Assembly: GCA_965198225.1 (NCBI GenBank)
Contig: CBDAOY010000009.1
Location: 960,001-1,024,000, forward strand
DNA from: Terriglobia bacterium
GTDB taxonomy: Bacteria; Acidobacteriota; Terriglobia; 20CM-2-55-15
Length of the DNA: 64,000 nt
Direction of reading: 5' to 3'
This document shows positions 1 through 64,000 of the stretch, in pieces. Made by a program: the position numbers and the translations under genes. The notes beneath the pieces are model-generated. The model saw only the letters and a program-made list of their open reading frames with translations, made no database searches and was not told where the DNA came from. Numbering within the stretch: position 1 is the first letter of the stretch; every line of letters starts with the position of its first letter.

Positions 1-972
1 TCCCTCTGAGCTGCGGACGAACGCCGCCGACACACGATGCTGGCCGGCCCGAACCTGGATCGGCGGCGTCTGCACCGGAACGCGCCCGCGACCGTCGGCG
101 CCTGCGCCTCCCCCGTTCGGGTCGTAGAGTATCAGAGCGACTCTTTCGCCGTCGATCGAGACGTCGACGTCATCGACCGAGGTGCCTCTGCCGGAACTGA
201 ATGTCAACTCGAAGGTGTACTCGCCGTCGGCAGGGAAGACATGGTCGACGACCATTCCGCCACGGGTTCCGTAGGGAGCACCCTCGACGTGGTTCCAGGG
301 ATGTTGCGAGACGTATTGCGAGTTCGTGTATGTCTCATCGATGTAAGGTGCGTACCGGTCACCGACAGCCATCCGACTGATCGCAGCTGCCGCGTTGAGG
401 TACGCCTCCAGCAGCAAAGGCGACAACAATTGTGCATCCGCCATGTTGTCGAAGTTAGCGAGCATCTGGTCGAGCGGCAGCCAGTTTCCGGCGTCCACTT
501 CCAACGCGAGGAGGTCCCGGACCGCCTGCTCGTACTCGGGACGGTTCAGCCGTTGGAAGCTTCGGCCACCGGGATTCGGATTCGCTGCCGCAACTTCGTC
601 AATTCCCGATTCCAACGAGGCCGCAAGCGCCTGCAGCGTGGCCTCATCGGGGCGCGGCGCGCCGGTCGGCGGCATCATGCCGGCTCTCAGCTTGCGGATC
701 ATCCTCTCGGCCAGTTCGGCGCTTTCCTCGACGTGCGTCAGGTCCAAACCGGACATGCTCATGCCGCCCGACATCTCGACGTCGTCGTGACAATAGCCAC
801 AATACTGATCAATGACCGCCTGCTGGGCGTCTGGCGATAGCGTTGGGGCGGTTTGCGAGCGGGTCATCGGAACCGCGCTGTCTGTCGTCTGCTGCCCGGC
901 AAGACTGATTCCCGCCACGACGATCAGACACACTGCTACGGCAGCCAGCGTCACGGTTCTGCGTTTTATCAT
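1..972 (-). CDS. Secreted cytochrome c / DUF1587-DUF1592 family protein, 5' part (runs off window edge)
   Basis: Manual minus-strand translation from ATG at 972: MIKRRTVTLAAVAVCLIVVAG signal peptide, heme motif YCGYCH, then KLRAGMMPP and RLNRPEYEQAVRDLL motifs typical of this family. Absent from the ORF track because it has no stop in the window. Confidence 0.8.
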   Translation of the reverse strand, partial: MIKRRTVTLAAVAVCLIVVAGISLAGQQTTDSAVPMTRSQTAPTLSPDAQQAVIDQYCGYCHDDVEMSGGMSMSGLDLTHVEESAELAERMIRKLRAGMMPPTGAPRPDEATLQALAASLESGIDEVAAANPNPGGRSFQRLNRPEYEQAVRDLLALEVDAGNWLPLDQMLANFDNMADAQLLSPLLLEAYLNAAAAISRMAVGDRYAPYIDETYTNSQYVSQHPWNHVEGAPYGTRGGMVVDHVFPADGEYTFELTFSSGRGTSVDDVDVSIDGERVALILYDPNGGGAGADGRGRVPVQTPPIQVRAGQHRVSAAFVRSSEG

Positions 973-1247
973 TATTAGATCGGCTTCCCTCAAATTCAGG
1001 GGTTCTTACAAGATTGTATACAGAGCTCGGGATTCTCTGCGTTTCTATCACTTTACGGCAGGTTGAGCAAGCAGAATTCGCACTTTATGCCTGGCAAGCC
1101 CTGGTGCAAAAGTGGCCACCATCCCGTTGACTGAATTATCAGGCTGAGTCCTTACGGAATCAAACCTTCAAGCTGCTGATCCGTACTCCGTTAGCCCGTC
1201 GCAAGCCCTAACCCCGACAACCCTGAAATGCGAGCCAGCCGGCGTCG

Positions 1248-1280
1248 GTCGCGAAGAAGTCGCGAAGAAGTCGCGAAGAA
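1248..1280. repeat. 11-bp tandem repeat GTCGCGAAGAA x3
   Basis: Directly visible in the intergenic sequence. Confidence 0.9.
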
Positions 1281-1520
1281 AATATTATGGCTGTTGAACG
1301 TCGAGAAAAGTGGCTGCAGTTTCCCGGTCGGATCCGGGTGATCGAGCCGGGTGGTCATCACGCAACGCCGCGTGTGGGCGGAGCGGTTTGCAGTAGATCC
1401 GGAGTTGGAGACGCTCGGCACGGACGACTGGACCACCCCGGCTCCAAGGCTGGTGATTCCTTGAAGTCCTAATTCGCCGGATCTATACTCCCCGCAACTC
1501 CAGCGGCGAGGTATGTTTCG

Positions 1521-2219
1521 ATGAAAGCTCTGGTTCGAGTTTCATTCGTCCTGCTCCTGACGAGTACGCTCGTCTGGGCCGGAGATTTTTGGGAGGACAA
1601 ACAGTTTACCGAGTGGACCGAGAAAGACGTCGAAAAGATGATGACAAACTCACCGTGGGCCAAGCAAGTGAACGTAGCGCTGTCCATAGGAGGGCGGGGC
1701 GGGCGCGGTGGTGGGGCGCCCGGCCGAGTTGGGAGCCGTGGCGCTGGCGGAGATCGCCCCGGACGGGGTGGTGGCGGTGGCATGGCCCGCCGACCCGCCG
1801 TCAGGCTGACCATTTCATGGCGCAGCGCGCTACCCGTCAAACAGGCCCTGGTCAAGGCGCGAATGGGTGATTCCACCCAGATGCCGGCCGGGGCACAGCA
1901 GTACCTCGATCAACAGGACGAGTTCTACATCTTAGCCGTCGCCGGTTTTCCGGCTCAGATGGGTGGCCGGTTGGTGCGCAATCGTGAAGCTGCGCTCGCC
2001 GCAACGATCCTCAAGCGAAAGAGCGGTTCGATATCGCCCGAGAACGTTCGCGCCTTTGAACGGGGCGACGCCGTGGACCTGCTCTTCTTCTTCCCCAGAA
2101 GTGCCGACATCACTCTGGAAGACAAGGACGTGGAGTTGGTCGCGGAACTCGGCCCGATGGAGATCAAGAAAAAGTTCAAGCTCGAGGACATGGTTCTGAA
2201 CGGCAAGCTCGAACTTTGA
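1521..2219 (+). CDS. Secreted hypothetical protein with Gly/Arg-rich insert
   Basis: Signal peptide, W..K.F.EW...DV.KM..NSPWA N-terminal motif, FKL..M..NG.LEL C-terminus, plausible RBS. Confidence 0.75.
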   Translation: MKALVRVSFVLLLTSTLVWAGDFWEDKQFTEWTEKDVEKMMTNSPWAKQVNVALSIGGRGGRGGGAPGRVGSRGAGGDRPGRGGGGGMARRPAVRLTISWRSALPVKQALVKARMGDSTQMPAGAQQYLDQQDEFYILAVAGFPAQMGGRLVRNREAALAATILKRKSGSISPENVRAFERGDAVDLLFFFPRSADITLEDKDVELVAELGPMEIKKKFKLEDMVLNGKLEL

Positions 2220-2390
2220 TTGGTCTACCGCCTTCGAAGAAAAGAACCGACCACCAGGCAACCACCAAGGAATAGCAGGGAGGTATCCAGCGACAACTTG
2301 GATTCCTCGATCCGCGACCAGGTCGTTTCACGTCCTGCTCCATCAATTTCGTCTCTAACAAATCGCGACTGACGATGGTATCTAGGAGCA

Positions 2391-2690
2391 GTGAACTTCC
2401 AAGAACTCCGCCAGTTCAAACGCATCAACGTGATTGGTACATCCGGAAGCGGCAAGACCACCTTCGCCCGAGAGGTCGCAAGCCTTCTCGAGCTTCCATA
2501 CCACGAGATGGATCGACTGTTCTGGAAAGCACACTGGCAAGAGTCATCCGACGAGGAACTGTTTGAGAAGGTTCGAGCAGTCACTTCCGGGCAGAAGTGG
2601 CTGTTGGATGGCAATGGAGCAGCTACATCACGAGCGGGCTCGACCGAACCCCTCACGAGTGTCAGGAACGAGCGAGGGCCGTCCATGTGA
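2391..2690 (+). pseudogene. Truncated adenylate-kinase-like / topology modulation (FlaR-like) P-loop protein
   Basis: INVIGTSGSGKTTFA Walker A, D.LFW...W and WLLDGN motifs; homology stops abruptly after DGN (~2615). Confidence 0.65.
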
Positions 2691-2738
2691 AGCTGGACGA
2701 GCTGGAAGGGAAGGCTGGGAATAGACAAAGCCGGAAGT

Positions 2739-2981
2739 CTAGAAGACTTGGCTTTCGAGGAACGCCCGTCCCTTACCTGTGAGCTGAAACACCCCGCCGT
2801 CATCGTCGAAGGTGACGAACTCGTCCGCAACGAGCCCCTCCATGAGTTCCGAGAACGCCTGATGCCCAGCTTGATAAAAGACCTTGCTGTGGGTGTGGAG
2901 ATCCCGCATGGGGATCGAACCGCCCTTCTTCGCTATGAACCTCAACAAGCCATCTCGGGCTGCCTGGATGTCCGTGCCCAT
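2739..2981 (-). CDS. Small hypothetical protein, possibly winged-helix
   Basis: 80-aa ORF with GGAGG RBS; ends FQLTGKGRAFL, resembling a wHTH wing. Confidence 0.6.
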   Translation of the reverse strand: MGTDIQAARDGLLRFIAKKGGSIPMRDLHTHSKVFYQAGHQAFSELMEGLVADEFVTFDDDGGVFQLTGKGRAFLESQVF

Positions 2982-3142
2982 TGTGTACCCTCCGTCTGAC
3001 CCGTTGCGCGGCTCAGCAGATCAGTGCGAATTATGTCATCGTCCGACGCGTCCGGTGCGACAAATGCGAAATTTGGGGGAGTGAAAGGTACCTACAGCAG
3101 AAAAGCCCCACGAGGGCCTTTCTATCTCATTGATCTATTCAA

Positions 3143-3215
<73 letters not shown>

Positions 3216-3368
3216 CAGCCAATAATAACAAAGGTGTGGGTGCTGGAAAAGAGGAGCGCAAAGCTGTGTTTCGCTCCCGGGCGAGTTCCTGTCGAATGGG
3301 ATGCGCATTCGGTGATGGCAAGAGACGCGACTCTCTCGCCGAATTTCAGGTGCACGGTGGTCACGACG

Positions 3369-3405
3369 AAACTGATTGTGCGGTCATAGACCGCACAATC
3401 AGTTT
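3369..3405. terminator. Perfect hairpin containing a REP core, downstream of the DUF1028 gene
   Basis: AAACTGATTGTGCGGTC-ATA-GACCGCACAATCAGTTT. Confidence 0.6.
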
Positions 3406-3420
3406 TGAACTGTGTGCCGA

Positions 3421-4233
3421 CTAACGCCGCGACCGCATGGCCTCGTCATAGCGCATGCGTAGCGTCTCTACGGGGTTGGCGTTCTCGGTGGGTTTGATGT
3501 CTTCGTCGGTCGCGCTGATGTAGAGAGAGTAGTCGCCGTCGTTGAACGATTCACCGTTGGTATCGTCCTTTTCGGCGACGAGAATGTAGGCCACGTGAGA
3601 TGTCTTGCCGTCGCACGGCGCGTCGGGTTGAGGTTCGCTCTCGCACGTGCATCGGCCATCGCCGCCCTGAGCGTCGGCGGCTTCCATAGCGGCCATCACA
3701 CGATCGGCGAGCCGGGCTTCGGTTTCGCGGAAAGCGCGTGCGGCCTCATGCACCACGTTGTCGTTGGCGAGGATGTTTCCCTGGACCGAGAAATAAATGT
3801 CGGTTCCTTTGACACGTCCCTGGATCGAGAGCGATGACGGCCGGTTGCCCGTACCGGAGAACCCGGTGCTTCGTCCCTGCATGTCGAGGATGCCGAATTG
3901 ACGACGCTCGATGTCGGAATCCTTTTTGAGCATCCGCAGAATCTCTTCGGGGTGTGTCCCTTTCTGCAGTTCGCGAAAGACGAGCAACTGGTTTTCGCGG
4001 GTCGTGTCGACGCCGGCCTGGCACGCCGCGACGGCGATGCCCGGAACCACGACGGCCTGGATGTCCATCAGCCCCTCAGCGGGGAATCCCGCAAACCGGC
4101 CCTGCGCCACGCACGTCGCCGACGCGATCGACACCTGTCCGGTTGCCTGATCGACCGCGATGACTGACCACGTCGCGAACGCTGCAGTCTGGGATAGAAG
4201 TATGAAGTTCAGTGCGTAGACGAGATGTTTCAT
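3421..4233 (-). CDS. DUF1028 (Ntn-hydrolase-like) secreted protein
   Basis: Signal peptide then TWSVIAVD, RQFGILD, QGNILA, AMEAA...GGDGRC motifs. Confidence 0.85.
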   Translation of the reverse strand: MKHLVYALNFILLSQTAAFATWSVIAVDQATGQVSIASATCVAQGRFAGFPAEGLMDIQAVVVPGIAVAACQAGVDTTRENQLLVFRELQKGTHPEEILRMLKKDSDIERRQFGILDMQGRSTGFSGTGNRPSSLSIQGRVKGTDIYFSVQGNILANDNVVHEAARAFRETEARLADRVMAAMEAADAQGGDGRCTCESEPQPDAPCDGKTSHVAYILVAEKDDTNGESFNDGDYSLYISATDEDIKPTENANPVETLRMRYDEAMRSRR

Positions 4234-4269
4234 CGCGAACCGTCGCGCTTCTAAGTCGAAGTGAAGCTG

Positions 4270-4518
4270 CTATTCTTCGCTTTCTTCGTCGGTGCTCTCT
4301 TCTTCTTCAGGCATGAACGGGGCCCACTCTTCCGGAACGGCCTGAGGGCCCGGACGCATTCCTGCAAGGTCCGGATCCTCGCCGTCGGTCAAGCGCGGGC
4401 CTGCGGCAGCCTTGCGCTCCTTCGCCTCGAGCCGCTTCGCCGTCTTTTCGCGAGCTCGCTCCATCCGCGCTTTTTCTTTCAGCCGTTTTTGAAACGTCGG
4501 CCTGGATTGTCTTGCCAT
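4270..4518 (-). CDS. Small basic/acidic hypothetical protein
   Basis: TFQKRLKEKARMER...K..KRLE and DPDLAGMRPGPQ, a recognisable small-protein pattern; RBS present. Confidence 0.7.
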   Translation of the reverse strand: MARQSRPTFQKRLKEKARMERAREKTAKRLEAKERKAAAGPRLTDGEDPDLAGMRPGPQAVPEEWAPFMPEEEESTDEESEE

Positions 4519-4836
4519 ACTGTTTGTTCCTGTTTCCTGCGAGATTGCCGGGAGCCCGAAACCGCCGCCACAGTTCCAACTCTACCCCGGGTCGTCCGCC
4601 TGCTTGCGATGATTCGCTACCGCCCGGCTGGCATTTTCCCTCTGGAGCGAGTCAGGAACGGGCATCGACGGGTGAGGTAGCTTGGGAAACCGACGATCTC
4701 CTCCAAGTTCTCTAAATGTATAGTTCCAAAACCCCTACTGTCAACCGGTCGGCTTCCGTACCAGCGGTTTATGACTGGTTTGCGTCCGCACGGCATGAAC
4801 CTGGATAATTTGAATGTACTTGCGCTAGCTATATAG

Positions 4837-4935
4837 GTCACACCCGCTGGCGCCGAAGCTCTTGAACAGGCTCTCGTGAGGTACCGCGCGTTGACCGACT
4901 TGAGTGCCTATCGGAGCGAAGAGGCGAAGACGTAA
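4837..4935 (+). pseudogene. Possible C-terminal remnant of a PadR-family regulator
   Basis: Frame reads VTPAGAEALEQALVRYRAL... and stops 2 nt before the permease start; PadR genes commonly precede ADOP permeases. Confidence 0.35.
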
Positions 4936-4937
4936 CC

Positions 4938-7008
4938 ATGGCTGATGGGAAAAGCACTGCGAGTATTTCGCGACGTCTGTTCGTCCTCTCGATGGCGGTC
5001 GTGCGCTGGGCGGCACCCGTGGCGCCGCCGTCTCGACGCTCGGACTGGCGGCAGGAATGGATTGCGGAGATCTACTTCCGTTGGAAACATCTCAGGGAAA
5101 CCGACCGACTGAGCCTGCGCGAAAGCTTGGACCTGGTCGGCCGTTCTCTAGGAGCGATACCGCACGCGTTCTGGATGTGGAGAGAGGAGTGGAGCGTGGA
5201 CATGTTGATACAGGACCTGCGGTACGCGACGCGAACCTACCTGACGAAACCGGTGTTCGCGATCCTCGCGGTGACGACGCTCGCCGTAGGAATTGGTGCG
5301 AACACCGTGATGTTCAGTCTTCGGCGGAGACCCGGAGGTGGTGGGTCGTACTCTGAACTTCGACGGGGCCGCGCGCAGGGTTATCGGAATCACACCGCGC
5401 GGCTTCGATTACCCGATAGGAGCCGAACTATGGATGCCTCTATCCTTCAGTTTTGACCCGTCTGCTGTTCGCGGCGCACACTACCTCGTTGTGATCGGTC
5501 GTCTTGAAGATGGTGTCGTGCCCGAACAGGCGCAGAGCGAGCTGGACACGATCACGACCCGCCTGGCTGCCGCCTTTCCGGAGACCAACTTGAACTGGGG
5601 CGCCGCACTCTATCCGATCCACGGGGAGATCGTCGATGATTCCCGAACGCCGTTGCTCGTGTTGTGTCCTGGCAGTCGCGCCGGATGGTATCCCGCGGCT
5701 GGGCGACACTCGTATCGATGCGGGAGTGCTGGCCTTCACGCTGGCCGTGTCACTCGCCACGGGTATCGTCGTCGGCCTGATTCCAGCGTTGCGCGCGGCT
5801 CGAAGCGATTTGAGCGAATCGCTGAAAGCTGGCCGTTCCGCCGCAGCAGGATCGGGTCCCGTGAACTTCCGCGGCGCCCTTGTCGTCGCGGAGGTCGCGA
5901 TTGCCCTTGTTGTCGTCGTCTGTTCGGGCCTGTTGACTCAGAGCCTGTGGCGCATGATGGCTGTCGACCGGGGTTTCGACTCTGACGGGGCTGCCCTCCG
6001 GCTGAGCCTGCCGACTTCGCGCTATTCCGATCCCGGCCAGAGAGCGGACTTTTACGACGGTCTGGTCGAACGTGTCTCGCGGTTACCAGGGGTCGAATCG
6101 GTCGGGGCCGCGAACCAGCTGCCGATGACAGGGATGTTCAACATCTCTTATGAAGTTGCCGGACGGGGGCTACCGGGTTCGTTCATCCGGACTATTTCGA
6201 GGCGATGGGAATCCAGATCCTCCGCGGACGCCGTTTCACGAATCGGGACCGGGGGAGTTCCCCAGACGTCGTGATTATCAATGAGGCGCTCGCTCGCGCG
6301 GCACTGCCTGGTGAAGATCCGCTCGGCATGTCCCTCGACATCGGTTACGCGCGTACCACGGACTCCCGGCCGCGCGAGATCGTCGGCATCGTCGAAGACG
6401 TGCGCGAGGCCGGTCTGGATCGGCCTGCCCCACCAGCCTACTACGTGCCCTACCGTCAGGATCCTTTCAGTAGCATGTTCATCGTCGCGCACACCTCTGT
6501 CGACCCGAGCACGCTGGTGGGTTCCCTTCGCCGCGAGGTTCGGGAGATGGACGTCGAGTTGGCGGTCCTCGATGCCGGACCGCTCGGCGATCTGGTTTCG
6601 GCATCGCTGGCCGGTCGCCGGTTCACGGTGAACTTCATGGGTGCCTTTGCGGCCGCCGCGTTGTTGCTTGCCGTGCTTGGAATCTACGGTGTGATGTCCT
6701 ACGCGGTGAACCAGCGACGCTCGGAAATCGGAGTGCGCATCGCGATGGGCGCAACCCGCCGCGACGTTCTTGGATTGGTGCTCCGAAACGGAATGCTTCT
6801 GGCGGTCATAGGCGTCGTTACGGGTCTGCTGGCGTCAGCGGCGATCACGCGCTACCTGGCCTCGATGCTGTTCGAGATAGAGGCGACCGATCCAGCTACA
6901 TTCGCGGGCGTGGCACTTATCCTGGTGGGGGTTGCCACGCTCGGCACTCTCGTCCCGGCCTATCGCGCGACTCTGGTCGATCCTCTCGAGGCGCTGCGTT
7001 CGGAGTAG
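4938..7008 (+). pseudogene. ADOP/MacB-FtsX-type duplicated ABC permease, broken into four frames with internal deletions
   Basis: DLRYA.R...P.F...AV.TLA.GIGANT.MFS, LVVAEVAIAL, GIYGVMSYAVNQRRSEIGVRIAMGA and VDPLEALRSE motifs; breaks near 5325, 5665 and 6170. Confidence 0.85.
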
Positions 7009-7034
7009 GGGAGAGACGGTCGTTCCAGAGTCGG

Positions 7035-7106
7035 GTGTAGGTGCGCTGTATGAGCGCACAAGACGTCGCGCCCCGAGAAACGTGCGGTCATAGACCGCAC
7101 CTACAC
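7035..7106. repeat. Inverted pair of GTAG-type REP elements (REPIN-like)
   Basis: GTGTAGGTGCGCTGTATGAGCGCACA ... GTGCGGTCATAGACCGCACCTACAC. Confidence 0.8.
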
Positions 7107-7131
7107 TCCTCTCTTCTGCTATCCTCCGAAC

Positions 7132-7653
7132 ATGGCTACACGCAGCTTCGCCGGGAGATTCAAGGGCGCCTTCCTACTGGATGCGTCCGTCTACGAAGAT
7201 GTCGAAGCCGATCCGTCCGCACTCAGCCAGGCCATGGCAACCGTGGTACTTTCCAGCGTCGCGGCGGGCGTCGGAATGGGGCTGCGGGACGGAATCCGCG
7301 GCCTTGTAGCGGCTACAGTTGCCGCGTTGATTGGCTGGTTCTTCTGGGCCTGGCTGACCTACTTCATCGGGACCCGCTTGCTTCCGACCCCCCAGACGTC
7401 CGCGACCTGGGGTGAGCTGCTGCGGACGACCGGCTTTTCGGCCGCGCCGGGAACTCTTCGGATCTTTTCGATGGCACCTGGCTTCGGCGTTCTCCTCAAC
7501 TTTGTTGCCGCTGTGTGGATGCTTGTGGCGTTCGTCGTCGCGGTGAAGCAGGCGCTGGACTACGAAAGCACCTGGCGGGCCGTTTTCGTCTGCCTGACCG
7601 GTTGGTTTGTCTCCGTTGTTCTATCCATCTTTCTCATCCGCTTCGCGTTTTAG
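7132..7653 (+). CDS. YIP1-family membrane protein
   Basis: GA..LD..VYEDVEAD.SA..QA, ELLRTTGFS.APG, VVAVKQALDY.ST.RA motifs. Confidence 0.85.
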   Translation: MATRSFAGRFKGAFLLDASVYEDVEADPSALSQAMATVVLSSVAAGVGMGLRDGIRGLVAATVAALIGWFFWAWLTYFIGTRLLPTPQTSATWGELLRTTGFSAAPGTLRIFSMAPGFGVLLNFVAAVWMLVAFVVAVKQALDYESTWRAVFVCLTGWFVSVVLSIFLIRFAF

Positions 7654-7742
7654 CATCTTTTTCCCCTCGCACCCTAAAGATTTACCTACAGCCGCCGATA
7701 AAGTCACTAGACAGCCTGGAATCTGGCTTGGGGGGGAACGCG

Positions 7743-8059
7743 ATGTACTCGGAGATGTTTGGAGATTTCAAGAAGTTGCTGAAACTGGGTGTCCTGGGCT
7801 CCCAGATCGAAGTCCCCGAAAAAAACACGCTGCTGCGCGGCTTCCAGTACGCTTCCAGTACGCTTCCCCGGAAACGATCTCCTACGGGCGCTTCTGTTGG
7901 AACGGCACCTGTAAGAACTGTACCGTAACGGTTCAGCACGGAGATCAGAAGACCAGAGGCCAGGCATGCCTGACCGATGCGTGCGACGGCATGCAGGTGG
8001 TCAGTATGTCCAGAGAACTCGTTAGCCGACTGAAGACCATCGTGTCTTCTGCGGCATAA
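7743..8059 (+). pseudogene. 2Fe-2S cluster-binding protein, frameshifted by an 11-bp duplication
   Basis: MYSEMFGDFKKL...NTLLRGFQY joins ASPETISYGRFCWNGTCKNC...QAC; GCTTCCAGTAC is duplicated at 7840-7861. Confidence 0.75.
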
Positions 8060-8096
8060 GACTCCAAAAAGCTCATTCCTTCACTTCCTGAAGATT

Positions 8097-8125
8097 GCGG
8101 TGGCCCCCGGGCCACCGTTTTTTTG
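8097..8125 (+). terminator. Rho-independent terminator
   Basis: CGGTGGCCC-C-CGGGCCACCG hairpin followed by a T tract. Confidence 0.7.
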
Positions 8126-8167
8126 TCTCGGTGGATTTGACGAGCCATGATGGGAACTAACACACCC

Positions 8168-8222
8168 AAACTCCCCTCCTCAGATGAGGAGGGGTAGCGC
8201 GAAGCGCCGGGGTGGTGCTGAT
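8168..8222. repeat. Palindromic intergenic repeat, family B
   Basis: CTCCCCTCCTCAGATGAGGAGGGGT.GCGCGAAGCGCCGGGGTGGTG; also at ~16253-16306, ~53872-53950 and ~57604-57826. Confidence 0.8.
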
Positions 8223-8329
8223 CAAGAAACTCCGGAGAATCCTACCCCCCCTTCCTGGAATCAGGAGGGAGCCGTTTCACGCCTTCCTGGACCCCGCGCC
8301 TCCACCCCCCGTGCTAGGATCGTCCCTCA

Positions 8330-10036
8330 GTGAAAAACTTCGAGATCGCTCACATTTTCGGCAACATGGCGGACCTGCTCGAGATCCAGGGCGCGAATCC
8401 GTTCCGCGTCCGGGCTTACCGAAACGCCAGGTCGAGCCTCGAGGCGTTGACCGACACCGTCGAGGAGATCGCCACACGGGACGGGTTGAAGGAGATCACG
8501 GGCATCGGCAAGGATCTCGCCGCTAAAATCGTCGAATACATCGAGACCGAGAAGATCCAGGCTTTCGAGGACCTGAAGGCCGAAGTTCCGATCGGATTGG
8601 TCAACATCGTCAGCATCCCGACGATCGGTCCCAAGACAGCAAAAGCAATCTTTGACCATCTGGGTGTCGAGAGCGTCCAGGACCTGGAGAAACTCGCCAG
8701 CGGGGAAGAGTTGCTGCAGGTTCCGGGCATCAAGGCGAAAACGCTCGAGAACATCGTTCGTGGAATCGCCCTCTTCAGACGGCGGAAGGGGATGTTCCTG
8801 CTCGGTCGAACCCTTCCTGTTGCTCGGGGGATCTGCGACGTTCTCAGGGACGTGGCTGACCGTGTAACCTATGCCGGTAGCCTGCGCCGCATGAAGGAAT
8901 CCGTCCACGACGTGGACATTCTCGCCGCCTCCGACGATCCCGAGAGAGTCATGGAAGCCTTCCTGGAGACCTCGGACCTGGTGCGGGTGCTGGTAAAGGG
9001 ATCGACGAAAACATCGGTGCTCATGCAGGGCGATCTGCAGGTGGACCTGCGTGTGGTCGAGCCGGCCAGTTGGGGAGCGGCGCTGGCGTACTTCACAGGG
9101 CCCAAGGGGCACAACATCCGGCTGCGTGAGCGGGCTATCAAACGCGGCCTGAAGCTGAACGAGTATGGCCTGTTCGACGACGACAGGAGTGTGGCGGCCC
9201 TGGAAGAGGAGGACATATACCGCGCGCTGGATCTCCCCTTTATCCCCCCGGTGTTGCGTGAGGATCGCGGAGAAATCGAGGCCGCCGTCGAAGGCCGTCT
9301 TCCCGACCTGGTCCGGGTGGAGGACATCCGGGGAGACCTCCACATGCACACCACGTGGAGTGACGGCGCAGCGTCTACGGCCGAAATGGTCAATCGAGCG
9401 ATCGCGAAGGGATACGCCTATGTCGCGATTACGGATCATTCCAAGTCGCTCGGCGTAGCCGGGGGGCTCTCCGAGGAGGACCTGGTCAATCACGTTCAGG
9501 AGATCGGGGAGATCGACGCCCGCCATCGGAACTTTCGTGTTCTTGCGGGAACGGAAGTCGACATCCGCAACGACGGCACTCTCGACTATTCCGACGAGAT
9601 GCTCTCAAGGCTGGATTTTGTCGTCGCCTCGATCCATTCAGGATTCAGGCAGGACCGGGCAACCTTGACCGGCCGGATCGTTCGCGCCATGCAGAATCCC
9701 AATGTCCGGGTAATCGGCCATCCGACCGGGCGCCTCCTGGGCGATCGCGATTCCTACGACCTGGACTTCGACAAGATCATGGCCGAAGCAGCGCGCACGC
9801 GGACCTGTCTCGAAGTCAACGCCCACTACTACCGCCTCGACCTCAACGACGTACTATGCCGCAAAGCCAGGGAAAATGGCGTGCGGGTCGTCATCAGTAC
9901 CGACTCGCACAACTTCGAAAACCTGGAAAACCTGCCCTACGGGGTGGGAACGGCCCAACGCGGCTGGCTGGAGAAGGAGCACGTGTTGAACACCAACGGG
10001 GTGGAGGAGTTGCTGGCCTATAAGGGATCCGTGTAG
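8330..10036 (+). CDS. polX: DNA polymerase X / PHP 3'-5' exonuclease
   Basis: NPFRVRAYR, GIGK HhH, AGSLRRMKE...DVDIL, QVDLR, YFTG, PHP motif DLHMHTTWSDG, TDHS, STDSH. Confidence 0.95.
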   Translation: MKNFEIAHIFGNMADLLEIQGANPFRVRAYRNARSSLEALTDTVEEIATRDGLKEITGIGKDLAAKIVEYIETEKIQAFEDLKAEVPIGLVNIVSIPTIGPKTAKAIFDHLGVESVQDLEKLASGEELLQVPGIKAKTLENIVRGIALFRRRKGMFLLGRTLPVARGICDVLRDVADRVTYAGSLRRMKESVHDVDILAASDDPERVMEAFLETSDLVRVLVKGSTKTSVLMQGDLQVDLRVVEPASWGAALAYFTGPKGHNIRLRERAIKRGLKLNEYGLFDDDRSVAALEEEDIYRALDLPFIPPVLREDRGEIEAAVEGRLPDLVRVEDIRGDLHMHTTWSDGAASTAEMVNRAIAKGYAYVAITDHSKSLGVAGGLSEEDLVNHVQEIGEIDARHRNFRVLAGTEVDIRNDGTLDYSDEMLSRLDFVVASIHSGFRQDRATLTGRIVRAMQNPNVRVIGHPTGRLLGDRDSYDLDFDKIMAEAARTRTCLEVNAHYYRLDLNDVLCRKARENGVRVVISTDSHNFENLENLPYGVGTAQRGWLEKEHVLNTNGVEELLAYKGSV

Positions 10037-10186
10037 GTGCGGTCTATGACCGCACAAAGCGTTTCCCGGAAGATCCGTTTGCCGAGGTTTCCGCTTAGCG
10101 AAGACCTAAAGGATCCGTGTAGGTGCGGTCTATGACCGCACATTTCTCGAATCGAAACCTTGTGCGCTCATAGAGCGCACCTACAC
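10031..10186. repeat. Cluster of three GTAG-type REP elements
   Basis: GTGTAGGTGCGGTCTATGACCGCACA at 10031 and 10117, inverted copy at 10161-10186. Confidence 0.85.
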
Positions 10187-10197
10187 TTGTTCGCTCG

Positions 10198-11235
10198 ATG
10201 ACTCCCACCGCAATCAAAGAGAAAGCTTACGAACTCGGTTTCGAACTGGCAGGGATTGCGCCCATCGCTCCTTCCCCTGAGGCTGACTTTTATCCCGAGT
10301 GGCTCGATCGCGGCTTTGCCGGGAAGATGAAATATCTCGAGCGCCAGGCGCCTTCTAAGATGGATCCCCGTTCGCTGATGCCTGGCGCGCGCTCCGTCAT
10401 CGTGTGCGCGATGAACTACCAGACGGATCGCGAGCTGACAACATTCGATCCCAATCGGGCCTGGGTCTCGCGCTATGCGTGGGGCGAGGACTATCATGAG
10501 GTCCTCCGTACCAGGCTGGAAAAACTTGCGGGCTGGCTGCGTGAGGCGGCCCGGGCCGAGGCCCGCGTTTACGTTGACACGGGGCCGTTGCTCGAGCGGG
10601 TCCACGCGAAATACGCCGGCGTCGGCTGGTTCGGGAAGAACACCTGCATCATCGACCAGAAGGTCGGCTCCTGGTTGTTTCTGGGCTGCATCCTCACCGA
10701 CCTCGAAACCGATTATGACCTGCCGGCTCCCGATCGATGCGGGAGCTGCACGCGCTGCATCGACGCCTGTCCGACAGACGCCATTCCGTCTCCGTACGTT
10801 CTGGACAGTAACAAATGCATCTCCTACCTGACGATCGAACTGCGTGGTCCGGTTCCGGAGGACTTGAGGTCCGGCGTGGGACATCACCTCTTCGGTTGCG
10901 ACATCTGCCAGGACGTCTGTCCGTGGAACCGGCGCGCTCCGTCGACGGACCAGCGGGCCTTCGATGCGCGTGAAGGTCTGTTCCGTCCCGAGCTGGAGCG
11001 GCTTCTCGAACTCGATGCCGAGGGGTGGCGACAGCTGATACGCGGGACCGCCATGAAGCGTGCCAGGGTTCGGGGTTTGCTGCGGAACCTGATGGTGGTC
11101 GTCGGGAATTCCGGGGTCGGGCGCTTGCGCGACAAGGTTCGGAAGTTTCTGGATCACCCCGATGGGGACGTAAGCTCCCATGCGCGGTGGGCGTTGGCTC
11201 GGTTGGATGCGGATGGAGAGGGGCAGCCTAAATGA
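10198..11235 (+). CDS. queG: Epoxyqueuosine reductase
   Basis: SRYAWGEDYH, VDTGPLLER, GWFGKN, CGSCTRCIDACPT, CISYLTIE, GCDICQDVCPWN. Confidence 0.95.
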   Translation: MTPTAIKEKAYELGFELAGIAPIAPSPEADFYPEWLDRGFAGKMKYLERQAPSKMDPRSLMPGARSVIVCAMNYQTDRELTTFDPNRAWVSRYAWGEDYHEVLRTRLEKLAGWLREAARAEARVYVDTGPLLERVHAKYAGVGWFGKNTCIIDQKVGSWLFLGCILTDLETDYDLPAPDRCGSCTRCIDACPTDAIPSPYVLDSNKCISYLTIELRGPVPEDLRSGVGHHLFGCDICQDVCPWNRRAPSTDQRAFDAREGLFRPELERLLELDAEGWRQLIRGTAMKRARVRGLLRNLMVVVGNSGVGRLRDKVRKFLDHPDGDVSSHARWALARLDADGEGQPK

Positions 11236-11629
11236 TGCGGTCTTCCGGGGTGTTGGCCTTCTGCATCTGGACCATCCGGCGTTCGAGGTGGAACATGAAT
11301 CGGAAGATCATCTCGCGGTTCTTGTCGTCGATATCGTTGAACTGGATACCGATACGGGGATGGCTCATCCAGCGGACGACCGGATATACCACCGGCATCC
11401 CGACATCGGGCAGGACCAGCACGGCGGGCCCTAAAACCTGTCCTTTGTAGAATTTATCGAAGTGTTTGGCGGTGATGAAGCGCGCGCCGCCGGCGCCGAG
11501 CTCATCGACGATGGGATCGATATTGGTGCCCTCGAGGCTGAACAGCAGGTATACGGGCTCGGACGCAACCATCGGCAGGCGGAAAGCTGCCCGCTGCTTG
11601 GTGTACTCCGCTGGCACCGCGCTCTTCAT
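11228..11629 (-). CDS. PilZ-domain protein
   Basis: QRAAFR (RxxxR) followed by ELGAGG (D/NxSxxG variant) and IGIQF.DI C-terminal strand. Confidence 0.7.
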   Translation of the reverse strand: MKSAVPAEYTKQRAAFRLPMVASEPVYLLFSLEGTNIDPIVDELGAGGARFITAKHFDKFYKGQVLGPAVLVLPDVGMPVVYPVVRWMSHPRIGIQFNDIDDKNREMIFRFMFHLERRMVQMQKANTPEDRII

Positions 11630-11688
11630 AATTATTCATTCGTCATATTCGGGCAGAATCTTTAGCGAAAGGTATACCTAATATACAG

Positions 11689-11831
11689 ATGCGTCTGTTC
11701 CTCATCGCCGCGGTTCCTATAGCTTTAATCCTGTATTGGCATGGGCTGGCGGCGCCGTTCTACCTGGACGACAGCAATGTGATTCAGAACCCGATTGAGG
11801 CAGAGGGCCTCGCCGGGACCCGGCCGTTGGG
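11689..11831 (+). pseudogene. N-terminal fragment of a second TMTC-like glycosyltransferase
   Basis: MRLFLIAAVPIALILYWHGLAAPFYLDD is paralogous to MRLFLIAALPLALLIYGHGLEAPYYLDD at 11982. Confidence 0.75.
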
Positions 11832-11930
11832 GTGCCCTCGAGGCTAAAGAGCAGGTACACTGACTCGGAAGCGACCATCGGCAGGCGGAAGCTGCGCGCT
11901 GCTTGCTGTAATCCAGTACTGCGTCTTCAT
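11831..11930 (-). pseudogene. N-terminal fragment of a second PilZ-domain gene
   Basis: Nucleotide paralogue of 11525-11629 (GGTGCCCTCGAGGCT...ACCATCGGCAGGCGGAA...CTTCATAATT), with indels. Confidence 0.75.
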
Positions 11931-11981
11931 AATTGATAAACTGTTCATTCTGCGCAATCGGTTAGAAGCCCTAACAATTTG

Positions 11982-13718
11982 ATGCGTCTTTTCCTGATAG
12001 CTGCACTGCCCCTCGCACTCTTGATCTACGGACACGGACTGGAAGCGCCGTATTATCTGGACGATGTTGTCGTCCTCGATTCGGTGTCATTTTACAGCCC
12101 GAATCTGGGCAGCCGCACGGTTGCTGATGCGACTTTCTATCTGAACATGCTGGCAATCGATGTCGTCGCTCCCCTCTTCCACTGGAAACCCAGTTTTTAC
12201 TATAGGTTAGGCAACCTCCTGATCCATGTCCTGGTGGCGACGGTCCTGGTCGGCCTTGTCCGAGAATTAACGGGGCGTCTTTCAACGGGATACGCTGTCG
12301 GTTTTCTCTTCCTGGCCCATCCACTGACTAGCGAGCCGGTGATGTACGTTACCCAGCGCTACCAGTCGCTCGCCACTCTTTGGATTTTCGTCGCCGGATG
12401 GAGCTATGTACTCTTTCGGAAGTCGGGCGATTGGATCTCGGGTGATCGCCGTTGGCTCCTGGTAACGGTCGTTGCGAGCGTAGCCGCCGTTTTCACAAAG
12501 CGGTTCGCCTACGTCCTGCCCTTATGGATCCTTGTCCTGGAGTTTACGTACTTCAGTAAGCTGAAGTGGAATTGGCGCTATTTGTATTTGGTACCGGTCG
12601 GGGAGATTGTTCTCTGGAGGACTTTGTTGTATGTGAGCCCGGACAATACAACTGTTGTCGATGCAGCCCCTTGGGGTCAGTATTTGCTTGCTCAAGGACC
12701 GGTTCTGCTCAAGTACCTCCAACTTTCCGTATTCCCCGCCAAACAGTTTCTTTTCTATGACTTCCCACTGGCGACCAGCATTTCCTGGTCGGTCATCCTG
12801 CAGTGGGCTGTGGTCTTGGCGGTTCTGGCTACAGGATTCTTGGCGCTGCGCCGATATCCAGATATAGGGTTCGGCATCGTTACGTTCTTTGTCCTGCTGC
12901 TACCCTTGATCCTAATCCCGCGGCCGAATCTGGTTTTTGAGTACCGCGCCTATGGCTCGTTCGCGGGAATTGCGCTGGTGGCGGGAACGCTTCTGACCTG
13001 GCGTCCCAGGCCTGTTGTTGCCGTTATGACCGTTGCCCTGATCATTGCGTTTGGTGTTCGCACTTACGAACGAAGTGCCGAGTGGAATCATGAGATTCCG
13101 TTCTTCGAGTCGCACGTCGCGGAGTTCCCGGACGATCCGCACGCCCTCTCGTTTCTGGCGTTGCATTATTCGGCGTCGGGGCAGGTGAACAGGTCCATCG
13201 AAGTTCTCACGCATGCCCAGGACAACCTGGATCGTTTCAACGACTACTACATGCGGCCCGGAAGCCTGGCGATCGGACTGAATCTGCACGCAGCCCAGGT
13301 GGCCATTGGAAATCTCGATGCCGCTGGAGAGGTTCTTGAGCAGCTCCGTGTAATAGGTTCGGACGAGCCAGCGTTTGTGCGGTCCGAGGCGAGTTGGTTG
13401 CTCGCAACTGATCAACCGGAACGTGCCGTGGAAGCCTTCACGAGGCTGGTTGAGCTCGACCCTGATCAGGAAATCGGATGGCTGGGTCTCCGAATTGCGT
13501 ATTCGCGGCTCGGCGACGAAACACGGGCCGACGAGGCGGCCCGGCGGCTCAGTGAGGTCCAGGATCTGAAGGAAGTTCGGATCCGGGAAAGGTGGTTCAT
13601 CCCCGTTAGGTTCCGGACTCATGCGATTTTTGGAATGTTGTTGATGTTTTTCGCCATTACCGTCATTTGCGGCAGATTTGTCTGGTCCACGGCCCGTCAG
13701 AGGTGGTCCCATGGCTGA
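11982..13718 (+). CDS. TMTC-like GT-C glycosyltransferase with TPR tail
   Basis: DD motif after TM1, NLLIH, FLAHPL.SEPV.YVTQR, KYLQL..FP....YD (DUF1736-like), E.R.Y motif, many TM helices, C-terminal TPR-like repeats. Confidence 0.8.
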   Translation: MRLFLIAALPLALLIYGHGLEAPYYLDDVVVLDSVSFYSPNLGSRTVADATFYLNMLAIDVVAPLFHWKPSFYYRLGNLLIHVLVATVLVGLVRELTGRLSTGYAVGFLFLAHPLTSEPVMYVTQRYQSLATLWIFVAGWSYVLFRKSGDWISGDRRWLLVTVVASVAAVFTKRFAYVLPLWILVLEFTYFSKLKWNWRYLYLVPVGEIVLWRTLLYVSPDNTTVVDAAPWGQYLLAQGPVLLKYLQLSVFPAKQFLFYDFPLATSISWSVILQWAVVLAVLATGFLALRRYPDIGFGIVTFFVLLLPLILIPRPNLVFEYRAYGSFAGIALVAGTLLTWRPRPVVAVMTVALIIAFGVRTYERSAEWNHEIPFFESHVAEFPDDPHALSFLALHYSASGQVNRSIEVLTHAQDNLDRFNDYYMRPGSLAIGLNLHAAQVAIGNLDAAGEVLEQLRVIGSDEPAFVRSEASWLLATDQPERAVEAFTRLVELDPDQEIGWLGLRIAYSRLGDETRADEAARRLSEVQDLKEVRIRERWFIPVRFRTHAIFGMLLMFFAITVICGRFVWSTARQRWSHG

Positions 13719-14505
13719 GGGAGCAGTAGTTCTGGTCGTCAACAAGGAAAAGATACTTGTCGACCTGTTGGTGCGATCGTTCGAGGGGGATGGTCTGGCC
13801 ATGTTCGGGGCTGCGTCCATCGCCCAGGCGAAACATCTGTTGAAACAGCATCAGCCCGACCTCCTCATTATCGATCCCACTATCCCGGATGGATTCGAAT
13901 TCATGGGCGAGGTTCGGATCGGGTTAAAGCCGGTCGCTATCGTTGCCCTGGTCGAATCGGAAGACGTGCGGGAGCGGGTGGTCGCGGCCGGAGTGGAGCG
14001 CATGACGGACAAGAGCGCTGGACTCGACGCGCTCGTCGACGAGATCCGGTCTTCGTTCGACGCCGGCCTGTCGGTTCAAGCCAACGGCGACAGCGTTCGG
14101 GTGTTGCTCGCCGATGATGACGATGGAATGCGAACGACGCTGGCCGACTATCTGGGGATTCGAGGCTACTCGACGTTTCCGGCGAAGGATGGGCGGGAAG
14201 CCCTGGAACTGGTCCGGAAGGATGCGTCGATGAGGCTCGTGTTGTTGGACGTCAGTATGCCTCGGATGGGTGGTCTGGAGGTCCTACGCCAGATCATGCT
14301 CATGCCGGATCATCCCGACGTGATCATGATGACTGCGGTGGCCGACCGGGAAGTCGCAAAACAGGCTCTCAATGCGGGAGCGTTCGACTACGTCCTCAAG
14401 CCTTTCGACCTCGGGTCGATCGACTCTTCGATTATCGCTTGCCTCAGTTATTCGGACTATCACAAGCAGCCCTGGTGGAAGCGGTTGGTCCCACACTCCG
14501 CCTAG
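13711..14505 (+). CDS. Response regulator with two receiver domains (first degenerate)
   Basis: VLLADDD, LLDVSMPRMGG, MMTA, GAFDYVLKPFD; start overlaps the upstream stop. Confidence 0.85.
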   Translation: MAEGAVVLVVNKEKILVDLLVRSFEGDGLAMFGAASIAQAKHLLKQHQPDLLIIDPTIPDGFEFMGEVRIGLKPVAIVALVESEDVRERVVAAGVERMTDKSAGLDALVDEIRSSFDAGLSVQANGDSVRVLLADDDDGMRTTLADYLGIRGYSTFPAKDGREALELVRKDASMRLVLLDVSMPRMGGLEVLRQIMLMPDHPDVIMMTAVADREVAKQALNAGAFDYVLKPFDLGSIDSSIIACLSYSDYHKQPWWKRLVPHSA

Positions 14506-14777
14506 CAGCCCGTGGCAGAACTCTGCAGGGTCGCGCGCAGGGGTCTTCGGGTTGCAGGCGCGAAGAGAGGAGCGGAGCGATGATCATTCATCGTGACCGA
14601 CGAGGGACAAAGCCTGCGGCCCGAACCCCCCTGCGCCCTTCGGGTTACGGCGAAACGGGCCGTCTTCGTTGTCGCCGACTCCTCCCAATGAATGAGCATT
14701 ATTTCGTCCTCGCCTCCTAGAATCCGGCCCCGTTTGGCCGTAACGCGGCCCTGCAGAGTTCTGCCACGGGCTGCTAG
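14502..14777 (+). mobile_element. ~276-bp MITE-like non-autonomous element, copy 1
   Basis: Terminal inverted repeats CTAGCAGCCCGTGGCAGAACTCTGCAGGG / CCCTGCAGAGTTCTGCCACGGGCTGCTAG; near-identical copies at 47274 and 49814. Confidence 0.9.
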
Positions 14778-14849
14778 CAGTCCCGTTCCCCCACTACAAA
14801 CCGCTTATTTTTCAGCCGATTTGGTTCAATCCGCGCTAAATTATCTCGG

Positions 14850-16157
14850 ATGGGCAAGAGCATTCGTATCGGCCTGCTTGGACTGGGAACCGTCGGGACC
14901 GGTGTCGTTCGCCTCCTGGAGCGGAACCGGGACCTGATAGAGAGGCGGATCGGAGTCCCGCTGGAAGTGAGCCGAGTTGCAGTTCGCGACCCGGACAAGG
15001 CCCGGGACGTTTCCGTTTCAGACGGTCTCCTGACAACCGATCCCTTTGAGGTTGTGCGAGATCCAGATGTCGACGTCGTAGTCGAGCTGATCGGGGGCTG
15101 TGAGCCTGCACGCGAATTGGTCCTGGCCGCCATCGCGAATAAAAAGCCCCTGGTCACGGCCAACAAGGCCATGCTGGCCGAGCACGGGGACGAGATTCGA
15201 CGAGCGGCGCTGGAGATGGGCGTCGACCTGGGTTTCGAAGCCAGCGTCGGAGGTGGAATTCCAGTGATCAAGACCTTGCGCGAAGCCCTGGCGGCGAACC
15301 ACGTGCTTTCGGTCTACGGGATCATCAACGGGACTTCGAACTACATCCTTACGAAGATGCGGGAGGAGGATCGAACCTTCGAGGATGTGCTGGAGGAGGC
15401 GCAGCAGGCGGGATACGCAGAAGCCGATCCCAGCTTTGACGTCGAGGGGGTGGATTCGGCCCACAAACTGGCAATTCTCGTGAATCTCGCATTCGGAATC
15501 CCGGTCAAGCTCAGCGAAGTCTACACGGAAGGGATTACCCGGATCAGCCCCATCGACATCGAGTTCGGCCGGGAATTCGGCTACACGCTCAAGCTTCTGG
15601 CCATCGCGAAGGCAACAGACGAGGAGGTCGAAGCCCGTGTCCATCCGACCCTGGTCCCGGATGATGACCCGATCGCCAAGGTCGGCGGGGTCTATAACGC
15701 GGTCGAGATTGTCGGTGACGCAGTGGAAGACCTGATGCTCTACGGCCGGGGTGCCGGCGAGGGACCGACTGCCAGCGCGGTCGTCGGCGATATCATCGAC
15801 ATTTCAAGCAATCTGGAAGCCTCCCGCGACTCGGTGTCCCCGTCCCAGCTTCCTCCCGACGGTTCAGCTGGTCGTATCAAGCCGATCGACGCGATTTCGG
15901 GTCCCTACTACTTGCGGTTCATGATCGACGATGAGCCCGGCGTCTTAGCTCAAATCTCCGGCATTCTCGGACAGCACGGTATCAGCATCGAATCGATGAT
16001 CCAGAAAGGCCGGAAGACCGGAGGAACCGTGCCGCTGGTCGTAATGACGCACGCCGCGGTCGAAAGGGACGTCCAGGAGGCGCTCCAGGAAATCGATCAA
16101 CTCTCCTGCGTGTCGGAGAAGGCTGTGTTGATCCGGGTGGAGGGGGAGGAGTCGTAG
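14850..16157 (+). CDS. hom: Homoserine dehydrogenase with ACT domain
   Basis: GLGTVGTG, VTANKA, FEASVGGGIP, NGTSNYIL, GYAEADP..DVEG.DSAHK, C-terminal ACT domain. Confidence 0.97.
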   Translation: MGKSIRIGLLGLGTVGTGVVRLLERNRDLIERRIGVPLEVSRVAVRDPDKARDVSVSDGLLTTDPFEVVRDPDVDVVVELIGGCEPARELVLAAIANKKPLVTANKAMLAEHGDEIRRAALEMGVDLGFEASVGGGIPVIKTLREALAANHVLSVYGIINGTSNYILTKMREEDRTFEDVLEEAQQAGYAEADPSFDVEGVDSAHKLAILVNLAFGIPVKLSEVYTEGITRISPIDIEFGREFGYTLKLLAIAKATDEEVEARVHPTLVPDDDPIAKVGGVYNAVEIVGDAVEDLMLYGRGAGEGPTASAVVGDIIDISSNLEASRDSVSPSQLPPDGSAGRIKPIDAISGPYYLRFMIDDEPGVLAQISGILGQHGISIESMIQKGRKTGGTVPLVVMTHAAVERDVQEALQEIDQLSCVSEKAVLIRVEGEES

Positions 16158-16189
16158 GCCGTTGGGAGCAACTGAGTCGGGCCCGCCAA

Positions 16190-16345
16190 ACCACCCCGTC
16201 TGCACCTGCGGCGCAGCCATCCCTTTTTTGCGTGGGAAGGGGAATTTTCTTTGGTCAGCACCACCCCGGCGCTTCGCGCCACCCCTCCTCATCTGAGGAG
16301 GGGAGCCCTCACTGACCACTTGCCACTGGACACTGCAAACCGCCC
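16190..16345. repeat. Family B palindromic repeat (reverse orientation) plus heptamer-like repeats
   Basis: CACCACCCCGGCGCTTCGCGCCACCCCTCCTCATCTGAGGAGGGGAG followed by CACTGACCACTTGCCACTGGACACTG. Confidence 0.7.
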
Positions 16346-16429
16346 GGCGACAGCGTTCCGGCAGGCTACAAAAAAATGGCCCGGGCATCGGCCCGGGCCT
16401 TGAAGGAGCTTGTCTGGCTATAAAAATTG

Positions 16430-17197
16430 TTAACGGATTCTGAAGACGATGTCGTCTCCCCCGACAGCGAAAGTCGGGCCGTCGGCGTTGGCGGAGGTCT
16501 CCAGCGCCCGGTTGGCGCCGGCCGCGATTACTATGACTGCGACTTCGGGCAGACCGCTCAGTCCGAGCTGTGCGAAATGCCCCACGTGAAGCTTGCGGAC
16601 GTTGATCAGGTACTTGTTGCCCCAGGGGTCCGTCAGTGGGAGAGCGATGATGTAAGGACCGGACCAGCCTCGCTGGGGGTCTCCCACAATCGTTCCGCGC
16701 CTCGGATATTCCTCGGTGCCGGTGAACGTGATGCCACCATCGGTGCTGGTTCTGGCAATCTGGTTGGCGACGAGATGCCCTTCGACCGTGTCGTCATCCG
16801 CGACCAGTTCGTGGCCGAATGACGAGGCCGCACTCGCGTAGGTCGCCGGGCTCGCCGGTATGTCCCAGGTGGACCCGACCGTCTGATCCGTCGGATAGGT
16901 CCCATTCTGGGAGGCCAGGTTGTTGAAGAAGGCGTCGTTCGGACCCGTGGCGTTGCCCGACCGGAACAACGGCCAATGAGAGGTGTCCTGGTAGTACGTG
17001 ATTACGCCCTGACCGATCGCCTGGACGTCGGCGAGGGCGGCCTGAACATTGGCGTTGTCGATGGCGCCGATCGCGCCACCGACGGCAACGCCTGCCAGCA
17101 CTGCACCGACGGCGACCGTCGCGGTCGCTTCGATCAGTGAGGTCGCGACGCCCCTGGTTCCACCCAGTAGTTTTTTAATTATTGTTAGCGCGTTCAT
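16430..17197 (-). CDS. GspG-type pilin with atypical leader (RGVA|TSLIE)
   Basis: Hydrophobic N-terminal helix, GWSGPY, DPWGNKY, AAGANR..ET, GGDDIVFRI motifs. Confidence 0.85.
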   Translation of the reverse strand: MNALTIIKKLLGGTRGVATSLIEATATVAVGAVLAGVAVGGAIGAIDNANVQAALADVQAIGQGVITYYQDTSHWPLFRSGNATGPNDAFFNNLASQNGTYPTDQTVGSTWDIPASPATYASAASSFGHELVADDDTVEGHLVANQIARTSTDGGITFTGTEEYPRRGTIVGDPQRGWSGPYIIALPLTDPWGNKYLINVRKLHVGHFAQLGLSGLPEVAVIVIAAGANRALETSANADGPTFAVGGDDIVFRIR

Positions 17198-17238
17198 TGC
17201 TCAGCTCCTTCTCAAGTGTTCCGTTAGGCCCACTTAAA

Positions 17239-17254
17239 AGCACGCCGTGTGCCA
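17239..17254 (-). promoter_or_regulatory. Sigma-54 (-24/-12) promoter
   Basis: TGGCAC-ACGGC-GTGCT with GG-N10-GC spacing, ~40 nt upstream of the pilin start; a sigma-54 activator is encoded in the locus. Confidence 0.75.
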
Positions 17255-17493
17255 TTGTCTAAGTAGCTGAAAACACTGATTTCTAACTTTATCGTGTCCA
17301 CAGATTCTGTAGACGGACCATCCTCGCGTCAACAACTTTGTGGTCTTTAATGCAGGAATTACAGTTTAAGAGTCGCTGCACCTGTTGCAGCCTGGCGCAG
17401 CTACTGCGCGTCGAGATGCATTAGATAAACCGTGCGGGGGGCGTGACGAAGGAGAGAACATCCTGTTGGTATTCGCAGTTGGGAGGAGGATCC

Positions 17494-17715
17494 TCAGGGA
17501 GGAGCTATCACACTGAGGAACAAACGGTTCGACGCCCCGCTGTTCGGGTTGGTCACCGTGATCGCGAGGAGGCCGGGGGCGCTGATAATGAGGGCCGGCA
17601 CGGGCACCACGATCTGAGTAGGGGTGACCGAGGTCGGTGTGAGGGCTGCCGTGCCGAGCTGGACTGCGGCGCCAGTTTCAAAATTCGATCCGAAAATCGT
17701 CAGGTCGAACCGGGA
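17494..17715 (-). pseudogene. C-terminal IPT/TIG-like Ig-fold fragment lacking a start
   Basis: Manual translation FDLTIFGSNFETGAAVQLGTAALTPTSVTPTQIVVPVPALIISAPGLLAITVTNPNSGASNRLFLSVIAPP* matches the IPT pattern (LTI.GSNF...ITVTNP...SN). Confidence 0.7.
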
Positions 17716-18017
17716 GGACTCGGATCGTTACCGGGTCCGAGCTCGACGTCATATATGGCTGAACTCGTCGTGATCGACACACCGGAGACAAAAATCGGCC
17801 ACTTTCCCGTGTTCCTCCGGAAGTTCTGGACAGCCTTCGCGATCGTCTGAGTTTCTCGCGCCGCACGGGTCACCCGAGCGTCGTCGATCATGCCGGCGAC
17901 CATGGGAGTCAGGATTGCCGCCAGAATCCCCACTACGCCCAGGGCGACGACCATCTCCACCATCGTGAAGCCGCACTCGGAGCGCTCAGGGAACCGTGAA
18001 TGTGTTTGAAGAACCAT
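17700..18017 (-). pseudogene. Truncated GspG-type pilin (paralogue of 25024-25629)
   Basis: G|FTMVEMVVAL...ARVTRA...TGKWPIF.SGV.ITTSS; ends after ~85 mature residues at the junction with the IPT fragment. True start uncertain. Confidence 0.8.
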
Positions 18018-19161
18018 CGCTGAAGTCCACGGTCACGGTCACGCCGCTCAACGAGACGTTGCTTGCCGAGCCCGTGGCCGCGTCCTTGAAATTCTGGACC
18101 TTGATCGTCACCGTCTTCCCGACTCCCTTGATGGTGACGTCCGGGGCCACAGTTTGTTCCTGTTCGACCCGGATGGGAACGATCTGGGTCGGTTTGCCGC
18201 TGCCTTTGACCTGCTGGGCCGCGAAGGTTATGAGGTCCCCGCTGCCCTTACGGGTGCCGCCCCCGTAGTCGAACACGAAGTTTTTACCGAATTTGATCTT
18301 CTCGTAGTAGGCCTGCGGGGTGCTGGTGTAGGTCAGTCGGATCGATGTCACGTTGACCGCATTCGTGCCGAAGTTCGTTACCTTGAACTGGAGATCGTTG
18401 CCCCCCTTGATCTTGGCGGTGCCCTCCTCGTAGGTCAGCTTGGCGTCGATGCTGAGGCTTCGGAAGCCGAACGAAACGTCGTCGAAATCGAAATTGCCGC
18501 TGCCGTCGGTCACGTCGAACCGCTGAGTCACGGCGCCGTCTTCCGGGATGTTCAGTGTCACGGTCGCAAACTTCAGGACCTTCTTTTTCCTCTTGGCCAC
18601 CCCGGTGACTTGAGAGAAGACCTCATCCTTGAGGATATCGACGATCAGGTCGTCGCTGTTGCCCTTTATACCGTCGGGTCCAACGCTCTGGAGTCGGGCG
18701 GCCACTTCCGCGTTGTCTCCGCTCCGGTTGAACGTTGTCGAAGTGTAGACGTAGGCGTTTCCGAACGGATCCTTGTCGAACCCGATCAACCTTTCGACGG
18801 TGGTTTTCGGCACGTAGGGCCCCACCCATCCGGCGCCGACCAGGGTGTTTGTGTCGAAACTGAAGAGCGGGAAGGAGCCTTTCAACCAGAGTTTGGAGAG
18901 CTGGTCCGGGACGTCGCCGACCGTCCCTATGAACCCGAAGTCGGCCCGTCCCTCCGTGATGATCAGGTTGGGATTGCCGGTGATAGCGGTCTTGATCGAC
19001 TCCAGGTCGGATCGGGCTCTCATCGTCCCTTGAGAGACGAAGACCTGGTCGGCAATCGGAGCCGAAATGCCCAGAAGTATGGCCATCATCGCAATCAGTA
19101 CGATGGCTCCGAAGAGTCCCATGCCTCGAATGGTTGCTCGATCTTCCGTGATGGTGGTCAT
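17986..19161 (-). CDS. Large pilin-like protein, cassette 1 member A (no Glu5)
   Basis: RG|MGLFGAIVLI leader, RADFGFIG, GAGWVGPY, DPFGN, carboxypeptidase-regulatory-like beta domain, FSDGS C-terminus. Confidence 0.85.
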   Translation of the reverse strand: MTTITEDRATIRGMGLFGAIVLIAMMAILLGISAPIADQVFVSQGTMRARSDLESIKTAITGNPNLIITEGRADFGFIGTVGDVPDQLSKLWLKGSFPLFSFDTNTLVGAGWVGPYVPKTTVERLIGFDKDPFGNAYVYTSTTFNRSGDNAEVAARLQSVGPDGIKGNSDDLIVDILKDEVFSQVTGVAKRKKKVLKFATVTLNIPEDGAVTQRFDVTDGSGNFDFDDVSFGFRSLSIDAKLTYEEGTAKIKGGNDLQFKVTNFGTNAVNVTSIRLTYTSTPQAYYEKIKFGKNFVFDYGGGTRKGSGDLITFAAQQVKGSGKPTQIVPIRVEQEQTVAPDVTIKGVGKTVTIKVQNFKDAATGSASNVSLSGVTVTVDFSDGSSNTFTVP

Positions 19162-20366
19162 GGTTCGGTCTTTGCCGTAAAGAAAGTTACGGAGCCGTCG
19201 CTGAAATCCACGCGGAACGTCACCCCGGTCATGTCCACCGCGGCTCCGTTGCCGGTCTGGACATCGTCAAAATTCTCCAGCTCGATCTTGAGAGTGCCGC
19301 CGCTGCCCACGGTGCTGATCCGGATGTCGGGGATCTGAAAAAACTGTGAAGAAACCAGCGCGTGCAGGGGTTCCTGCGTCACGCCGGTCCCGGCGATGAC
19401 CTCGTTGGAGAAGGTTACCGAATCACCGGACCCTTTCCTGGGACTGTTCGAATTGTAGACCGTTGTCCCGTTCAACCGGACCCTTCTGTAGAAGCCCGGT
19501 GGATCCGAAGTGTAGGTGAGCGTAAACGAGGAGATCGTCGTGGCGTCTTTGCCGAGGTTCTCCACGACGAACTCGACGTCGTCTGCATTGTTGCTCGTGG
19601 CGAAGCCTGTATCGTCCTTGTAAGCAAGAAGCGGCATGACCTCAAAAATCCGGTCTCCATGCGGGACATCCAGGAACTCGAAGAAACCACTCGTGTCGGT
19701 CGCTGTCGTACTGGTAGCCACGGCGCCCGCCGAGGGATAGGACAGCTTGACATCGACTCCGGCCAGGATGTTGCCGTTGCGGCGCACGTACCCGAATACC
19801 CGGGAAAAGGCCTCGCCCTTGTGGATCTCGATCAGGCCGTCATCGGACGTGCCCACGGTGCCGTCGGGACCGGGGACCTTGATCGTGGCGACGATCGGGG
19901 CTCCTGTGAACGCGCTCGTTCCCGCGGTCGTGTCCAATACGACAGCGTTGCCCCACGGGTCTTCGAGCAGATCCATCGGAGCGGTGATCAGGTAGGGACC
20001 GCGCCAGCCGTGACCGAGTTGCGTGATCGATTCGACCACATAATCCGGCAGCGCCCCCACCTCCGCCAGTTGGGTGAGCGAGGAGGGCAGGTTCCCCATG
20101 TCGCCGACAAACCCGAATCGGGTGACGTTGTCCTGCCCGCGCTGGATCTCTCTGGGAGTACCCACGACCGCTCTCTTGAGGCGGACGAGTTGATCGACGA
20201 CCGCCCTGTCGCGGGCGTTGTCGATCGCTGCCGGGACACCGATACTGAAGGTCAGGGCCAGCAGGACCATGATGGCCATGACGAGTGACACTTCGAACAG
20301 CGTCATGCCACGGCAGCTGTCGGCCTGTCGTCGTTCGGCCGCCATACTGTTGCCCGTCACGTTCAT
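19158..20366 (-). CDS. Large pilin-like protein, cassette 1 member B
   Basis: RG|MTLFEV leader, RFGFVGDMG, GWRGPY, DPWGN, DMTGV.F..DFSDGS. Confidence 0.85.
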   Translation of the reverse strand: MNVTGNSMAAERRQADSCRGMTLFEVSLVMAIMVLLALTFSIGVPAAIDNARDRAVVDQLVRLKRAVVGTPREIQRGQDNVTRFGFVGDMGNLPSSLTQLAEVGALPDYVVESITQLGHGWRGPYLITAPMDLLEDPWGNAVVLDTTAGTSAFTGAPIVATIKVPGPDGTVGTSDDGLIEIHKGEAFSRVFGYVRRNGNILAGVDVKLSYPSAGAVATSTTATDTSGFFEFLDVPHGDRIFEVMPLLAYKDDTGFATSNNADDVEFVVENLGKDATTISSFTLTYTSDPPGFYRRVRLNGTTVYNSNSPRKGSGDSVTFSNEVIAGTGVTQEPLHALVSSQFFQIPDIRISTVGSGGTLKIELENFDDVQTGNGAAVDMTGVTFRVDFSDGSVTFFTAKTEP

Positions 20367-20370
20367 CGCC

Positions 20371-21572
20371 TTACGGCTCCACCGGTACGACGACGATCAT
20401 CGAGCCGTCGCTGAAAGTGATTTCGAAGATCACGCCGGACATGTCGACGGCGGTCCCCCCGCCTGTCTGCGTGTCGACGAAATTCTGCATCTGGATCTTC
20501 ATGGAGCTTCCTTTTCCGATCTTGCCGATCTGGATGTCCGCCACGTCCGTTATCGGCGATTGAAGTCGGATCGGGAGCGACTCTTCGACCGTGCCGCGCC
20601 CCTTCGCCGTTTTTCCGGAGAAATTCACCGTGTCTCCGGTGCCGAGTCGCGGGTTGCTGGAGTTGTACACCGTCGAACCGTCCACCCGCAGCCGGTTGAA
20701 GTAGGCGGGCGGATCGATCGAATAGTCGAAAGTCATGGAAGTGATCGTGATGTCTTCGGATGCGAAATTCTTGACGAAAAACTCGACGTCGTCGTTGTTC
20801 CCGCCCTTGACCACGGCCGTTCCGGCAGCCAGTACGAGTCGGGGCTCCACCGTCAGCGAGCGGTTTCCGAACGGAATGTCCGCGAAGAAGTAGTAACCCA
20901 GCGAATCGGTCGTGGCGGTCGAGGAAGTCAGAACACCGTTCTGGGCGTAGTTGAGGGTGATATCCATGCCCGGCACCACGTTGCCCTTGTTGTCGCGCAC
21001 GAAACCCTGAACCCTGGAGACGACTTCGGAGTTGAAGAAATTGACGGTGATGTCGTCGCCGTTGCCGAGAGAAAAATCCGGTCCCAGCGATGCCAGCTTT
21101 CCCTTCGCCCCGGCGCCGAACGTGGCATCAGTGAACGGGCTGTTGCTGTAGGAGAGTCCGTTGCCCCAGCCGTCCTTCATCAGGGCCGCCAGCGCCTCGA
21201 TCGTCTCGAGGGTCACATACGGGCCGTTCCAACCCGCGCCGGTCTTCTTCGTGGTGTCGAATGTGAACGCCGGCTGCGTGTCCTTGATCCAGAGGTCGGT
21301 CAGCGTCGCCGGCAGGTTGCCCATGTCGCCGACGTAGCCGAACGCCGTCCGGGTTTCATCGACCACGATCACCGGATCGCCCGACACGGCGCGCTGCAGG
21401 TCGGCCAGCCGATCTACGGTGATGTCGTGCTGAAGCATGTCGAGTGCGTTGCTGGCGACGCAAGGATCGACACGATCGCGAGCGTGGCCACGGCCTCGAC
21501 CAGGCTGAAGCCGGTTTCAATCCGTGCCTCCGTCGGCGAGGTCGACGCCAGCGTCTGGGAGGTCGATCTCAT
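20371..21572 (-). pseudogene. Large pilin-like protein, cassette 1 member C, frameshifted near 21450
   Basis: ATG at 21572 gives TG|FSLVEAVATLAIVSILA; the body continues in the 20371-21438 frame (AFGYVGDMG, GAGWNGPY, DGWGN, FSDGS). Confidence 0.8.
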
Positions 21573-22759
21573 TTCCGCTCCGGAGTGAATATGGCGACGG
21601 AACCGTCCGAAAACGTAACCTCGAACGAGATCCCGGTCATGTCGACGTCGGTGCCCGAGCCGGACTCGACGTCCTTGAAGTTCTGCAGCTTGATGCGCTT
21701 CGTTGCACCGGCCTGCGCGGACTGTCCAATGTTCTGGTCGAGCGCCAGGGTGAAGCCGGACTGGACCCGAACCGGGGATATCAGCCCGCTGTCGGAACCG
21801 GTCCCTTTGATCGTCTTGCTGGAGCTGAAGACGATGGTCTCGCCGCTCGCGGCTCTGTCCGAAGAGTCGTTGAAGACGGTCGAGTTGCCGACCTTGATTT
21901 TTTCGTAGAAAGCCGTCACATCGAATTCGGCCTTCAGGCTCGTGATGATGATGTCGTTGGCCGAGAAATTCTGGATGACGAACTCGACGTCGTTGTTCGA
22001 CCCACCCTTTGTGAAGCCGGTGTCGGCGACGTAGACCAGCGCGGGCTCGACTACCAGGCTGCGGTTGCCGAAAGGAACGTCGGTGAACGTGTACGCGCCG
22101 GACGCATTCGTGGTCGTGCTCGAGACTGCCGGGCTTCCGCCGGAAGGCTTGTTGATTTTGGCGGTCACGCCGGTCAGGGGATTCCCGCTGGCGTCCCGGA
22201 TGTATCCGACCACGGTCGCGAACAGGTCGGTCTCGTAGATTTCGACCGTGAGGTCGTCCCCTCCGCCCAAATCCGCATCCGGTCCGTAGCTGATCAGCCG
22301 GGCCCGGTACGTCTGTCCGGTCGATGAACTGACCCCGGTCTGGACCTCGTATACGATCGAGTTGCCCCATCCGTCGCGTGCGATGTCGGCGAATTGGTCC
22401 GTGGCGGGAACGCCGAAGTACGGACCGGCCCAGCCCGAACCCAACCTCAAGCTGGTGTCGAAGGTGAACAACGGCTGGGCGTTTCGAACCCAGAGCTCTT
22501 CCAGCGAGGTGGGCAGGGAGCCCATGGCCCCGATGAAGCCGAAATCGGTGCGGGATTCCTTCGTGACGATCCGTGGGTTTCCGATGATCGCGTGACGCAG
22601 TGCAGCAAGTCTGCGGCCGGTTTCGCGCTCGCGTTCGGCCTCCACCGGTTGGGAGAGTAGTGTAACCGTGCCGACAGCCACGAGCATCAGGATCCCCAGG
22701 CTGACGGAGACTTCCATCAGCGAGATCCCGCGATCACGTTGCGGACAGAGCGTTCCCAA
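21569..22759 (-). CDS. Large pilin-like protein, cassette 1 member D
   Basis: Probable TTG start after AGGAGG; RG|ISLMEV, DFGFIGAMG, GSGWAGPY, DGWGN, DMTGISFEVTFSDGS. Confidence 0.85.
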   Translation of the reverse strand: MGTLCPQRDRGISLMEVSVSLGILMLVAVGTVTLLSQPVEAERERETGRRLAALRHAIIGNPRIVTKESRTDFGFIGAMGSLPTSLEELWVRNAQPLFTFDTSLRLGSGWAGPYFGVPATDQFADIARDGWGNSIVYEVQTGVSSSTGQTYRARLISYGPDADLGGGDDLTVEIYETDLFATVVGYIRDASGNPLTGVTAKINKPSGGSPAVSSTTTNASGAYTFTDVPFGNRSLVVEPALVYVADTGFTKGGSNNDVEFVIQNFSANDIIITSLKAEFDVTAFYEKIKVGNSTVFNDSSDRAASGETIVFSSSKTIKGTGSDSGLISPVRVQSGFTLALDQNIGQSAQAGATKRIKLQNFKDVESGSGTDVDMTGISFEVTFSDGSVAIFTPERK

Positions 22760-22804
22760 TGCCTCCTCCTTGAGGTTGGTGCCCCGACGATCTTTCCCGC
22801 CGTC

Positions 22805-22915
22805 GGTACGACCAGTCACGCCGATCATTCGGCGTCATTAGGTTTAAGGATCGGCAACGGACGTCCGAAACTGCAACCAAAAGCGACGAGCCGGCAAACC
22901 AGACATCTGGTCAAG
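22805..22915 (-). promoter_or_regulatory. Conserved upstream leader, copy 1 (paralogue at ~24835-24950)
   Basis: Shared CGCTTTT..GGTTG.AGT...GATCC(T)TAAACC..ATGACGC(C/T)GAATGATCGGCGTGAC upstream of two different pilin genes. Confidence 0.55.
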
Positions 22916-22980
22916 ACGCTCGGGCGCGCTGGCTTCTCCGGACCCCGGTTTCTCCCTGGGAGCCGTTAGAGGAAATGCAT

Positions 22981-23255
22981 CTACTTGATTCGATAGATGA
23001 TGTCGTCGCCAGCCGGAGCGACAGCGGCTGTCTTGGAAATGTTGAAGCTTGTGTCGACCGTTGAGTCGGGTCCCGCCGAGAGGACGAAGCACGCATCGGC
23101 GCTCCCGCGCTTTGCGTTGATGATATTGACGAGATAACGGTTGCCCCATGGATCCGATCCGGGGTCCATGTATGGGCCGTTCCACTTGAACGGTCTGGCG
23201 GATGCCGTGGTCGTCGGATAGGAGGGAGCGTTTGTCAGAAGCTGCGGATAAGCGG
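22981..23255 (-). pseudogene. C-terminal half of a GspG-type pilin, cut by intron insertion
   Basis: KWNGPY...DPWGNRYLVN...LSAGPD..DT...GDDIIYRIK; the upstream frame runs into intron sequence. Confidence 0.85.
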
Positions 23256-23259
23256 TATA

Positions 23260-24577
23260 TCGCGCCAAGCAAAGCTTGGGAAAGGGGAATTTGATGTGAG
23301 TCGATGAAACCTTTCGAAAGGAATCCAACTGGTGAAAATCCAGTCCGGCTAAAGCCGTAGCGGGCAGGCCGGTAGCGAGTCTTGCCTGTCGCCGGGTGAT
23401 CGGCGGGAGAGAAGCGTAGACAGCGAGGAAGTGGCGCAGCGAGGCTAGCTGCTGTGCTAGCGGGTGCAAGTCCCGCCGGCGCAATTTCCAGTATGGCGCC
23501 GTAGTTATATCCGGCAGTTATTGGGGTGACCCAATGGCTGGAAGCCCGGAAGTAAAAGCTCTAGACGGGGGAGAGGCGACACCGTATCTGTCCGGATCAG
23601 CACAGGGAGCAAGCAACCCGGAGGGCCGTAGCGAGAGCGAACGAACAAGACGCCGAAATGGCTGTCCCCGCATGAAGCTGATTTGCGGGAACGTTGGAGA
23701 TGCCAAGTGGTTCCCACTTTTTCATGATGGCCAGTGTCGGTATGGAAGAACTGGAGTGAGCACATACCGAATCTCCCGGCGTAGGCTGAAGGCGGCAATC
23801 CTGGAGAGTACAGTAGCGAAAGCCCGGAAGGTCTGGTGACCAGGCAGGAGGGTCCTTGAATGCCAAAGACTATCGCTATAACCGGCACTGCCGGGAAATG
23901 GGATGGAGGCCACCAGACTGGCGGATGGGGTCGCCAAGCGAGGATGGTTGGGACAACATAACCCAACTGGAGCGAGGACCCCAGGGCCCAGGTGAGGTCG
24001 ACCGCGGTCAATGGTCCCACACTCTGAAGTGGAGAATCCAGTTGACCGGGACGGCCCCTAAGGGCGGAGCAAACTGATTCGGCGAACGGTGTATTGTCGG
24101 GACCGGACTTTAGCCGCGAGCGGAGCCAGGAAGGCTTCGTGCCGAACTTACAGGTGCCTGGCGCTTGAAGCCGTACTGGGGAAAACCCGACGTACGGAAT
24201 TTCAGGGAGGGCGGCTGGAAACGTGAGCCATGGCAGAATTAGGAACCCGCTCCACGTATCGAAAGAGTGGAAGTCGGAAACTCTCATGCCTACAGTTGCG
24301 CGCGCCAGTGCTCTACCCGACGGCCGCGAGGATTCAGCTCCGAAATTTATTACGTTGCGGATGCCGAGGCTTTTATATCGGTCGAAGGCCGCATCCGGAC
24401 AGCCGTCATGCGAGGTTGTCGGGAGCCGCCGGAGTCTCTAGCCCGGGGCACGCTTCCACAGGGATTCTCCAGGAACTTGGGAAAGCCTCGCAATCTCCTC
24501 TCGAAGAGGTAGTCGGCGGTCGAGGGCAACCAGAGACTGCGGGCGACGGGTTGAGAGGAATCTTATGAGCCCATAGT
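23260..24577 (+). mobile_element. Outer group II intron, 5' domains only, split by an inner intron
   Basis: Domain I hallmarks GGTGAAAATCC and GAAGCGTAGACAGCGAG resume after the inner intron as GGCCGCG..ATTCAGCTCCGAAAT, GCCGAGG...GAAGGC, CCAGGAACTTGGGA, ATGAGCCCATAGT; no domain V or RT ORF follows. Confidence 0.7.
23434..24321 (+). mobile_element. Inner, apparently complete ORF-less group II intron (~890 nt)
   Basis: 5' GCGGGTGCAAGTCCCGC loop, domain V GAAGCCGTACTGGGGAAAACCCGACGTACGGAATTTC at ~24167-24203, long domain VI ending CTCTACCCGAC; no RT ORF. 5' boundary uncertain by about 3 nt. Confidence 0.85.
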
Positions 24578-24628
24578 GTGTGCTGAGCAGCGCACCGCTC
24601 AGGAGGGTTGAAGTCCCTCCGGTGATCG
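24578..24628 (+). mobile_element. 5' stub of a third group II intron
   Basis: Canonical GTGTG start followed by GGAGGGTTGAAGTCCCTCC, exactly where the outer intron breaks off. Confidence 0.55.
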
Positions 24629-24636
24629 GATGAGGG

Positions 24637-24801
24637 TCACCGTATCGCTCCAGGTCCGCCTTGGCTGTTTCCGGCTTTCGCCTTCATCAACGACGATGCG
24701 AGCGGGACGAGAAAACCCGCCATGATGCTGACGATGAACAGTGAGGCGACCACTTCCGGCAGAGTGAAGCCGCGGCTTCGGCAACGACCGGAGAGACTCA
24801 T
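24637..24801 (-). pseudogene. N-terminal fragment of a GspG-type pilin
   Basis: RG|FTLPEVVASLFIVSIMAGFLVP leader, then degenerate (ETAKADLE in another frame); probable partner of 22981-23255. Confidence 0.75.
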
Positions 24802-24834
24802 GCGCGTTCTGCGTGGACGATCATTCACCGTCGT

Positions 24835-24950
24835 CGGTCTCCAAGCCGGTCACGCCGATCATTCAGCGTCATGGGTTTAGGATCTGAGAAGGGCGTCGGG
24901 GACTTCAACCTGAAAAGCGTCGAACCGACAAAAACACACATCGACCTAAG
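24835..24950 (-). promoter_or_regulatory. Conserved upstream leader, copy 2
   Basis: Paralogous to 22805-22915. Confidence 0.55.
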
Positions 24951-25023
24951 AATATGGCCTGTTTTTGTTTAGGGGAGAGTCTGACTCTGGGGCGGGGAGG
25001 GGGTTCAACAGCCCTGGGAGAGC

Positions 25024-25629
25024 TTATTTCACTCGCCCGACGATATCGTCGCCGCCGATCGTCACCGCGCCGGCGCCGGATCCGATGTTCTGGTCGAACG
25101 TGGTTTCGATCTGCCCGTTAGGTCCGGCCGAGATGACCATTCCGGCCTTCTGGACCCCGAAGCGGAGGTTCTCGGCGCTGACCAGGTAGGCGTTGCCCCA
25201 GGGATCGTCGCCGAGCTCCTGAACGTAGGGGCCGCGCCACGCAAACCGGCCGGCCGTGCCGTATCCGGGGACGTTGCGGCCGAGAATGTCTTCAAGATCT
25301 CCTCGCTCGTTGAGGGCCGGCAACCATTCGCTGTCGGTAGCCGAGGGAAGGGTTCCCGGGCCGAGCAGGATCTCGTAGTAATCGGAAGATGTGGTGATGC
25401 CGACGCCCGACTTGAAGATCGGCCACTTGCCTGTCGCCTTGTTGAAGTTCCGGATGGCCTGGCCGATGTTCACGACCTCCAGCTCGGCCCGTGTGACGCG
25501 GGCTTCTTCCACCAGTCGGCTCACCATTGGCGTGAGAATCGTGACGAGTATCACCAGGACCGCCAGAACCACAACCACTTCCAGGAGAGTGAACCCGAAT
25601 TCTTGCCTGCCGACGAATCTCATGATCAT
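25024..25629 (-). CDS. GspG-type pilin, last gene of cassette 2
   Basis: G|FTLLEVVVVL, WRGPY, DPWGNAY, SAGPNG.IET, GGDDIVGRVK. Confidence 0.9.
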   Translation of the reverse strand: MIMRFVGRQEFGFTLLEVVVVLAVLVILVTILTPMVSRLVEEARVTRAELEVVNIGQAIRNFNKATGKWPIFKSGVGITTSSDYYEILLGPGTLPSATDSEWLPALNERGDLEDILGRNVPGYGTAGRFAWRGPYVQELGDDPWGNAYLVSAENLRFGVQKAGMVISAGPNGQIETTFDQNIGSGAGAVTIGGDDIVGRVK

Positions 25630-26792
25630 GGCACCGAAAACGTGTTGACCGAGCCGTCGCTGAAGCCGATCGTAAACGTGACGCCGCTGACCGAGACGCC
25701 GCTCGCGGATCCCGTCGCTGCATCTTTGAAGTCTCGAATCTCGACGACGACGGACTTGCCGACTCCTCGAATCTCGACGTCCGGCGCTGCCGTGACCTCC
25801 TGTTCCACGCGGATCGGGATGACCTGCGTCGGCTTGCCCGTTCCGGCGACCGCCACCGCGGAGAAATTAATCGTCTCGCCGGTGCCCGGCCGGACACTGC
25901 TGTTGTCGGTGACGTAGTCGAAGACCTGCGTGTTTCCGATCTTGACTTCCTCGTAGTAGGACGCCGGCGAAGACGTGTATGTCGCCGTCATCGACGTGAC
26001 GTTGACCGCGTCGGACCCGAAGTTGGCCACCGTAAACTTGAGTCGGGTGCCCTGCAGCTTGGCGGTGCCGTTCTCATAGGTCAGCCGCGGATCGATGGCC
26101 AGGCTGCGAAACCCGAACGAGACATCGGTGAACGTGAAGTCGCCGCTGGCGTCGGTGACCGCGACGCGCTGGTCCACTGCGCCGTCAACCGGTACGTTGA
26201 GGGAGACGGAAGCAAAGGGAACAGTCTGATTGTTCCGCTTCAACGTCCCGTTGACGGTCGAGAAGATTTCTCCCTTGAGAAGGTCGATGGACAGGTCGTC
26301 GTCGGTTCCGCTCGTCCCGTCGGCGCCGAGGCTCGTGATTCGGGCTGCGACAAGGGCGTTATCCGAGGCACGGTTGAACTCGGTTGACGTGTACACAAGC
26401 GGATTTCCGAAGGGATCCAGGTCCAGCGTCAGGAGATCCTCGACGAACGTGTCGGGCGCGTAGGGGCCCACCCACCCGGCACCGACCAGGTCGGTCGTGT
26501 CGAAGACGTAGCCCGCCTGAGCCCCCTTGATCCACAGTTTGTCGAGCGTGACTGGTACGCCTCCCATTGTGCCGATGTAACCGAAATCGGCCCGGCCGCC
26601 TTCAATCACCAGGTTCGGATTACCGGCCATGGCTGTCTTGAGCGCTTCCAGATCCTCGCGAGCCTGCAGCGTTCTCGAAGCATTCGCAACCTGGTTCGCC
26701 ACCGGGACCGAAGCGACGATTAACGCGGTGGTCATCGCCATGAGGACGACGGCCCACAGGATTCCCATTCCCCTGTTTCGCTCCTGATTCAT
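25626..26792 (-). CDS. Large pilin-like protein, cassette 2 member A (no Glu5)
   Basis: RG|MGILWAVVLM; colinear paralogue of 17986-19161 (e.g. GKPTQ.(V/I)PIRVEQE.T.APDV). Confidence 0.85.
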   Translation of the reverse strand: MNQERNRGMGILWAVVLMAMTTALIVASVPVANQVANASRTLQAREDLEALKTAMAGNPNLVIEGGRADFGYIGTMGGVPVTLDKLWIKGAQAGYVFDTTDLVGAGWVGPYAPDTFVEDLLTLDLDPFGNPLVYTSTEFNRASDNALVAARITSLGADGTSGTDDDLSIDLLKGEIFSTVNGTLKRNNQTVPFASVSLNVPVDGAVDQRVAVTDASGDFTFTDVSFGFRSLAIDPRLTYENGTAKLQGTRLKFTVANFGSDAVNVTSMTATYTSSPASYYEEVKIGNTQVFDYVTDNSSVRPGTGETINFSAVAVAGTGKPTQVIPIRVEQEVTAAPDVEIRGVGKSVVVEIRDFKDAATGSASGVSVSGVTFTIGFSDGSVNTFSVP

Positions 26793-27982
26793 GGCATCTG
26801 CCTCGTCGTGAAGAGTGTTGTCGAGCCGTCGCTGAAAACGATCTCGAAGGTCACGCCCGTCATGTCCACGTCGGCTGCTCCACCGCCGGTTGGAGCATCG
26901 GCGAATTCACTCAGTTCGATGTTGAGGGTACCGCCCGTTCCGATCGCGTTGATGCTGATTTCAGGCACCTGGAATGCCAGCGACGAGACCACAAGATGCT
27001 GAGGCTCCTGGATGACGTTGGTCCCGGCGACCAGTTCGGCGGGAAACGTGATGACATCGCCCGAGCCGGCCCTTGGGCTCGTCGAGTTGAACACGAGTGA
27101 GTCGTTGATCCGGACCTGCTCATAGTAAGCCGGCGGACTCGAAGAGTATGTCAACGTGAACGAAGTGACCGTCGTGGAGTCTTTGCCTAGATTCTCGATC
27201 ACGAACTCGACATCGCTGAACTGGACAGTCGTCGTGAATGCCGTGTCCTGCTGGTAGCTGAGCTTGGGATTGACCTCGATCACCCGTTCCCCGTGAGGAA
27301 TGAGACCGAACGAGTAGAAACCATCCGCATCGGTTGCCGTCGTGGTGGTGATGATGCTGCCGGCGTCCGGGTACGATATGACGACGTCGACCCCGGGTAT
27401 GGTGTTCCCGCCGGGGTCGCGGATGTATCCGAACAGGTCTGATTTCGCCTCTCCTTTGTAGATCTCGACGCTCTCGTCGTCCGCGGTGTCGGCGACGCCG
27501 TCACCTCCCAGAGAACGGATCGTCGCGACCACGGTCGAACCCGTGGATGCACTCGTCTTTTGAGTTGTGTCCAACTCCAACGGATTGCCCCAGGGGTCTT
27601 CAAGGAAATCCAGCGGATCGGTGGCGATGTAGGGACCGCGCCAGCCCGACCCGAGTTCGATGATGGACGTGACTTCGTAGGCGGGCTGAGCTCCGATGTC
27701 GATCAGATTTCCGAGAGCGGCCGGAAAGCTTCCCATGTCGCCGACGTAGCCGAAGCGACTGATGTTCCCCTCGCCCAGGCGTATAACGGAAGGCTCACCG
27801 ATCAGCGCTCGCTTGACGCGCATGACCTGTTCCCGGGTCTGCTCCGAGCGGTTTTGCTCCATGGTCAGAGGGACCATGAAGCCGAAGCTGTATGCCAGCA
27901 ATGCCAGAACCGACAGCGCAAGCGTCACCTCCGGAAGGCTGGTGCCCCGGTTGCCTCCGGACGGCTTCGTCGGTTTCCTCAT
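26789..27982 (-). CDS. Large pilin-like protein, cassette 2 member B
   Basis: RG|TSLPEV; colinear paralogue of 19158-20366 (RFG.VGDMG, GWRGPY, ENLGKD.TT..SFTLTY). Confidence 0.85.
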   Translation of the reverse strand: MRKPTKPSGGNRGTSLPEVTLALSVLALLAYSFGFMVPLTMEQNRSEQTREQVMRVKRALIGEPSVIRLGEGNISRFGYVGDMGSFPAALGNLIDIGAQPAYEVTSIIELGSGWRGPYIATDPLDFLEDPWGNPLELDTTQKTSASTGSTVVATIRSLGGDGVADTADDESVEIYKGEAKSDLFGYIRDPGGNTIPGVDVVISYPDAGSIITTTTATDADGFYSFGLIPHGERVIEVNPKLSYQQDTAFTTTVQFSDVEFVIENLGKDSTTVTSFTLTYSSSPPAYYEQVRINDSLVFNSTSPRAGSGDVITFPAELVAGTNVIQEPQHLVVSSLAFQVPEISINAIGTGGTLNIELSEFADAPTGGGAADVDMTGVTFEIVFSDGSTTLFTTRQMP

Positions 27983-28350
27983 GGCGTGGGATCCGTCGGC
28001 GTCGCGACGACCACCGACCCGTCACTGAACGTGAGCTCGAAGATCACGCCGGTCATGTCAACCGCGTTGCCGTTGCCGGTTGCCGTGTCTTCGAAGTTCT
28101 GCATCTCGATCGTCAACGAGCTGCCCCGGCCGATGTCGCCGATCACGATATCGTTGACGTCGGTAATCGACGACTGGATGCGGATCGGGAGCGATTCGGC
28201 GACCGCGCCGGTGCCGTCGATGGTTTCGGCCGCAAAGTTTGATGTGTCTCCGGTCGCAAACCGCGGGTTGCTGGAGTTGAAGACCGTCGTGTTGCCGATC
28301 CGGAGCCTTTCGAAGTAGGCCGGCGGCTGGATGTCGAAATCGATGGTCAC
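27979..28350 (-). pseudogene. C-terminal part of cassette 2 member C
   Basis: PPAYF.RLR...TV.NSSNPR..TGDT...ESLPIR.QS.ITDV matches 20371-20750; the 5' two-thirds are missing. Confidence 0.85.
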
Positions 28351-29795
28351 CGGCGACACCGTCAACCAGACTTCCCGCATGGCCGGTGTCGGCAAACCGG
28401 ATCAGATCATCATCTCCCGTTCCATGATCGACGTTCTCAGCGAGAACGACAAGTTCATCTGTCGGTTTGTCGGGAAGGCTGATTTTCACGGCAAGACGGG
28501 CACCGTGGAGCTGTTCGAAATCCTCACCGAGAAGCCGGAACTCAAGGAGAAGCAGAAATCAAGGATTGTCTCCGAAAGCGTTCTCGCGGCAGAGGCGGAG
28601 ACGCCAAAGGGTCGGTTGATCGGCGATAAGTACTTCATCGAGAAGCTGATCGGTGAGGGCGCTTACGGTAAGGTTTTCAAGGCCCGCCATGCCGAGTCCA
28701 AGGACATCGTCGCGATCAAGATGCTTCCCGAAGACGCTTACTCGTTCTACAGCCGAGAGGCGCAAGTATTGCGCCAGTTGCAACCTTGCCCCTACATCAT
28801 GAGCATCATCGATGCGTTCGTCGACCAGGAGGGCCTCTGTATCGTCATGCCCTACATCGAGCACGGCAGCCTGCAGACCTACATGAACAAGCTGCACGGC
28901 GATCCACTCGAACCGGGACAGACGATTTCGCTCATGGAAGAGCTCCTGCTCGGCATCTCCCACGCCCATTCGCGGGACGTCATCCACCGGGACGTGAAAC
29001 CCCAGAACATCCTGCTGGGGAACGGAACAGATGGGATCCTGACCGATTTTGGTGTGGCCTATGCCATGGAATCCACCGGGCGAACGACGACGATGACAGC
29101 GGGAACTTCCGGGTATATCGCTCCCGAGGTCACCTCGGGAAGGTTCGACAGCTCGATCGACGTTTACTCCGCCGGCGTCGTCCTCTACAAGATGCTCGGC
29201 GGTGAGTTCCCGGTCGATATGCAGACCCTGCCTCCCTACACCCATCCGGATTTCGTCAAGATCATCGGCCGGTCCATCGCCGATCGCTCCAGGCGCTATT
29301 CGAAACCCGAAGATATGCTGGAGGATCTTCGCTCCATGGGCTCGAAGGTGCTCGGCTCGACGATTCAGTTCCATCGCGCAGTCCGGCGAAGAGCGGGTGC
29401 TGGTGGCCAGTGGGGACTCCAGCTGGGCCGTCCTGGAACCGGCACTGGCCGAGCGCAAGCTGAGCACCATGCGCTGCGGCCTCGACGACCTGCTCAAGCA
29501 GATACACTGGCACATTCCCGCCGTAACGGTTCTCGACTTCACGCTGCTCGCCATGTCGATGTCCAGCGTTCCCGACCAGGTTCACGCGTGCAGTGCGCTC
29601 GGCACGAAGGTCGTCGTCATCAACTGTGGGTCCATCGACGAGGCTTGGGGAATGCTCAAGGCCGGGGCCTCGGATTGTACGCCGTCGCTCGAGGCTCCGC
29701 AGGCGATCGAGGCGTTGACAATGTCCGTTGATACGCTCATCACACAGATACAGCTGGGTGGCGGAAAGTCCTGGTGGAAAAGGATTATCAGCTAG
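28350..29795 (+). pseudogene. Class III cyclase fragment - Ser/Thr kinase - receiver-like fusion; 5'-truncated and frameshifted near 29360
   Basis: GDTVNQTSR and GK.G.VELFEI (cyclase C-terminal half); GEGAYGKV, AIK, HRDVKPQN, TDFG, GT.GYIAPE, DVYSAG (kinase); receiver-like tail in a second frame. Confidence 0.8.
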
Positions 29796-29944
29796 CCTTG
29801 CCATAGCGAACCCCAACAGCCAGGTGCGTCTGAAGCGAGTTGCGTCGGACGGTCGTCCGATCGTGGAAGTCCCGGGGAAGGGAGGATCGAGGGCGGAAAG
29901 AGCCGGCCTCGATCCGACGATCGACGGCCGGCCCATTCTGAAGT

Positions 29945-30529
29945 TTACTGGATTCGAGTCACGATGTCGTCGCCGCCAACCGTGACAGACGCGCTTGTTG
30001 CCTGGGTGCGGTCTGTTTCCAGCGTGCTGTTCGGTCCAGCCGATATGACGTAGGCGTGATCCGACCGAGTGTTCTTGAGCGCGTGTGCAGTCACGAGGTA
30101 CGCATTGTTCCAGGGGTCGGACGCGATGTTCATATAAGGGCCCCGGTAGGCGACCCGGCCACCGCGCGCGCTTGTCGGGAGGGAGAGCTTGTTCGTATTC
30201 AGATATTCGTCCAGTCCGATCGTCGTCAGCGCGGAAAGGGTCCAGTCCACCCCTCCGGCATCGGCGACAAGGGTTCCGTCTCCAAACAGCACGTCACCCG
30301 CTGCGGTGTCCGCATTGGCGTTGGCGATGTTGGAAAAGATCGGAAACCTGGCCGTATCTCGTTTGTAGGCCAGAAGCGACGTCCTTATCGCGCGAGCATC
30401 CGCCGCGGCTCGCGTGACCCGCGCCTGGTCGATGTAGCCGACCACGAGCGGGGTCATGATAGCTGCAAGGATCGCGATCACCCCCAATACGACCGCCAGT
30501 TCGATGAGTGTAAAGCCCTTGGATTTCAT
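29945..30529 (-). CDS. GspG-type pilin
   Basis: MKSKG|FTLIEL, YRGPY, DPWNNAY, SAGPN, GGDDIVTRI. Confidence 0.9.
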   Translation of the reverse strand: MKSKGFTLIELAVVLGVIAILAAIMTPLVVGYIDQARVTRAAADARAIRTSLLAYKRDTARFPIFSNIANANADTAAGDVLFGDGTLVADAGGVDWTLSALTTIGLDEYLNTNKLSLPTSARGGRVAYRGPYMNIASDPWNNAYLVTAHALKNTRSDHAYVISAGPNSTLETDRTQATSASVTVGGDDIVTRIQ

Positions 30530-30582
30530 TGATTCATCCTCGTCCGGGTTCGTCGCGTTCCACACACTCGGAGAAAACGGTA

Positions 30583-30615
30583 GTTCCGGTCGCGACACCG
30601 TGTCGCGACCGGAAC
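30583..30615. terminator. 15-bp perfect hairpin between two pilin genes
   Basis: GTTCCGGTCGCGACA-CCG-TGTCGCGACCGGAAC. Confidence 0.6.
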
Positions 30616-30624
30616 ACCAGCCGC

Positions 30625-31206
30625 TTAATTGATCCGGACGACGATGTCGTCGTTAGCCACGGTGACCGTCGTCGTGGTCTGATCCCGAGTCGTGTCCAGG
30701 GTGCCATCCGCGCCGGCCGAGATGACGTAGGTGATGTTCGTGTCACTGTCAACGTTCGACGCGTTGACCAGAAACGCATTGCCCCACGGATCGTCGCCAA
30801 CGGTGTCCAGGTAAGGACCGCGGTATGCAATCCGGCCTCCACGGAAATTACCACTCGTGTTCAGACTGAGTTTGTTGGTGTTGATGAATTCAATGATGCT
30901 GGCAGACGCGCTCGTCGTCGTCGTCCAGCCGTTGCCCGTCGACGGGATATTAAGGGAGCTCCTGAAATCGACCTCGTCTTCAGTGCCGGCCCGCGCAAGG
31001 GTGAGGGTTTCGTAGACCGGATAAAAGCTCGTATCCCGCTTGTGCAACTGGTATGCCGTTGCGATAGCCCTGGCGTCGGTGGCGGCCCGGGTTACCCGCG
31101 CCTGGTCGATGTAGCTGGTCACCAGGGGTGTGAGCATCGCGGCCAGGACCGCTATTACGGCCAGAGTGACCGCCATTTCGATAAGAGTGAAACCTTTGGC
31201 TTTCAT
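30625..31206 (-). CDS. GspG-type pilin, candidate major subunit
   Basis: MKAKG|FTLIEM, YRGPY, DPWGNAF, SAGADG..DT, DDIVVRIN; strong AAGGGAG RBS. Confidence 0.9.
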   Translation of the reverse strand: MKAKGFTLIEMAVTLAVIAVLAAMLTPLVTSYIDQARVTRAATDARAIATAYQLHKRDTSFYPVYETLTLARAGTEDEVDFRSSLNIPSTGNGWTTTTSASASIIEFINTNKLSLNTSGNFRGGRIAYRGPYLDTVGDDPWGNAFLVNASNVDSDTNITYVISAGADGTLDTTRDQTTTTVTVANDDIVVRIN

Positions 31207-31271
31207 TGTCGTTCTCCCTTTACTTGTGAGTTGTAAATCTGTTCGTGAAATCATGTCCGATAGCTCGTAAA

Positions 31272-31955
31272 TTATTGAATCCTATATATGATATCGTCGC
31301 CGACGGCAGAGAACGAATCGTTCAACTGGTCGAAGCGTGTCTCGATCGTCCGGTTCGCTCCGGCCGAGAGTACTACGACCGCGACCCGGCCGCCTGTGGG
31401 TATTCCCAGGCTCTGCCGGACCAGATCGACACCCTGAGGAGTGAGAAACTGGACGTTGACCAGGTAGCGGTCTCCCCAGGGATCCTTGGACAGATTGCTC
31501 AGGTACGGCCCGTTCCAGCCCTTCTGCCGGTTGAACGAAATCTCTCCGACACGACGGTAACTCGGTCCGTTCTCGTCGGGTTCGTTCTCGATCAGGTGGT
31601 TCTCAAGCAAGTCGATTTCGTCGTCATCGGTCGGCCAGGAATTCGTATTGTCCGCGGCATCGTCGCCGTCTGATTCCAGGACGTGGAAAATGTCGTCGTT
31701 CTTGGAGGTTGCGAGTCCCGATTTGTAAGCGGGCGGGAATCCGGTGTCCTGCATGAAGTTGAGAGCGGCCCCGGCGATCAATTCCAGATCGGCAACAGCC
31801 CGGGCCCGTCTCGCGTCCTCCATGTTTCCGAGAAGTCTACCTGCGCCGGCGCTGGCGATAATGGCCACCACGGCGATGACCACCACAGTCTCCACCAGTG
31901 AGGTGGCAGTGCCGCGATTGTCATGGAATGTGTTTCGTAACTTCATCGGTTTCAT
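31272..31955 (-). CDS. GspG-type pilin with atypical leader (RGTA|TSLVE)
   Basis: GWNGPY, DPWGDRYLVN, SAGANRTIET, GDDIIYRIQ; paralogue of 16430-17197. Confidence 0.85.
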   Translation of the reverse strand: MKPMKLRNTFHDNRGTATSLVETVVVIAVVAIIASAGAGRLLGNMEDARRARAVADLELIAGAALNFMQDTGFPPAYKSGLATSKNDDIFHVLESDGDDAADNTNSWPTDDDEIDLLENHLIENEPDENGPSYRRVGEISFNRQKGWNGPYLSNLSKDPWGDRYLVNVQFLTPQGVDLVRQSLGIPTGGRVAVVVLSAGANRTIETRFDQLNDSFSAVGDDIIYRIQ

Positions 31956-31971
31956 GCCTCGCCGCCTTTGA

Positions 31972-31988
31972 AGCAATTGGTGTACCAA
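31972..31988 (-). promoter_or_regulatory. Sigma-54 (-24/-12) promoter
   Basis: TTGGTAC-ACCAA-TTGCT, near consensus, just upstream of the pilin array and downstream of the activator gene. Confidence 0.8.
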
Positions 31989-32188
31989 CTTTAACGTGTT
32001 GAAATTACGAGCATTACGCAATAAGCATTCTACGATAATTGTTGACTTGACGAGCTGAGGGCTACACATTTTGTGGGAATCTGCGACATTTGCCTGAAAG
32101 AGGAGCGGTGAGGACACCGGCTGTAACAGGGTGGCGAGCGGGTCGGGCGCAACAAAATTATCTATTTCATTGGCCTAAGGACGGTGGG

Positions 32189-33585
32189 TCAGGACTCGCT
32201 GTCTTCTGAAGAAGCTTCTTCGGCGACCTTGATTTCGTACTTTTTCACCTTGTACCAGAGCACCCGTTCGGTGATGCCAAGCATCTTTGCTGCCTTCCGC
32301 TGGACGCCGTCGCATCGCTCGAGCGCATCGAGGATCAACTGGCGCTCCACATTCCTAACAGTTTCGTTCAGGTTTTGAGTCGCGGTGGGAATGGTCGCCG
32401 GCGCCTTGTCGTCGACCTGCCTGCTGATGTGGGGAGGCAAGAACTTCGAAGTGAGGACTTCACCGTCGGCGATGAGGACCGATCGCTCGACGGTGTTCTT
32501 CAACTCCCGGACGTTTCCCGGCCACCGGTACTCGATCAGGCGGTTCATCGCGTCGGACGATATGGACTGGACCGTTCGTCCGAAATTACGGTTCGCGTCC
32601 GCCAGGAAATGATCGGCCAGGATCGGGATGTCTTCGATCCGCTCGCGCAGTGCCGGCATGTGCAGGGAGAAGAGATTCAGGCGGTGGAACAGGTCTTCAC
32701 GGAAGGCGTGCTCCGTGACGGCCTGGCTGAGGTCCTTGTTCGTTGCCGCGATCACGCGCACGTCGATCGAGATGGGTTTGGTCCCGCCAAGGCGCTCGAA
32801 CTCCATCTCCTGCAGGATGCGCAGGATTTTCGCCTGTGCCTGAAGGTTCATGTCGCCGATCTCATCGAGGAAGATCCCTTGTCGGCCATTTCGAACTTCC
32901 CGATCTTTCGCTCGGTCGCGCCGGTGAAAGCTCCCTTTTCGAAACCGAAGAGTTCGCTCTCGAGCAGTCCTTCGGGAATGCCGGCGCAATTCAGTTTGAC
33001 CATCGCCTGATCAGTCCGCGGACTGTTCTGGTGTATCGCCCGTGCGATCAGTTCCTTTCCGGTACCCGTTTCGCCCCAGATCAAGACCGTCGCGGTCGTG
33101 TCGGCGACACGGCTGATCAATCTCAGAATCTCCTGGATCGCACCGCTCTTGCCAATGATGTTCTGAACTTGAAACGTCTCGCTGAGCTGTTCTCTGAGGA
33201 TCCGGAGATCGCGTTCCAGTTGTCGGCGCTCCAGAGACCGTTTCACCACGATCTCCATCTCTTCCATTTTGTACGGTTTGACGAAATAGTCGTACGCGCC
33301 CCGCTTGATCGCTTCGATCGCCATTTCTTTGGAGCTGAGCGCCGTGATCATCAGGATCACGATGGAAGGATCGATTTCCTTGAATTTCGAGATCGCGTCG
33401 ATTCCGCTGATTCCGGGAAGCTGGATGTCGAGCAGGATCAGGTCAGATGGCTGCTGCTTGATCTTCTTGAGCCCGGTTTCGGCGTCGCCAGCTTGATCGA
33501 CCGCGTAACCCCGTTTCACGAGCGCTTCCCGGAGAACGAACCGTGAGACTTCTTCGTCGTCGACGATGAGGACGGATTCTTTCAT
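32189..33585 (-). pseudogene. Sigma-54-dependent response regulator (NtrC/PilR-like), frameshifted near 32875
   Basis: Receiver domain, GETGTGKE, ESELFG, GAFTGA, FLDEIGDM, FREDLFHRL, WPGNVREL, C-terminal HTH. Confidence 0.9.
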
Positions 33586-33635
33586 AGTTCACTGGGGTAT
33601 GAGTGTGGCATCGTCAAGTATTGAATAACGCGTGA

Positions 33636-35109
33636 TCAGGAAGCAGTGGCATCCACTCGATCGGCCAGCTCGCCTGTACCCGCGTCGGCGGGCAGGAGGA
33701 CTCGAAACAGCGTGCCGCTGGACGGATCGCTCTCGACGTGGATGGCGCCTTCATGGGCTTCGATGAGTTGCTTCGCAATCGCCAGACCCAGTCCAGTCCC
33801 TTCCTTTTTGGTCGTAAAGAACGGAACGAACAGTTTTTCGATGATTTCCGGTGGGATGTAGGAGCCCTGGTTGTGAAACTCCACCATCACGGTTGTCTGA
33901 TTCAGTCGGTCCGGGTTGAGGAAATGGACGGGACAGATCCGCACCGTAATCGTCCCCTCTTCGGGCGTGGCCTCGCAGGCATTCTTGAAGATGCCCGTAA
34001 ACACCTCGATCAGCTTGTCTCGATCACCCCAGATTGCGTCACCGACTCTCGGGATACTCTTCCGATAGCTTCAGATTCCGTTCGTTGAGCGCATTTCTCG
34101 AGTACGCGACGGCTTCGCGAACGATCGTGACCGGGTCTTCCAGGTTCGAAGTATTCACCTGGACGGAAGCGTAGGACAGGATATCTTCGACCATGGAGTT
34201 CAGCCGCTCGATGGAGGCGACGATGGTCTTCAGATATTCCTGTTGCGGGGCTTCTTCTGGCAGGTCCTCCGCCGTCAGTTCGGCCAGGCTCCGGATGTAA
34301 CCCAGGGGCGTCCGGACTTCGTGAGCCATCCCGCTGATCGTGCCGCCCAGTGAAGCCAGGACGTCAATTTTGCGCAACTGATCCTTCACGCGGCTGAACT
34401 CTTCGATGTCCCGGATGATGATCACGACGCCTATCGTTTCGTTTCCGCTGCCGGTCGCCGGCGATGCCGTGGCGCGCACGTAGACATCCCGGCCGGTACG
34501 GGTCGAAATGATGATGTCCCGCGTTTGGAAAGTGCCGTTGCCGAGCGCAGCGTCGATGAGACGCAGGACCTGGAAGTTCCGGGCCGGACCCGGGAACAGG
34601 TCCGTGTAGCTCTTCCCCAGGTAATCCTCACGTCTGATTTCGAGAAGCCCTTCGACCGGCGCGTTCAGGAATGCGACCGTCTTATCGGCGTTCAGACTGA
34701 TGATCCCCTCGGTCATCTGCATGAACAGGTCTGCCGACCGCAGGTAGCCCTTCAGAGGGACGAACGTCTGGTTGTACAGGGTCGCCAGAGAGGTAATTTC
34801 GTCGTCTGCGGTCTGGATCTCGCCCGATTCACTGGCCGGTCGGAGTTCGCGCATACCCCCGATCATCTGCTCCACTGGCTCCAGAATGTATCGCGCGATC
34901 GCCAGGGCGGTTCCGGCCGCGACGAAGGCAATGACGAGGGCCACCACCTTGAGGTTGGTCAGGAGAGGCTTCAGATCGATAGGCCTTTCGTAACGCCCCA
35001 GGGTCGACTCGATCATCCCAAGGGGGAGAAACCCGGCGGCGAGAGTAAAACAGATCACCACAAGTGGTATGCCGAGCATCAGACGGAAACGATACCTGGA
35101 TTTGGTCAT
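33636..35109 (-). pseudogene. PAS sensor histidine kinase, frameshifted near 34045
   Basis: Two TM helices, PAS, MAHEVRTPL H-box; downstream frame KNACEA, PFFTTK..GTGLGL. Confidence 0.9.
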
Positions 35110-35194
35110 GACTCGTCGGTCGTGAATGAATCGCGATGTGATTGAGAGATCTCTGGCTTTTCCGGAAAACTGGTGGATCTTATTGCAAATCGAC

Positions 35195-35325
35195 GGCCGC
35201 GGATTACGCGTATGAGACAGCCACGGATTACACAGATTACACGGACAGGAAGGTCATGGGGCTGTGGTCCGACGAGACCATTCCTAATTCGGTAAATCCG
35301 CTCAATCCGTGGCTGCATCCGTCAA
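35195..35325. repeat. Imperfect inverted array of ACGGATTAC-type repeats
   Basis: CCACGGATTACACAGATTACACGGA ... AATCCGCTCAATCCGTGGCTG. Confidence 0.55.
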
Positions 35326-35490
35326 TCTTCGATGGTTTTTCAGAAACCGGAACTCCCAAATCTCTTAATGACCTCACAGTTTGCAGTGCCGAGGGCTTTT
35401 CTCGCAAGTCCTTCGTGCGTTTAGTAATTCACAAGCTGAAAGCTGAGGCTGATCGGCTTCCCCCAGTTTTAGACACTTGGGAAGCTCCTG

Positions 35491-36093
35491 TCAGTTGAGG
35501 AGAATGGTAACGACTCCACCGGCACAGAGCCAGGGCCCGAGTGCCCGAGGGCGGGCCGGTAACCCGGCGGCTTTCATAATCAGTGCACCGGCAACCCCGA
35601 ACACCCCGGTCAGGATAAGCGTAGTGATCATTCCCGGCCAGCCGATGAACGTTCCGATCATCGCCGCGAGTTTCCAGTCACCGCCGCCCACTTCTTTCCC
35701 TCGCGCGGCTTCCACCACGGTCGTGGCGATCAGAACTCCCCCCCCGAACAGAAGACCGCCGATGGAGTACACGATACCAAGCGGCAGCAGCGTGCCGGCG
35801 GCAGCCAGGCCCGACAGAGCGCCTGGAATCGTGACGATCAAGGGGATCTCTTGCTTCCGGTGATCGAACAGGGCGACTCCCACCAGAACCATCGTGAAGA
35901 TGCCGTAGACCGCTAGAAGGGCAGAGGGCCCGAACTTGCTGCCCAGGATGGCAAGCAGAAGGGCCGAGGTGACAATCGTCAAGGCTCTCTCTAAACGGTG
36001 TTTCCCCCGGCTCCTTCGATCGACGATCCTGTAGACGATCCAGCCCGAGAGACTGCCGAGGGGTAGCAGGATCGCCAGAAGTTGAGCGCTCAA
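35491..36093 (-). CDS. Prepilin peptidase (A24A), short form
   Basis: FDHRKQEIP and GGGDWKLAAMIG catalytic Asp motifs, LGPWL..G C-terminus; no N-terminal CxxC motifs. Confidence 0.85.
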   Translation of the reverse strand: MSAQLLAILLPLGSLSGWIVYRIVDRRSRGKHRLERALTIVTSALLLAILGSKFGPSALLAVYGIFTMVLVGVALFDHRKQEIPLIVTIPGALSGLAAAGTLLPLGIVYSIGGLLFGGGVLIATTVVEAARGKEVGGGDWKLAAMIGTFIGWPGMITTLILTGVFGVAGALIMKAAGLPARPRALGPWLCAGGVVTILLN

Positions 36094-37376
36094 GGCCCAG
36101 GCGGGGACAGGGCCCGGATCTTCTCTTCGACCTGATCCACCAGTTGCGGGTAGCGGTCCGAACCCAGGGAAAGAAATTCCGTAAAGTGTTCGACGGCACT
36201 GCCGTTTTCGCCCTGCTCTTCATACAACAGTGCCAGGTTGTAGTGAGTGTCGGCGCTCGAGGGATCGATCTGGAGCGCGCGGAGGTATTGAAACTTCGCT
36301 TCTTCGAGCTTCCCGTCGTTGCGGTAGAGGATCGCCAGGTTTGTCATCGCCGCGGCGTTTGTGGGGTTCAGATCCAGGGCCCTCTGAAACTCTCGTTCCG
36401 CCTCCGAGTCCTGGCCATCGTTCACCAGTGCCGTTCCCAGGTTGTTATGCGCTTTGTCATAATCCGAGTCGATGCGGATGGCCCGTCGGAATGCTTCGAT
36501 CGCCTGGCTGTTATCGGATAAGGCCATGTGCATCAATCCGACATTATTGTGGACCTGGGCGTTGAAGTAGTCCTGTTCCAGAACCTCGTCGTAGAGCTCG
36601 AAAGCTTTAAGATACTCACCCATCTGCTGGTAGCGCACGGCCAGCTCGAACGGGTCAGCCTCGGGGGGACTGATAATGACTTCGCTTGCCGACGCGGCGA
36701 CTTCGCTTGCCGACGCGCCCGTTGCGGGCTCCGGTGGATCAACGGCATTTCCAGAATCGGGACTCTCGTCCTCGCTGTTTTGCTCGGGTGGCGGCTCAGG
36801 TTCTTCAGGAGCGTTCGTGGCAAGATCTTCCTGTTGCGCAACCGGGAGCACCATACGACGGTCCTCCGTTGGTTCGGGTTCCGGTGTGTCCGTCTCGGTC
36901 GGAAGCGGTCCGGGGATGCCCGACGGCAACGGAGCGTCAAACGCTGCTTCGGCGCCGCCGGCTTCCTCTTGCCCACCGGGTCCGTCTGCCGGTTCACTCG
37001 TGGCGGCATCGGCAGTCAAGGGATCGTCCTCCAGGTACCCCTCCGCCGGCATTGCCGGCAATTCTTCACCTTCTGGTGCTGCTTCCTCTATTTCGTCCCC
37101 CAGCGGGAGGAACTCTCCGTCGGGCTCGAGAAGTTGGGCCTGCTCCGCCATGGGCGATTCCGCGGCCATGCTGATCCAGTACATCACTCCTGCCGCGATG
37201 ACGGAACCGAGAATCACGACCGGAAGGACGTAGGAAATCAGGATCTTTCTTGTCTTGTTCTGAGGAGCCTGCTGGTCGGCGAAGCCGAAGCTCTTGAGGT
37301 AGGCGGGGGCACGCTGGGGTGCCGAACCCGTTGCCAGGTTCTTGGCCTTTCGGAGCGTGTCGAGGATGAGGCTCAT
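36090..37376 (-). CDS. Bitopic TPR protein (MshN-like)
   Basis: MSLILDTLRKA N-terminus, one TM helix, acidic Pro-rich linker, about five TPRs (HNNVG, HNNLG, TNLA, HYNLA). Confidence 0.8.
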   Translation of the reverse strand: MSLILDTLRKAKNLATGSAPQRAPAYLKSFGFADQQAPQNKTRKILISYVLPVVILGSVIAAGVMYWISMAAESPMAEQAQLLEPDGEFLPLGDEIEEAAPEGEELPAMPAEGYLEDDPLTADAATSEPADGPGGQEEAGGAEAAFDAPLPSGIPGPLPTETDTPEPEPTEDRRMVLPVAQQEDLATNAPEEPEPPPEQNSEDESPDSGNAVDPPEPATGASASEVAASASEVIISPPEADPFELAVRYQQMGEYLKAFELYDEVLEQDYFNAQVHNNVGLMHMALSDNSQAIEAFRRAIRIDSDYDKAHNNLGTALVNDGQDSEAEREFQRALDLNPTNAAAMTNLAILYRNDGKLEEAKFQYLRALQIDPSSADTHYNLALLYEEQGENGSAVEHFTEFLSLGSDRYPQLVDQVEEKIRALSPPGP

Positions 37377-37460
37377 TTTAGCTTTCAGCTCTCAGCTTTC
37401 GGCGGTCAGCTTTCAGCTCCCCTTGGACAGACTTGAGCTGATCGCTGAACACTGACCGCT
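37377..37460. repeat. Heptamer (AGCTTTC-like) tandem and inverted repeats
   Basis: AGCTTTCAGCTCTCAGCTTTCGGCGGTCAGCTTTCAGC ... GCTGATCGCTGAACACTGACCGCT. Confidence 0.6.
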
Positions 37461-37462
37461 TC

Positions 37463-38427
37463 CTAGGTTCCCGCAAAACCATTAATCATCACGATGAGCG
37501 CCATGGCAAGAAGAATGGACAGGCCCAGCACGACGGCCGCCCGCCTCGTTGCCGCGGCAGCTTTCATCCGTCCCCACCGACCAGAGCCTCGGGCCGGTTT
37601 CTTCAGCTGCAGGTTGTCGATCGCCTGACGTGTCACTCCCGAATCCAGCGTTGCTGCGCCCAACGCCATTCCAGCCAGCAGCGATCGGTCTGCGATGAGG
37701 TTGATCAACCGGGGGATCCCGCCGGAATAGTCGTAGATCTGTTTGGTGCCGTCCGGTGCGAACGAGACGCTCGACGGGGTCGCTCCGGCGATGGCGAGCC
37801 GATGCCGGAGATAGTCTCCGATTTCGGTTTCCGACAACTCCGACAGCTCGCACTTGATCGAAACACGTTGGAAGAGCTGGCGCAGCGTCGGCTGCGACAA
37901 CACGTCGATGAGATTGAGCTGGCCCACGAGGACTATCTGCAGCAGCTTTTCCTTGTTGGTCTCCAGGTTCGAAAGTATCCGGATCTGCTCGAGAGTTGCC
38001 ATTGGTATGTTCTGGGCCTCGTCGATGAGGACAACGGCCCGTCCCCCGGACTCCAGTGTCTTCAGCAGGAAATCGTTCAACGCGTTGATCAGATCCTGTT
38101 TGTCAGGCTCGATCGGTCGCCTTTCCTACCCGGAAGCCGGACATCGAAATCCTCGAGGATCGCCTTGATGAGGTCGGTTTCGGACAGGAACGGGTTCAGC
38201 AGCAGGGCGGTGTGAACGTGCTCGTCGATCGCTCCGAGGACCGTGCGGCACAGGGTTGTCTTGCCCGTACCGATATCACCGTAGACGAGCATGAAGCCTT
38301 CCCGGCGCTCAATCCCGTACTGCAACAGCTCGAAGGCTCGCGTGTGGCCGGCACTCCTGTAGAAATACTTGGGATCAGGAGTCAGGCTGAACGGGGGCTC
38401 GATCAGTCCGTAGTGTTGTTCGTACAT
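37463..38427 (-). pseudogene. ExeA/GspA/MshM-like AAA ATPase, 1-nt frameshift near 38100
   Basis: MYEQHYGL...PFSLTPDP, GDIGTGKTT, IDEAQN, SNLET..EKLLQIVLVGQ, SGGIPRLINL. Confidence 0.9.
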
Positions 38428-38478
38428 AAACGCCTCGATACGGTTGCCCTGAAAAACGGGGCATTCCGGATCCCGCCG

Positions 38479-40002
38479 CTACCGATTCGTTCCGCCCTTG
38501 AGCTGCTCCTGCGACTCTATTCGCTGCCTGGCATAATCGGCTGCGGTGCTGACGGTCATGACCCTCGGCGTCAACAAGATCACCATATCGGTCTTCCGGT
38601 TTTCCCGGGTGACTCTCTTGAACAGGCCGCCGAGCAACGGAATGTCACCCAGGATGGGAATCTTTGTCACTTGCTCGAGTGTGCGATCAGAAATCAACCC
38701 GGCTAGAACGACCGTGTCGCCCTCGGCTACGCGGACAACGGTGTCGGCCTCACGGACGTCGACGATCGGCACGGTGAGTCCCTCCGGCGATGTGGCTTGC
38801 CCGGTTCGCTCGGTGATCGTCGGATGGATGTTCATCGTGATGATGCCACCATCGCTGATCTGAGGAGTGACGTCCAGGACGACACCTTCGTTGATGGTGC
38901 TCGGAACGGTAGAGGATTGAACGATCGTTCCGGTGCGTGGATCCACCTGCGTGGTCGTCGTGAAGAACACGTCCTGCGTTCCGACCCTCATGATTGCGGG
39001 CTGGTTGTTCAACGTCGATACCGTTGGGCTCGACAAGACGTTAACCGAACCATGCTGGGACAACGCCTGGATCACAGCGGTGAAGTCGTCGTTGGTGACA
39101 TTCAAGTTGAAGCCACCCTGCAGGGCGCCGACGCTCTGGGTCGCTCTCAGCGTGTTGCCCAGAATCGCCGTCCAGTCGATGCCCGCCTGGAAGTCGTCGT
39201 TCAGCTTGACCTCGATGATTTTTGCTTCGATGACGACCTGGCGGCTAACCGCGTTCTCGACCATCTCGAGGAAGTTCGCGATCGTGTCGAGGTTCCGGGG
39301 GAAGTCGGTCGCGAAAATCAGTCCGGCCATCCGGTTGAAGATGACCGTACCTTCATCCGACTTCAGCAGCTGCAGGTTGGCGTCGACTTCCTCGAGCAGG
39401 TTTGTCTGCTCCGTTCCGGAAACCGAAGTCGACGACCCCCCGCCTGACCCACCGCCCCCCCCGGGAGCCGTCGTACCGACAGTTGCAGTTGACGCTCCAC
39501 CGCCGGCCGAGGCACTGGCCGATAGCGAGCGGGACAGGGACCGGGCTGTCGTGATGTAGTCGAACTCGAACGTCCGGGACTCCATCTGGAGAGGTTCCAC
39601 GATGAGCAGGTCGTCCTCGATTCGGTATACCACCCCCCGCGGATCAAGCAGAACACGGAGCGCCTCCTCGAGCGTGACGTCCACGAGGTTCGTCGAACTG
39701 ACTGCCTCGGAAATCTCCTGATCCATCAGCAGGTTGAGGTTGAAGTACTGAGTGATGGCTGTCAGCAGCAGACGCAGGTCGATCGGATCAACAATCTCCA
39801 GGCTGAAGGGAGCAGTTTCCGCCTGGGGCTGGGTTTCCAGTTGGACCGCCGGCAGTTGTTGCGCCGTCGGAGCGACCGGGGCCGCGGGTATGCCGACCGC
39901 ATTTCCGCCGCCTGTCCCGGCGATCTGAGGAACATTCAACTCTCGTGGCAGCTGTTGCTGAGCGCCGAGGAGCATCAGCAGAGCTACAGTGATTGTCTTC
40001 AT
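38479..40002 (-). CDS. Secretin, MshL-like
   Basis: QVVIEAKIIEV.L.DDFQAGIDW, LSSP..STLNNQPA, GVVLDVTPQI, IPILGDIPLLGGLF; Ser/Gly-rich insert after FDY typical of MshL. Confidence 0.9.
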   Translation of the reverse strand: MKTITVALLMLLGAQQQLPRELNVPQIAGTGGGNAVGIPAAPVAPTAQQLPAVQLETQPQAETAPFSLEIVDPIDLRLLLTAITQYFNLNLLMDQEISEAVSSTNLVDVTLEEALRVLLDPRGVVYRIEDDLLIVEPLQMESRTFEFDYITTARSLSRSLSASASAGGGASTATVGTTAPGGGGGSGGGSSTSVSGTEQTNLLEEVDANLQLLKSDEGTVIFNRMAGLIFATDFPRNLDTIANFLEMVENAVSRQVVIEAKIIEVKLNDDFQAGIDWTAILGNTLRATQSVGALQGGFNLNVTNDDFTAVIQALSQHGSVNVLSSPTVSTLNNQPAIMRVGTQDVFFTTTTQVDPRTGTIVQSSTVPSTINEGVVLDVTPQISDGGIITMNIHPTITERTGQATSPEGLTVPIVDVREADTVVRVAEGDTVVLAGLISDRTLEQVTKIPILGDIPLLGGLFKRVTRENRKTDMVILLTPRVMTVSTAADYARQRIESQEQLKGGTNR

Positions 40003-40619
40003 TCGTTACCCCCCCGGGGCCGCCCCGGTGCGAATAGGATCAAACGTTGGAGCGGTATCACGCGCGTCTCTCCCCGAAACTCAAGAACAATCCCATCACT
40101 GTTGATCCCCGTGACCGTCTCTGCTCCGAGACGGCTACCCTGACGAACGATTCTGGAACCGACGACGGCCCAGGCACCTTTGTCCCCGGACACGATCATC
40201 GAGACCGTATAGGCCGGAAGTTCCGGGGCCAGCGCCGGAGCCGGCACATTCGGTTCGGGCAATGGGACAAGGATAGGGACGTCCGATTCCGGAATGAGCC
40301 CGGCGATTTCATCCAATGTCAGAAACGGGTTCCTTCCCCACTGCCCGATGGGGATTTCGGTGGCTTCGACGGCTGCGGTTTCCGGATCTTCCGATAGAGT
40401 CGCCGTCGCCGTTGGCAGTGGGGTCGGCAGGCATGCCACCGGCAATGTAGGTGGAGCCACGCCCCCGGCGGGTGAGGGATCGGTCGCGGGAGTCGAGGCC
40501 GTTTCGCCCGGGACCACCGGCGGCGCCGGACGTGCGCGCCAGACCTGAAGCCCGATCACCCCCCCGATCACAATCACGCCGGCCGCCAGCACCAACGCCT
40601 GTTTGACTTTCTCGCTCAA
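39999..40619 (-). CDS. Assembly accessory protein (MshK/PilP-like)
   Basis: N-terminal TM helix, WGRNPF motif, Pro-rich linker, C-terminal beta domain; lies between the PilO-like gene and the secretin. Confidence 0.6.
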   Translation of the reverse strand: MSEKVKQALVLAAGVIVIGGVIGLQVWRARPAPPVVPGETASTPATDPSPAGGVAPPTLPVACLPTPLPTATATLSEDPETAAVEATEIPIGQWGRNPFLTLDEIAGLIPESDVPILVPLPEPNVPAPALAPELPAYTVSMIVSGDKGAWAVVGSRIVRQGSRLGAETVTGINSDGIVLEFRGETRVIPLQRLILFAPGRPRGGNE

Positions 40620-41203
40620 CCGATGACCTCGCTCTTGTAGACGTGGAACGACATTGTGACGTCCACGTAGGGCTGGTTTCGACGCAGCTGGATCGAGACG
40701 AACTCTGCAAGTCGTGGAAGCCGGCCGATATCGTGGATGAACTCTGCCACGTTGCGGTAGTCGCCGCTGAACTCGAGCGTCACGACAACATAGCGACGGA
40801 CGCCGACCGATTGCGACAGGGCGTCGGAAGACGACGGCTCGCCGTCGATTTCATCCAGCATGCGCTCCTCATTGCCGAGGACGAACCGCTCCAGGCGATT
40901 GAGGTTCGCCAGCCGAGTGACCTCCGAGAAAAAAGCCGGGACCGCCGGATCTGCCAGGAGCATGCTCGCCATCAGGTTCTCCTGAGTGGTCCACTCTCCC
41001 CGCTCGTCATCGGTCGGCAGCACGATCGCATCGGCTTCGAGTTCCTTCTGGGCCAACTCATCCGTCAGTTCCTCGACCTCCGTGCGGATCGTTCCCAGGT
41101 ACCAGGTCGTCGCCACCGTGCCCGCGACTGCGAACACCAGGATGGCGCCGTAGAGCAAGACCTGACGGTCGATTCCCTTCAGAGCATTGAGTTCAGCAGG
41201 CAT
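40616..41203 (-). CDS. PilO/MshJ/GspM-like protein
   Basis: TM helix plus coiled coil plus LEFSGDY..VAEFI..I..LPRL. Confidence 0.8.
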   Translation of the reverse strand: MPAELNALKGIDRQVLLYGAILVFAVAGTVATTWYLGTIRTEVEELTDELAQKELEADAIVLPTDDERGEWTTQENLMASMLLADPAVPAFFSEVTRLANLNRLERFVLGNEERMLDEIDGEPSSSDALSQSVGVRRYVVVTLEFSGDYRNVAEFIHDIGRLPRLAEFVSIQLRRNQPYVDVTMSFHVYKSEVIG

Positions 41204-42702
41204 CTCACCTCGAAAGTGGCCCGACTCGTGACCCCCTGCGTCGCGGCCCCCGTGGCGTCGGTCAATTGAACATTTTCGTAGCTGACGCTCAGCGGCTGGC
41301 TCATCTCCACGGATGAGAAATATTCCAGGCCGCGGAGTTCGTCGAAGAACTGGTTGAAGTCGGCGGTCGCCTGTCCCTGAGCCCCGCCGCGCAGATATCC
41401 GGTTATCACCAATGCGGGGCTGTCACCGCCTTCGACCTGAATCGTCTCGAAGACCGCCGTGTCGGGGACGATGATGCTGAGGCTGCGGAACGTATCCGCC
41501 CATCCGATGGCCGAAGCCATCCGGCCCGCGAACGCCGCGCGGGTGAGCGCCAGGTCCCGTTCGACGGCCGCGGCAGCACCCTCGGCGAGCCTCGGTTCCA
41601 GTTCTGCGATCCCGGCTTCGATATCCAGTTGCTCGGCATGGAGGGCGCTGCTTCCCATGAAGTACCGCAAGCCCGAGGCCAGGAACACGGCGAGCGCGAA
41701 TATCGCCGCGACCTTGATCGCCTTCTGGTATACGGGTGGCCCCTCCTTGGACGAGGCCTTCCCGGGAATCAGGTTGACACCGGTTTCCGGCGTCTTGTGC
41801 CAGGCTACCCCGAACGCCGCGGACAGGGAAGGGATGTGGAAGCGAAACTCGTCCCATTCTCCTTTGAAGGAGGAGGGGTCGAGGTTGTCGTCGAAGCGCA
41901 GGACGTTGCTCTCGATGCCGAGATCATCTTTGACTCTCGATACATTCGTCCATCCGATCATGTCGCTTTCGCCCGAAAACAGGACTTCATCGACCTTTCC
42001 CTGCGGGAAATTCTGACGGAAGTACAAGGTGGATCTCTTGATCTCCGTCATCAGCCGATCGGCACTCTGGTCCGGGTCGACCTCGCCGTAGCTGATGGGC
42101 AGATCCCGGCAGAGCAGAATGGCCCCGTCCTGGACAAACACGACATGGACGCTCGCCGTGCCGAAATGGACGATGCACTTGACGGTCTCCTTCTTCCAGT
42201 ACCCGATGTGCTGGGTCAGGTTCAGCAAGGCCTCGCCGAGGGTCGTGACTTTCTGAAGCTTGAGGCGAGTCCGGCCGAAGAACTCCTGGGCTTCGCTGAC
42301 CGCGTCCGTTGCGGCAGTGACGAGCAGGATCTGTCGCTTCTTGATACCCAGCTCCTCCTTGGACTTCAGCAGCTGGTAGTCCCAGTAGGTATCGGTTGCT
42401 CCAGCAGGGGCTGACTTCTTCGCTTCCCGCTGCATGACGAAACGGAGCTCCCGCCCCGACAGGGGAGGAAGCGTCAGAAGCTTGTGCTCGACCTGGATCG
42501 CGTTGACCGCTACGACGGCATCCTTGGCCTCGAATCCGCGGACCTGCAGCGTGTGATTCAACTGATCGACTCGACGATCGGGATCGATGGCGCGGTTGTC
42601 GACGATGGCGAAGTTGAACACCTTCAGCCGACGGCCGTAACCCACCTCGACGAGCTTGATGCTGTCGGGTGAAAACTCGATTCCGAGTACGCGGTTTGAC
42701 AT
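41179..42702 (-). CDS. PilM-PilN fusion (MshI/GspL-like)
   Basis: LGIEF....IKLVEV actin-like N-terminus, VNLIP motif, TM helix, PilN-like periplasmic domain. Confidence 0.85.
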   Translation of the reverse strand: MSNRVLGIEFSPDSIKLVEVGYGRRLKVFNFAIVDNRAIDPDRRVDQLNHTLQVRGFEAKDAVVAVNAIQVEHKLLTLPPLSGRELRFVMQREAKKSAPAGATDTYWDYQLLKSKEELGIKKRQILLVTAATDAVSEAQEFFGRTRLKLQKVTTLGEALLNLTQHIGYWKKETVKCIVHFGTASVHVVFVQDGAILLCRDLPISYGEVDPDQSADRLMTEIKRSTLYFRQNFPQGKVDEVLFSGESDMIGWTNVSRVKDDLGIESNVLRFDDNLDPSSFKGEWDEFRFHIPSLSAAFGVAWHKTPETGVNLIPGKASSKEGPPVYQKAIKVAAIFALAVFLASGLRYFMGSSALHAEQLDIEAGIAELEPRLAEGAAAAVERDLALTRAAFAGRMASAIGWADTFRSLSIIVPDTAVFETIQVEGGDSPALVITGYLRGGAQGQATADFNQFFDELRGLEYFSSVEMSQPLSVSYENVQLTDATGAATQGVTSRATFEVRCLLNSML

Positions 42703-42718
42703 CGTTCTCCTGAAGCTA

Positions 42719-43918
42719 CTACTGGAAACTCTCCATCATCTGGTAGAGCGGCAGATAGATTGCCAATGCCACCGTCAACACGACACCCGCCAGGAACACG
42801 TACAACAAGGGTTCCATCATCGTGAACACGCGCTTGATCGTCGCCGGGATCTCCTTGTCGTAATAAACACAAGCCCTCGCCAGCGACTGATCCAACTGCC
42901 CGCTGGTTTCTCCGACGCGGAACACTCGAACGACCATCGGCGGGAACTGCTCGGTCGCTGCCAGGGAGGCCGCGATAGATTCGCCGGCGCGGATCTCGTT
43001 CCGTACACCAGCCGTTGCGTTGCCCAGAACCTTGTTGCCGACGACGATCTGGAGGATCTGCAACGTCTGAGAGATATCGACTCCGGCGTTGAACAGGATC
43101 TGGAAGAAGTGACAGAAGCGCGAAAGCGCGATGTCGCGAACCAGAACGCCAAAGAGCGGCGCCCTGAGCATCAGGCCGTCGAAACGGAGCCGGCCTTTCT
43201 CGGTCCGAACCCAGAAGTAGAAGCTGATGCCCGAGACGAGGACCAACAACAGCACGACCCACCAGTAGGCGACGAGGAATTCGCTCAACCCGAACAGGAT
43301 CTGTGTGGGAAGCGGCATCGGGCCCCGCGCCTGCCGCAGGACGTTGGAAAACTGCGGGAACACGACGGTGGCCAGGAGTATTACCAGACCGAACACCGCC
43401 ATCATCACCATGATCGGATAGATGAGGGCCTGCGTGACATCCCGCCGCAGATCGCCTTTCCAGTCCAGGAAATTCGCGAGGTCGGCCAGCACGCGGTCGA
43501 GATTTCCCGAATCCTCACCCGCCTGAACGATGCTGACGTAGACGTCATCGAAGACCTCTGGATGCCGGCCGAAGGATGCCGAAAGGCTGGAGCCGGCCTC
43601 GACGCTGGCGAGCAGATCCTCGATGACGAGCTTCATTTTGACTTTCTCGGATCCGTCGGCCAGATCCCTCAGCGATTGGGTCAGCGAGATCCCGACGCTG
43701 AGCATCGTGGCCATGTCCGACGTGAAGTTCAACAGGTCCCGCGACTTGATCCTTTCGAAGAGACGGCCGCGTTCCTCCTTTTTCTTCGCGGGACCGGCTT
43801 GAATCAGGAAGAGATCCCGCTCGTCGAGCAGGTCGGCCAGCACGTCTTCGTCGGAGGCTTCCAGTACGCCGGTCACCGTTCTTCCGGTTTCATCCTTGGC
43901 TTTGTATTCAAATTCCAT
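42719..43918 (-). CDS. Inner-membrane platform protein (PilC/GspF/MshG family)
   Basis: FEYKAKD..G..V.G..EA, AGE.SGNLD, QALIYP, GETSGQLD, EPLL, AIYLPLY. Confidence 0.95.
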   Translation of the reverse strand: MEFEYKAKDETGRTVTGVLEASDEDVLADLLDERDLFLIQAGPAKKKEERGRLFERIKSRDLLNFTSDMATMLSVGISLTQSLRDLADGSEKVKMKLVIEDLLASVEAGSSLSASFGRHPEVFDDVYVSIVQAGEDSGNLDRVLADLANFLDWKGDLRRDVTQALIYPIMVMMAVFGLVILLATVVFPQFSNVLRQARGPMPLPTQILFGLSEFLVAYWWVVLLLVLVSGISFYFWVRTEKGRLRFDGLMLRAPLFGVLVRDIALSRFCHFFQILFNAGVDISQTLQILQIVVGNKVLGNATAGVRNEIRAGESIAASLAATEQFPPMVVRVFRVGETSGQLDQSLARACVYYDKEIPATIKRVFTMMEPLLYVFLAGVVLTVALAIYLPLYQMMESFQ

Positions 43919-43969
43919 CGTGATCTCAATCAATCCGCAGTTTCCCCAGATTCAAGCGGCCACGGGCCG

Positions 43970-45594
43970 CTATACGGCTTTGGCGACTTCATCGACAGTC
44001 GTCAAACCCGATGCGGCACGCTTGAGTCCGTCCTCGATCATCGTCATCATGCCTTCGTCACGGGCCAGTTGTCGGATGACGCCCGCGTCGGCCTGTTCCA
44101 TCATCGCCTTCCGGATCGCTTCGTTCATCAGCATCACTTCGGAGATCGCAATCCGGCCCCGGTATCCGGTGTTGTCGCAGTTGCTGCAGCCGGCTCCCTT
44201 GAAGTACTCGCCCTCCGGAATGTTCATCCTGCGCGTCAGCCGTGGATCGGGTTGGGTCGGTTCCCGGCAGTACTCGCAGATTCGCCTTATCAGACGTTGC
44301 GCCACGACACCCACGATGGAAGACGCGACCAAGTAGGGCTCGACGCCCATGTCGAGAAGCCGCGGTACAGTCGAGGCTGCGTCGTTCGTGTGCAGAGTGC
44401 TGAACACCAACAGACCCGTGAGTGCGGCGCGGATCGCCGTGTCGACGGTTTCGTTGTCCCGCATCTCGCCGACCAGGACCGTGTCCGGGTCCTGCCGCAG
44501 GATCGCTCGGAGTCCCGTGGAATAGGTCAGTCCCGCCCGCACATTGATCTGGGACTGGCGGATCAGGGGCAACTCGTACTCGACCGGATCTTCCAGCGTG
44601 ATGATCTTGCGTTCCGGGGTACTGATCTTGAGCAACGCCGAATACAGCGTCGTAGTCTTGCCCGAGCCCGTCGGACCGGTAACCAGGACGATGCCGTTGG
44701 GATGCTCGATAGCCGGCTCTCCAGCCCGATGGTCAGCTGTTCTTTATTCAAGACACGCAGAACGACGTTTTCACCGAAGATTGTCGGAAAGGTGCTGATA
44801 CGCAGGTCGATCGGTTTGCTGTATATCTCCACCGTTGCCTTCCCATCCTGGGGCAGGCGCGACTCGGAGATGTTGAGGTTTCCCATGATCTTGATGCGGG
44901 AGTTCACCGCCCTTTCGAGCTTCTTCGGCACGTAAGGGCCCTGGTGGAGCACGCCGTCAATCCGGTAGCGCACCCGCAGCGGGTTCTTTTCAGGTTCGAA
45001 GTGGATGTCGGTAGCGCGCTTGCGGACTCCGTCGAGGATTATCGCGTCGATCAACTTGACAACGGGTGCGACGAGCGCAAGGTCTTCCCGGCCGACGTCG
45101 GCACCCCCTTCGTCCGCCTGTCGGGAGGCCTCGTCGAGCAACGCCTCCATCTGCTCGCCGTGTGCTCCAGCCGAATAGTACTTGTCGATCGACGTGAGGA
45201 TGTCGAACTCACTGGACGAGACGACTTTCACGAACCTGGCCGTCATGCGCCCGATGTTGTCCACCGTTGCCACGTCGAGGGGGTTGGCCATGGCGACCGT
45301 GATCGATCCGTCATCGGTCGATACCGGAAACAACTTGTTCTGCCGGGCGAACGTTTCGGGGATGGCCTCGATTATCGACGGATCGATGGACTCAGTGCGC
45401 AGGGTGACATACTCGATTCCGGCAGCTTCTGCGAGAGCTTCGGTGAGTGTTTCTTCGGTAATCAGGCTCAGCCGGCGCATGATGTCGCCGATGCGCTCTT
45501 CGCTGCCCTGCTGTTCGCTGAGGGCGAACTCGAGTTGATCTTCAGAAATCAGACCGGCGCGGATCAGCCTCTGTCCGAGTCTGTCATCTGCCAT
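43970..45594 (-). pseudogene. Assembly ATPase (PilB/GspE/MshE family) with MshEN domain, frameshifting deletion near 44715
   Basis: RLGQRLIRAGLISEDQLEFALSEQ, ATDIHFEP, RLPQDG; Walker [43 protein letters not shown] and Zn-binding CxxC motifs in the second frame. Confidence 0.92.
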
Positions 45595-45788
45595 CGATAG
45601 GAATCCCCTGCACCGGTTGGACCGGCACGATCACCATTAGTCTACTGCAGCGCCCGCGGCGGCAACGAATAAACGAACCTCCACTTTCACGCACTGCGAC
45701 GGGGGAGACCGATGTAGAACGAGTCAAAACAGGAGGGCGCAATCCCACACTTCTTCTGAGCTACTATATGTTCAGAAGTTCAATGGTG

Positions 45789-47066
45789 TCAAGGGAATGA
45801 CTTGTCCGGAGGTCCGTCGTCGGGCGGGTCTGGAGCCCTGGTTCGAACGCAGTTCTTCGAAGACCGCTTCGCCTCCAGCAGCGCCTGATCCGCCGCTGCC
45901 ACCAGGGTTTCGAAATGAGTATGGTGTTGATACTGGGAGACCCCGACGCTCACCGTCAGAGTCCCATCGTATCCAACGGCTTTCAGAAGGTCGGCCCGCT
46001 GGACCCGCGAACGGATTTTCTCCGCTACAAGGACGGCCCCGTCGAGCGGCGTTCCCGGCAACACGACGCCGAATTCATCCCCTCCACAGCGGAACACGGA
46101 ATCGGTATTTCGCACACACTCGTCCAGAATGCAGGCGACCGATGCAAGCACCTTATTCCCAACTATATGCCCATGTGTGTCGTTGACTTGCTTGAAGCAA
46201 TCGACGTCGAGCATCAGTAGGGATAGGGGCGCCTGAAAGCGGTCCGTCCTGGCCGTCTCCCTCCCCAGCAAGTTGTGGAAGAACCTTGTGTTATAGAGCC
46301 CGGTGAGTGGGTCGGTAATGGCCGTGCGTTGCAGCTCCCTGAACAGTCGCGCGTTTTCGATGGCGATGGCGGCGAGACTGGATAGCTCGCCGGCCAGTTT
46401 CAGGTCTTCCGTCCCAAGGGAGTGGGGTTTCATGGCCATCGAAACGAATGCACCGAGGACCCGCTCGCGTGCCCTGACGGGAACCACCAGCAGAGAACCG
46501 ACATTGGATGTCTCGGCGTCCCGCCGCAGTTCGGGATCGAACTGGGTCGCCGCGAAATCGGTGATGACCATCGGCTCGCCACCCCTCAGGACTTCAGCCA
46601 CGGCCCGAACTGCAACGCGCTCAGGGTTGCGGCGGATGTTGTCGTGCAGTGTCTCGATGAGTTGCTCCCGGCTGGTTCCACTCGACTTCCCGAAACCATC
46701 GTCAAGAACGAAGAAAGCTTCATCTCCAAGGACGTCGGTCGACCTGGAGACCACCTGCTCGAGGATTTCTTCGAGTTTGAGTGAGGAGGCAAGAAGCCTG
46801 GTGAGCTCGCTGAGCAGCTCCGAGCCCAGAATCTGATGGTTCAGTCGGTCGATTAGTGCGCCATCGCTCGAGTCGTTCAGCGAAAGTGACGTCGCCTCGA
46901 CGGGGTATGCGGCTGGATCGGTTGCGTCCGAGAACTCCTCGACATCGTCCGCCGCGTCCGCGAGGCGGATCTCCCCGACGCCAGCCCGCTGATCCTGATC
47001 CTCTCCGATCACGAAGACCCGCCGGGCTTTCTTCTTTCTGGCTGCTCCAAAACGCTGTGGTGACAC
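45789..47066 (-). CDS. GAF-GGDEF diguanylate cyclase
   Basis: AIAIENARL, TDPLTGLYN, D.D.FK.VND.HGH..G, RNTD I-site, GGDEF. Confidence 0.92.
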   Translation of the reverse strand: MSPQRFGAARKKKARRVFVIGEDQDQRAGVGEIRLADAADDVEEFSDATDPAAYPVEATSLSLNDSSDGALIDRLNHQILGSELLSELTRLLASSLKLEEILEQVVSRSTDVLGDEAFFVLDDGFGKSSGTSREQLIETLHDNIRRNPERVAVRAVAEVLRGGEPMVITDFAATQFDPELRRDAETSNVGSLLVVPVRARERVLGAFVSMAMKPHSLGTEDLKLAGELSSLAAIAIENARLFRELQRTAITDPLTGLYNTRFFHNLLGRETARTDRFQAPLSLLMLDVDCFKQVNDTHGHIVGNKVLASVACILDECVRNTDSVFRCGGDEFGVVLPGTPLDGAVLVAEKIRSRVQRADLLKAVGYDGTLTVSVGVSQYQHHTHFETLVAAADQALLEAKRSSKNCVRTRAPDPPDDGPPDKSFP

Positions 47067-47273
47067 CTTATCAGTCCTCAGATCCCACCGATCTTATTCA
47101 AAAACTGGCAGGAATCGAACCAAAAACTGGTGTCGACCCTGTTCCGAAACGACTCCGGGGACGCGACCTCTCAGCGTCCGCTCGTGGCGGTTCGGGTTGA
47201 ATAGCTGGTACAATCTCCGTCGAGTTACGCATACATACCGCAGGGGTTCGGGCCGATTCGGGCCCTGCTTCCT

Positions 47274-47550
47274 TTAGCAGCCCGTGGCAGAACTCTGCAG
47301 GGCCGCGTTACGGCCAAACGGGGCCGGATTCTAGGAGGCGAGGACGAAACAATGCTCATTTATTGGGAGGAGTCGGCGACAACGAAGACGGCCCCGTTTC
47401 GCCGTAACCCGACGGGCGCAGGGGGGGTCGGGCCGCAGGCTTTGTCGCTCGTCGGTCACGATGAATGATCATCGCTCCGCTCCTCTCTTCGCGCCTGCAA
47501 CCCGAAGACCCCTGCGCGCGACCCTGCAGAGTTCTGCCACGGGCTGCTAG
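47274..47550 (-). mobile_element. MITE-like element, copy 2 (opposite orientation)
   Basis: Reverse complement of 14502-14777 with few differences. Confidence 0.9.
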
Positions 47551-47591
47551 CCTACGGGTTGCTTGATCGATACGTTTTGGCATCAATATTT

Positions 47592-49817
47592 ATGAGAGTC
47601 CCGCCTGCTACGGTCCTGCTGGCAATCGTTCTGGTTCTGATTTCTCCGCTCGAGCTCCGAGCCCAGGAAGGAACCGTCCCGGTCGCCCGTGCGACTTTCG
47701 TCGAAGAGCCGCCCACCATCGACGGATTCGTCAATGACGCCGTCTGGGAACTGGCCGATCCAATCTCGGACTTCATCCAGTCTGAACCGGTCGAAGGAAC
47801 GCCGGCCTCGGAAAGGACCGTGGTCAAGATCGTCTACAACGACCGCGCGGTCTTCGTCGGCGTGATCTGCTACGATGACCAGCCCGACGAGATTCTGGTG
47901 ACCGACAGCCGCCGCGATTCCGGGATGAACGACACCGATTCGTTCCAAATAATCTTCGACACCTACCACGACCGCCAGAACGGCTTCGTCTTCGGCACGA
48001 ACCCGGCCGGGATCGAGTACGACGGACAGGTCAGCAACGAAGGCGGCGGAGGCGGCCGAGGCGGCGGAGGCCGCCGGCAGTCCGTCGGTACCGGCTCCGG
48101 CTTCAACAGGAACTGGGATGCGAGCTGGACGGTGCGTACCCACGTGAACGAAATCGGCTGGATGGCCGAGTTCGAGATCCCTTTGAGGAGTCTCCGCTAC
48201 GGCGACAAACCCCAGACCTGGGGGCTGAACTTTCAGCGCAATATCCGGCGCAAGCGCGAGCAGGTTTACTGGGCGCCGATCGAGCGCATCTACAATCTCT
48301 ATCGGCTCTCAGCCGCCGGGGAACTCCGTGGGCTTGAACTCGAGGCGCCTCGAAATTTCAAGGTGACGCCCTACGTGGTGGCTACGGCGGCCCGGAACTA
48401 CACGAACCCCGCAGAGTCGGAAACCCGGTTCGACGGCGATGGTGGGATCGACGCGAAATTCGGCGTGACGCCGAGTCTGAATCTGGACCTGACCTATAAC
48501 ACGGATTTTGCGCAGGTCGAAGTCGATGAGCAGCAGATAAACCTGACCCGGTTCAATATCCGTTTTCCAGAGAAACGCCCGTTTTTCCTCGAGAACGCCG
48601 GTCTGTTTGCTGTGGGCCGGGGCGGCGTCGACCTGTTCTTCAGCCGGAGGATCGGGATCAACGACGGTGCCGTGACACCCATCGTCGCCGGCGCGCGGCT
48701 GAGCGGCAAGGTCGGGACGTTCAACGTCGGGCTGCTCAACATGCAGACTGAAAAGGTCGACGGCGTCACGCCCGCGAACAACTTCAGCGTCGCCCGCGTC
48801 AGCCGGGAACTTCCGAACCGTTCGAGCCTCGGCGGGATCGTCGTGGGCAGGGACGCCACAGGTTCCGGCGCCGGATCCGGTGACTGGAACCGCACGTGGG
48901 GGTTCGACGGCAGGCTTGGCGTCGGCGCTTACACGAATTTCAGGGGCTTCATCGCAAGAACGGAAACGCCGGGCCGCGTGGGTCGCGAATCTGCCTACAA
49001 CGTCCGCGGCGAGTATTCGCGTCGTGGAGGACGCACGTGGTTCGAATTCACCCAGGTGGGCGGAGACTTCAACCCCGAGGTGGGATTCCTTACCCGCAGA
49101 GATTTCCGCTCCATCGAAACCGGGATCTTTCAGAACTGGCGGTTCGCCAGCCTCCCTGTCTTTCGCGAACTGCGCCCGCACGTAACTTATCGGAGCTGGT
49201 GGGACTTTGACGGTTTCAAGGAAACCTCAACTCTTCACATGGACACCCATTTCGATTTCGAAAGCGGGGACTATATCAGCCCGGCCTTCGAAATCGAGAC
49301 CGAGGGCCTGAAAGTTCCTTTCAAGATTTTCGAGACGGACGAGGGCGAGGAAATCATAATCCCGCCCGGTTCTTACACCAACGGCGGCATCAACTGGAAC
49401 ATGCACACCGACCCGAGCCGCCCGCTTTCAATAAACGGCAATTTGAGGATTGGCGGGTTCCTCACCGGGAACCAGCGTGAAGTCACAGCGACTGTGAGTG
49501 CGCGGAGAGGGTCGAATTTCAACACTTCCGTGAGCTGGAGGCGCAGCGACATCAATCTGCCTGAAGGGGAGTTTGTGACGAACCTCGTCGGGACTCGGTT
49601 CAACTACAGTTTCACGCCGCTGATCAATTTTCAGTCGCTCATCCAGTACAACGATGCCGCGGATAATTGGGCCGGCAACTTCCGGTTTGGCTGGTTGAAT
49701 ACTGCGGGTACGGGTCTCTTCGTCGTTTTCAACAATATACGGTCGCTCGAAGGTCTCGGACCGATCAACCGCAGCTTCATCGTGAAGTACACCCGCCAGT
49801 TCGACGTCCTGCGCTAG
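47592..49817 (+). CDS. CBM9-like / DUF5916 outer-membrane protein, paralogue 1
   Basis: Signal peptide, PTIDG...D.VW, FDTYHD..NGF.FGTNP.G, W.AEFEIP..SLRY, YNTDFAQVEVD....NLTRF...FPEKRPFFLEN, FFSRRIG. Confidence 0.85.
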   Translation: MRVPPATVLLAIVLVLISPLELRAQEGTVPVARATFVEEPPTIDGFVNDAVWELADPISDFIQSEPVEGTPASERTVVKIVYNDRAVFVGVICYDDQPDEILVTDSRRDSGMNDTDSFQIIFDTYHDRQNGFVFGTNPAGIEYDGQVSNEGGGGGRGGGGRRQSVGTGSGFNRNWDASWTVRTHVNEIGWMAEFEIPLRSLRYGDKPQTWGLNFQRNIRRKREQVYWAPIERIYNLYRLSAAGELRGLELEAPRNFKVTPYVVATAARNYTNPAESETRFDGDGGIDAKFGVTPSLNLDLTYNTDFAQVEVDEQQINLTRFNIRFPEKRPFFLENAGLFAVGRGGVDLFFSRRIGINDGAVTPIVAGARLSGKVGTFNVGLLNMQTEKVDGVTPANNFSVARVSRELPNRSSLGGIVVGRDATGSGAGSGDWNRTWGFDGRLGVGAYTNFRGFIARTETPGRVGRESAYNVRGEYSRRGGRTWFEFTQVGGDFNPEVGFLTRRDFRSIETGIFQNWRFASLPVFRELRPHVTYRSWWDFDGFKETSTLHMDTHFDFESGDYISPAFEIETEGLKVPFKIFETDEGEEIIIPPGSYTNGGINWNMHTDPSRPLSINGNLRIGGFLTGNQREVTATVSARRGSNFNTSVSWRRSDINLPEGEFVTNLVGTRFNYSFTPLINFQSLIQYNDAADNWAGNFRFGWLNTAGTGLFVVFNNIRSLEGLGPINRSFIVKYTRQFDVLR

Positions 49818-50090
49818 CAGCCCGTGGCAGAACTCTGCAGGGTCGCGCGCAGGGGTCTTCGGGTTGCAGGCGCGAAGAGAGGAGCGGAGCGATGATCATT
49901 CATCGTGACCGACGAGCGACAAAGCCTGCGGGCCGAACCCCCCTGCGCCCTTCGGGTTACGGCGAAACGGGGCCGTCTTCGTTGTCGGCGACTCCTCCCA
50001 ATGAATGAGCATTGTCTCGTCCTCACCTCCTAGAATCCGGCACCGTTTGGCCGTAACGCGGCCCTGCAGAGTTCTGCCACGGGCTGCTAG
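49814..50090 (+). mobile_element. MITE-like element, copy 3
   Basis: Same TIRs and body as copy 1; its left CTAG contains the stop codon of the upstream gene. Confidence 0.9.
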
Positions 50091-50248
50091 CAGCTGCTAA
50101 ACCTGCATGACCGCTCGGCATTGTCGTATCGCATAAAGTTGATACAATGGCGCCCTTGTGTATCGCGGGCATACGAATCCGCGTACATATAAACAGGTTG
50201 CGCCCTTCCGGGGATGGTTCAATTGATCTACAGGGGATTGGAATCATA

Positions 50249-52492
50249 ATGCCGAGACTACTTTCTGTTTGTGTGCCGTTAGCAATTGTTGTCGTCCTTT
50301 TCGCCCCACTCGGACTACGGGCTCAGGATGACTTCAGGGTTGCCCGCGCTGCCTACGTGGATGAACCGCCCACGATCGACGGATCCGTCGACGATGCCGT
50401 CTGGGAACTGGCCGACCCGATCACGGACTTCATCCAGGCTGAACCGGTCGAGGGAACACCGGCCTCGGAGAGGACGGTCGTCAAGATCGTATACAACAAC
50501 CGCGCTGTCTTCGTGGGAGTCATTTGCTATGACGCCGAACCGGACGAGATTCTGGTAACCGACAGCCGCCGCGACTCCGACCTCGGGGATACCGATTCGT
50601 TCCAGATCATCTTTGACACGTACCACGATCGCCAGAACGGCTTCGTGTTCGGTACGAACCCGGCCGGGATCGAGTACGACGGTCAGGTCAGCAATGAAGG
50701 CCAGGGAGGCGGCGGCGGAGGCCGCCGTCGTGGGAATGCTCAGTCGGGTTCCGGTTCCGGTTTCAACAAGAACTGGGACGCGAGCTGGACCGTGCGCACG
50801 CACGTGAACGAAGTGGGATGGATGGCCGAGTTCGAAATCCCGCTCCGGAGTCTCAGGTATGGAGATCAGCCTCAGGTCTGGGGCATGAATTTCCAGCGCA
50901 ACATCCGCCGCAAGCGAGAACAGGTCTACTGGGCGCCGATCGAGCGAATCTACAACCTTTACCGCCTGTCTTCCGCCGGGGAGCTTCATGGGCTCGAGTT
51001 GGAGACGCCGCGCAACTTCAAAGTCACTCCTTACGCCGTGGCGACGGCATCCCGCAACTACCTCAACCCGGCGGAGACCGAAACGGATTTTGACCCCGAC
51101 GCAGGTCTGGACGCCAAGTTCGGCGTCACCCCGAGCCTCAACCTGGACCTGACTTACAACACCGACTTCGCCCAGGTCGAGGTCGACGAACAGGTGATCA
51201 ACCTGACACGGTTCAATGTCCGTTTTCCCGAGAAGCGTCCATTCTTCCTCGAGAACGCGGGGCTTTTCGCCGCGGGCAAGAGCGGCGTCGACCTGTTCTT
51301 CAGCCGGAGGATCGGTATAGATTCATCCGGTGTAGAGGTCCCTATAATCGGCGGCGCCAGGTTGAGCGGCAAGGTCGGAGCCTTTAACGTCGGAGTCCTC
51401 AACATGGAGACCGACGACATCGCCGGCGTGACATCGAAGAACAACTTCACCGTCGCTCGCGTCAGCCGCGAGCTTCCGAATCGGACCGCCTTTGGTGGAA
51501 TCGTGGTCAACCGGGAGGCGAATGGGGCGAATGCCGGACCGGACGACTGGAACCGGACCTGGGGGGTCGACGGCAGGCTCGGCATCGGTTCGTACACTGA
51601 CTTTCGTGGTTTCATCGCCCGAACCGAGACTCCCGGTCGCACCGCCGGCGAGGGAGCCTACAGCCTCCGCGGGGAGTACAAGCGTGTGGGAGGGGACTTC
51701 CACGTCGAGTACACGCAGGTCGACGAAGACTTCAACCCCGAAGTCGGTTTCCTCACCCGCCGTGCATACCGGTATAGCGACATCGGTTTCATGATCCGCA
51801 AGCGCTTTCCGGACATCCCGTGGCTGCGCGAGTTGCGACCGCATTCGTCCGCACGAACCCATTGGGATCTCGACGGTTTCAAGGAAACCGAGGAGATCCA
51901 CATCGATACCCACGTCGATTTCGAGAGCGGGTGGTTCTTCAGCCCCGCTGTGAACGTGACGACGGAAGGCTTGAAAGTGCCGTTCGAGATCTCGGAAGGC
52001 ATCTTCATCCTGCCGGGCACCTACAAGCATGCGGAGATCGACTGGAGATTCAACACCGATTCAAGCCGGGCGCTGTCTTTCAGCTCGACGCTCACGGTCG
52101 GCGGATTCTACAGCGGCAACCAGAGGTCGTTCTCGACGACTGTGAATGGCCGCAGAGGCTCGAACCTCAGTGCTTCGGTGGCCTGGAACCGCGGCGACAT
52201 CAACTTGCCCGAGGGTGAGTTCGTCACCGATCTCGTTCAGACACGCTTCAACTACAGCTTCACGCCGCTGATCAACCTTCAGTCGCTCGTCCAGTACAAC
52301 ACCCGATCCAGCAATTGGAGCGGCAACTTCCGTTTCGGCTGGTTGAACACCGCCGGGACCGGTTTATTCATCGTCTACAACGAGACTCAGGGGCTGGAAG
52401 GATTCACCGCGCCCCGCGCCGATCGGCACTTCGGTCCGATCCGCCGCAGTCTCATTGTCAAGTTTTCGCGTCAGTTCGACGTCCTTCGGTAA
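50249..52492 (+). CDS. CBM9-like / DUF5916 outer-membrane protein, paralogue 2
   Basis: Colinear with 47592-49817 and shares the same motifs. Confidence 0.85.
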   Translation: MPRLLSVCVPLAIVVVLFAPLGLRAQDDFRVARAAYVDEPPTIDGSVDDAVWELADPITDFIQAEPVEGTPASERTVVKIVYNNRAVFVGVICYDAEPDEILVTDSRRDSDLGDTDSFQIIFDTYHDRQNGFVFGTNPAGIEYDGQVSNEGQGGGGGGRRRGNAQSGSGSGFNKNWDASWTVRTHVNEVGWMAEFEIPLRSLRYGDQPQVWGMNFQRNIRRKREQVYWAPIERIYNLYRLSSAGELHGLELETPRNFKVTPYAVATASRNYLNPAETETDFDPDAGLDAKFGVTPSLNLDLTYNTDFAQVEVDEQVINLTRFNVRFPEKRPFFLENAGLFAAGKSGVDLFFSRRIGIDSSGVEVPIIGGARLSGKVGAFNVGVLNMETDDIAGVTSKNNFTVARVSRELPNRTAFGGIVVNREANGANAGPDDWNRTWGVDGRLGIGSYTDFRGFIARTETPGRTAGEGAYSLRGEYKRVGGDFHVEYTQVDEDFNPEVGFLTRRAYRYSDIGFMIRKRFPDIPWLRELRPHSSARTHWDLDGFKETEEIHIDTHVDFESGWFFSPAVNVTTEGLKVPFEISEGIFILPGTYKHAEIDWRFNTDSSRALSFSSTLTVGGFYSGNQRSFSTTVNGRRGSNLSASVAWNRGDINLPEGEFVTDLVQTRFNYSFTPLINLQSLVQYNTRSSNWSGNFRFGWLNTAGTGLFIVYNETQGLEGFTAPRADRHFGPIRRSLIVKFSRQFDVLR

Positions 52493-52514
52493 GGTGAATC
52501 TGCAGGGGGAAGGT

Positions 52515-53855
52515 GTGAGACACGCTATCAGCGCGGTGGCCGCGGTTCTGTTGCTCGCTTCTGTCGCCCACGCCCAGGGTGCTCTCGAAGACACGGTCCG
52601 CGAGGAAGTGTCTTCGCTGATGGACACCTACACATACCTCCATTCCAACCCGGAACTGTCCTACTTCGAGAAAGAGACAGCGGCCTACCTCGCCGAAGAG
52701 CTGCGGCAGCTCGGTTTCACCGTGAGCGAGGAACTGGGGGACTATGGGGTGGAGGGTCGCACGTCCTACGGGTTGGTGGCGGTGCTGGAGAACGGGGAGG
52801 GTCCGACCGTTCTGGTGCGGACCGACACCGACGCGCTTCCTGTCACCGAAGCGACGGGGGCTCCATTTGCCAGCACGGTGAAAACCCGCGACGAGAACGG
52901 TAACGAAGTCGGCGTGATGCACGCCTGCGGCCACGACATACACATGACCAGCTTTCTGGGCGCCGCGAGAATGCTGACCCGGATGAAGGATCAGTGGGCC
53001 GGAACGCTGGTGATGATTGGCCAGCCGGCCGAAGAGCGGGGCGCCGGCGCCCGATCGATGCTCGCCGACGGACTCTATGAGCGTTTCCCGCTGCCCGACT
53101 ACGGTCTTGCTCTCCACATCCATGCGGCGGTCGAGGCCGGCAAGGTCGGCTTCGCCTCGGGCTATCACATGGCTAGTGTCGATTCCGTCGACATCACGGT
53201 CAAGGGGCGTGGCGGACACGGTGCGTACCCTCACACGACGATAGATCCTGTCGTAATCGCGGCCCGGATCGTGACCGGCCTGCAGACACTCGTCAGCAGG
53301 GAAGTCTCCCCTCTGGATTCCGCTGTGGTGACGGTGGGCTCGATCCATGGTGGAAGCAAGCACAACATCATCCCCGACGACGTCCGCATGCAATTGACCG
53401 TGCGTTCTTATAAGCCTGAGGTGCGCCGGCAGGTGCTGGACGGAATCCGGCGCGTCGCGATGGGAGTGGCGCTCTCAGCGGGGGTGCCGCCGGAACTCGA
53501 GCCTGTCGTAACGGTCGCGGAGGAGGAGTTCACCCCCGCGAGCTACAACGATCCGAACCTTGTAGACCGTGTTGTCGAAGTGTTCCGCGGCACGTTCGGA
53601 GAGGAGCGAGTCGTCGAAGTCGAACCGGTCATGGGCGGGGAAGACTTCTCGCGCTACGGGCTCCAGGAGCACAAAGTGCCACTTTTCATGTTCCGCGTCG
53701 GAGCGGTCGATCCTGCGACCTATGCCCAGTACCAGACCGCGGGCCGGACCCTGCCCTCTCTGCATTCCAGCGAATTCCTGCCGCTCGCCGAACCGGCCAT
53801 CCGGACCGGTATCACCGCGATGACCTCGGCGGTTTTGGAGCTGCTGAAAAAGTAG
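52515..53855 (+). CDS. Secreted M20D amidohydrolase (hippurate hydrolase-like)
   Basis: LHSNPELS..E, RTDTDALP, MHACGHD.H, QPAEE, GRGGHGAYPH, MGGEDFS, SLHSS. Confidence 0.92.
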   Translation: MRHAISAVAAVLLLASVAHAQGALEDTVREEVSSLMDTYTYLHSNPELSYFEKETAAYLAEELRQLGFTVSEELGDYGVEGRTSYGLVAVLENGEGPTVLVRTDTDALPVTEATGAPFASTVKTRDENGNEVGVMHACGHDIHMTSFLGAARMLTRMKDQWAGTLVMIGQPAEERGAGARSMLADGLYERFPLPDYGLALHIHAAVEAGKVGFASGYHMASVDSVDITVKGRGGHGAYPHTTIDPVVIAARIVTGLQTLVSREVSPLDSAVVTVGSIHGGSKHNIIPDDVRMQLTVRSYKPEVRRQVLDGIRRVAMGVALSAGVPPELEPVVTVAEEEFTPASYNDPNLVDRVVEVFRGTFGEERVVEVEPVMGGEDFSRYGLQEHKVPLFMFRVGAVDPATYAQYQTAGRTLPSLHSSEFLPLAEPAIRTGITAMTSAVLELLKK

Positions 53856-53871
53856 TCAGGCAAGAACCATC

Positions 53872-53955
53872 CAAACTCCCCTCCTCAGATGAGGAGGGGT
53901 GGCGCGAAGCGTCGGGGTGGTGTTGACAGGGCAGAAACCACCCCGTCTGCGCTCC
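53872..53955. repeat. Family B palindromic repeat
   Basis: Nearly identical to 8168-8222, plus a CCACCCCGTCTGCGC arm. Confidence 0.8.
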
Positions 53956-54168
53956 TGCCGGTTGGTTCCCAAGACTTTTCTGCTTAGCCAACACCCGGGG
54001 ACAGGGCCAGGCCCCTGTCCCCCTCACATTGGCTCTCTCACGGACGTTCCGCTAGGCGACCTTGCCCAACGAAATCCGTTGACACTGTCCGTCCGCCCGG
54101 CTACGTTTGCCTGCCTATCGATTGATTCAGCTAGTGGCCTGTTACAGGTCACTAGAGGGGAATAGAAA

Positions 54169-55485
54169 ATGGAAACACTGTTGAGGGTCTGGGCCGGAGC
54201 CGTGCTGGCGGCGGTTGCTGCTGCGGGCTGCGCACAGCCAGTCGAGCAAGACACAACACCGACCGAAGAAGAGATCATTGCGCTGGCGAGGGGGATCCAC
54301 GATCGGGTTCTGACCATCGATACCCACGACGACATTCCGTTCAACTTTGCCACCGAAGAGGTCGATCCCGGCGTTCGCGGTAACCGGAAAGTCGACATAC
54401 CCAAGATGGTCGAAGGCGGTCTGGACGTCGGCTTCTTCGTCGTCTACGTTGGCCAGGGTGAACGCGACGAGTACGAGTTCGCCAAAGAACGCGCGATGAC
54501 CAAGTTCGATGCGATCCACCGAATGACCGAGGACATGCACCCCGACAAGATCGAGCTGGCCCACACGGCCGACGATGTCGAGAGGATCGCCGCGTCAGGC
54601 AAACTGGTCGCCGCGATCGGCATCGAGAACGGTTGGGTTATCGGGAAGGATCTGGCCCTGATCGAGACGTACCACGAGCTGGGAGCGCGTTACGTAACGC
54701 TGGCCCACAATGGTCACAACGACATCTGTGATTCCGCCAACCCACGACCGCAGCTCGGGGACGAAGAATCCGAGCACGATGGCGTCAGTGAGTTCGGCGA
54801 GCAGGTCATAGCCGAAATGAACCGTGTCGGTATCATGGTCGATGTTTCCCACATTTCGAAGAAGTCGATGCTGGATGCGGCCAGGCTTTCTCGGGCCCCG
54901 GTTATCGCTTCTCACTCCAGTACCAGAGCGTTGTGTGACGTCTCCCGCAATATGGATGATGAACAGTTGCTGGCCCTCAAGGAGAATGGGGGTGTGATGC
55001 AGACGGTCGCACTCGCCGGCTTCGTCAAAGTCGACCCCGGGAGGAATGACTCTATCGCCGCGCTGCGTGAGGAGCTGGGTCTCGAGGGGGGACGGGGCCG
55101 CGGCGGTCGTGGCCGCGGTGGGCAGGCCGCGCAGCTGTCTGAATCCGAGCTGGCGGAGCGGCAGGCACGGCAAACTCAGTTTGACGAGCGCATGCAAGCC
55201 ATCGACGAGCAGTACCCGCCGGCCAACGTCCAGGACTTCGTCGACCACATCGATCACGCTGTCAACCTCATCGGCGTCGACCATGTTGGCATCAGCTCCG
55301 ACTTTGACGGGGGTGGTGGAATTGTCGGCTGGAACGATGCCAGCGAGACCTTCAACGTGACGCTCGAGCTCGTTCGCCGCGGCTACTCCGAAGAGGAAAT
55401 CGCCAAGCTGTGGGGCGGCAATCTCTTGCGCGTGTGGCGGGAGACCGAGCGTGTCGCGGAGGAGATGAAGGCGGAGGAAGACTAG
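54169..55485 (+). CDS. Membrane dipeptidase (M19), lipoprotein
   Basis: Lipobox AAAGC, IDTHDD, GIENG, TLAHNGHN, VDVSH, ASHSS, RNMDD, DHVGISSDFDGGG, WGGNLLRV. Confidence 0.93.
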   Translation: METLLRVWAGAVLAAVAAAGCAQPVEQDTTPTEEEIIALARGIHDRVLTIDTHDDIPFNFATEEVDPGVRGNRKVDIPKMVEGGLDVGFFVVYVGQGERDEYEFAKERAMTKFDAIHRMTEDMHPDKIELAHTADDVERIAASGKLVAAIGIENGWVIGKDLALIETYHELGARYVTLAHNGHNDICDSANPRPQLGDEESEHDGVSEFGEQVIAEMNRVGIMVDVSHISKKSMLDAARLSRAPVIASHSSTRALCDVSRNMDDEQLLALKENGGVMQTVALAGFVKVDPGRNDSIAALREELGLEGGRGRGGRGRGGQAAQLSESELAERQARQTQFDERMQAIDEQYPPANVQDFVDHIDHAVNLIGVDHVGISSDFDGGGGIVGWNDASETFNVTLELVRRGYSEEEIAKLWGGNLLRVWRETERVAEEMKAEED

Positions 55486-55490
55486 CGTTG

Positions 55491-55531
55491 GTTCGAGAGC
55501 CGGTGCGGACTTACCGCACCGGCTCTCGAAC
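55491..55531. terminator. Long perfect hairpin, possibly a bidirectional terminator
   Basis: GTTCGAGAGCCGGTGCGG-ACTTA-CCGCACCGGCTCTCGAAC. Confidence 0.7.
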
Positions 55532-55716
55532 AGTAGTCCGTTGTTCGTTGTCGCTAGTCAGCGACTTCATCGACTTACCAATCATCCGTCACGCGTTGCT
55601 CTCGGGATGAGCCCAACTGACGACTGACTACTGTCACCCTCATCCAGTCATACCCATGACGCTTTTCAGGAACCGTTCCCACCGAGTGACTGTTTCTTGA
55701 CATCACGGAAGTGGTG

Positions 55717-55731
55717 GCAAGACCCTGCCCA
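55717..55731 (-). promoter_or_regulatory. Candidate sigma-54 promoter facing a gene-free region
   Basis: TGGGCAGGGTCTTGC (GG-N10-GC); the upstream flank TTAGACAATGG is identical to that of the pilin promoter at 17239. Confidence 0.45.
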
Positions 55732-55797
55732 TTGTCTAATCGATTGAATATGGGCTAGTTATTAGTATTCCCGGGCAATCGATCCGAGCGGCGATGT

Positions 55798-55813
55798 TGG
55801 TAGCGGAGCTGCA
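55798..55813 (+). promoter_or_regulatory. Candidate sigma-54 promoter
   Basis: TGGTAGCGGAGCTGCA (GG-N10-GC), ~60 nt upstream of 55876. Confidence 0.4.
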
Positions 55814-55875
55814 CAATCTGATGACCAGGAACCAAAATCCGATCACGAGTGAGATGTGAGCACAGGAGGTGCGCG

Positions 55876-56319
55876 ATGGTGGCGAAAGATTTCTTAACTG
55901 ATTTGAGAGACACATGTGATCTGTTCAGCTGGGAAGTTCAACCACGAAACCGACACTTGCGGGGAGCTCTCAAGACGGGCGAAACCCGCGTACCCTTCGA
56001 TCCGATCACGGCCTTGGCTTTTGTGAAGAGCGGGCGAGCGTTCGCCCAGGGCGACTGGCTGCGCGCGGGCCGGATGCTCGGACTCTCCGAGAACGACAGC
56101 GACTCGATCATCGATGCCGCCAACAACAAGTTGTGGAAGCACGTCGAGAATGAAACGGCGCTGGATGGCTACGCCGAATGGCTTCGTGCCGAGATAATCA
56201 GCGCTGTCGGGTTGGAGCCCGAGTTCGAGTCGGAGCCGATTCTGAGCGAGGATGACCTGGCTGAAACCGCTCAACCAACTGCAGGGCGACAGCGCGAAGC
56301 TGAGCCCGCACATGTTTAG
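55876..56319 (+). CDS. Hypothetical protein
   Basis: AGGAGG RBS and coding-like composition; same orientation as the downstream Clp-like ATPase. Confidence 0.7.
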   Translation: MVAKDFLTDLRDTCDLFSWEVQPRNRHLRGALKTGETRVPFDPITALAFVKSGRAFAQGDWLRAGRMLGLSENDSDSIIDAANNKLWKHVENETALDGYAEWLRAEIISAVGLEPEFESEPILSEDDLAETAQPTAGRQREAEPAHV

Positions 56320-56352
56320 GCCTCTCCCGGCGCACCGGACCAGGAGTTAGAC

Positions 56353-57528
56353 ATGAGCAGTTCATACGCGCCCCAGCAAGTCGTCCTCGACCCCGAGATA
56401 CGCAGTCCGGAAGTTCAGGAGTTCGAGAAGGCGCTCACTGACAAGATCGTAGGGCAGGAACGGGCCGTTCGACGAATGGTCAACATGTACCAGATCTTCC
56501 TCGCCGGGATGAACGTGCCCGGCCGGCCGGTCGGCACGATGCTTTTCCTCGGACCCACCGGATCGGGAAAGACGCGGGTCGTGGAGGCTTCGGCCGAGAT
56601 CCTCTTCGGTCATACCCGAGCGTTTATCAAGATCGACTGCGCGGAGTTCCAGCACAGCCACGAAATCGCGAAACTCATCGGTTCGCCGCCGGGATATCTG
56701 GGACACCGCGAAACGCCTCCTTTGCTGACCCAGGAAGCTCTCGACCAATACCACACCGACAGTCTGAAGCTCAGTTTCCTGCTCTTCGACGAGATCGAGA
56801 AAGCGGACGATTCACTGTGGCAGCTGCTGCTTGGGGTGCTCGACAAAGGCACGCTCACGCTGGGCGACAACCGCAAGGTGGATTTCTCCAAAACGATCGT
56901 CGTAATGACGTCCAACCTGGGCGCCGCCGAGATGGGCAAGCTCGTCGAGGGCGGAATCGGGTTCTCCTCGGCCAAGCCGGGAGAGATCGACATTGAAACG
57001 ATAGACCAGAAGATCTACCGCACCGCGACTGAAGTCGCGAAGAAAAAATTCACGCCGGAGTTCATGAACAGGATCGACAAGGTGGTCGTCTTTAGAACCC
57101 TCGCGCGGGAGCACCTGAGAAGTATCGTAGAGCTGGAACTCAACGAAGTACGAAACCGAATCATGACATCCCAGTCGGGTCGGCAGTTCATCCTCCACTG
57201 TACGGACGTCGTGAAAGACTTCTTGTTGGATGAGGGAACGGACATGAGGTATGGCGCCCGACATTTGAAAAGGGCGATCGAACGATTCCTCGTATTCCCT
57301 CTCTCGAATTTGATTGCGACCGGCCAGATCGAGCTCGGTGATCTGATCAAAGTCGACTTGAACCCTGAGAAAGAGAAGCTGAATTTCGTCCGCGAACGTT
57401 CGGCTCCCTTCATGAACCCCTTGCGAGAATCGAGTGCCGACGAGTCAGAGTATTACAGCCACGCGGCGCCGTCGATTCCCGATACCCGCATCGGTCCCGC
57501 CAACACGGATACGCCAAGCGTTTTCTAG
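56353..57528 (+). CDS. Single-domain ClpA/ClpB-like AAA+ ATPase (NBD2 + D2-small only)
   Basis: [41 protein letters not shown]...VDF, MTSNLG, PEFMNRID, YGAR.LKR. Confidence 0.9.
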   Translation: MSSSYAPQQVVLDPEIRSPEVQEFEKALTDKIVGQERAVRRMVNMYQIFLAGMNVPGRPVGTMLFLGPTGSGKTRVVEASAEILFGHTRAFIKIDCAEFQHSHEIAKLIGSPPGYLGHRETPPLLTQEALDQYHTDSLKLSFLLFDEIEKADDSLWQLLLGVLDKGTLTLGDNRKVDFSKTIVVMTSNLGAAEMGKLVEGGIGFSSAKPGEIDIETIDQKIYRTATEVAKKKFTPEFMNRIDKVVVFRTLAREHLRSIVELELNEVRNRIMTSQSGRQFILHCTDVVKDFLLDEGTDMRYGARHLKRAIERFLVFPLSNLIATGQIELGDLIKVDLNPEKEKLNFVRERSAPFMNPLRESSADESEYYSHAAPSIPDTRIGPANTDTPSVF

Positions 57529-57603
57529 CATCCCAGCCTTATAAGAGTCGCTTCTGTCGCAATAAGCTTGAAAGGGTCCCCAGGGGGCCCTTTTGCTTTT
57601 CTT

Positions 57604-57826
57604 AGGAGGGGTGGCGCGACGCGCCGGGGTGGTGTTGATAAAAAAACTCCGGACAGCCCTAGACAGCCGCGCAATACTAAAAAACAACCACCCCGTCTGC
57701 GCCGTCGGTGCATCCACCCGGTTAGTCCAACCACCCCGTCTGCGCCGTCGGTGCATCCACCCGGTTAATCCAACCACCCCGTCTGCACCTTCGGCGCATC
57801 CACCCCTCCTTATCCAAGGAGGGGAG
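57604..57826. repeat. Family B repeat expanded with a 43-bp tandem unit (about three copies)
   Basis: CAACCACCCCGTCTGCGCCGTCGGTGCATCCACCCGGTTA starts at 57685, 57728 and 57771 (third copy divergent). Confidence 0.85.
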
Positions 57827-58008
57827 TCGGCTCCTTTTTCCACAGGACTTGCTGACCACTGGCGACTGGCCCTCCGACTCGTCACTGGTCACTCGTCACT
57901 TCTTCTCCCAACTTACGACTCCCTAAACCCTCACGCCCGACCAGCCGATAAGCCATACAGGAACCCGTATTCTGCGGGCAGTTCCTCGCGCACAGCGGTA
58001 AGTTTCAC

Positions 58009-58707
58009 ATGAATCGAATACTGCAGTTTCCGAAGCCGAAAGACATTTCCACTCAGCAACACGACCCGGATCGGCCGGAGGGGATGGGTTCTCACACCGA
58101 TGAACTGACCGGTTTCTACCATCGGCGTCTGTTCGAGGACCGCCTGTCACTAGAGACGGCTCGCTGCCGCCGGAAAGGTGGAGCTCTGTCGGCGATCCTG
58201 GTCGGAGTTGACGGTTTAGAGCAGATGACCGACGAGTTGGAAGGCGCAGAGGGTGCCGACCAGCCTCTGATGTCAGTCGCCGCCATGTTGCGGGAGACCG
58301 CTCGCATCACCGATGTCGTCTGCCGCTGGGGAGGAGATCAGTTCTGCCTGCTCCTCCCGGACACGGATATGCGGGCCGCGACTTTCATCGCCGATCATCT
58401 CCGCGAAGCGGCTGCCTCGTCAGAGGCACGACTCTCCGCGCCGATCTCTTGCAGCATCGGCGTGGCGCAGTGGGACTCATCGAGCGAAACGACCCGGGAT
58501 TTCCTCGACCGGCTCGAAATGACTTTCGTTTCGGCCAAAGACGGTGACGGCAACGTGGGGGGAGTGGCCAACTCAAATGAGACTTCCCACAGACCGACAA
58601 GCGAGCACCCCGAACAGATCGACCCGTCGCGCTGGGGGATGCCCCGAACCTTCTTCGTCGTACCGCCTCTGCCGCCCGAGACCGACGCCACCGATTCCGT
58701 CAGCTGA
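58009..58707 (+). CDS. Degenerate GGDEF-domain protein (GGDQF)
   Basis: TDELTG.Y.RR.F, RITD I-site, RWGGDQF, SIGVA. Confidence 0.8.
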   Translation: MNRILQFPKPKDISTQQHDPDRPEGMGSHTDELTGFYHRRLFEDRLSLETARCRRKGGALSAILVGVDGLEQMTDELEGAEGADQPLMSVAAMLRETARITDVVCRWGGDQFCLLLPDTDMRAATFIADHLREAAASSEARLSAPISCSIGVAQWDSSSETTRDFLDRLEMTFVSAKDGDGNVGGVANSNETSHRPTSEHPEQIDPSRWGMPRTFFVVPPLPPETDATDSVS

Positions 58708-59181
58708 TTCCGGCGATCACCTGCCCTGAGTGCCACAGCTTGTCCCACACCTGAGTTTGTAATCACGAGCGCGCAAAGGTGGCCCCTTCTTTCGAATAGC
58801 AAATCGTGATATTGAGTAATCCCCATTGCAGGTTGGCTCAATGGAAATTGCTTCATTTCGAACATTGGAGTAGCAGCCTTCCGGAGACTGACTGGCATCC
58901 GCGCTCTTATCCGGTCGACGAAGAACCGCTCGAAGCTTCGATCAATGACAACTTGAGCAATTTTCCGGTGTCCAACTTCCAATGTGGATTCGTCCGATGG
59001 CCAATTCTTCGATGGTCCTGGGACCAGGAATTCTCGGTACTCGTTCAAAAAAGCGGAATTGCCAGTTTCCTCATTTCGGAGAGCTTCCTCGGAACATCCG
59101 ATGCTTCATCCGCGTATCTAGTGGCCTGAACGTGACGTGTCGGAGTTTCTACGCCGATCATCGAACTGGAGGAAGACCCTG

Positions 59182-61650
59182 ATGCACAGCTGGATGAATG
59201 ACCTGCGCTACGCGGTGAGGGTGCTTGCGAGGAACCCCGGGTTTGCGGGGGTCGTCGTGTTGACGCTGGCACTTGGTATCGGTGCCAACACCGCGATGTT
59301 CACCGTCATCAACGCGGTGATCCTAAAGCCGCCCGGGGTAGAGAAGCCGGGCGAGCTCGTGAATCTCTACACATGGCGCGCCGGCGACTTCCTGGCCAAT
59401 CAGCCTTCTTCCTTCTACGACTACGAGTATTACCGCGACAACAACCGCGTCTTCGCCGGTTTGGCCGGGTACTCGCTGGCGCCGGCTAGCCTGGGGACGG
59501 GGCGCGACGCGGCGATGGTCATGGGCGAAACCGTTTCCGGCAACTACTTCGAAGTGCTGGGTATCATCCCGGCGCTCGGCCGCTTCTTCCGTCCCGAAGA
59601 AGATCAGACAGAAGGAACACACCCCGTCGTCGTGCTCAGCACCGCCTTGTGGGCCAGCCGTTTTGGTTCCGACCCGGACATCATCGGTTCGGATGTGCGG
59701 TTGAACGGCTTCCCGTACTTCGTCATCGGGGTCGCCCCGGCGTCTTTCTCCGGAGGCATGCGGGGGTTCGCTTCCGATTTCTGGGTTCCATTGATGATGC
59801 TGGAACAACTCCAGCCCGGTACCGACCAGCTGGTGAGCCGGCGCAACCGTTGGCTTTTCGTGGTCGGGCGTCTGCAATCCGATGTCGGCATCGATTCTGC
59901 GCGGATCGACATCGAGACGCTCGCCAGTCAGCTGGCGCTGGACGACCCGAGTGCGGAGGACACCGACACCGCGACACTGTTTCCGACCAACAGGGTCGTG
60001 TTCCTGCCTGATGCCGACAGTGCGATCTTCGCAGTTTCAGGTCTCCTGATGGCTCTCGTGGGAGTGGTGCTGCTGATCGCGTGCGCCAACGTGGCTAACC
60101 TGTTGCTGGCCCGGTCCCTGAGCCGGCGCAAGGAGATCGCCGTCCGGATGTCGATGGGCGCCAGCCGGTGGCGTCTCGTTCGGCAGATGTTGACTGAAAG
60201 CCTTCTGCTTGCGCTTATGGCGGGCGTTGTCGGCTTCCTTGTCGCGCAGTGGTCGGCCCGCGTCCTGGTAGCCGGCGTTGCCGGGGTTCCCCTTCCGCTC
60301 GACATTCGGCTGGCTCTCGATCTTGGCGTCGACTGGCGAATTCTGGGTTTCAGCCTGCTTGCATCAATCGTGGCAGGCATCTCGTTTGGGATGGCGCCGG
60401 CGCTGCAGAGTATCCGGACCGATGTCGTCGGAAACCTGAAGGACACGGCGGGCTCCGTGACAGCCGACAGGCGACGTTTCCGGCTCCGTGGTGCACTGGT
60501 GGTATCGCAGGTGATGCTCTCCCTGATGCTCCTGGTGTCCGCGGGCCTTTTTCTGAGGAGCCTGCTGAACGTACATACGACCGATCCCGGTCTCCGGACC
60601 GACGGTGTCTTCACAGCACAGCTCCTGCCGATGCTGCGTGGCTATGACGAGGAGCAAACACAGCAGTTCTTCGCCCGGGTGATCGACCGTGTGCGGGCCC
60701 TGCCGGGTGTCGAGACGGCGGGTCTCGTCTCCCATCTTCCGCTGACGCTGAGCATCCGGACCAGTGGAGCCCTGCCGGAAGGCCAGCCCGAGGTTGCCCC
60801 GCGCGACTTCCCGGACATCGACAACACCAACGTCTGGCCGGGTTACTTCCAGACCTTGGGTATCGCGCTCCTGTCGGGTCGGGGTTTCCAGGAAGGTGAC
60901 AAAGTCGACACTCCCGACGTGATCGTCGTCAATCAGGCGTTTGCCGAACGGTTCTGGCCCGGCGAGGATCCGGTCGGGAAGAAGGTGCGTACAGGCCGGG
61001 ACGGCCAGAACACGGCGCGAGTCGTCGGCGTGGTTTCCAACGGCCGGTATCGCACGCTCGGAGAGAATCCGCGTCCCTTCATGTACCACTCGATGCTGCA
61101 GCGGTCCGAGGATGTGGCCGATCTCCTCGTCTTCGCGCCCGGGATGCCGGCATCGTTCCTCGAAACTCTGCGGGAAGAAGTCCTGGCCGTCGACGAGAAC
61201 GTTCCGGTAACGACGCTGGCGATGCTCGAGGACCGCCTGAGTCTGGCTTTGTTGTTGCCGCGCATGGGGGCGCTGCTGTTCGGCGTGATCGGCGTCATCG
61301 GCCTGGTCCTCGCCGCGAGCGGAATACTCGGAGTCATGTCCTATGCCGTCAGTCAGCGGACCCGGGAGATCGGCATTCGCGTGGCCCTCGGAGCCGGACC
61401 GTCGAACATTCTCGGTCTGATCGTGGGACACGGCCTGGTCCTGGCCGGTATCGGGGTAGCTCTCGGAACGCTGGCGTCGTTCGGGTTGACCCGTTTCATG
61501 GCGGCCCTTCTGGTTGGGGTCAGCCCTGCGGATCCGATGACGTTCATCGGAGTCGTCGTGCTGCTGATCGGTATCGCGTCACTGGCTTGCTACGTCCCGG
61601 CCCGACAGGCGCTGCAGGTCGATCCCATGGACGCCCTGCGGGCAGACTAG
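59182..61650 (+). CDS. ADOP/MacB-FtsX-type duplicated ABC permease (intact)
   Basis: DLRYAVR.L...PGF, LALGIGANTAMF, LLIACANVANLLLAR, SYAVSQRTREIGIRVALGA, VDPMDALRAD. Confidence 0.93.
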   Translation: MHSWMNDLRYAVRVLARNPGFAGVVVLTLALGIGANTAMFTVINAVILKPPGVEKPGELVNLYTWRAGDFLANQPSSFYDYEYYRDNNRVFAGLAGYSLAPASLGTGRDAAMVMGETVSGNYFEVLGIIPALGRFFRPEEDQTEGTHPVVVLSTALWASRFGSDPDIIGSDVRLNGFPYFVIGVAPASFSGGMRGFASDFWVPLMMLEQLQPGTDQLVSRRNRWLFVVGRLQSDVGIDSARIDIETLASQLALDDPSAEDTDTATLFPTNRVVFLPDADSAIFAVSGLLMALVGVVLLIACANVANLLLARSLSRRKEIAVRMSMGASRWRLVRQMLTESLLLALMAGVVGFLVAQWSARVLVAGVAGVPLPLDIRLALDLGVDWRILGFSLLASIVAGISFGMAPALQSIRTDVVGNLKDTAGSVTADRRRFRLRGALVVSQVMLSLMLLVSAGLFLRSLLNVHTTDPGLRTDGVFTAQLLPMLRGYDEEQTQQFFARVIDRVRALPGVETAGLVSHLPLTLSIRTSGALPEGQPEVAPRDFPDIDNTNVWPGYFQTLGIALLSGRGFQEGDKVDTPDVIVVNQAFAERFWPGEDPVGKKVRTGRDGQNTARVVGVVSNGRYRTLGENPRPFMYHSMLQRSEDVADLLVFAPGMPASFLETLREEVLAVDENVPVTTLAMLEDRLSLALLLPRMGALLFGVIGVIGLVLAASGILGVMSYAVSQRTREIGIRVALGAGPSNILGLIVGHGLVLAGIGVALGTLASFGLTRFMAALLVGVSPADPMTFIGVVVLLIGIASLACYVPARQALQVDPMDALRAD

Positions 61651-61657
61651 TGGCTGA

Positions 61658-62794
61658 TCACTGGAAGCGGAACCGCCGCGCGCCAACCCAGCCTGTGATC
61701 GCGGCGAGTGCGAACATCGCCGCGAGGTGGGGCAGCGCGCTGGCCGGTCCCGCCTGGAAGCTGATCAGACGGTGCATGGCATCCATCGCCCACCCCGTCG
61801 GCAGAAGTTTCTGGAAGGTCTGCATCCATCCCGGCGTGATTTCGATCGGCCACCAGCACCCACCTAAAGCCGCCAGGACGTTCGCGCTGAGCACGCCGAT
61901 TCCGATAGCCTGTCCTTCGCTTCGCGCGAGGTTCCCCAGTAGCAATCCGAGCGACGCGCACACGGCGGCCCAGCCGGTCAGGACCGCGACGATCATCAGC
62001 AGGTCGGGTCCCCAGTCCATCCCGAATATCACGGTGCCGGCCACCATGGCGAACGCGATCTGAACCAGGCCGAGCGCCATCCGGCCACCCCACTTCCCGA
62101 GAACGATCTCGCCCCGGTCGATCGGAGTGGATGCCAGACGCCGAAGCAGGCCCTGTTTTCTCTCGATCACCAGTGTGACGGCTCCGCTCGTGAGCAGGAT
62201 GATCATCGTGAACATCACCATGGTTCCGGGAATTGCCTGCTCGAAACCAGTCGGAATCTCCTGTCGTTCACCCGCAGGGGCGACTTCCAGGGCGAGCATC
62301 CGAGGCATCTCCTCCAGCCGTTCGAAGGCAGCCGGTCCCGGCTCTTCACCAGAGTAATCAGTCGCAACGAGGTCGGCCAGGACGGTGTAGAGAGAGCGCC
62401 CCACCCGGATGTTGTCGTAGTCCTGCCCCAGCCCGGACTGACTGCGGGCAAAGCCCACCACGCCCTTCTCACCGGCCAAAGCCCGCGAGGTGAAGTCTTC
62501 GGGAATCGTCACTCGACGTCCGAACCGGTTGAACTCCTCGATTGTGTCGGGGCGGACGACTTCGTACTCCTGATCCTCGAGCCGACGGACGAATTGGTCG
62601 ACGAGGAAACCGGCGTTGTCGGGGGCCCACACGGCGATGCCTTCCGGTCCACTGGCACCGCTGAAACCGCCCGTCACCGTACCGATGAAGTAGAAAAAGA
62701 CGATCGGCATGATGAAGAGCCAGACGAAGGCCTCCCGTCCGCGTACCAGGTACTGAATGTCTTTGAGTGCGATGAAGCGGGCGTTCCTGGACAT
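61658..62794 (-). CDS. ABC-2 type transporter permease
   Basis: One TM helix, large loop, ER..G.LRRL.STP......GK, LGGCWWP.E..P motifs. Confidence 0.9.
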   Translation of the reverse strand: MSRNARFIALKDIQYLVRGREAFVWLFIMPIVFFYFIGTVTGGFSGASGPEGIAVWAPDNAGFLVDQFVRRLEDQEYEVVRPDTIEEFNRFGRRVTIPEDFTSRALAGEKGVVGFARSQSGLGQDYDNIRVGRSLYTVLADLVATDYSGEEPGPAAFERLEEMPRMLALEVAPAGERQEIPTGFEQAIPGTMVMFTMIILLTSGAVTLVIERKQGLLRRLASTPIDRGEIVLGKWGGRMALGLVQIAFAMVAGTVIFGMDWGPDLLMIVAVLTGWAAVCASLGLLLGNLARSEGQAIGIGVLSANVLAALGGCWWPIEITPGWMQTFQKLLPTGWAMDAMHRLISFQAGPASALPHLAAMFALAAITGWVGARRFRFQ

Positions 62795-62798
62795 TTGT

Positions 62799-64000
62799 TT
62801 ATGCTCCTGCGAACCCGCGAGCCAGTCGCCGGGCGCTCAGAACGAACAGCACCGTTCCAGCCCCGAACATTGTGAAAAACGTCGTGACCAGAACCCGAGG
62901 ATCCTGCCTTTCGAGGAGGATGTCCTTAAGCATTTCCAGCGCCATTCCGTTGGGCGTCCATGCCCCGAGGGTCGCCATCCATGCCGGCATGATCTCTGAT
63001 GGAAAGAAGCTGCCCCCGATCATCAGCAGGGGAAACACGACACTGTTGGTCAGTATCGAACCGGCCCTCTGGCTCGAAGCGTACAGCTGCAGCAGGACCA
63101 TCGCGACGAGGAAGACGGTCCCTGAGAACGCGGTCCACAGGACGGCAAGAGGCAGGTTCAGGAAGGAAAGCTCGAGGTACACCGTGCCCAGCGTGAGGAT
63201 CACGATCGTTACCGAAAGGATGATGGCCCCACCCGAGAGCAGCTTTCCTCCCAAGAGCGGCCCGATGCCCTCCGGCGTGCTCACCGCGCGGCGGAGGGTG
63301 CCCTGATCGCGCTCCCGCCAGACGTCTTCGCTCAATCCCTGCGCCATGAACAGGAGCGACATCACCATGATGCCCGGAAGAAAGAGGACGGCGAAGTTGA
63401 TCGCGGGACCCACGTCTTCGGTTTCGTCGACCGAGGTTTCCAGTTCCAGAACCGGCGGAAACAGATACGTTTCCAATCGAGTCATGGCCTGGTTTATGGA
63501 AACGCTGATGCGGGCGATCTCGGCGTCGTCGAAGGCGTTCCCGCCATCGGGAGGACCCGCGGCGATTTCTTCGATTTGGTCACCGAGAACCCGATGAAGG
63601 TAGAACGTGGCATCGGTCAGGATGCTCAGCGTCTCTTCGACGATACCCGGGAGTATCGTCTGGGCCGGGTTTGTCGTCAGCCGCAGGGTCGTAGGCTCCT
63701 CCTCCAGGACCGCATCCGCGAAGCCTTCCGGTATGACGAGAAGGGCGCTCCCGTCGCCGTCATCGATCCGCCGTCGACCTTCCTCCAGTTCAACCTGCTC
63801 CGCCTGGATCAGGCCCTCGGAGCCCCCGGCCTGCGTCAATGCGCTGAGCAGCAGGTTGCTCAGAAAGCTCTCATCCTGATCGACCACCAGCACGTGAGCC
63901 TGAGGCGCCGGTCCGTCCGTGCCGCCGGTTGCGAGCGTGATGAGGCTTCCGATAATCAGGGGAATGCCCATCCACAGCAGCAGGCCGACAGGATCGCGAA
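62799..64000 (-). CDS. ABC-2 type transporter permease (start beyond the window edge)
   Basis: ERDQGTLRR..STP......GGK, GGSFFP.E.MP.W motifs. Confidence 0.88.
   Translation of the reverse strand, partial: RDPVGLLLWMGIPLIIGSLITLATGGTDGPAPQAHVLVVDQDESFLSNLLLSALTQAGGSEGLIQAEQVELEEGRRRIDDGDGSALLVIPEGFADAVLEEEPTTLRLTTNPAQTILPGIVEETLSILTDATFYLHRVLGDQIEEIAAGPPDGGNAFDDAEIARISVSINQAMTRLETYLFPPVLELETSVDETEDVGPAINFAVLFLPGIMVMSLLFMAQGLSEDVWRERDQGTLRRAVSTPEGIGPLLGGKLLSGGAIILSVTIVILTLGTVYLELSFLNLPLAVLWTAFSGTVFLVAMVLLQLYASSQRAGSILTNSVVFPLLMIGGSFFPSEIMPAWMATLGAWTPNGMALEMLKDILLERQDPRVLVTTFFTMFGAGTVLFVLSARRLARGFAGA

Follow-up and report, generated by a model that had tools for sequence, protein, structure and literature searches.

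A conserved operon of four paralogous modular pilins, the last without Glu5, suggests a home-made pilus tip in an acidobacterial lineage

Type IV filaments carry tip complexes that start assembly and have an adhesive or secretory function. In type II secretion systems (T2SS) and type IVa pili (T4aP), these complexes are built from four co-transcribed pilin genes in a fixed order, GspH-I-J-K or PilH-I-J-K (FimU-PilVWX). The last of them lacks Glu5 and keeps the cleavage Gly, a small pilin gene comes next, and a secretin-containing machine is linked. The four subunits form separate, very divergent families, and given that divergence we know of no account of their origin. In a review, the core minor pilins are described as a tip complex capped by the Glu5-less subunit (PMC10191384). 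Large pilins are found elsewhere. PilB and PilC of Streptococcus sanguinis are modular pilins in which functional domains stand behind an N-terminal pilin module and are predicted to be tip-exposed (PMC8179133), and CofB and TcpB of type IVb pili, which also bear beta-domains behind a pilin module, initiate assembly at the tip (cited in PMC8179133 and PMC10191384). Here we describe an operon that shares features with all of these, in a 64,000-nucleotide stretch (the window) of a Terriglobia genome. Our literature search, which covered few subscription journals and no supplements such as Dataset S1 of PMC8179133, yielded no report of a quartet like this one or of kindred acidobacterial pilins.

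The four genes, D, C, B and A, lie in tandem on the minus strand. D (21569..22828) encodes an intact tri-modular pilin of 419 residues with the processing site G/ISLM[E], B (19158..20366) one of 402 residues (G/MTLF[E]), and A (17986..19161) one of 391 residues that lacks Glu5 and retains Gly-1 (G/MGLF[G]). C (20371..21572) is broken into a prepilin helix frame (GFSLVE) and a separate 355-residue body ORF, so that an earlier description of four pilin genes of about 400 codons holds for D, B and A, C not being a single open frame. A small GspG-like pilin gene (17700..18017, minus strand), truncated to 105 codons, follows A. The stop of D overlaps the start of C by 4 nt, a 4-nt gap separates C from B, B shares 4 nt with A, and the overlap between A and the small pilin gene is 32 nt, which bears out the tandem arrangement and coupled boundaries given in the earlier note. 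That note had also proposed that the four are mutual paralogues. Pairwise identities of 33-42% across 348-390 aligned columns agree with this, and the shared motifs that it listed were all found (R..FG[FY].G..G..P, GW.GPY, D[PG][WF]GN and ...FSDGS). The quartet thus consists of paralogous, anciently duplicated tri-modular pilins. Its genes resemble GspH-I-J-K and PilH-I-J-K in being four pilin genes of fixed order in what appears, from the genes themselves, to be one transcription unit. In contrast to those systems, all four are GspG-type paralogues, each has two additional beta-domains, and none contains a T2SSK, T2SSI, T2SSJ or GspH domain.

Three parts make up each quartet protein: a GspG-like pilin module comes first, a transthyretin/CnaB-like domain stands in the middle, and a beta-sandwich forms the end. 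A class III signal peptide, i.e., a short leader ending in Gly before a hydrophobic helix of about 20 residues, is present in D, B, A and the N-terminal fragment of C, as well as in B2 and A2 of a second cassette described below. In structure comparisons, the modelled fold of the pilin module was nearest to major pseudopilins (EpsG 4lw9_A, Z 8.2, rmsd 3.3, 97 residues aligned; PulG 5wda_A, Z 7.5, 122 aligned; pLDDT below 50 at residues 67-74 and 94-116). Like GspG, PulG and EpsG, the module has the motifs GW.GPY, DPWGN and G.DG..G..DD, the last forming a conserved loop. Unlike these proteins of about 140 residues, the quartet members have about 400, and family models recognize them poorly. The T2SSG model of Pfam stayed under its cut-off of 21 bits for A, B2 and A2 (14.2-17.2 bits), NCBIfam, including TIGR01710, had no family for A or D, and N_methyl (PF07963, cut-off 21.2) reached 19.7 bits for D, 16.1 for B and no match for A, whereas the small pilins exceed it. 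Such scores would suit proteins that are not filament subunits at all, in which a class III signal peptide serves only to anchor beta-domain proteins at the envelope or to export them there, as might be the case for large pilin-like families of other soil phyla. We regard this as improbable, because the modelled fold is GspG-like with a conserved G.DG..G..DD loop, and because the genes are tightly linked to, and co-occur with, a complete filament machine that has its own prepilin peptidase.

The middle domain matched 3e8v, 1qmu, SpaA (3htl), SdrD and BcpA with Z scores of 8.2-11.1. It thus has the fold of the CnaB/transthyretin-like stalks known from sortase pilins and from MSCRAMM adhesins, which are unrelated assembly systems; the likeness is limited to a common spacer fold. 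The carboxypeptidase-regulatory-like domain reported in the earlier note was recovered in D and C, where CarboxypepD_reg scored 35.5 and 37.1 bits against a Pfam cut-off of 32.3, while the other quartet-type proteins fell below it. With this domain in D and C and the three-domain model, the proteins are modular pilins by definition, having a pilin module and at least one domain that is not pilus-specific. They differ from PilB and PilC (PMC8179133), each encoded by one gene and bearing vWA or lectin modules, in being a quartet of paralogues that share a two-domain extension and in which Glu5 follows an ordered pattern. CofB and TcpB each form a homotrimer of one protein, as opposed to four different paralogues here, and we found no sequence relation to them.

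The terminal domain had been called an adhesin-like head, a description that our analyses did not uphold. As modelled, it is a generic beta-sandwich. Foldseek gave no match in the PDB at E ≤ 0.001, and the best VIA-align matches, the ScsB N-domain (Z 7.5), FlaF (7.1) and CBM32/35 (5.5-6.3), did not rise above the range that chance arrangements give. Nor is its variability above that of the pilin module. Mean pairwise identity is 46-54% among terminal domains versus 52-58% among pilin modules, so domain conservation does not look like ligand-driven diversification. The similar conservation of all three modules is what packing surfaces would show, and together with the closeness of the pilin module to major pseudopilins it could mean that the four proteins make up the shaft of a thick filament, a heteropolymer with a GspG-like core sheathed by beta-domains. 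We consider this very improbable. A Glu5-less subunit is not expected to polymerize repeatedly (PMC10191384), and canonical small GspG-like pilins occupy the usual major-pilin place directly behind the sigma-54 activator gene. In the ESM Atlas, the nearest clusters (scores 0.94-0.95) were unnamed N_methyl/T2SSG proteins of about 370-420 residues from WOR-3, Fidelibacterota and Zixiibacteriota, which we take as leads only.

Conservation of gene order in other genomes, as the earlier note had predicted, was found throughout. The order D-C-B-A occurs in seven of seven complete quartets, from six related genomes, and partial cassettes and remnants are collinear with them. A small pilin gene then follows A in six of the seven, and one locus (L014) stops at A. 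Quartet proteins had matches in 10 of the 34 genomes of the host's order, with 8, 7, 5, 5, 4, 4, 4, 4, 3 and 1 matches per genome, a count of five representing one quartet with D split into two matches. They are confined to a single locus per genome, except in one genome (G416) with two quartets about 21 kb apart. Within the order, the only solitary homologues are deletion remnants. In the phylogenetic tree, A (8 rows), B (8) and C (7) are each recovered as a single clade (SH-aLRT support of 100), and D is basal; A therefore groups with A and B with B, as anticipated, and C with C. Orthologues are only 45-60% identical between quartet-bearing genomes.

In the last of the large genes, Glu5 has been lost without exception, and Gly-1 is kept. 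Glu5 is present in D (9/9), C (8/8) and B (11/11), i.e., in 28 of 28 sequences together, and in none of 10 A sequences. The proposed link between Glu5 loss and last position was thereby upheld, and it extended to 40 further A-type homologues, none of which has Glu at +5; Gly was at -1 in 34 of 34. A thus shares with the GspK/PilX-type cap the absence of Glu5 and the position as last minor-pilin gene, but the T2SSK domain (PF03934) is absent. Among eight distant acidobacterial loci with two-gene versions, five have a last modular pilin without Glu5, and in the other three it retains the residue.

The quartet operon is part of a self-contained type IV filament locus in this Terriglobia (Acidobacteriota) lineage. 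On one side lies p255 (16430..17197, minus strand), a pilin-like gene with a non-canonical N terminus (RGVATSLIE) that is the final pilin gene of the locus. On the other side, beyond the second cassette, are a divergent cyclase/Ser-Thr kinase gene (28331..29795, plus strand), which lacks about 120 N-terminal residues of its relatives and is frameshifted near 29370, and then p281, p209 and p217 (29945..32117, minus strand). p281 is non-canonical; p209 and p217 are canonical (KGFTLIE) and GspG-like and, downstream of the sigma-54 activator gene, are candidate major pilins. The machinery and regulators follow (32189..47066, minus strand), comprising GGDEF, an MshE-like ATPase, a platform protein, PilM-like and PilO-like proteins, an unknown protein, a secretin, AAA_22, TPR, a prepilin peptidase (35590-35901), a PAS histidine kinase and the sigma-54 activator. 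As in MSHA-type (T4eP) systems, the ATPase has an MshE N-terminal c-di-GMP domain (PF05157, 71.8 bits; NF053729, 56.8 versus a cut-off of 38). Such systems also feature an MshN-type TPR protein and an MshM-type ATPase and lack PilT; the TPR and AAA_22 proteins of this locus matched just generic or PEP-CTERM models, below cut-off. Pfam models for T2SSK, T2SSI, T2SSJ and GspH had no match within the window and matched elsewhere in the genome, with three such matches for T2SSK. The sigma-54 pattern TGGCAC-N5-TTGC with up to two mismatches occurred 41 times versus 47.7 expected by chance; with the pattern overall not above chance, one-mismatch sites precede p255 (17240-17254) and lie within the p281 ORF, in its 5′ portion (31973-31987).

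The PilM-like protein and the quartet occur together in 8 genomes, the quartet only in 2, the machine only in 2 and neither in 22. Ten genomes encode the PilM-like protein, and five of these lack an intact quartet (G000, G412, G413, G421 and G422), indicating that the quartet is dispensable or that the whole locus readily decays. This frequent partial loss while the machine gene is still open, as well as the presence of several more pilin-like genes in the locus, would fit four independent accessory minor pilins of the adhesin type, as Raynaud et al. 2021 (PMC8179133) use the term, each built in on its own at the tip or close to it, with the small pilins priming and no obligatory tetramer. We find this possible but rather unlikely, since it leaves unexplained both the single order and coupled frames, kept across genomes whose orthologues are 45-60% identical, and the loss of Glu5 in all members of exactly one clade.

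Four paralogous genes in a fixed order, with coupled frames, are linked to filament machinery and co-occur with it. We give an even chance to our preferred reading, that D, C, B and A form a capped minor-pilin complex that primes a type IV filament and makes its tip. The four proteins would be produced in equal amounts, processed by the locus's own prepilin peptidase and assembled first. A would sit at the apex, where no subunit stands above it and the Glu5 salt bridge is not needed, with D, C and B beneath. The small GspG-like pilins would then polymerize below, and eight beta-domains would be displayed at the tip for adhesion. Several observations speak against such a capped tip complex. The pilin module of every quartet protein looks like that of the major pseudopilin GspG and not like GspH, GspI, GspJ or GspK, and A has no GspK-type domain. 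The priming set could instead be the small pilins before D (in relatives) or after A, p255 and p281. The Glu5 of the last modular pilin in three distant loci, the PilM-bearing genomes without an intact quartet and the terminal domains being no less conserved than the pilin module count against it as well. For the four pilin modules of the intact quartet in the closest relative (L009), each supplied as an alignment, complex prediction gave an ipSAE of 0.01 in two control-free runs, a value that we take neither for nor against a heterotetramer.

A second set of genes lies at 28395-25024 on the minus strand. It comprises a C2 fragment (27979..28395), in which about 128 C-terminal residues of a C-type gene are left, 60% identical to C across 135 columns; B2 (26789..27982; 397 residues, G/TSLP[E]), 53% identical to B; A2 (25626..26792; 388 residues), which lacks Glu5 (G/MGIL[W]) and is 60% identical to A; and an intact small GspG-like pilin gene (25024..25629; 201 residues) with T2SSG and N_methyl above cut-off. 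At about 28352, C2 abuts the divergent cyclase-kinase gene, each of the two lacking its 5′ end. A diverged second copy is thus present, as the earlier note had it, in the form of a deletion remnant. Between the cassettes, a wrecked stretch (22981..24801, minus strand) contains 54 N-terminal codons of a pilin gene (RGFTLPEVV...) orthologous to that of a 466-residue modular pilin of a related locus (L011), intron-like repeats on the plus strand, and a C-terminal portion of the small pilin found ahead of D in relatives. A joint of 17748 to 25208 with 33 other letters, seen in two runs, may reflect an additional arrangement among related strains.

In the first cassette, the prepilin helix frame of C stops at 21414 and the body ORF begins at 21438. 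Comparison with three orthologues showed a frameshift, with 16 nt missing between 21460 and 21459. An assembly error was rejected as its cause, as the site is spanned without gaps in contigs from four public runs, each of a different study. The small pilin that had been noted after A in both cassettes is present in each, but the first copy keeps only residues 8-108 of its 207-residue orthologue. Furthermore, the ATPase gene is broken at 44713-44716, the AAA_22 gene is frameshifted at about 38098, and the sigma-54 activator gene is frameshifted. With C frameshifted, the small pilin truncated, D2 and most of C2 lost and the ATPase gene broken, the filament system is probably not working in this genome. 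The suggestion of two alternative tips does not apply here, as the second cassette lacks D2 and most of C2 and C of the first is broken; the closest relative alone has two complete quartets.

A conserved operon of four paralogues with a Glu5-less last member suggests a home-made pilus tip. We tentatively propose, at somewhat less than an even chance, that this filament lineage rebuilt its whole priming and tip module from duplicates of a major GspG-type pilin, going from two-gene versions, one with and one without Glu5, as in other Acidobacteriota, to an ordered four-gene set in which each subunit has a stalk and a head domain. If so, this would be a traceable de novo origin of a capped minor-pilin complex, with the loss of Glu5 as the cap-fixing step. 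A recognizable single-family set with simpler two-gene relatives would make that origin and the role of Glu5 loss directly testable, in an intact relative since the copy in the window has decayed. The quartet would also give a first handle on the pili of the abundant, poorly studied soil Acidobacteriota.

The genome that contains the window spans 6.4 Mb in 9 contigs; among public genomes it is closest to MAGs of Terriglobia, Solibacteraceae and Candidatus Sulfopaludibacter. Both pilin cassettes lie on the minus strand. Cassette 1 comprises D (22828-21569, 419 aa), the body of C (21438-20371, 355 aa), B (20366-19158, 402 aa), A (19161-17986, 391 aa) and a small pilin (18017-17700, 105 aa), with the D stop and C start codons overlapping as ATGA at 21572-21569. 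The second, diverged series consists of a C2 fragment (28395-27979), B2 (27982-26789), A2 (26792-25626) and its own small pilin (25629-25024, 201 aa). D, C, B and A share 33 to 42% mutual identity over 348 to 390 columns; between cassettes, A and A2 are 60%, B and B2 53%, and C and C2 60% identical. The motifs from which the earlier note had deduced a shared architecture were all found in the window's paralogues.

Upstream of the cassettes and on the same strand lies a complete type IV filament gene set, coding for a GGDEF protein, an ATPase with an MshE-type c-di-GMP domain, a platform protein, PilM-like and PilO-like proteins, one unassigned ORF, a secretin, an AAA_22 protein, a TPR protein, a PAS histidine kinase and a sigma-54 activator; a prepilin peptidase gene occupies 35590-35901, also on that strand. 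Beyond the activator gene lie those of the pilin-like proteins p281, p209 and p217, then a cyclase/kinase gene in divergent orientation, the two cassettes, p255 and a convergent homoserine dehydrogenase gene. The pilin-like p255 (16430-17197) and p281 (31272-32117), both on the minus strand, have a conserved non-canonical N terminus, RG(V/T)ATSL(I/V)E, whose Glu falls at +7 if cleavage follows Gly and at +5 only if it follows Ala. Adjoining the pilus locus, two neighboring plus-strand paralogues of ~760 aa (47559-49817 and 50147-52492) carry CBM9-like and DUF5916 domains.

The same gene arrangement recurs in relatives. Six loci from five public MAGs share the order small pilin, D, C, B, A, small pilin; the divergent kinase gene lies ahead of it and, where the contig reaches far enough, p255 and the homoserine dehydrogenase gene lie behind. 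Five further loci were taken from an order-level scan; one (L039) duplicates L013, one holds an additional complete quartet (L040), and three are collinear remnants, with D, C and a B fragment (L041), C lacking its N terminus, a frameshifted B and A (L042), or D alone (L043). The predicted conservation of order was borne out: D-C-B-A was found in 7/7 complete quartets from 6 genomes, with D interrupted in L010 and L012. Insertions of ~300 nt occur within D in L010 (6618-6940) and between D and C in L009 (7327-7642). Within the order, 10 of the 34 genomes had matches at E ≤ 1e-20, always clustered, as did 5 of the 11 genera. In a phylum sample of 401 genomes, scored on four candidates per genome, full-length matches occurred only in the window's genome and in G049, where four stand in tandem; a genome marked as unpublished underlies this statement. 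The quartet and a PilM-like protein were found together in 8 genomes, the quartet only in 2, the machine only in 2 and neither in 22. When on one contig, the two are 8 to 20 kb apart, except in genome G416 (about 150 kb).

The phylogenetic analysis comprised 31 rows; the C2 fragment and two D fragments from L010 were excluded, and two other modular pilins of L011 formed the outgroup. It grouped the proteins by type, as the earlier note had anticipated. A (8 rows), B (8) and C (7) each formed one clade with an SH-aLRT of 100, and D (6) was basal; the four types are therefore older than the split between these genomes. In the window, cassette 1 paired with L009, and cassette 2 with L010, L011 and L012, indicating that the duplication into two cassettes predates the window's species and that the kinase-adjacent copy holds the ancestral position. 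The proposed link between loss of Glu5 and the last large gene also held: Glu5 is present in 9/9 D, 8/8 C and 11/11 B proteins, as well as in the window's C fragment, and in 0/10 A proteins. Among 43 A-type proteins from a large protein collection, Glu was found in 0 of 40 with a readable +5, and Gly at −1 in 34/34. That the four proteins of the quartet are envelope components that never enter a filament is, in our judgment, improbable.

We modeled A with AlphaFold2 (mean pLDDT, 78.8; residues 67-74 and 94-116 of low confidence). In the model, an N-terminal helix of 54 residues leads into a small alpha/beta module, which extends to about residue 178 and is followed by two beta domains. Compared with about 48,000 PDB representatives, the modeled pilin module resembled the major pseudopilins EpsG (4lw9_A; Z 8.2, rmsd 3.3, 97 residues) and PulG (5wda_A; Z 7.5, 122 residues). 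The middle domain matched transthyretin, carboxypeptidase-regulatory and CnaB-type domains with Z of 8.2 to 11.1 (3e8v, 4yok, 1qmu, SpaA, SdrD and BcpA). The terminal 149 residues, modeled alone (pLDDT, 82.2), gave generic beta-sandwich matches only, the best being ScsB (Z 7.5), followed by FlaF (7.1) and CBM32/35 (5.5 to 6.3), and no Foldseek match at E ≤ 0.001. In D and C, Pfam CarboxypepD_reg scored above its cut-off; the N_methyl and T2SSG scores of the large pilins stayed under theirs, and NCBIfam had no family for A or D. The DPWGN and G.DG..G..DD motifs are, we presume, those of GspG, including its calcium loop. That the four large pilins are shaft subunits is the reading we consider least probable.

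The set of four is frame-coupled and conserved in order, and only its last member lacks Glu5 while keeping the cleavage Gly. As reviewed in PMC10191384, filament growth runs from tip to base, the tip complex consists of the core minor pilins, and the tip cap lacks Glu5 because this residue forms a pair with the N-terminal amine of the overlying subunit. We give about an even chance to the quartet being a minor-pilin priming or tip complex made from one gene family. Its locus holds no other recognizable core minor pilins; Pfam T2SSK, T2SSI, T2SSJ and GspH had no match within the window, and their matches in the same genome lie elsewhere, beside another ATPase. The four subunits would assemble in equal stoichiometry with A at the filament apex, and the stalk-and-head domains may be displayed for adhesion. 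Against a tip complex, the pilin modules are GspG-like rather than H/I/J/K-like, priming could be carried out by other small pilin-like genes, the terminal head domains vary no more than the pilin module, and the intact quartet is absent from half of the machine-bearing genomes. Each protein taken singly is a modular pilin as defined by Raynaud et al. (PMC8179133). The four might act as independent accessory modular pilins, which we consider rather unlikely.

The window's own copy has decayed. The prepilin helix of C, GFSLVEAVATLAIVSILA, is in a frame ending at 21414, and the remaining protein is in another; alignment with three orthologues revealed that 16 nt within the transmembrane helix are deleted, between 21460 and 21459. 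This assembly is not at fault, since contigs from four public runs of four studies span the site without a gap (X1, 17000-23286; X4, 17000-23368; X3, 20435-22764; X8, 20610-22764). The small pilin after A retains only residues 8-108 of its orthologue. At about 28352, cassette 2 meets the cyclase/Ser-Thr kinase/receiver-like gene (28331-29795, plus strand), both 5′-truncated; the latter, also frameshifted here, measures 601 to 611 aa in all relatives, where it points away from the pilin operon. By hand measurement on L011, ~3.4 kb are absent at this point, comprising the kinase N terminus, a small pilin, D2 and most of C2. An X3 contig bridges the junction (to 28380), whereas those of X1 and X4 run on from 28352 into sequence ~78% identical to C; both forms therefore exist in nature. 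X3 and X8 contigs also connect 17748 to 25208 via 33 other letters, which suggests a related strain with another small-pilin arrangement or a single cassette.

Two gene stumps remain between the cassettes, one N-terminal, from another modular pilin, and one C-terminal, from the small pilin found ahead of D in relatives. Two Rfam group-II-intron D1-D4 matches (23335-23474 and 24278-24444, plus strand; 60.8 and 62.7 bits) are located opposite a broken pilin gene, on the other strand, and come with neither an intron ORF nor a D5/D6 match. A 39-nt piece (24647-24685 region) has ~17 copies in the genome and an 80-nt piece ~6, in pairs ~450 to 500 nt apart; metagenome contig depth at the intron-like repeats is 150 to 700, against ~10 around them. 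Together, these look like a family of short intron-derived repeats. Farther away, the MshE-like ATPase (43970-45600, minus strand) is broken, since 13 residues immediately ahead of the Walker A motif (296-308 in the G416 orthologue) are missing and the frame changes at 44713-44716; the AAA_22 gene is frameshifted near 38098, the sigma-54 activator gene is frameshifted and the histidine kinase lacks its C-terminal part. The platform protein, PilM, secretin and TPR genes and the long ORFs flanking the locus are intact. The public-contig comparison covered 17000-29900, and the lesions outside it are drawn from the assembly alone.

A profile search of 1.84 billion representatives returned 5,670 matches at E ≤ 0.001, 260 of them at E ≤ 1e-30. 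About 80 among the 150 matches listed cover the whole three-domain architecture; the clear A types among them lack Glu5, and some distant ones have Q, H, S or T at +5. In eight loci of other acidobacterial families, two modular pilins bearing this pilin module come after small GspG-like pilins; the second of the two lacks Glu5 in five loci and retains it in three. L011 has a similar pair after its cassette, of 466 aa with Glu5 and 382 aa without. This pair (12049-16085) represents a second modular-pilin family, with a shared pilin module and different C-terminal domains; it sits after cassette 2 in the closest relative, and the window keeps a 54-codon stump of it (24637-24801).

The quartet would work like GspH-I-J-K or PilH-I-J-K, yet it belongs to neither family and the T2SSK feature was not found. 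What is new is a capped set of recognizable paralogues of major-pilin type, of which a literature search of limited coverage found no account; the two-gene relatives suggest how it may have originated. Although its mechanism is inferred and the window's copy is decayed, the system is real, conserved and testable.

Follow-up and report, generated by a model that had tools for sequence, protein, structure and literature searches.

A probable fossil twintron array of group II introns between two pilin-like gene remnants in a Terriglobia bacterium

Introduction

Do introns lie within an intron at this locus, and if so, is the arrangement a working twintron, a product of rearrangement, or the debris of mobile elements that insert into one another? 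The window, a stretch of 64,000 nucleotides from a Terriglobia bacterium genome, contains a segment that the initial annotation took for a nest of three group II introns. The analysis below bears out three intron elements, the third identified by a 47-nt alignment and by its position. The elements are described from the outside in, followed by the locus, the explanations that may account for it and the systems with which it can be compared.

The outer intron

The outer intron, O, is present in two segments and is preceded by a short flank:

23260-23433, + strand: O, 5' segment, first half of domain 1; opens UCGCGCC, not GUGYG
24322-24575, + strand: remainder of O, with the second half of the domain 1 model and sequence as far as the ..CCCATA site
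23246-23259, + strand: flank GGATAAGCGGTATA ahead of O, candidate intron-binding-site remnant of O's target

Evidence that these segments belong together includes both model matches and uninterrupted relatives. Rfam scans over 22000-26000, at gathering and at E ≤ 10, return RF02005 (group-II-D1D4-6) only. The 5' half of O matches at 23335-23474 (60.8 bits, E ~1e-14), with a true alignment that runs from model position 1 to ~100 and stops near 23433. The second half matches at 24278-24444 (62.7 bits, E ~1e-14), where the true alignment places model positions ~100-225 at 24322-24444. Because the two matches are complementary, they describe a single domain 1 split by the 888 nt at 23434-24321. 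O copies spanning this site without interruption number seven out of seven, six in genomes G016 and G017 and one in G008, and the four covered by an RF02005 scan match the whole model in one piece at 129.6-136.9 bits. The flanks as naturally joined in these copies (130-137 bits) and the split match in the window place O among domain 1 sequences.

The left junction, GACAGCGAGGAAGTG|, ends at 23433 and the right, |GGCCGCGAGG, starts at 24322; O reads ..GAGGAAGUG on the 5' side and GGCCGCG.. on the 3' side. The empty site in the G008, G016 and G017 copies has the consensus ...GA(G/A)GAA(G/C)GTG|GGCCGCGAGG.., with ..GACAGCAAGAACGTG|GGCCGCGAGGG.. in G008 and ..GACAGCGAGGAAGTG|GGC(C/T)GCGAGGG.. in G016 and G017. 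Window O is 92.5% identical to the uninterrupted G016 and G017 copies across 23244-23444 and 87-89% identical to uninterrupted O copies across 24322-24577, and taking out 23434-24321 gives back the uninterrupted O sequence, base-exact. The split of the outer intron's domain I at GACAGCGAGGAAGTG|GGCCGCGAGG, as first annotated, is thus exact, and the insert, put at ~890 nt, measures 888 nt. Both O copies of the window's genome that reach this site, one in the window and one at C6:838140-838377, are occupied.

At 23260, O starts with TCGCGCCAAGCAAAGCTTGG. Every O copy seen opens with UCGCGCC (UUGCGCC in G008) rather than GUGYG; judged from these copies, the departure is a family trait and not decay of the window copy, its first base being approximate. 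The flanks ahead of O copies elsewhere, GGATAAGCGGAATA (G016 and G017), GGATAAGTAAAACA (G017) and GTGTAAGAAGTTTAT (G008), are the same as or similar to the window's GGATAAGCGGTATA, which is probably a remnant of the IBS of O's target.

O sequence stops at 24575-24577, and the 3' part with domains 3-6 is gone; RF00029 finds no domain 5 or 6 of O in 22000-26000 at E ≤ 10. O copies in G017 carry the start of an RVT_1 ORF ~130 nt past the CATA site, one of them an ORF matching RVT_1 positions 1-116 at 40.7 bits. Window O has no domain 4 reverse transcriptase by six-frame RVT_1/GIIM search or by Pfam on ORFs, and across the whole genome, six-frame searches for RVT_1 and GIIM give no match inside window positions 23000-25000, in keeping with the initial report of no RT ORF. 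A 260-aa ORF on the - strand (23505-24287) and five ORFs on the + strand have no Pfam match and are treated as chance ORFs in G+C-rich RNA-coding DNA.

The inner intron

The inserted DNA, I, has the following parts:

23434-24321, + strand: inner intron I, ORF-less, 888 nt, GCGCAG...CCCGAC; edge movable by one G
23458-23636, + strand: domain 1 core of I, RF02003 (group-II-D1D4-4)
23715-23721, + strand: candidate EBS1 of I, CACUUUU, in a loop complementary to the 5' exon
24168-24199, + strand: candidate domain 5 of I; hairpin with an AGC triad, a 2-nt bulge and a 5-nt loop, mismatched at the helix base
24200-24321, + strand: domain 6 of I, long and elaborated, ~120 nt; candidate branch A at 24315

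Scanned alone, I matches RF02003 at 70.3 bits (cut-off 49, E 3e-15), which identifies its domain 1; the match is missing from whole-region scans, probably through a clan-overlap filter that favours the overlapping RF02005. Group-II-D1D4 models are therefore matched by both introns, RF02005 by the halves of O and RF02003 by I. The G008 homologue of I scores 64.6 bits with RF02003, and more distant relatives score 51.5-76.7 bits. The domain 5-like hairpin has an AGC triad and six pairs on one side of a 2-nt bulge and four pairs, capped by a 5-nt loop, on the other, and an RNAalifold set of five sequences (window I and four relatives from G013, G015, G022 and G032) shows compensatory changes in four of its ten pairs. 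RF00029 does not match domain 5/6 of I, either at E ≤ 10 over the region or at E ≤ 1 with I alone. The two pairs at the base of the domain 5 helix are mismatches, and for this reason I may itself be inactive.

Domain 6 is kept at 65-78% in G013, G022 and G023, and two of its inner helices show compensatory changes; the 3' end, ..CUCUACCCGAC, has a candidate branch A, placed by eye, 7 nt from the end. The folding z of I is -5.17 on the + strand (0 of 20 shuffles as good) as against -1.11 on the - strand (3 of 20). At its termini, the 3' ..GAC fits AY, and the inserted DNA opens GCGCAG (ACGCAG in G008) without a GU of its own. Among the elements of the nest, only I is full length.

Several copies define the boundaries of I and its target sites. 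The site in O domain 1 is GGAAGUG|GG both in the window and at C6:838140-838377, a fragment of 238 nt, 96% identical, that holds a second copy of the O/I left junction. A G015 copy of I, 97% identical and 5'-truncated, stops at the same ..CCCGAC| and is followed by other O sequence, GGGAACCGCAGGGC; its truncation would fit abortive reverse transcription. A G008 copy, 84% identical, starts 21 nt past O's ..CCCATA site (..GATGAAGGTG|ACGCAGCGAGG..), at a second site that reads ..AATGAAGGTG|GGGAACC.. when empty in uninterrupted O. From the G008 5' junction and the G015 3' junction it follows that I occupies two sites in O, both GAAG(G)TG|GG. At both known target sites the exon supplies GUG, and since the inserted DNA lacks GU, I may be a complete intron only in such a target.

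The candidate EBS1 pairs with the exon GGAAGUG (23427-23433) through five Watson-Crick and two G-U pairs. In the G008 copy, the loop CAUCUUU stands opposite the exon GAAGGUG, with one A-U to G-C swap (by eye, n=2). The complementarity of loop and exon fits EBS1-IBS1 recognition, the apparent covariation being drawn from two sequences. Precise boundaries, empty sites in seven of seven copies, a recurring 3' end and a pairing EBS1 candidate mark I as a discrete mobile unit, and since both its flanks join into continuous O, I in O is a twintron. In the D1D4-6 model, the domain 1 site occupied in the window maps to a variable, single-stranded linker rather than to a strongly conserved motif.

Diverged relatives of I in G013, G022 and G023, which represent two genera, also adjoin or lie within intron sequence. 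At L079 (G023:C2, ~1490-2215, minus strand), an ORF-less intron lies inside the long domain 6 of an I-like intron; it matches RF01999 at 100.9 bits and RF00029 at 45 bits, and by comparison with an empty G013 copy the inserted DNA opens TTGCGCC, with no 5' G. At L077 (G013:C39, 3-1641), the stop of a group II RT/maturase ORF (RVT_1 and GIIM) is followed after ~40-70 nt by an I-like intron without an ORF (RF02003, 51.5 bits), which is therefore nested in domain 4 of another intron.

The third element and the T family

Two further pieces follow O, both related to an intron family, T, found elsewhere in the genome:

24576-24639, + strand: third element, T-like 5' stub GUGUGUGC...; a start at 24578 is also possible
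24640-24685, - strand: inverted T-like piece (T positions 138-185), directly after the stub

At 24567-24582 the window reads GAGCCCATAGT and then GTGTG. Uninterrupted O copies run on as ..CCCATAGTACCAATGAAGG.. at this position, unlike the window, which past CCCATA reads GTGTGTGCTGAGCAGC..., that is, GTGTGTGCTGAGC; this divergence indicates that the window leaves O at 24576-24578. Two bases (GT) are common to both sides, which makes the boundary of the stub ambiguous. By analogy with the T family, the stub would start at 24576 (ATA|GTGTGTGC). The second cut of the outer intron by a GTGTG-starting stub, proposed in the initial annotation, is thus present as a junction, but its likely start lies 2 nt before the cut as first placed.

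The stub is ~50-70 nt long. Its first part, 24576-24622, aligns to T positions 1-48 (47 nt) with a score of 20, as against 8 for the reverse complement and a mean of 9.9 in 500 shuffles, the best of which reached 16. No Rfam intron family is assigned to it, 24550-24760 alone giving only noise (E 6.6-8.7), and G008, G013, G015, G016 and G017 contain no closer relative. The third element is tentatively recognised by GUGUG, the 47-nt alignment to T and the ..ATA| position; its remaining intron parts are missing, and only a 5' junction is present. The inverted piece scores 31 (shuffle maximum 18), and 17 of the genome's T copies match it at 83-88% identity in the opposite orientation. As it follows the stub directly, the stub ends in an inversion breakpoint. 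The initial annotation did not include this inverted fragment.

T encodes a reverse transcriptase, RVT_1 scoring 104 bits in six copies with 458-aa frames. Relatives of the nest elements elsewhere now include the C6 fragment, seven empty O copies and RVT_1-bearing copies of both T and O. The window's genome has 20 T 5' ends, all but one of them (C5:3834) preceded by ..NNTA|, and 17 of the 20 have a verified host intron, in which they occupy one and the same relative position:

RF02005-type hosts: 8 T 5' ends
RF01999-type hosts: 3 T 5' ends
RF02001-type hosts: 2 T 5' ends
Other T copies as hosts: 4 T 5' ends, flank ..GGGGAATA
No verified host: 3 T 5' ends

The stub in window O occupies the ..ATA| position at which T interrupts other introns. 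In O this site lies past the domain 1 model and ~130 nt before the ORF ATG of the G017 copy; MFE folds of families A (described below) and O are uninformative for assigning it to a domain. By eye, the ..RUA| target in several hosts would make up the 3' arm of a small hairpin of 3-4 bp, such as UAUG-AGCC-CAUA in O (window 24560-24575) and UCAG-ACUGG-CUGA in family B.

A T variant in G024, 96% identical, has seven 5' ends, and none of these seven loci has a host intron by Rfam on 1.5-kb upstream flanks. Restriction of T to introns was considered and rejected, as the seven G024 loci and two loci in the window's genome have no Rfam host. The seven G024 ends indicate that T can live outside introns and is not an obligate intron parasite.

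Across three genera (g1, g4 and g8), T is 100% identical over its first 200 nt and has the same host-intron flanks, at loci in G013:C24 and G023:C2 (L101, L102 and L105) compared with the window's genome. T is absent from the three other genomes of the window's genus. The identity across genera suggests either very recent horizontal spread or cross-contamination of assemblies.

The locus and its flanking gene remnants

The intron block lies between the remnants of two different genes:

22984-23244, - strand: pseudopilin gene Y remnant (T2SS protein G-like), C-terminal 87 codons
24686-24828, - strand: pilin-like gene X remnant, N-terminal ~45 codons, N-methylation motif

Y aligns at 79% identity with residues 127-213 of a 213-aa gene in the sister genome G016 (Pfam T2SSG, 20.9 bits), with homology to G016 ending at 23244, and X is 87% identical to residues 8-52 of a 466-aa G016 gene (Pfam N_methyl, 27.4 bits). 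In G016, 12.5 kb with five or more long ORFs separates the two genes. The G016 interval contains no Rfam intron, and the window's genome has no syntenic counterpart of it. The position of the block, antisense to X and Y and between two truncated genes, points to a deletion or rearrangement scar. We infer that this locus has lost the 12.5 kb; an insertion in G016 could also explain the difference, but the truncated genes here argue against it.

Other features of the window are unconnected with the nest. An 80-nt motif lies just upstream of pilin-like genes at 24816-24897 and 22786-22865 (a pair 79% identical), and a 280-nt repeat at 14503-14778, 47276-47549 and 49815-50091 has more than 20 copies in the genome, which are 72-83% identical to a G016 segment; both repeats are unrelated to introns. 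A tRNA gene is present at 3143-3215 on the - strand (RF00005, 73.6 bits).

How the nest may have formed

The region is very probably a fossil twintron array, a decayed nest at a deletion scar. Its present structure is observed, and the following course of events would account for it. An RT-type group II intron of family O would have occupied the locus. The ORF-less I may then have reverse-spliced into O domain 1 at GGAAGUG|GG, guided by its EBS1, and been copied by a reverse transcriptase supplied in trans. A T-like intron would next have entered O's ..CAUA| site, downstream of domain 1 and ahead of domain 4 with its ORF. Finally, rearrangement and deletion would have taken away O's 3' part and cut the T-like intron down to ~50-70 nt, leaving an inverted T-like scrap behind and eliminating ~12.5 kb of neighbouring genes. 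The debris now separates the 5' end of one pilin-like gene from the 3' end of another. We infer the order of events and the trans-acting reverse transcriptase. Retrohoming, that is, EBS-IBS-guided reverse splicing and then reverse transcription, appears to be the best reading of the insertions. As judged from its sequence, the nest is read as a non-functional relic that would be unable to splice as a unit and has no known function.

A separate question is why introns accumulate inside introns. One tentative answer is that, in this bacterial family, the ORF-less I-type introns and partly the RT-encoding T-type introns are specialised parasites of other group II introns that use ribozyme sequence as a standing homing site. 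Introns from at least three Rfam domain 1 classes, as well as T itself, offer T its ..RUA| site in one and the same position, a pattern that, on this tentative reading, would give self-perpetuating, multi-level nests. The alternative is passive: introns insert widely at short motifs and survive only inside other selfish elements, where they find a safe haven. T's shared target is indeed short (..RUA|), the seven G024 loci have no Rfam-detectable host and three of the 20 T ends here have no verified host. As a general account the passive explanation is nevertheless doubtful, given that T insertions recur at a homologous position in at least eight sequence-distinct host intron types, T itself included, and that both sites of I in O have GAAG(G)UG|GG in common and fit the EBS1 candidate of I. 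Part of the nesting may still reflect survival in harmless places rather than targeting. The initial annotation had proposed that two introns target conserved ribozyme motifs of another intron and had called this hyperparasitism. This interpretation is supported, with qualifications: signs of site-specific insertion are found for both introns, but the I site is a variable linker; insertion at intron sites is recurrent, but T is not an obligate parasite, as its seven hostless G024 loci indicate.

The junctions might instead have arisen by recombination between intron copies or by mis-assembly of repeats, since the genome contains dozens of related intron copies and the block ends at 23245 and 24686, like the inversion at 24639/24640, resemble scars of illegitimate recombination. 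This is very improbable as a source of the nest. Base-exact restoration of O on excision, the same left junction at a second locus, an I end at the same base in another genome and a stub exactly at the T-family site all argue against it, as do contigs from sequencing runs of three studies, which bridge the nest junctions with at least 31 letters on each side and few or no differences. The junction 23433/23434 is bridged by X3 record 10 and X5 record 19, 24321/24322 by X3 record 13, and 24575/6, 24639/40 and 24685/6 by X1 record 8; one bridging run may be the assembly's own source. The nest is not an assembly artefact. Joints in X1 that skip 23434-24321 (two contigs with a side of 26 and one with a side of 29) were given no weight, because the side is below the reliability mark of 30 and they may stem from other organisms.

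It is hardly credible that the array is a live twintron, spliced sequentially as in Trichodesmium, whose splicing would restore or regulate the pseudopilin gene or give rise to a functional RNA. The inner intron is full length, has recognisable domains 1, 5 and 6 and folds well on the + strand, but the introns are antisense to both remnants, which come from two different genes, O lacks domains 3-6, the third element is a stub followed by inverted scrap, and no reverse transcriptase or maturase is encoded locally.

Other nests in the genome

Multi-level nests occur on contigs C4, C5 and C6, with examples at C5:759450-761900, C5:810800-818800, C6:838100-843600 and C4:147200-153800. In these nests, domain 5 of an RT intron (RVT_1 ~115 bits) is followed within 17 nt by an RF02005-type 5' end, GTTGCGCC.., and the RF02005-type intron carries T, which in places carries another T. 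Family A comprises three near-identical, complete ORF-less introns of ~870 nt, GTGCGCCAAGCGAAGC...CTACCGCGAT, that match RF02005 at 112-118 bits (C6:296064-296930, C5:569600-570490 and C8:78630-79500); one of the three reaches the RF00029 threshold.

This genome and its relatives thus hold many further nests, with occupied and empty sites side by side. Such varied cases make intron target choice, the folding of inner before outer introns and the decay or deletion of nests testable. The example in the window is itself an inert scar, and it illustrates that intron debris can mark a gene loss of ~12 kb. The window nest is of moderate interest, mainly as an entry to an intron-rich lineage.

Comparison with known systems

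Section 17 of PMC4424553, which summarises a 2003 study by Dai and Zimmerly, describes nested arrays in Methanosarcina acetivorans that arose by repeated homing of introns into introns. To go by the title of the 2003 study, homing there is into the ORFs of related introns (domain 4), whereas here the sites are in the ribozyme (the domain 1 linker) and between domain 1 and the ORF; moreover, the host here is a bacterium rather than an archaeon, and the window's nest is truncated.

Another likeness is TeI3-in-TeI4 of Thermosynechococcus elongatus, for which the relevant part of PMC2882425 describes near-identical inner copies, diverged outer copies and mobilisation of the inner intron by a reverse transcriptase in trans. 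Both cases have an ORF-less inner intron at a fixed site of an RT-encoding outer intron (PMC2882425). In the same account, however, TeI3 lies in domain 4, between two start codons, and leaves the ribozyme intact, whereas here domain 1 is split and the nest is known from sequence alone.

T.e.I7/I8 of Trichodesmium erythraeum is likewise a bacterial group II intron nested in another (PMC4649490). As presented in the pertinent part of that paper, it is complete, has the sense orientation within a conserved gene and undergoes sequential splicing in vivo, in contrast to the window nest, which is truncated, antisense and located between gene fragments. In Euglena chloroplast twintrons, as here, the inner intron interrupts the ribozyme, and the outer intron folds only after its removal (PMC4424553 section 17). 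Unlike the present case, the Euglena twintrons, as outlined in PMC4424553, are organellar and degenerate (group II/III), are spliced and serve gene expression.

In PMC4424553 and PMC4649490, bacterial twintrons are described as rare and multi-level nesting as peculiar to one archaeon. The literature searched, with many subscription papers and supplements outside its scope, yielded no description of nests from this organism group. The initial annotation had held that bacterial twintrons are known, and introns homing into introns are indeed on record in the parts of PMC4424553 and PMC2882425 that treat them. As such homing has been described in Methanosarcina and Thermosynechococcus, and a spliced bacterial twintron in Trichodesmium, the kind of phenomenon seen here is already known. 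What differs here is the use of ribozyme sites rather than domain 4, the range of T hosts, which belong to several structural classes and include T itself, the non-GUGYG termini of O and I, and the long domain 6 of I.
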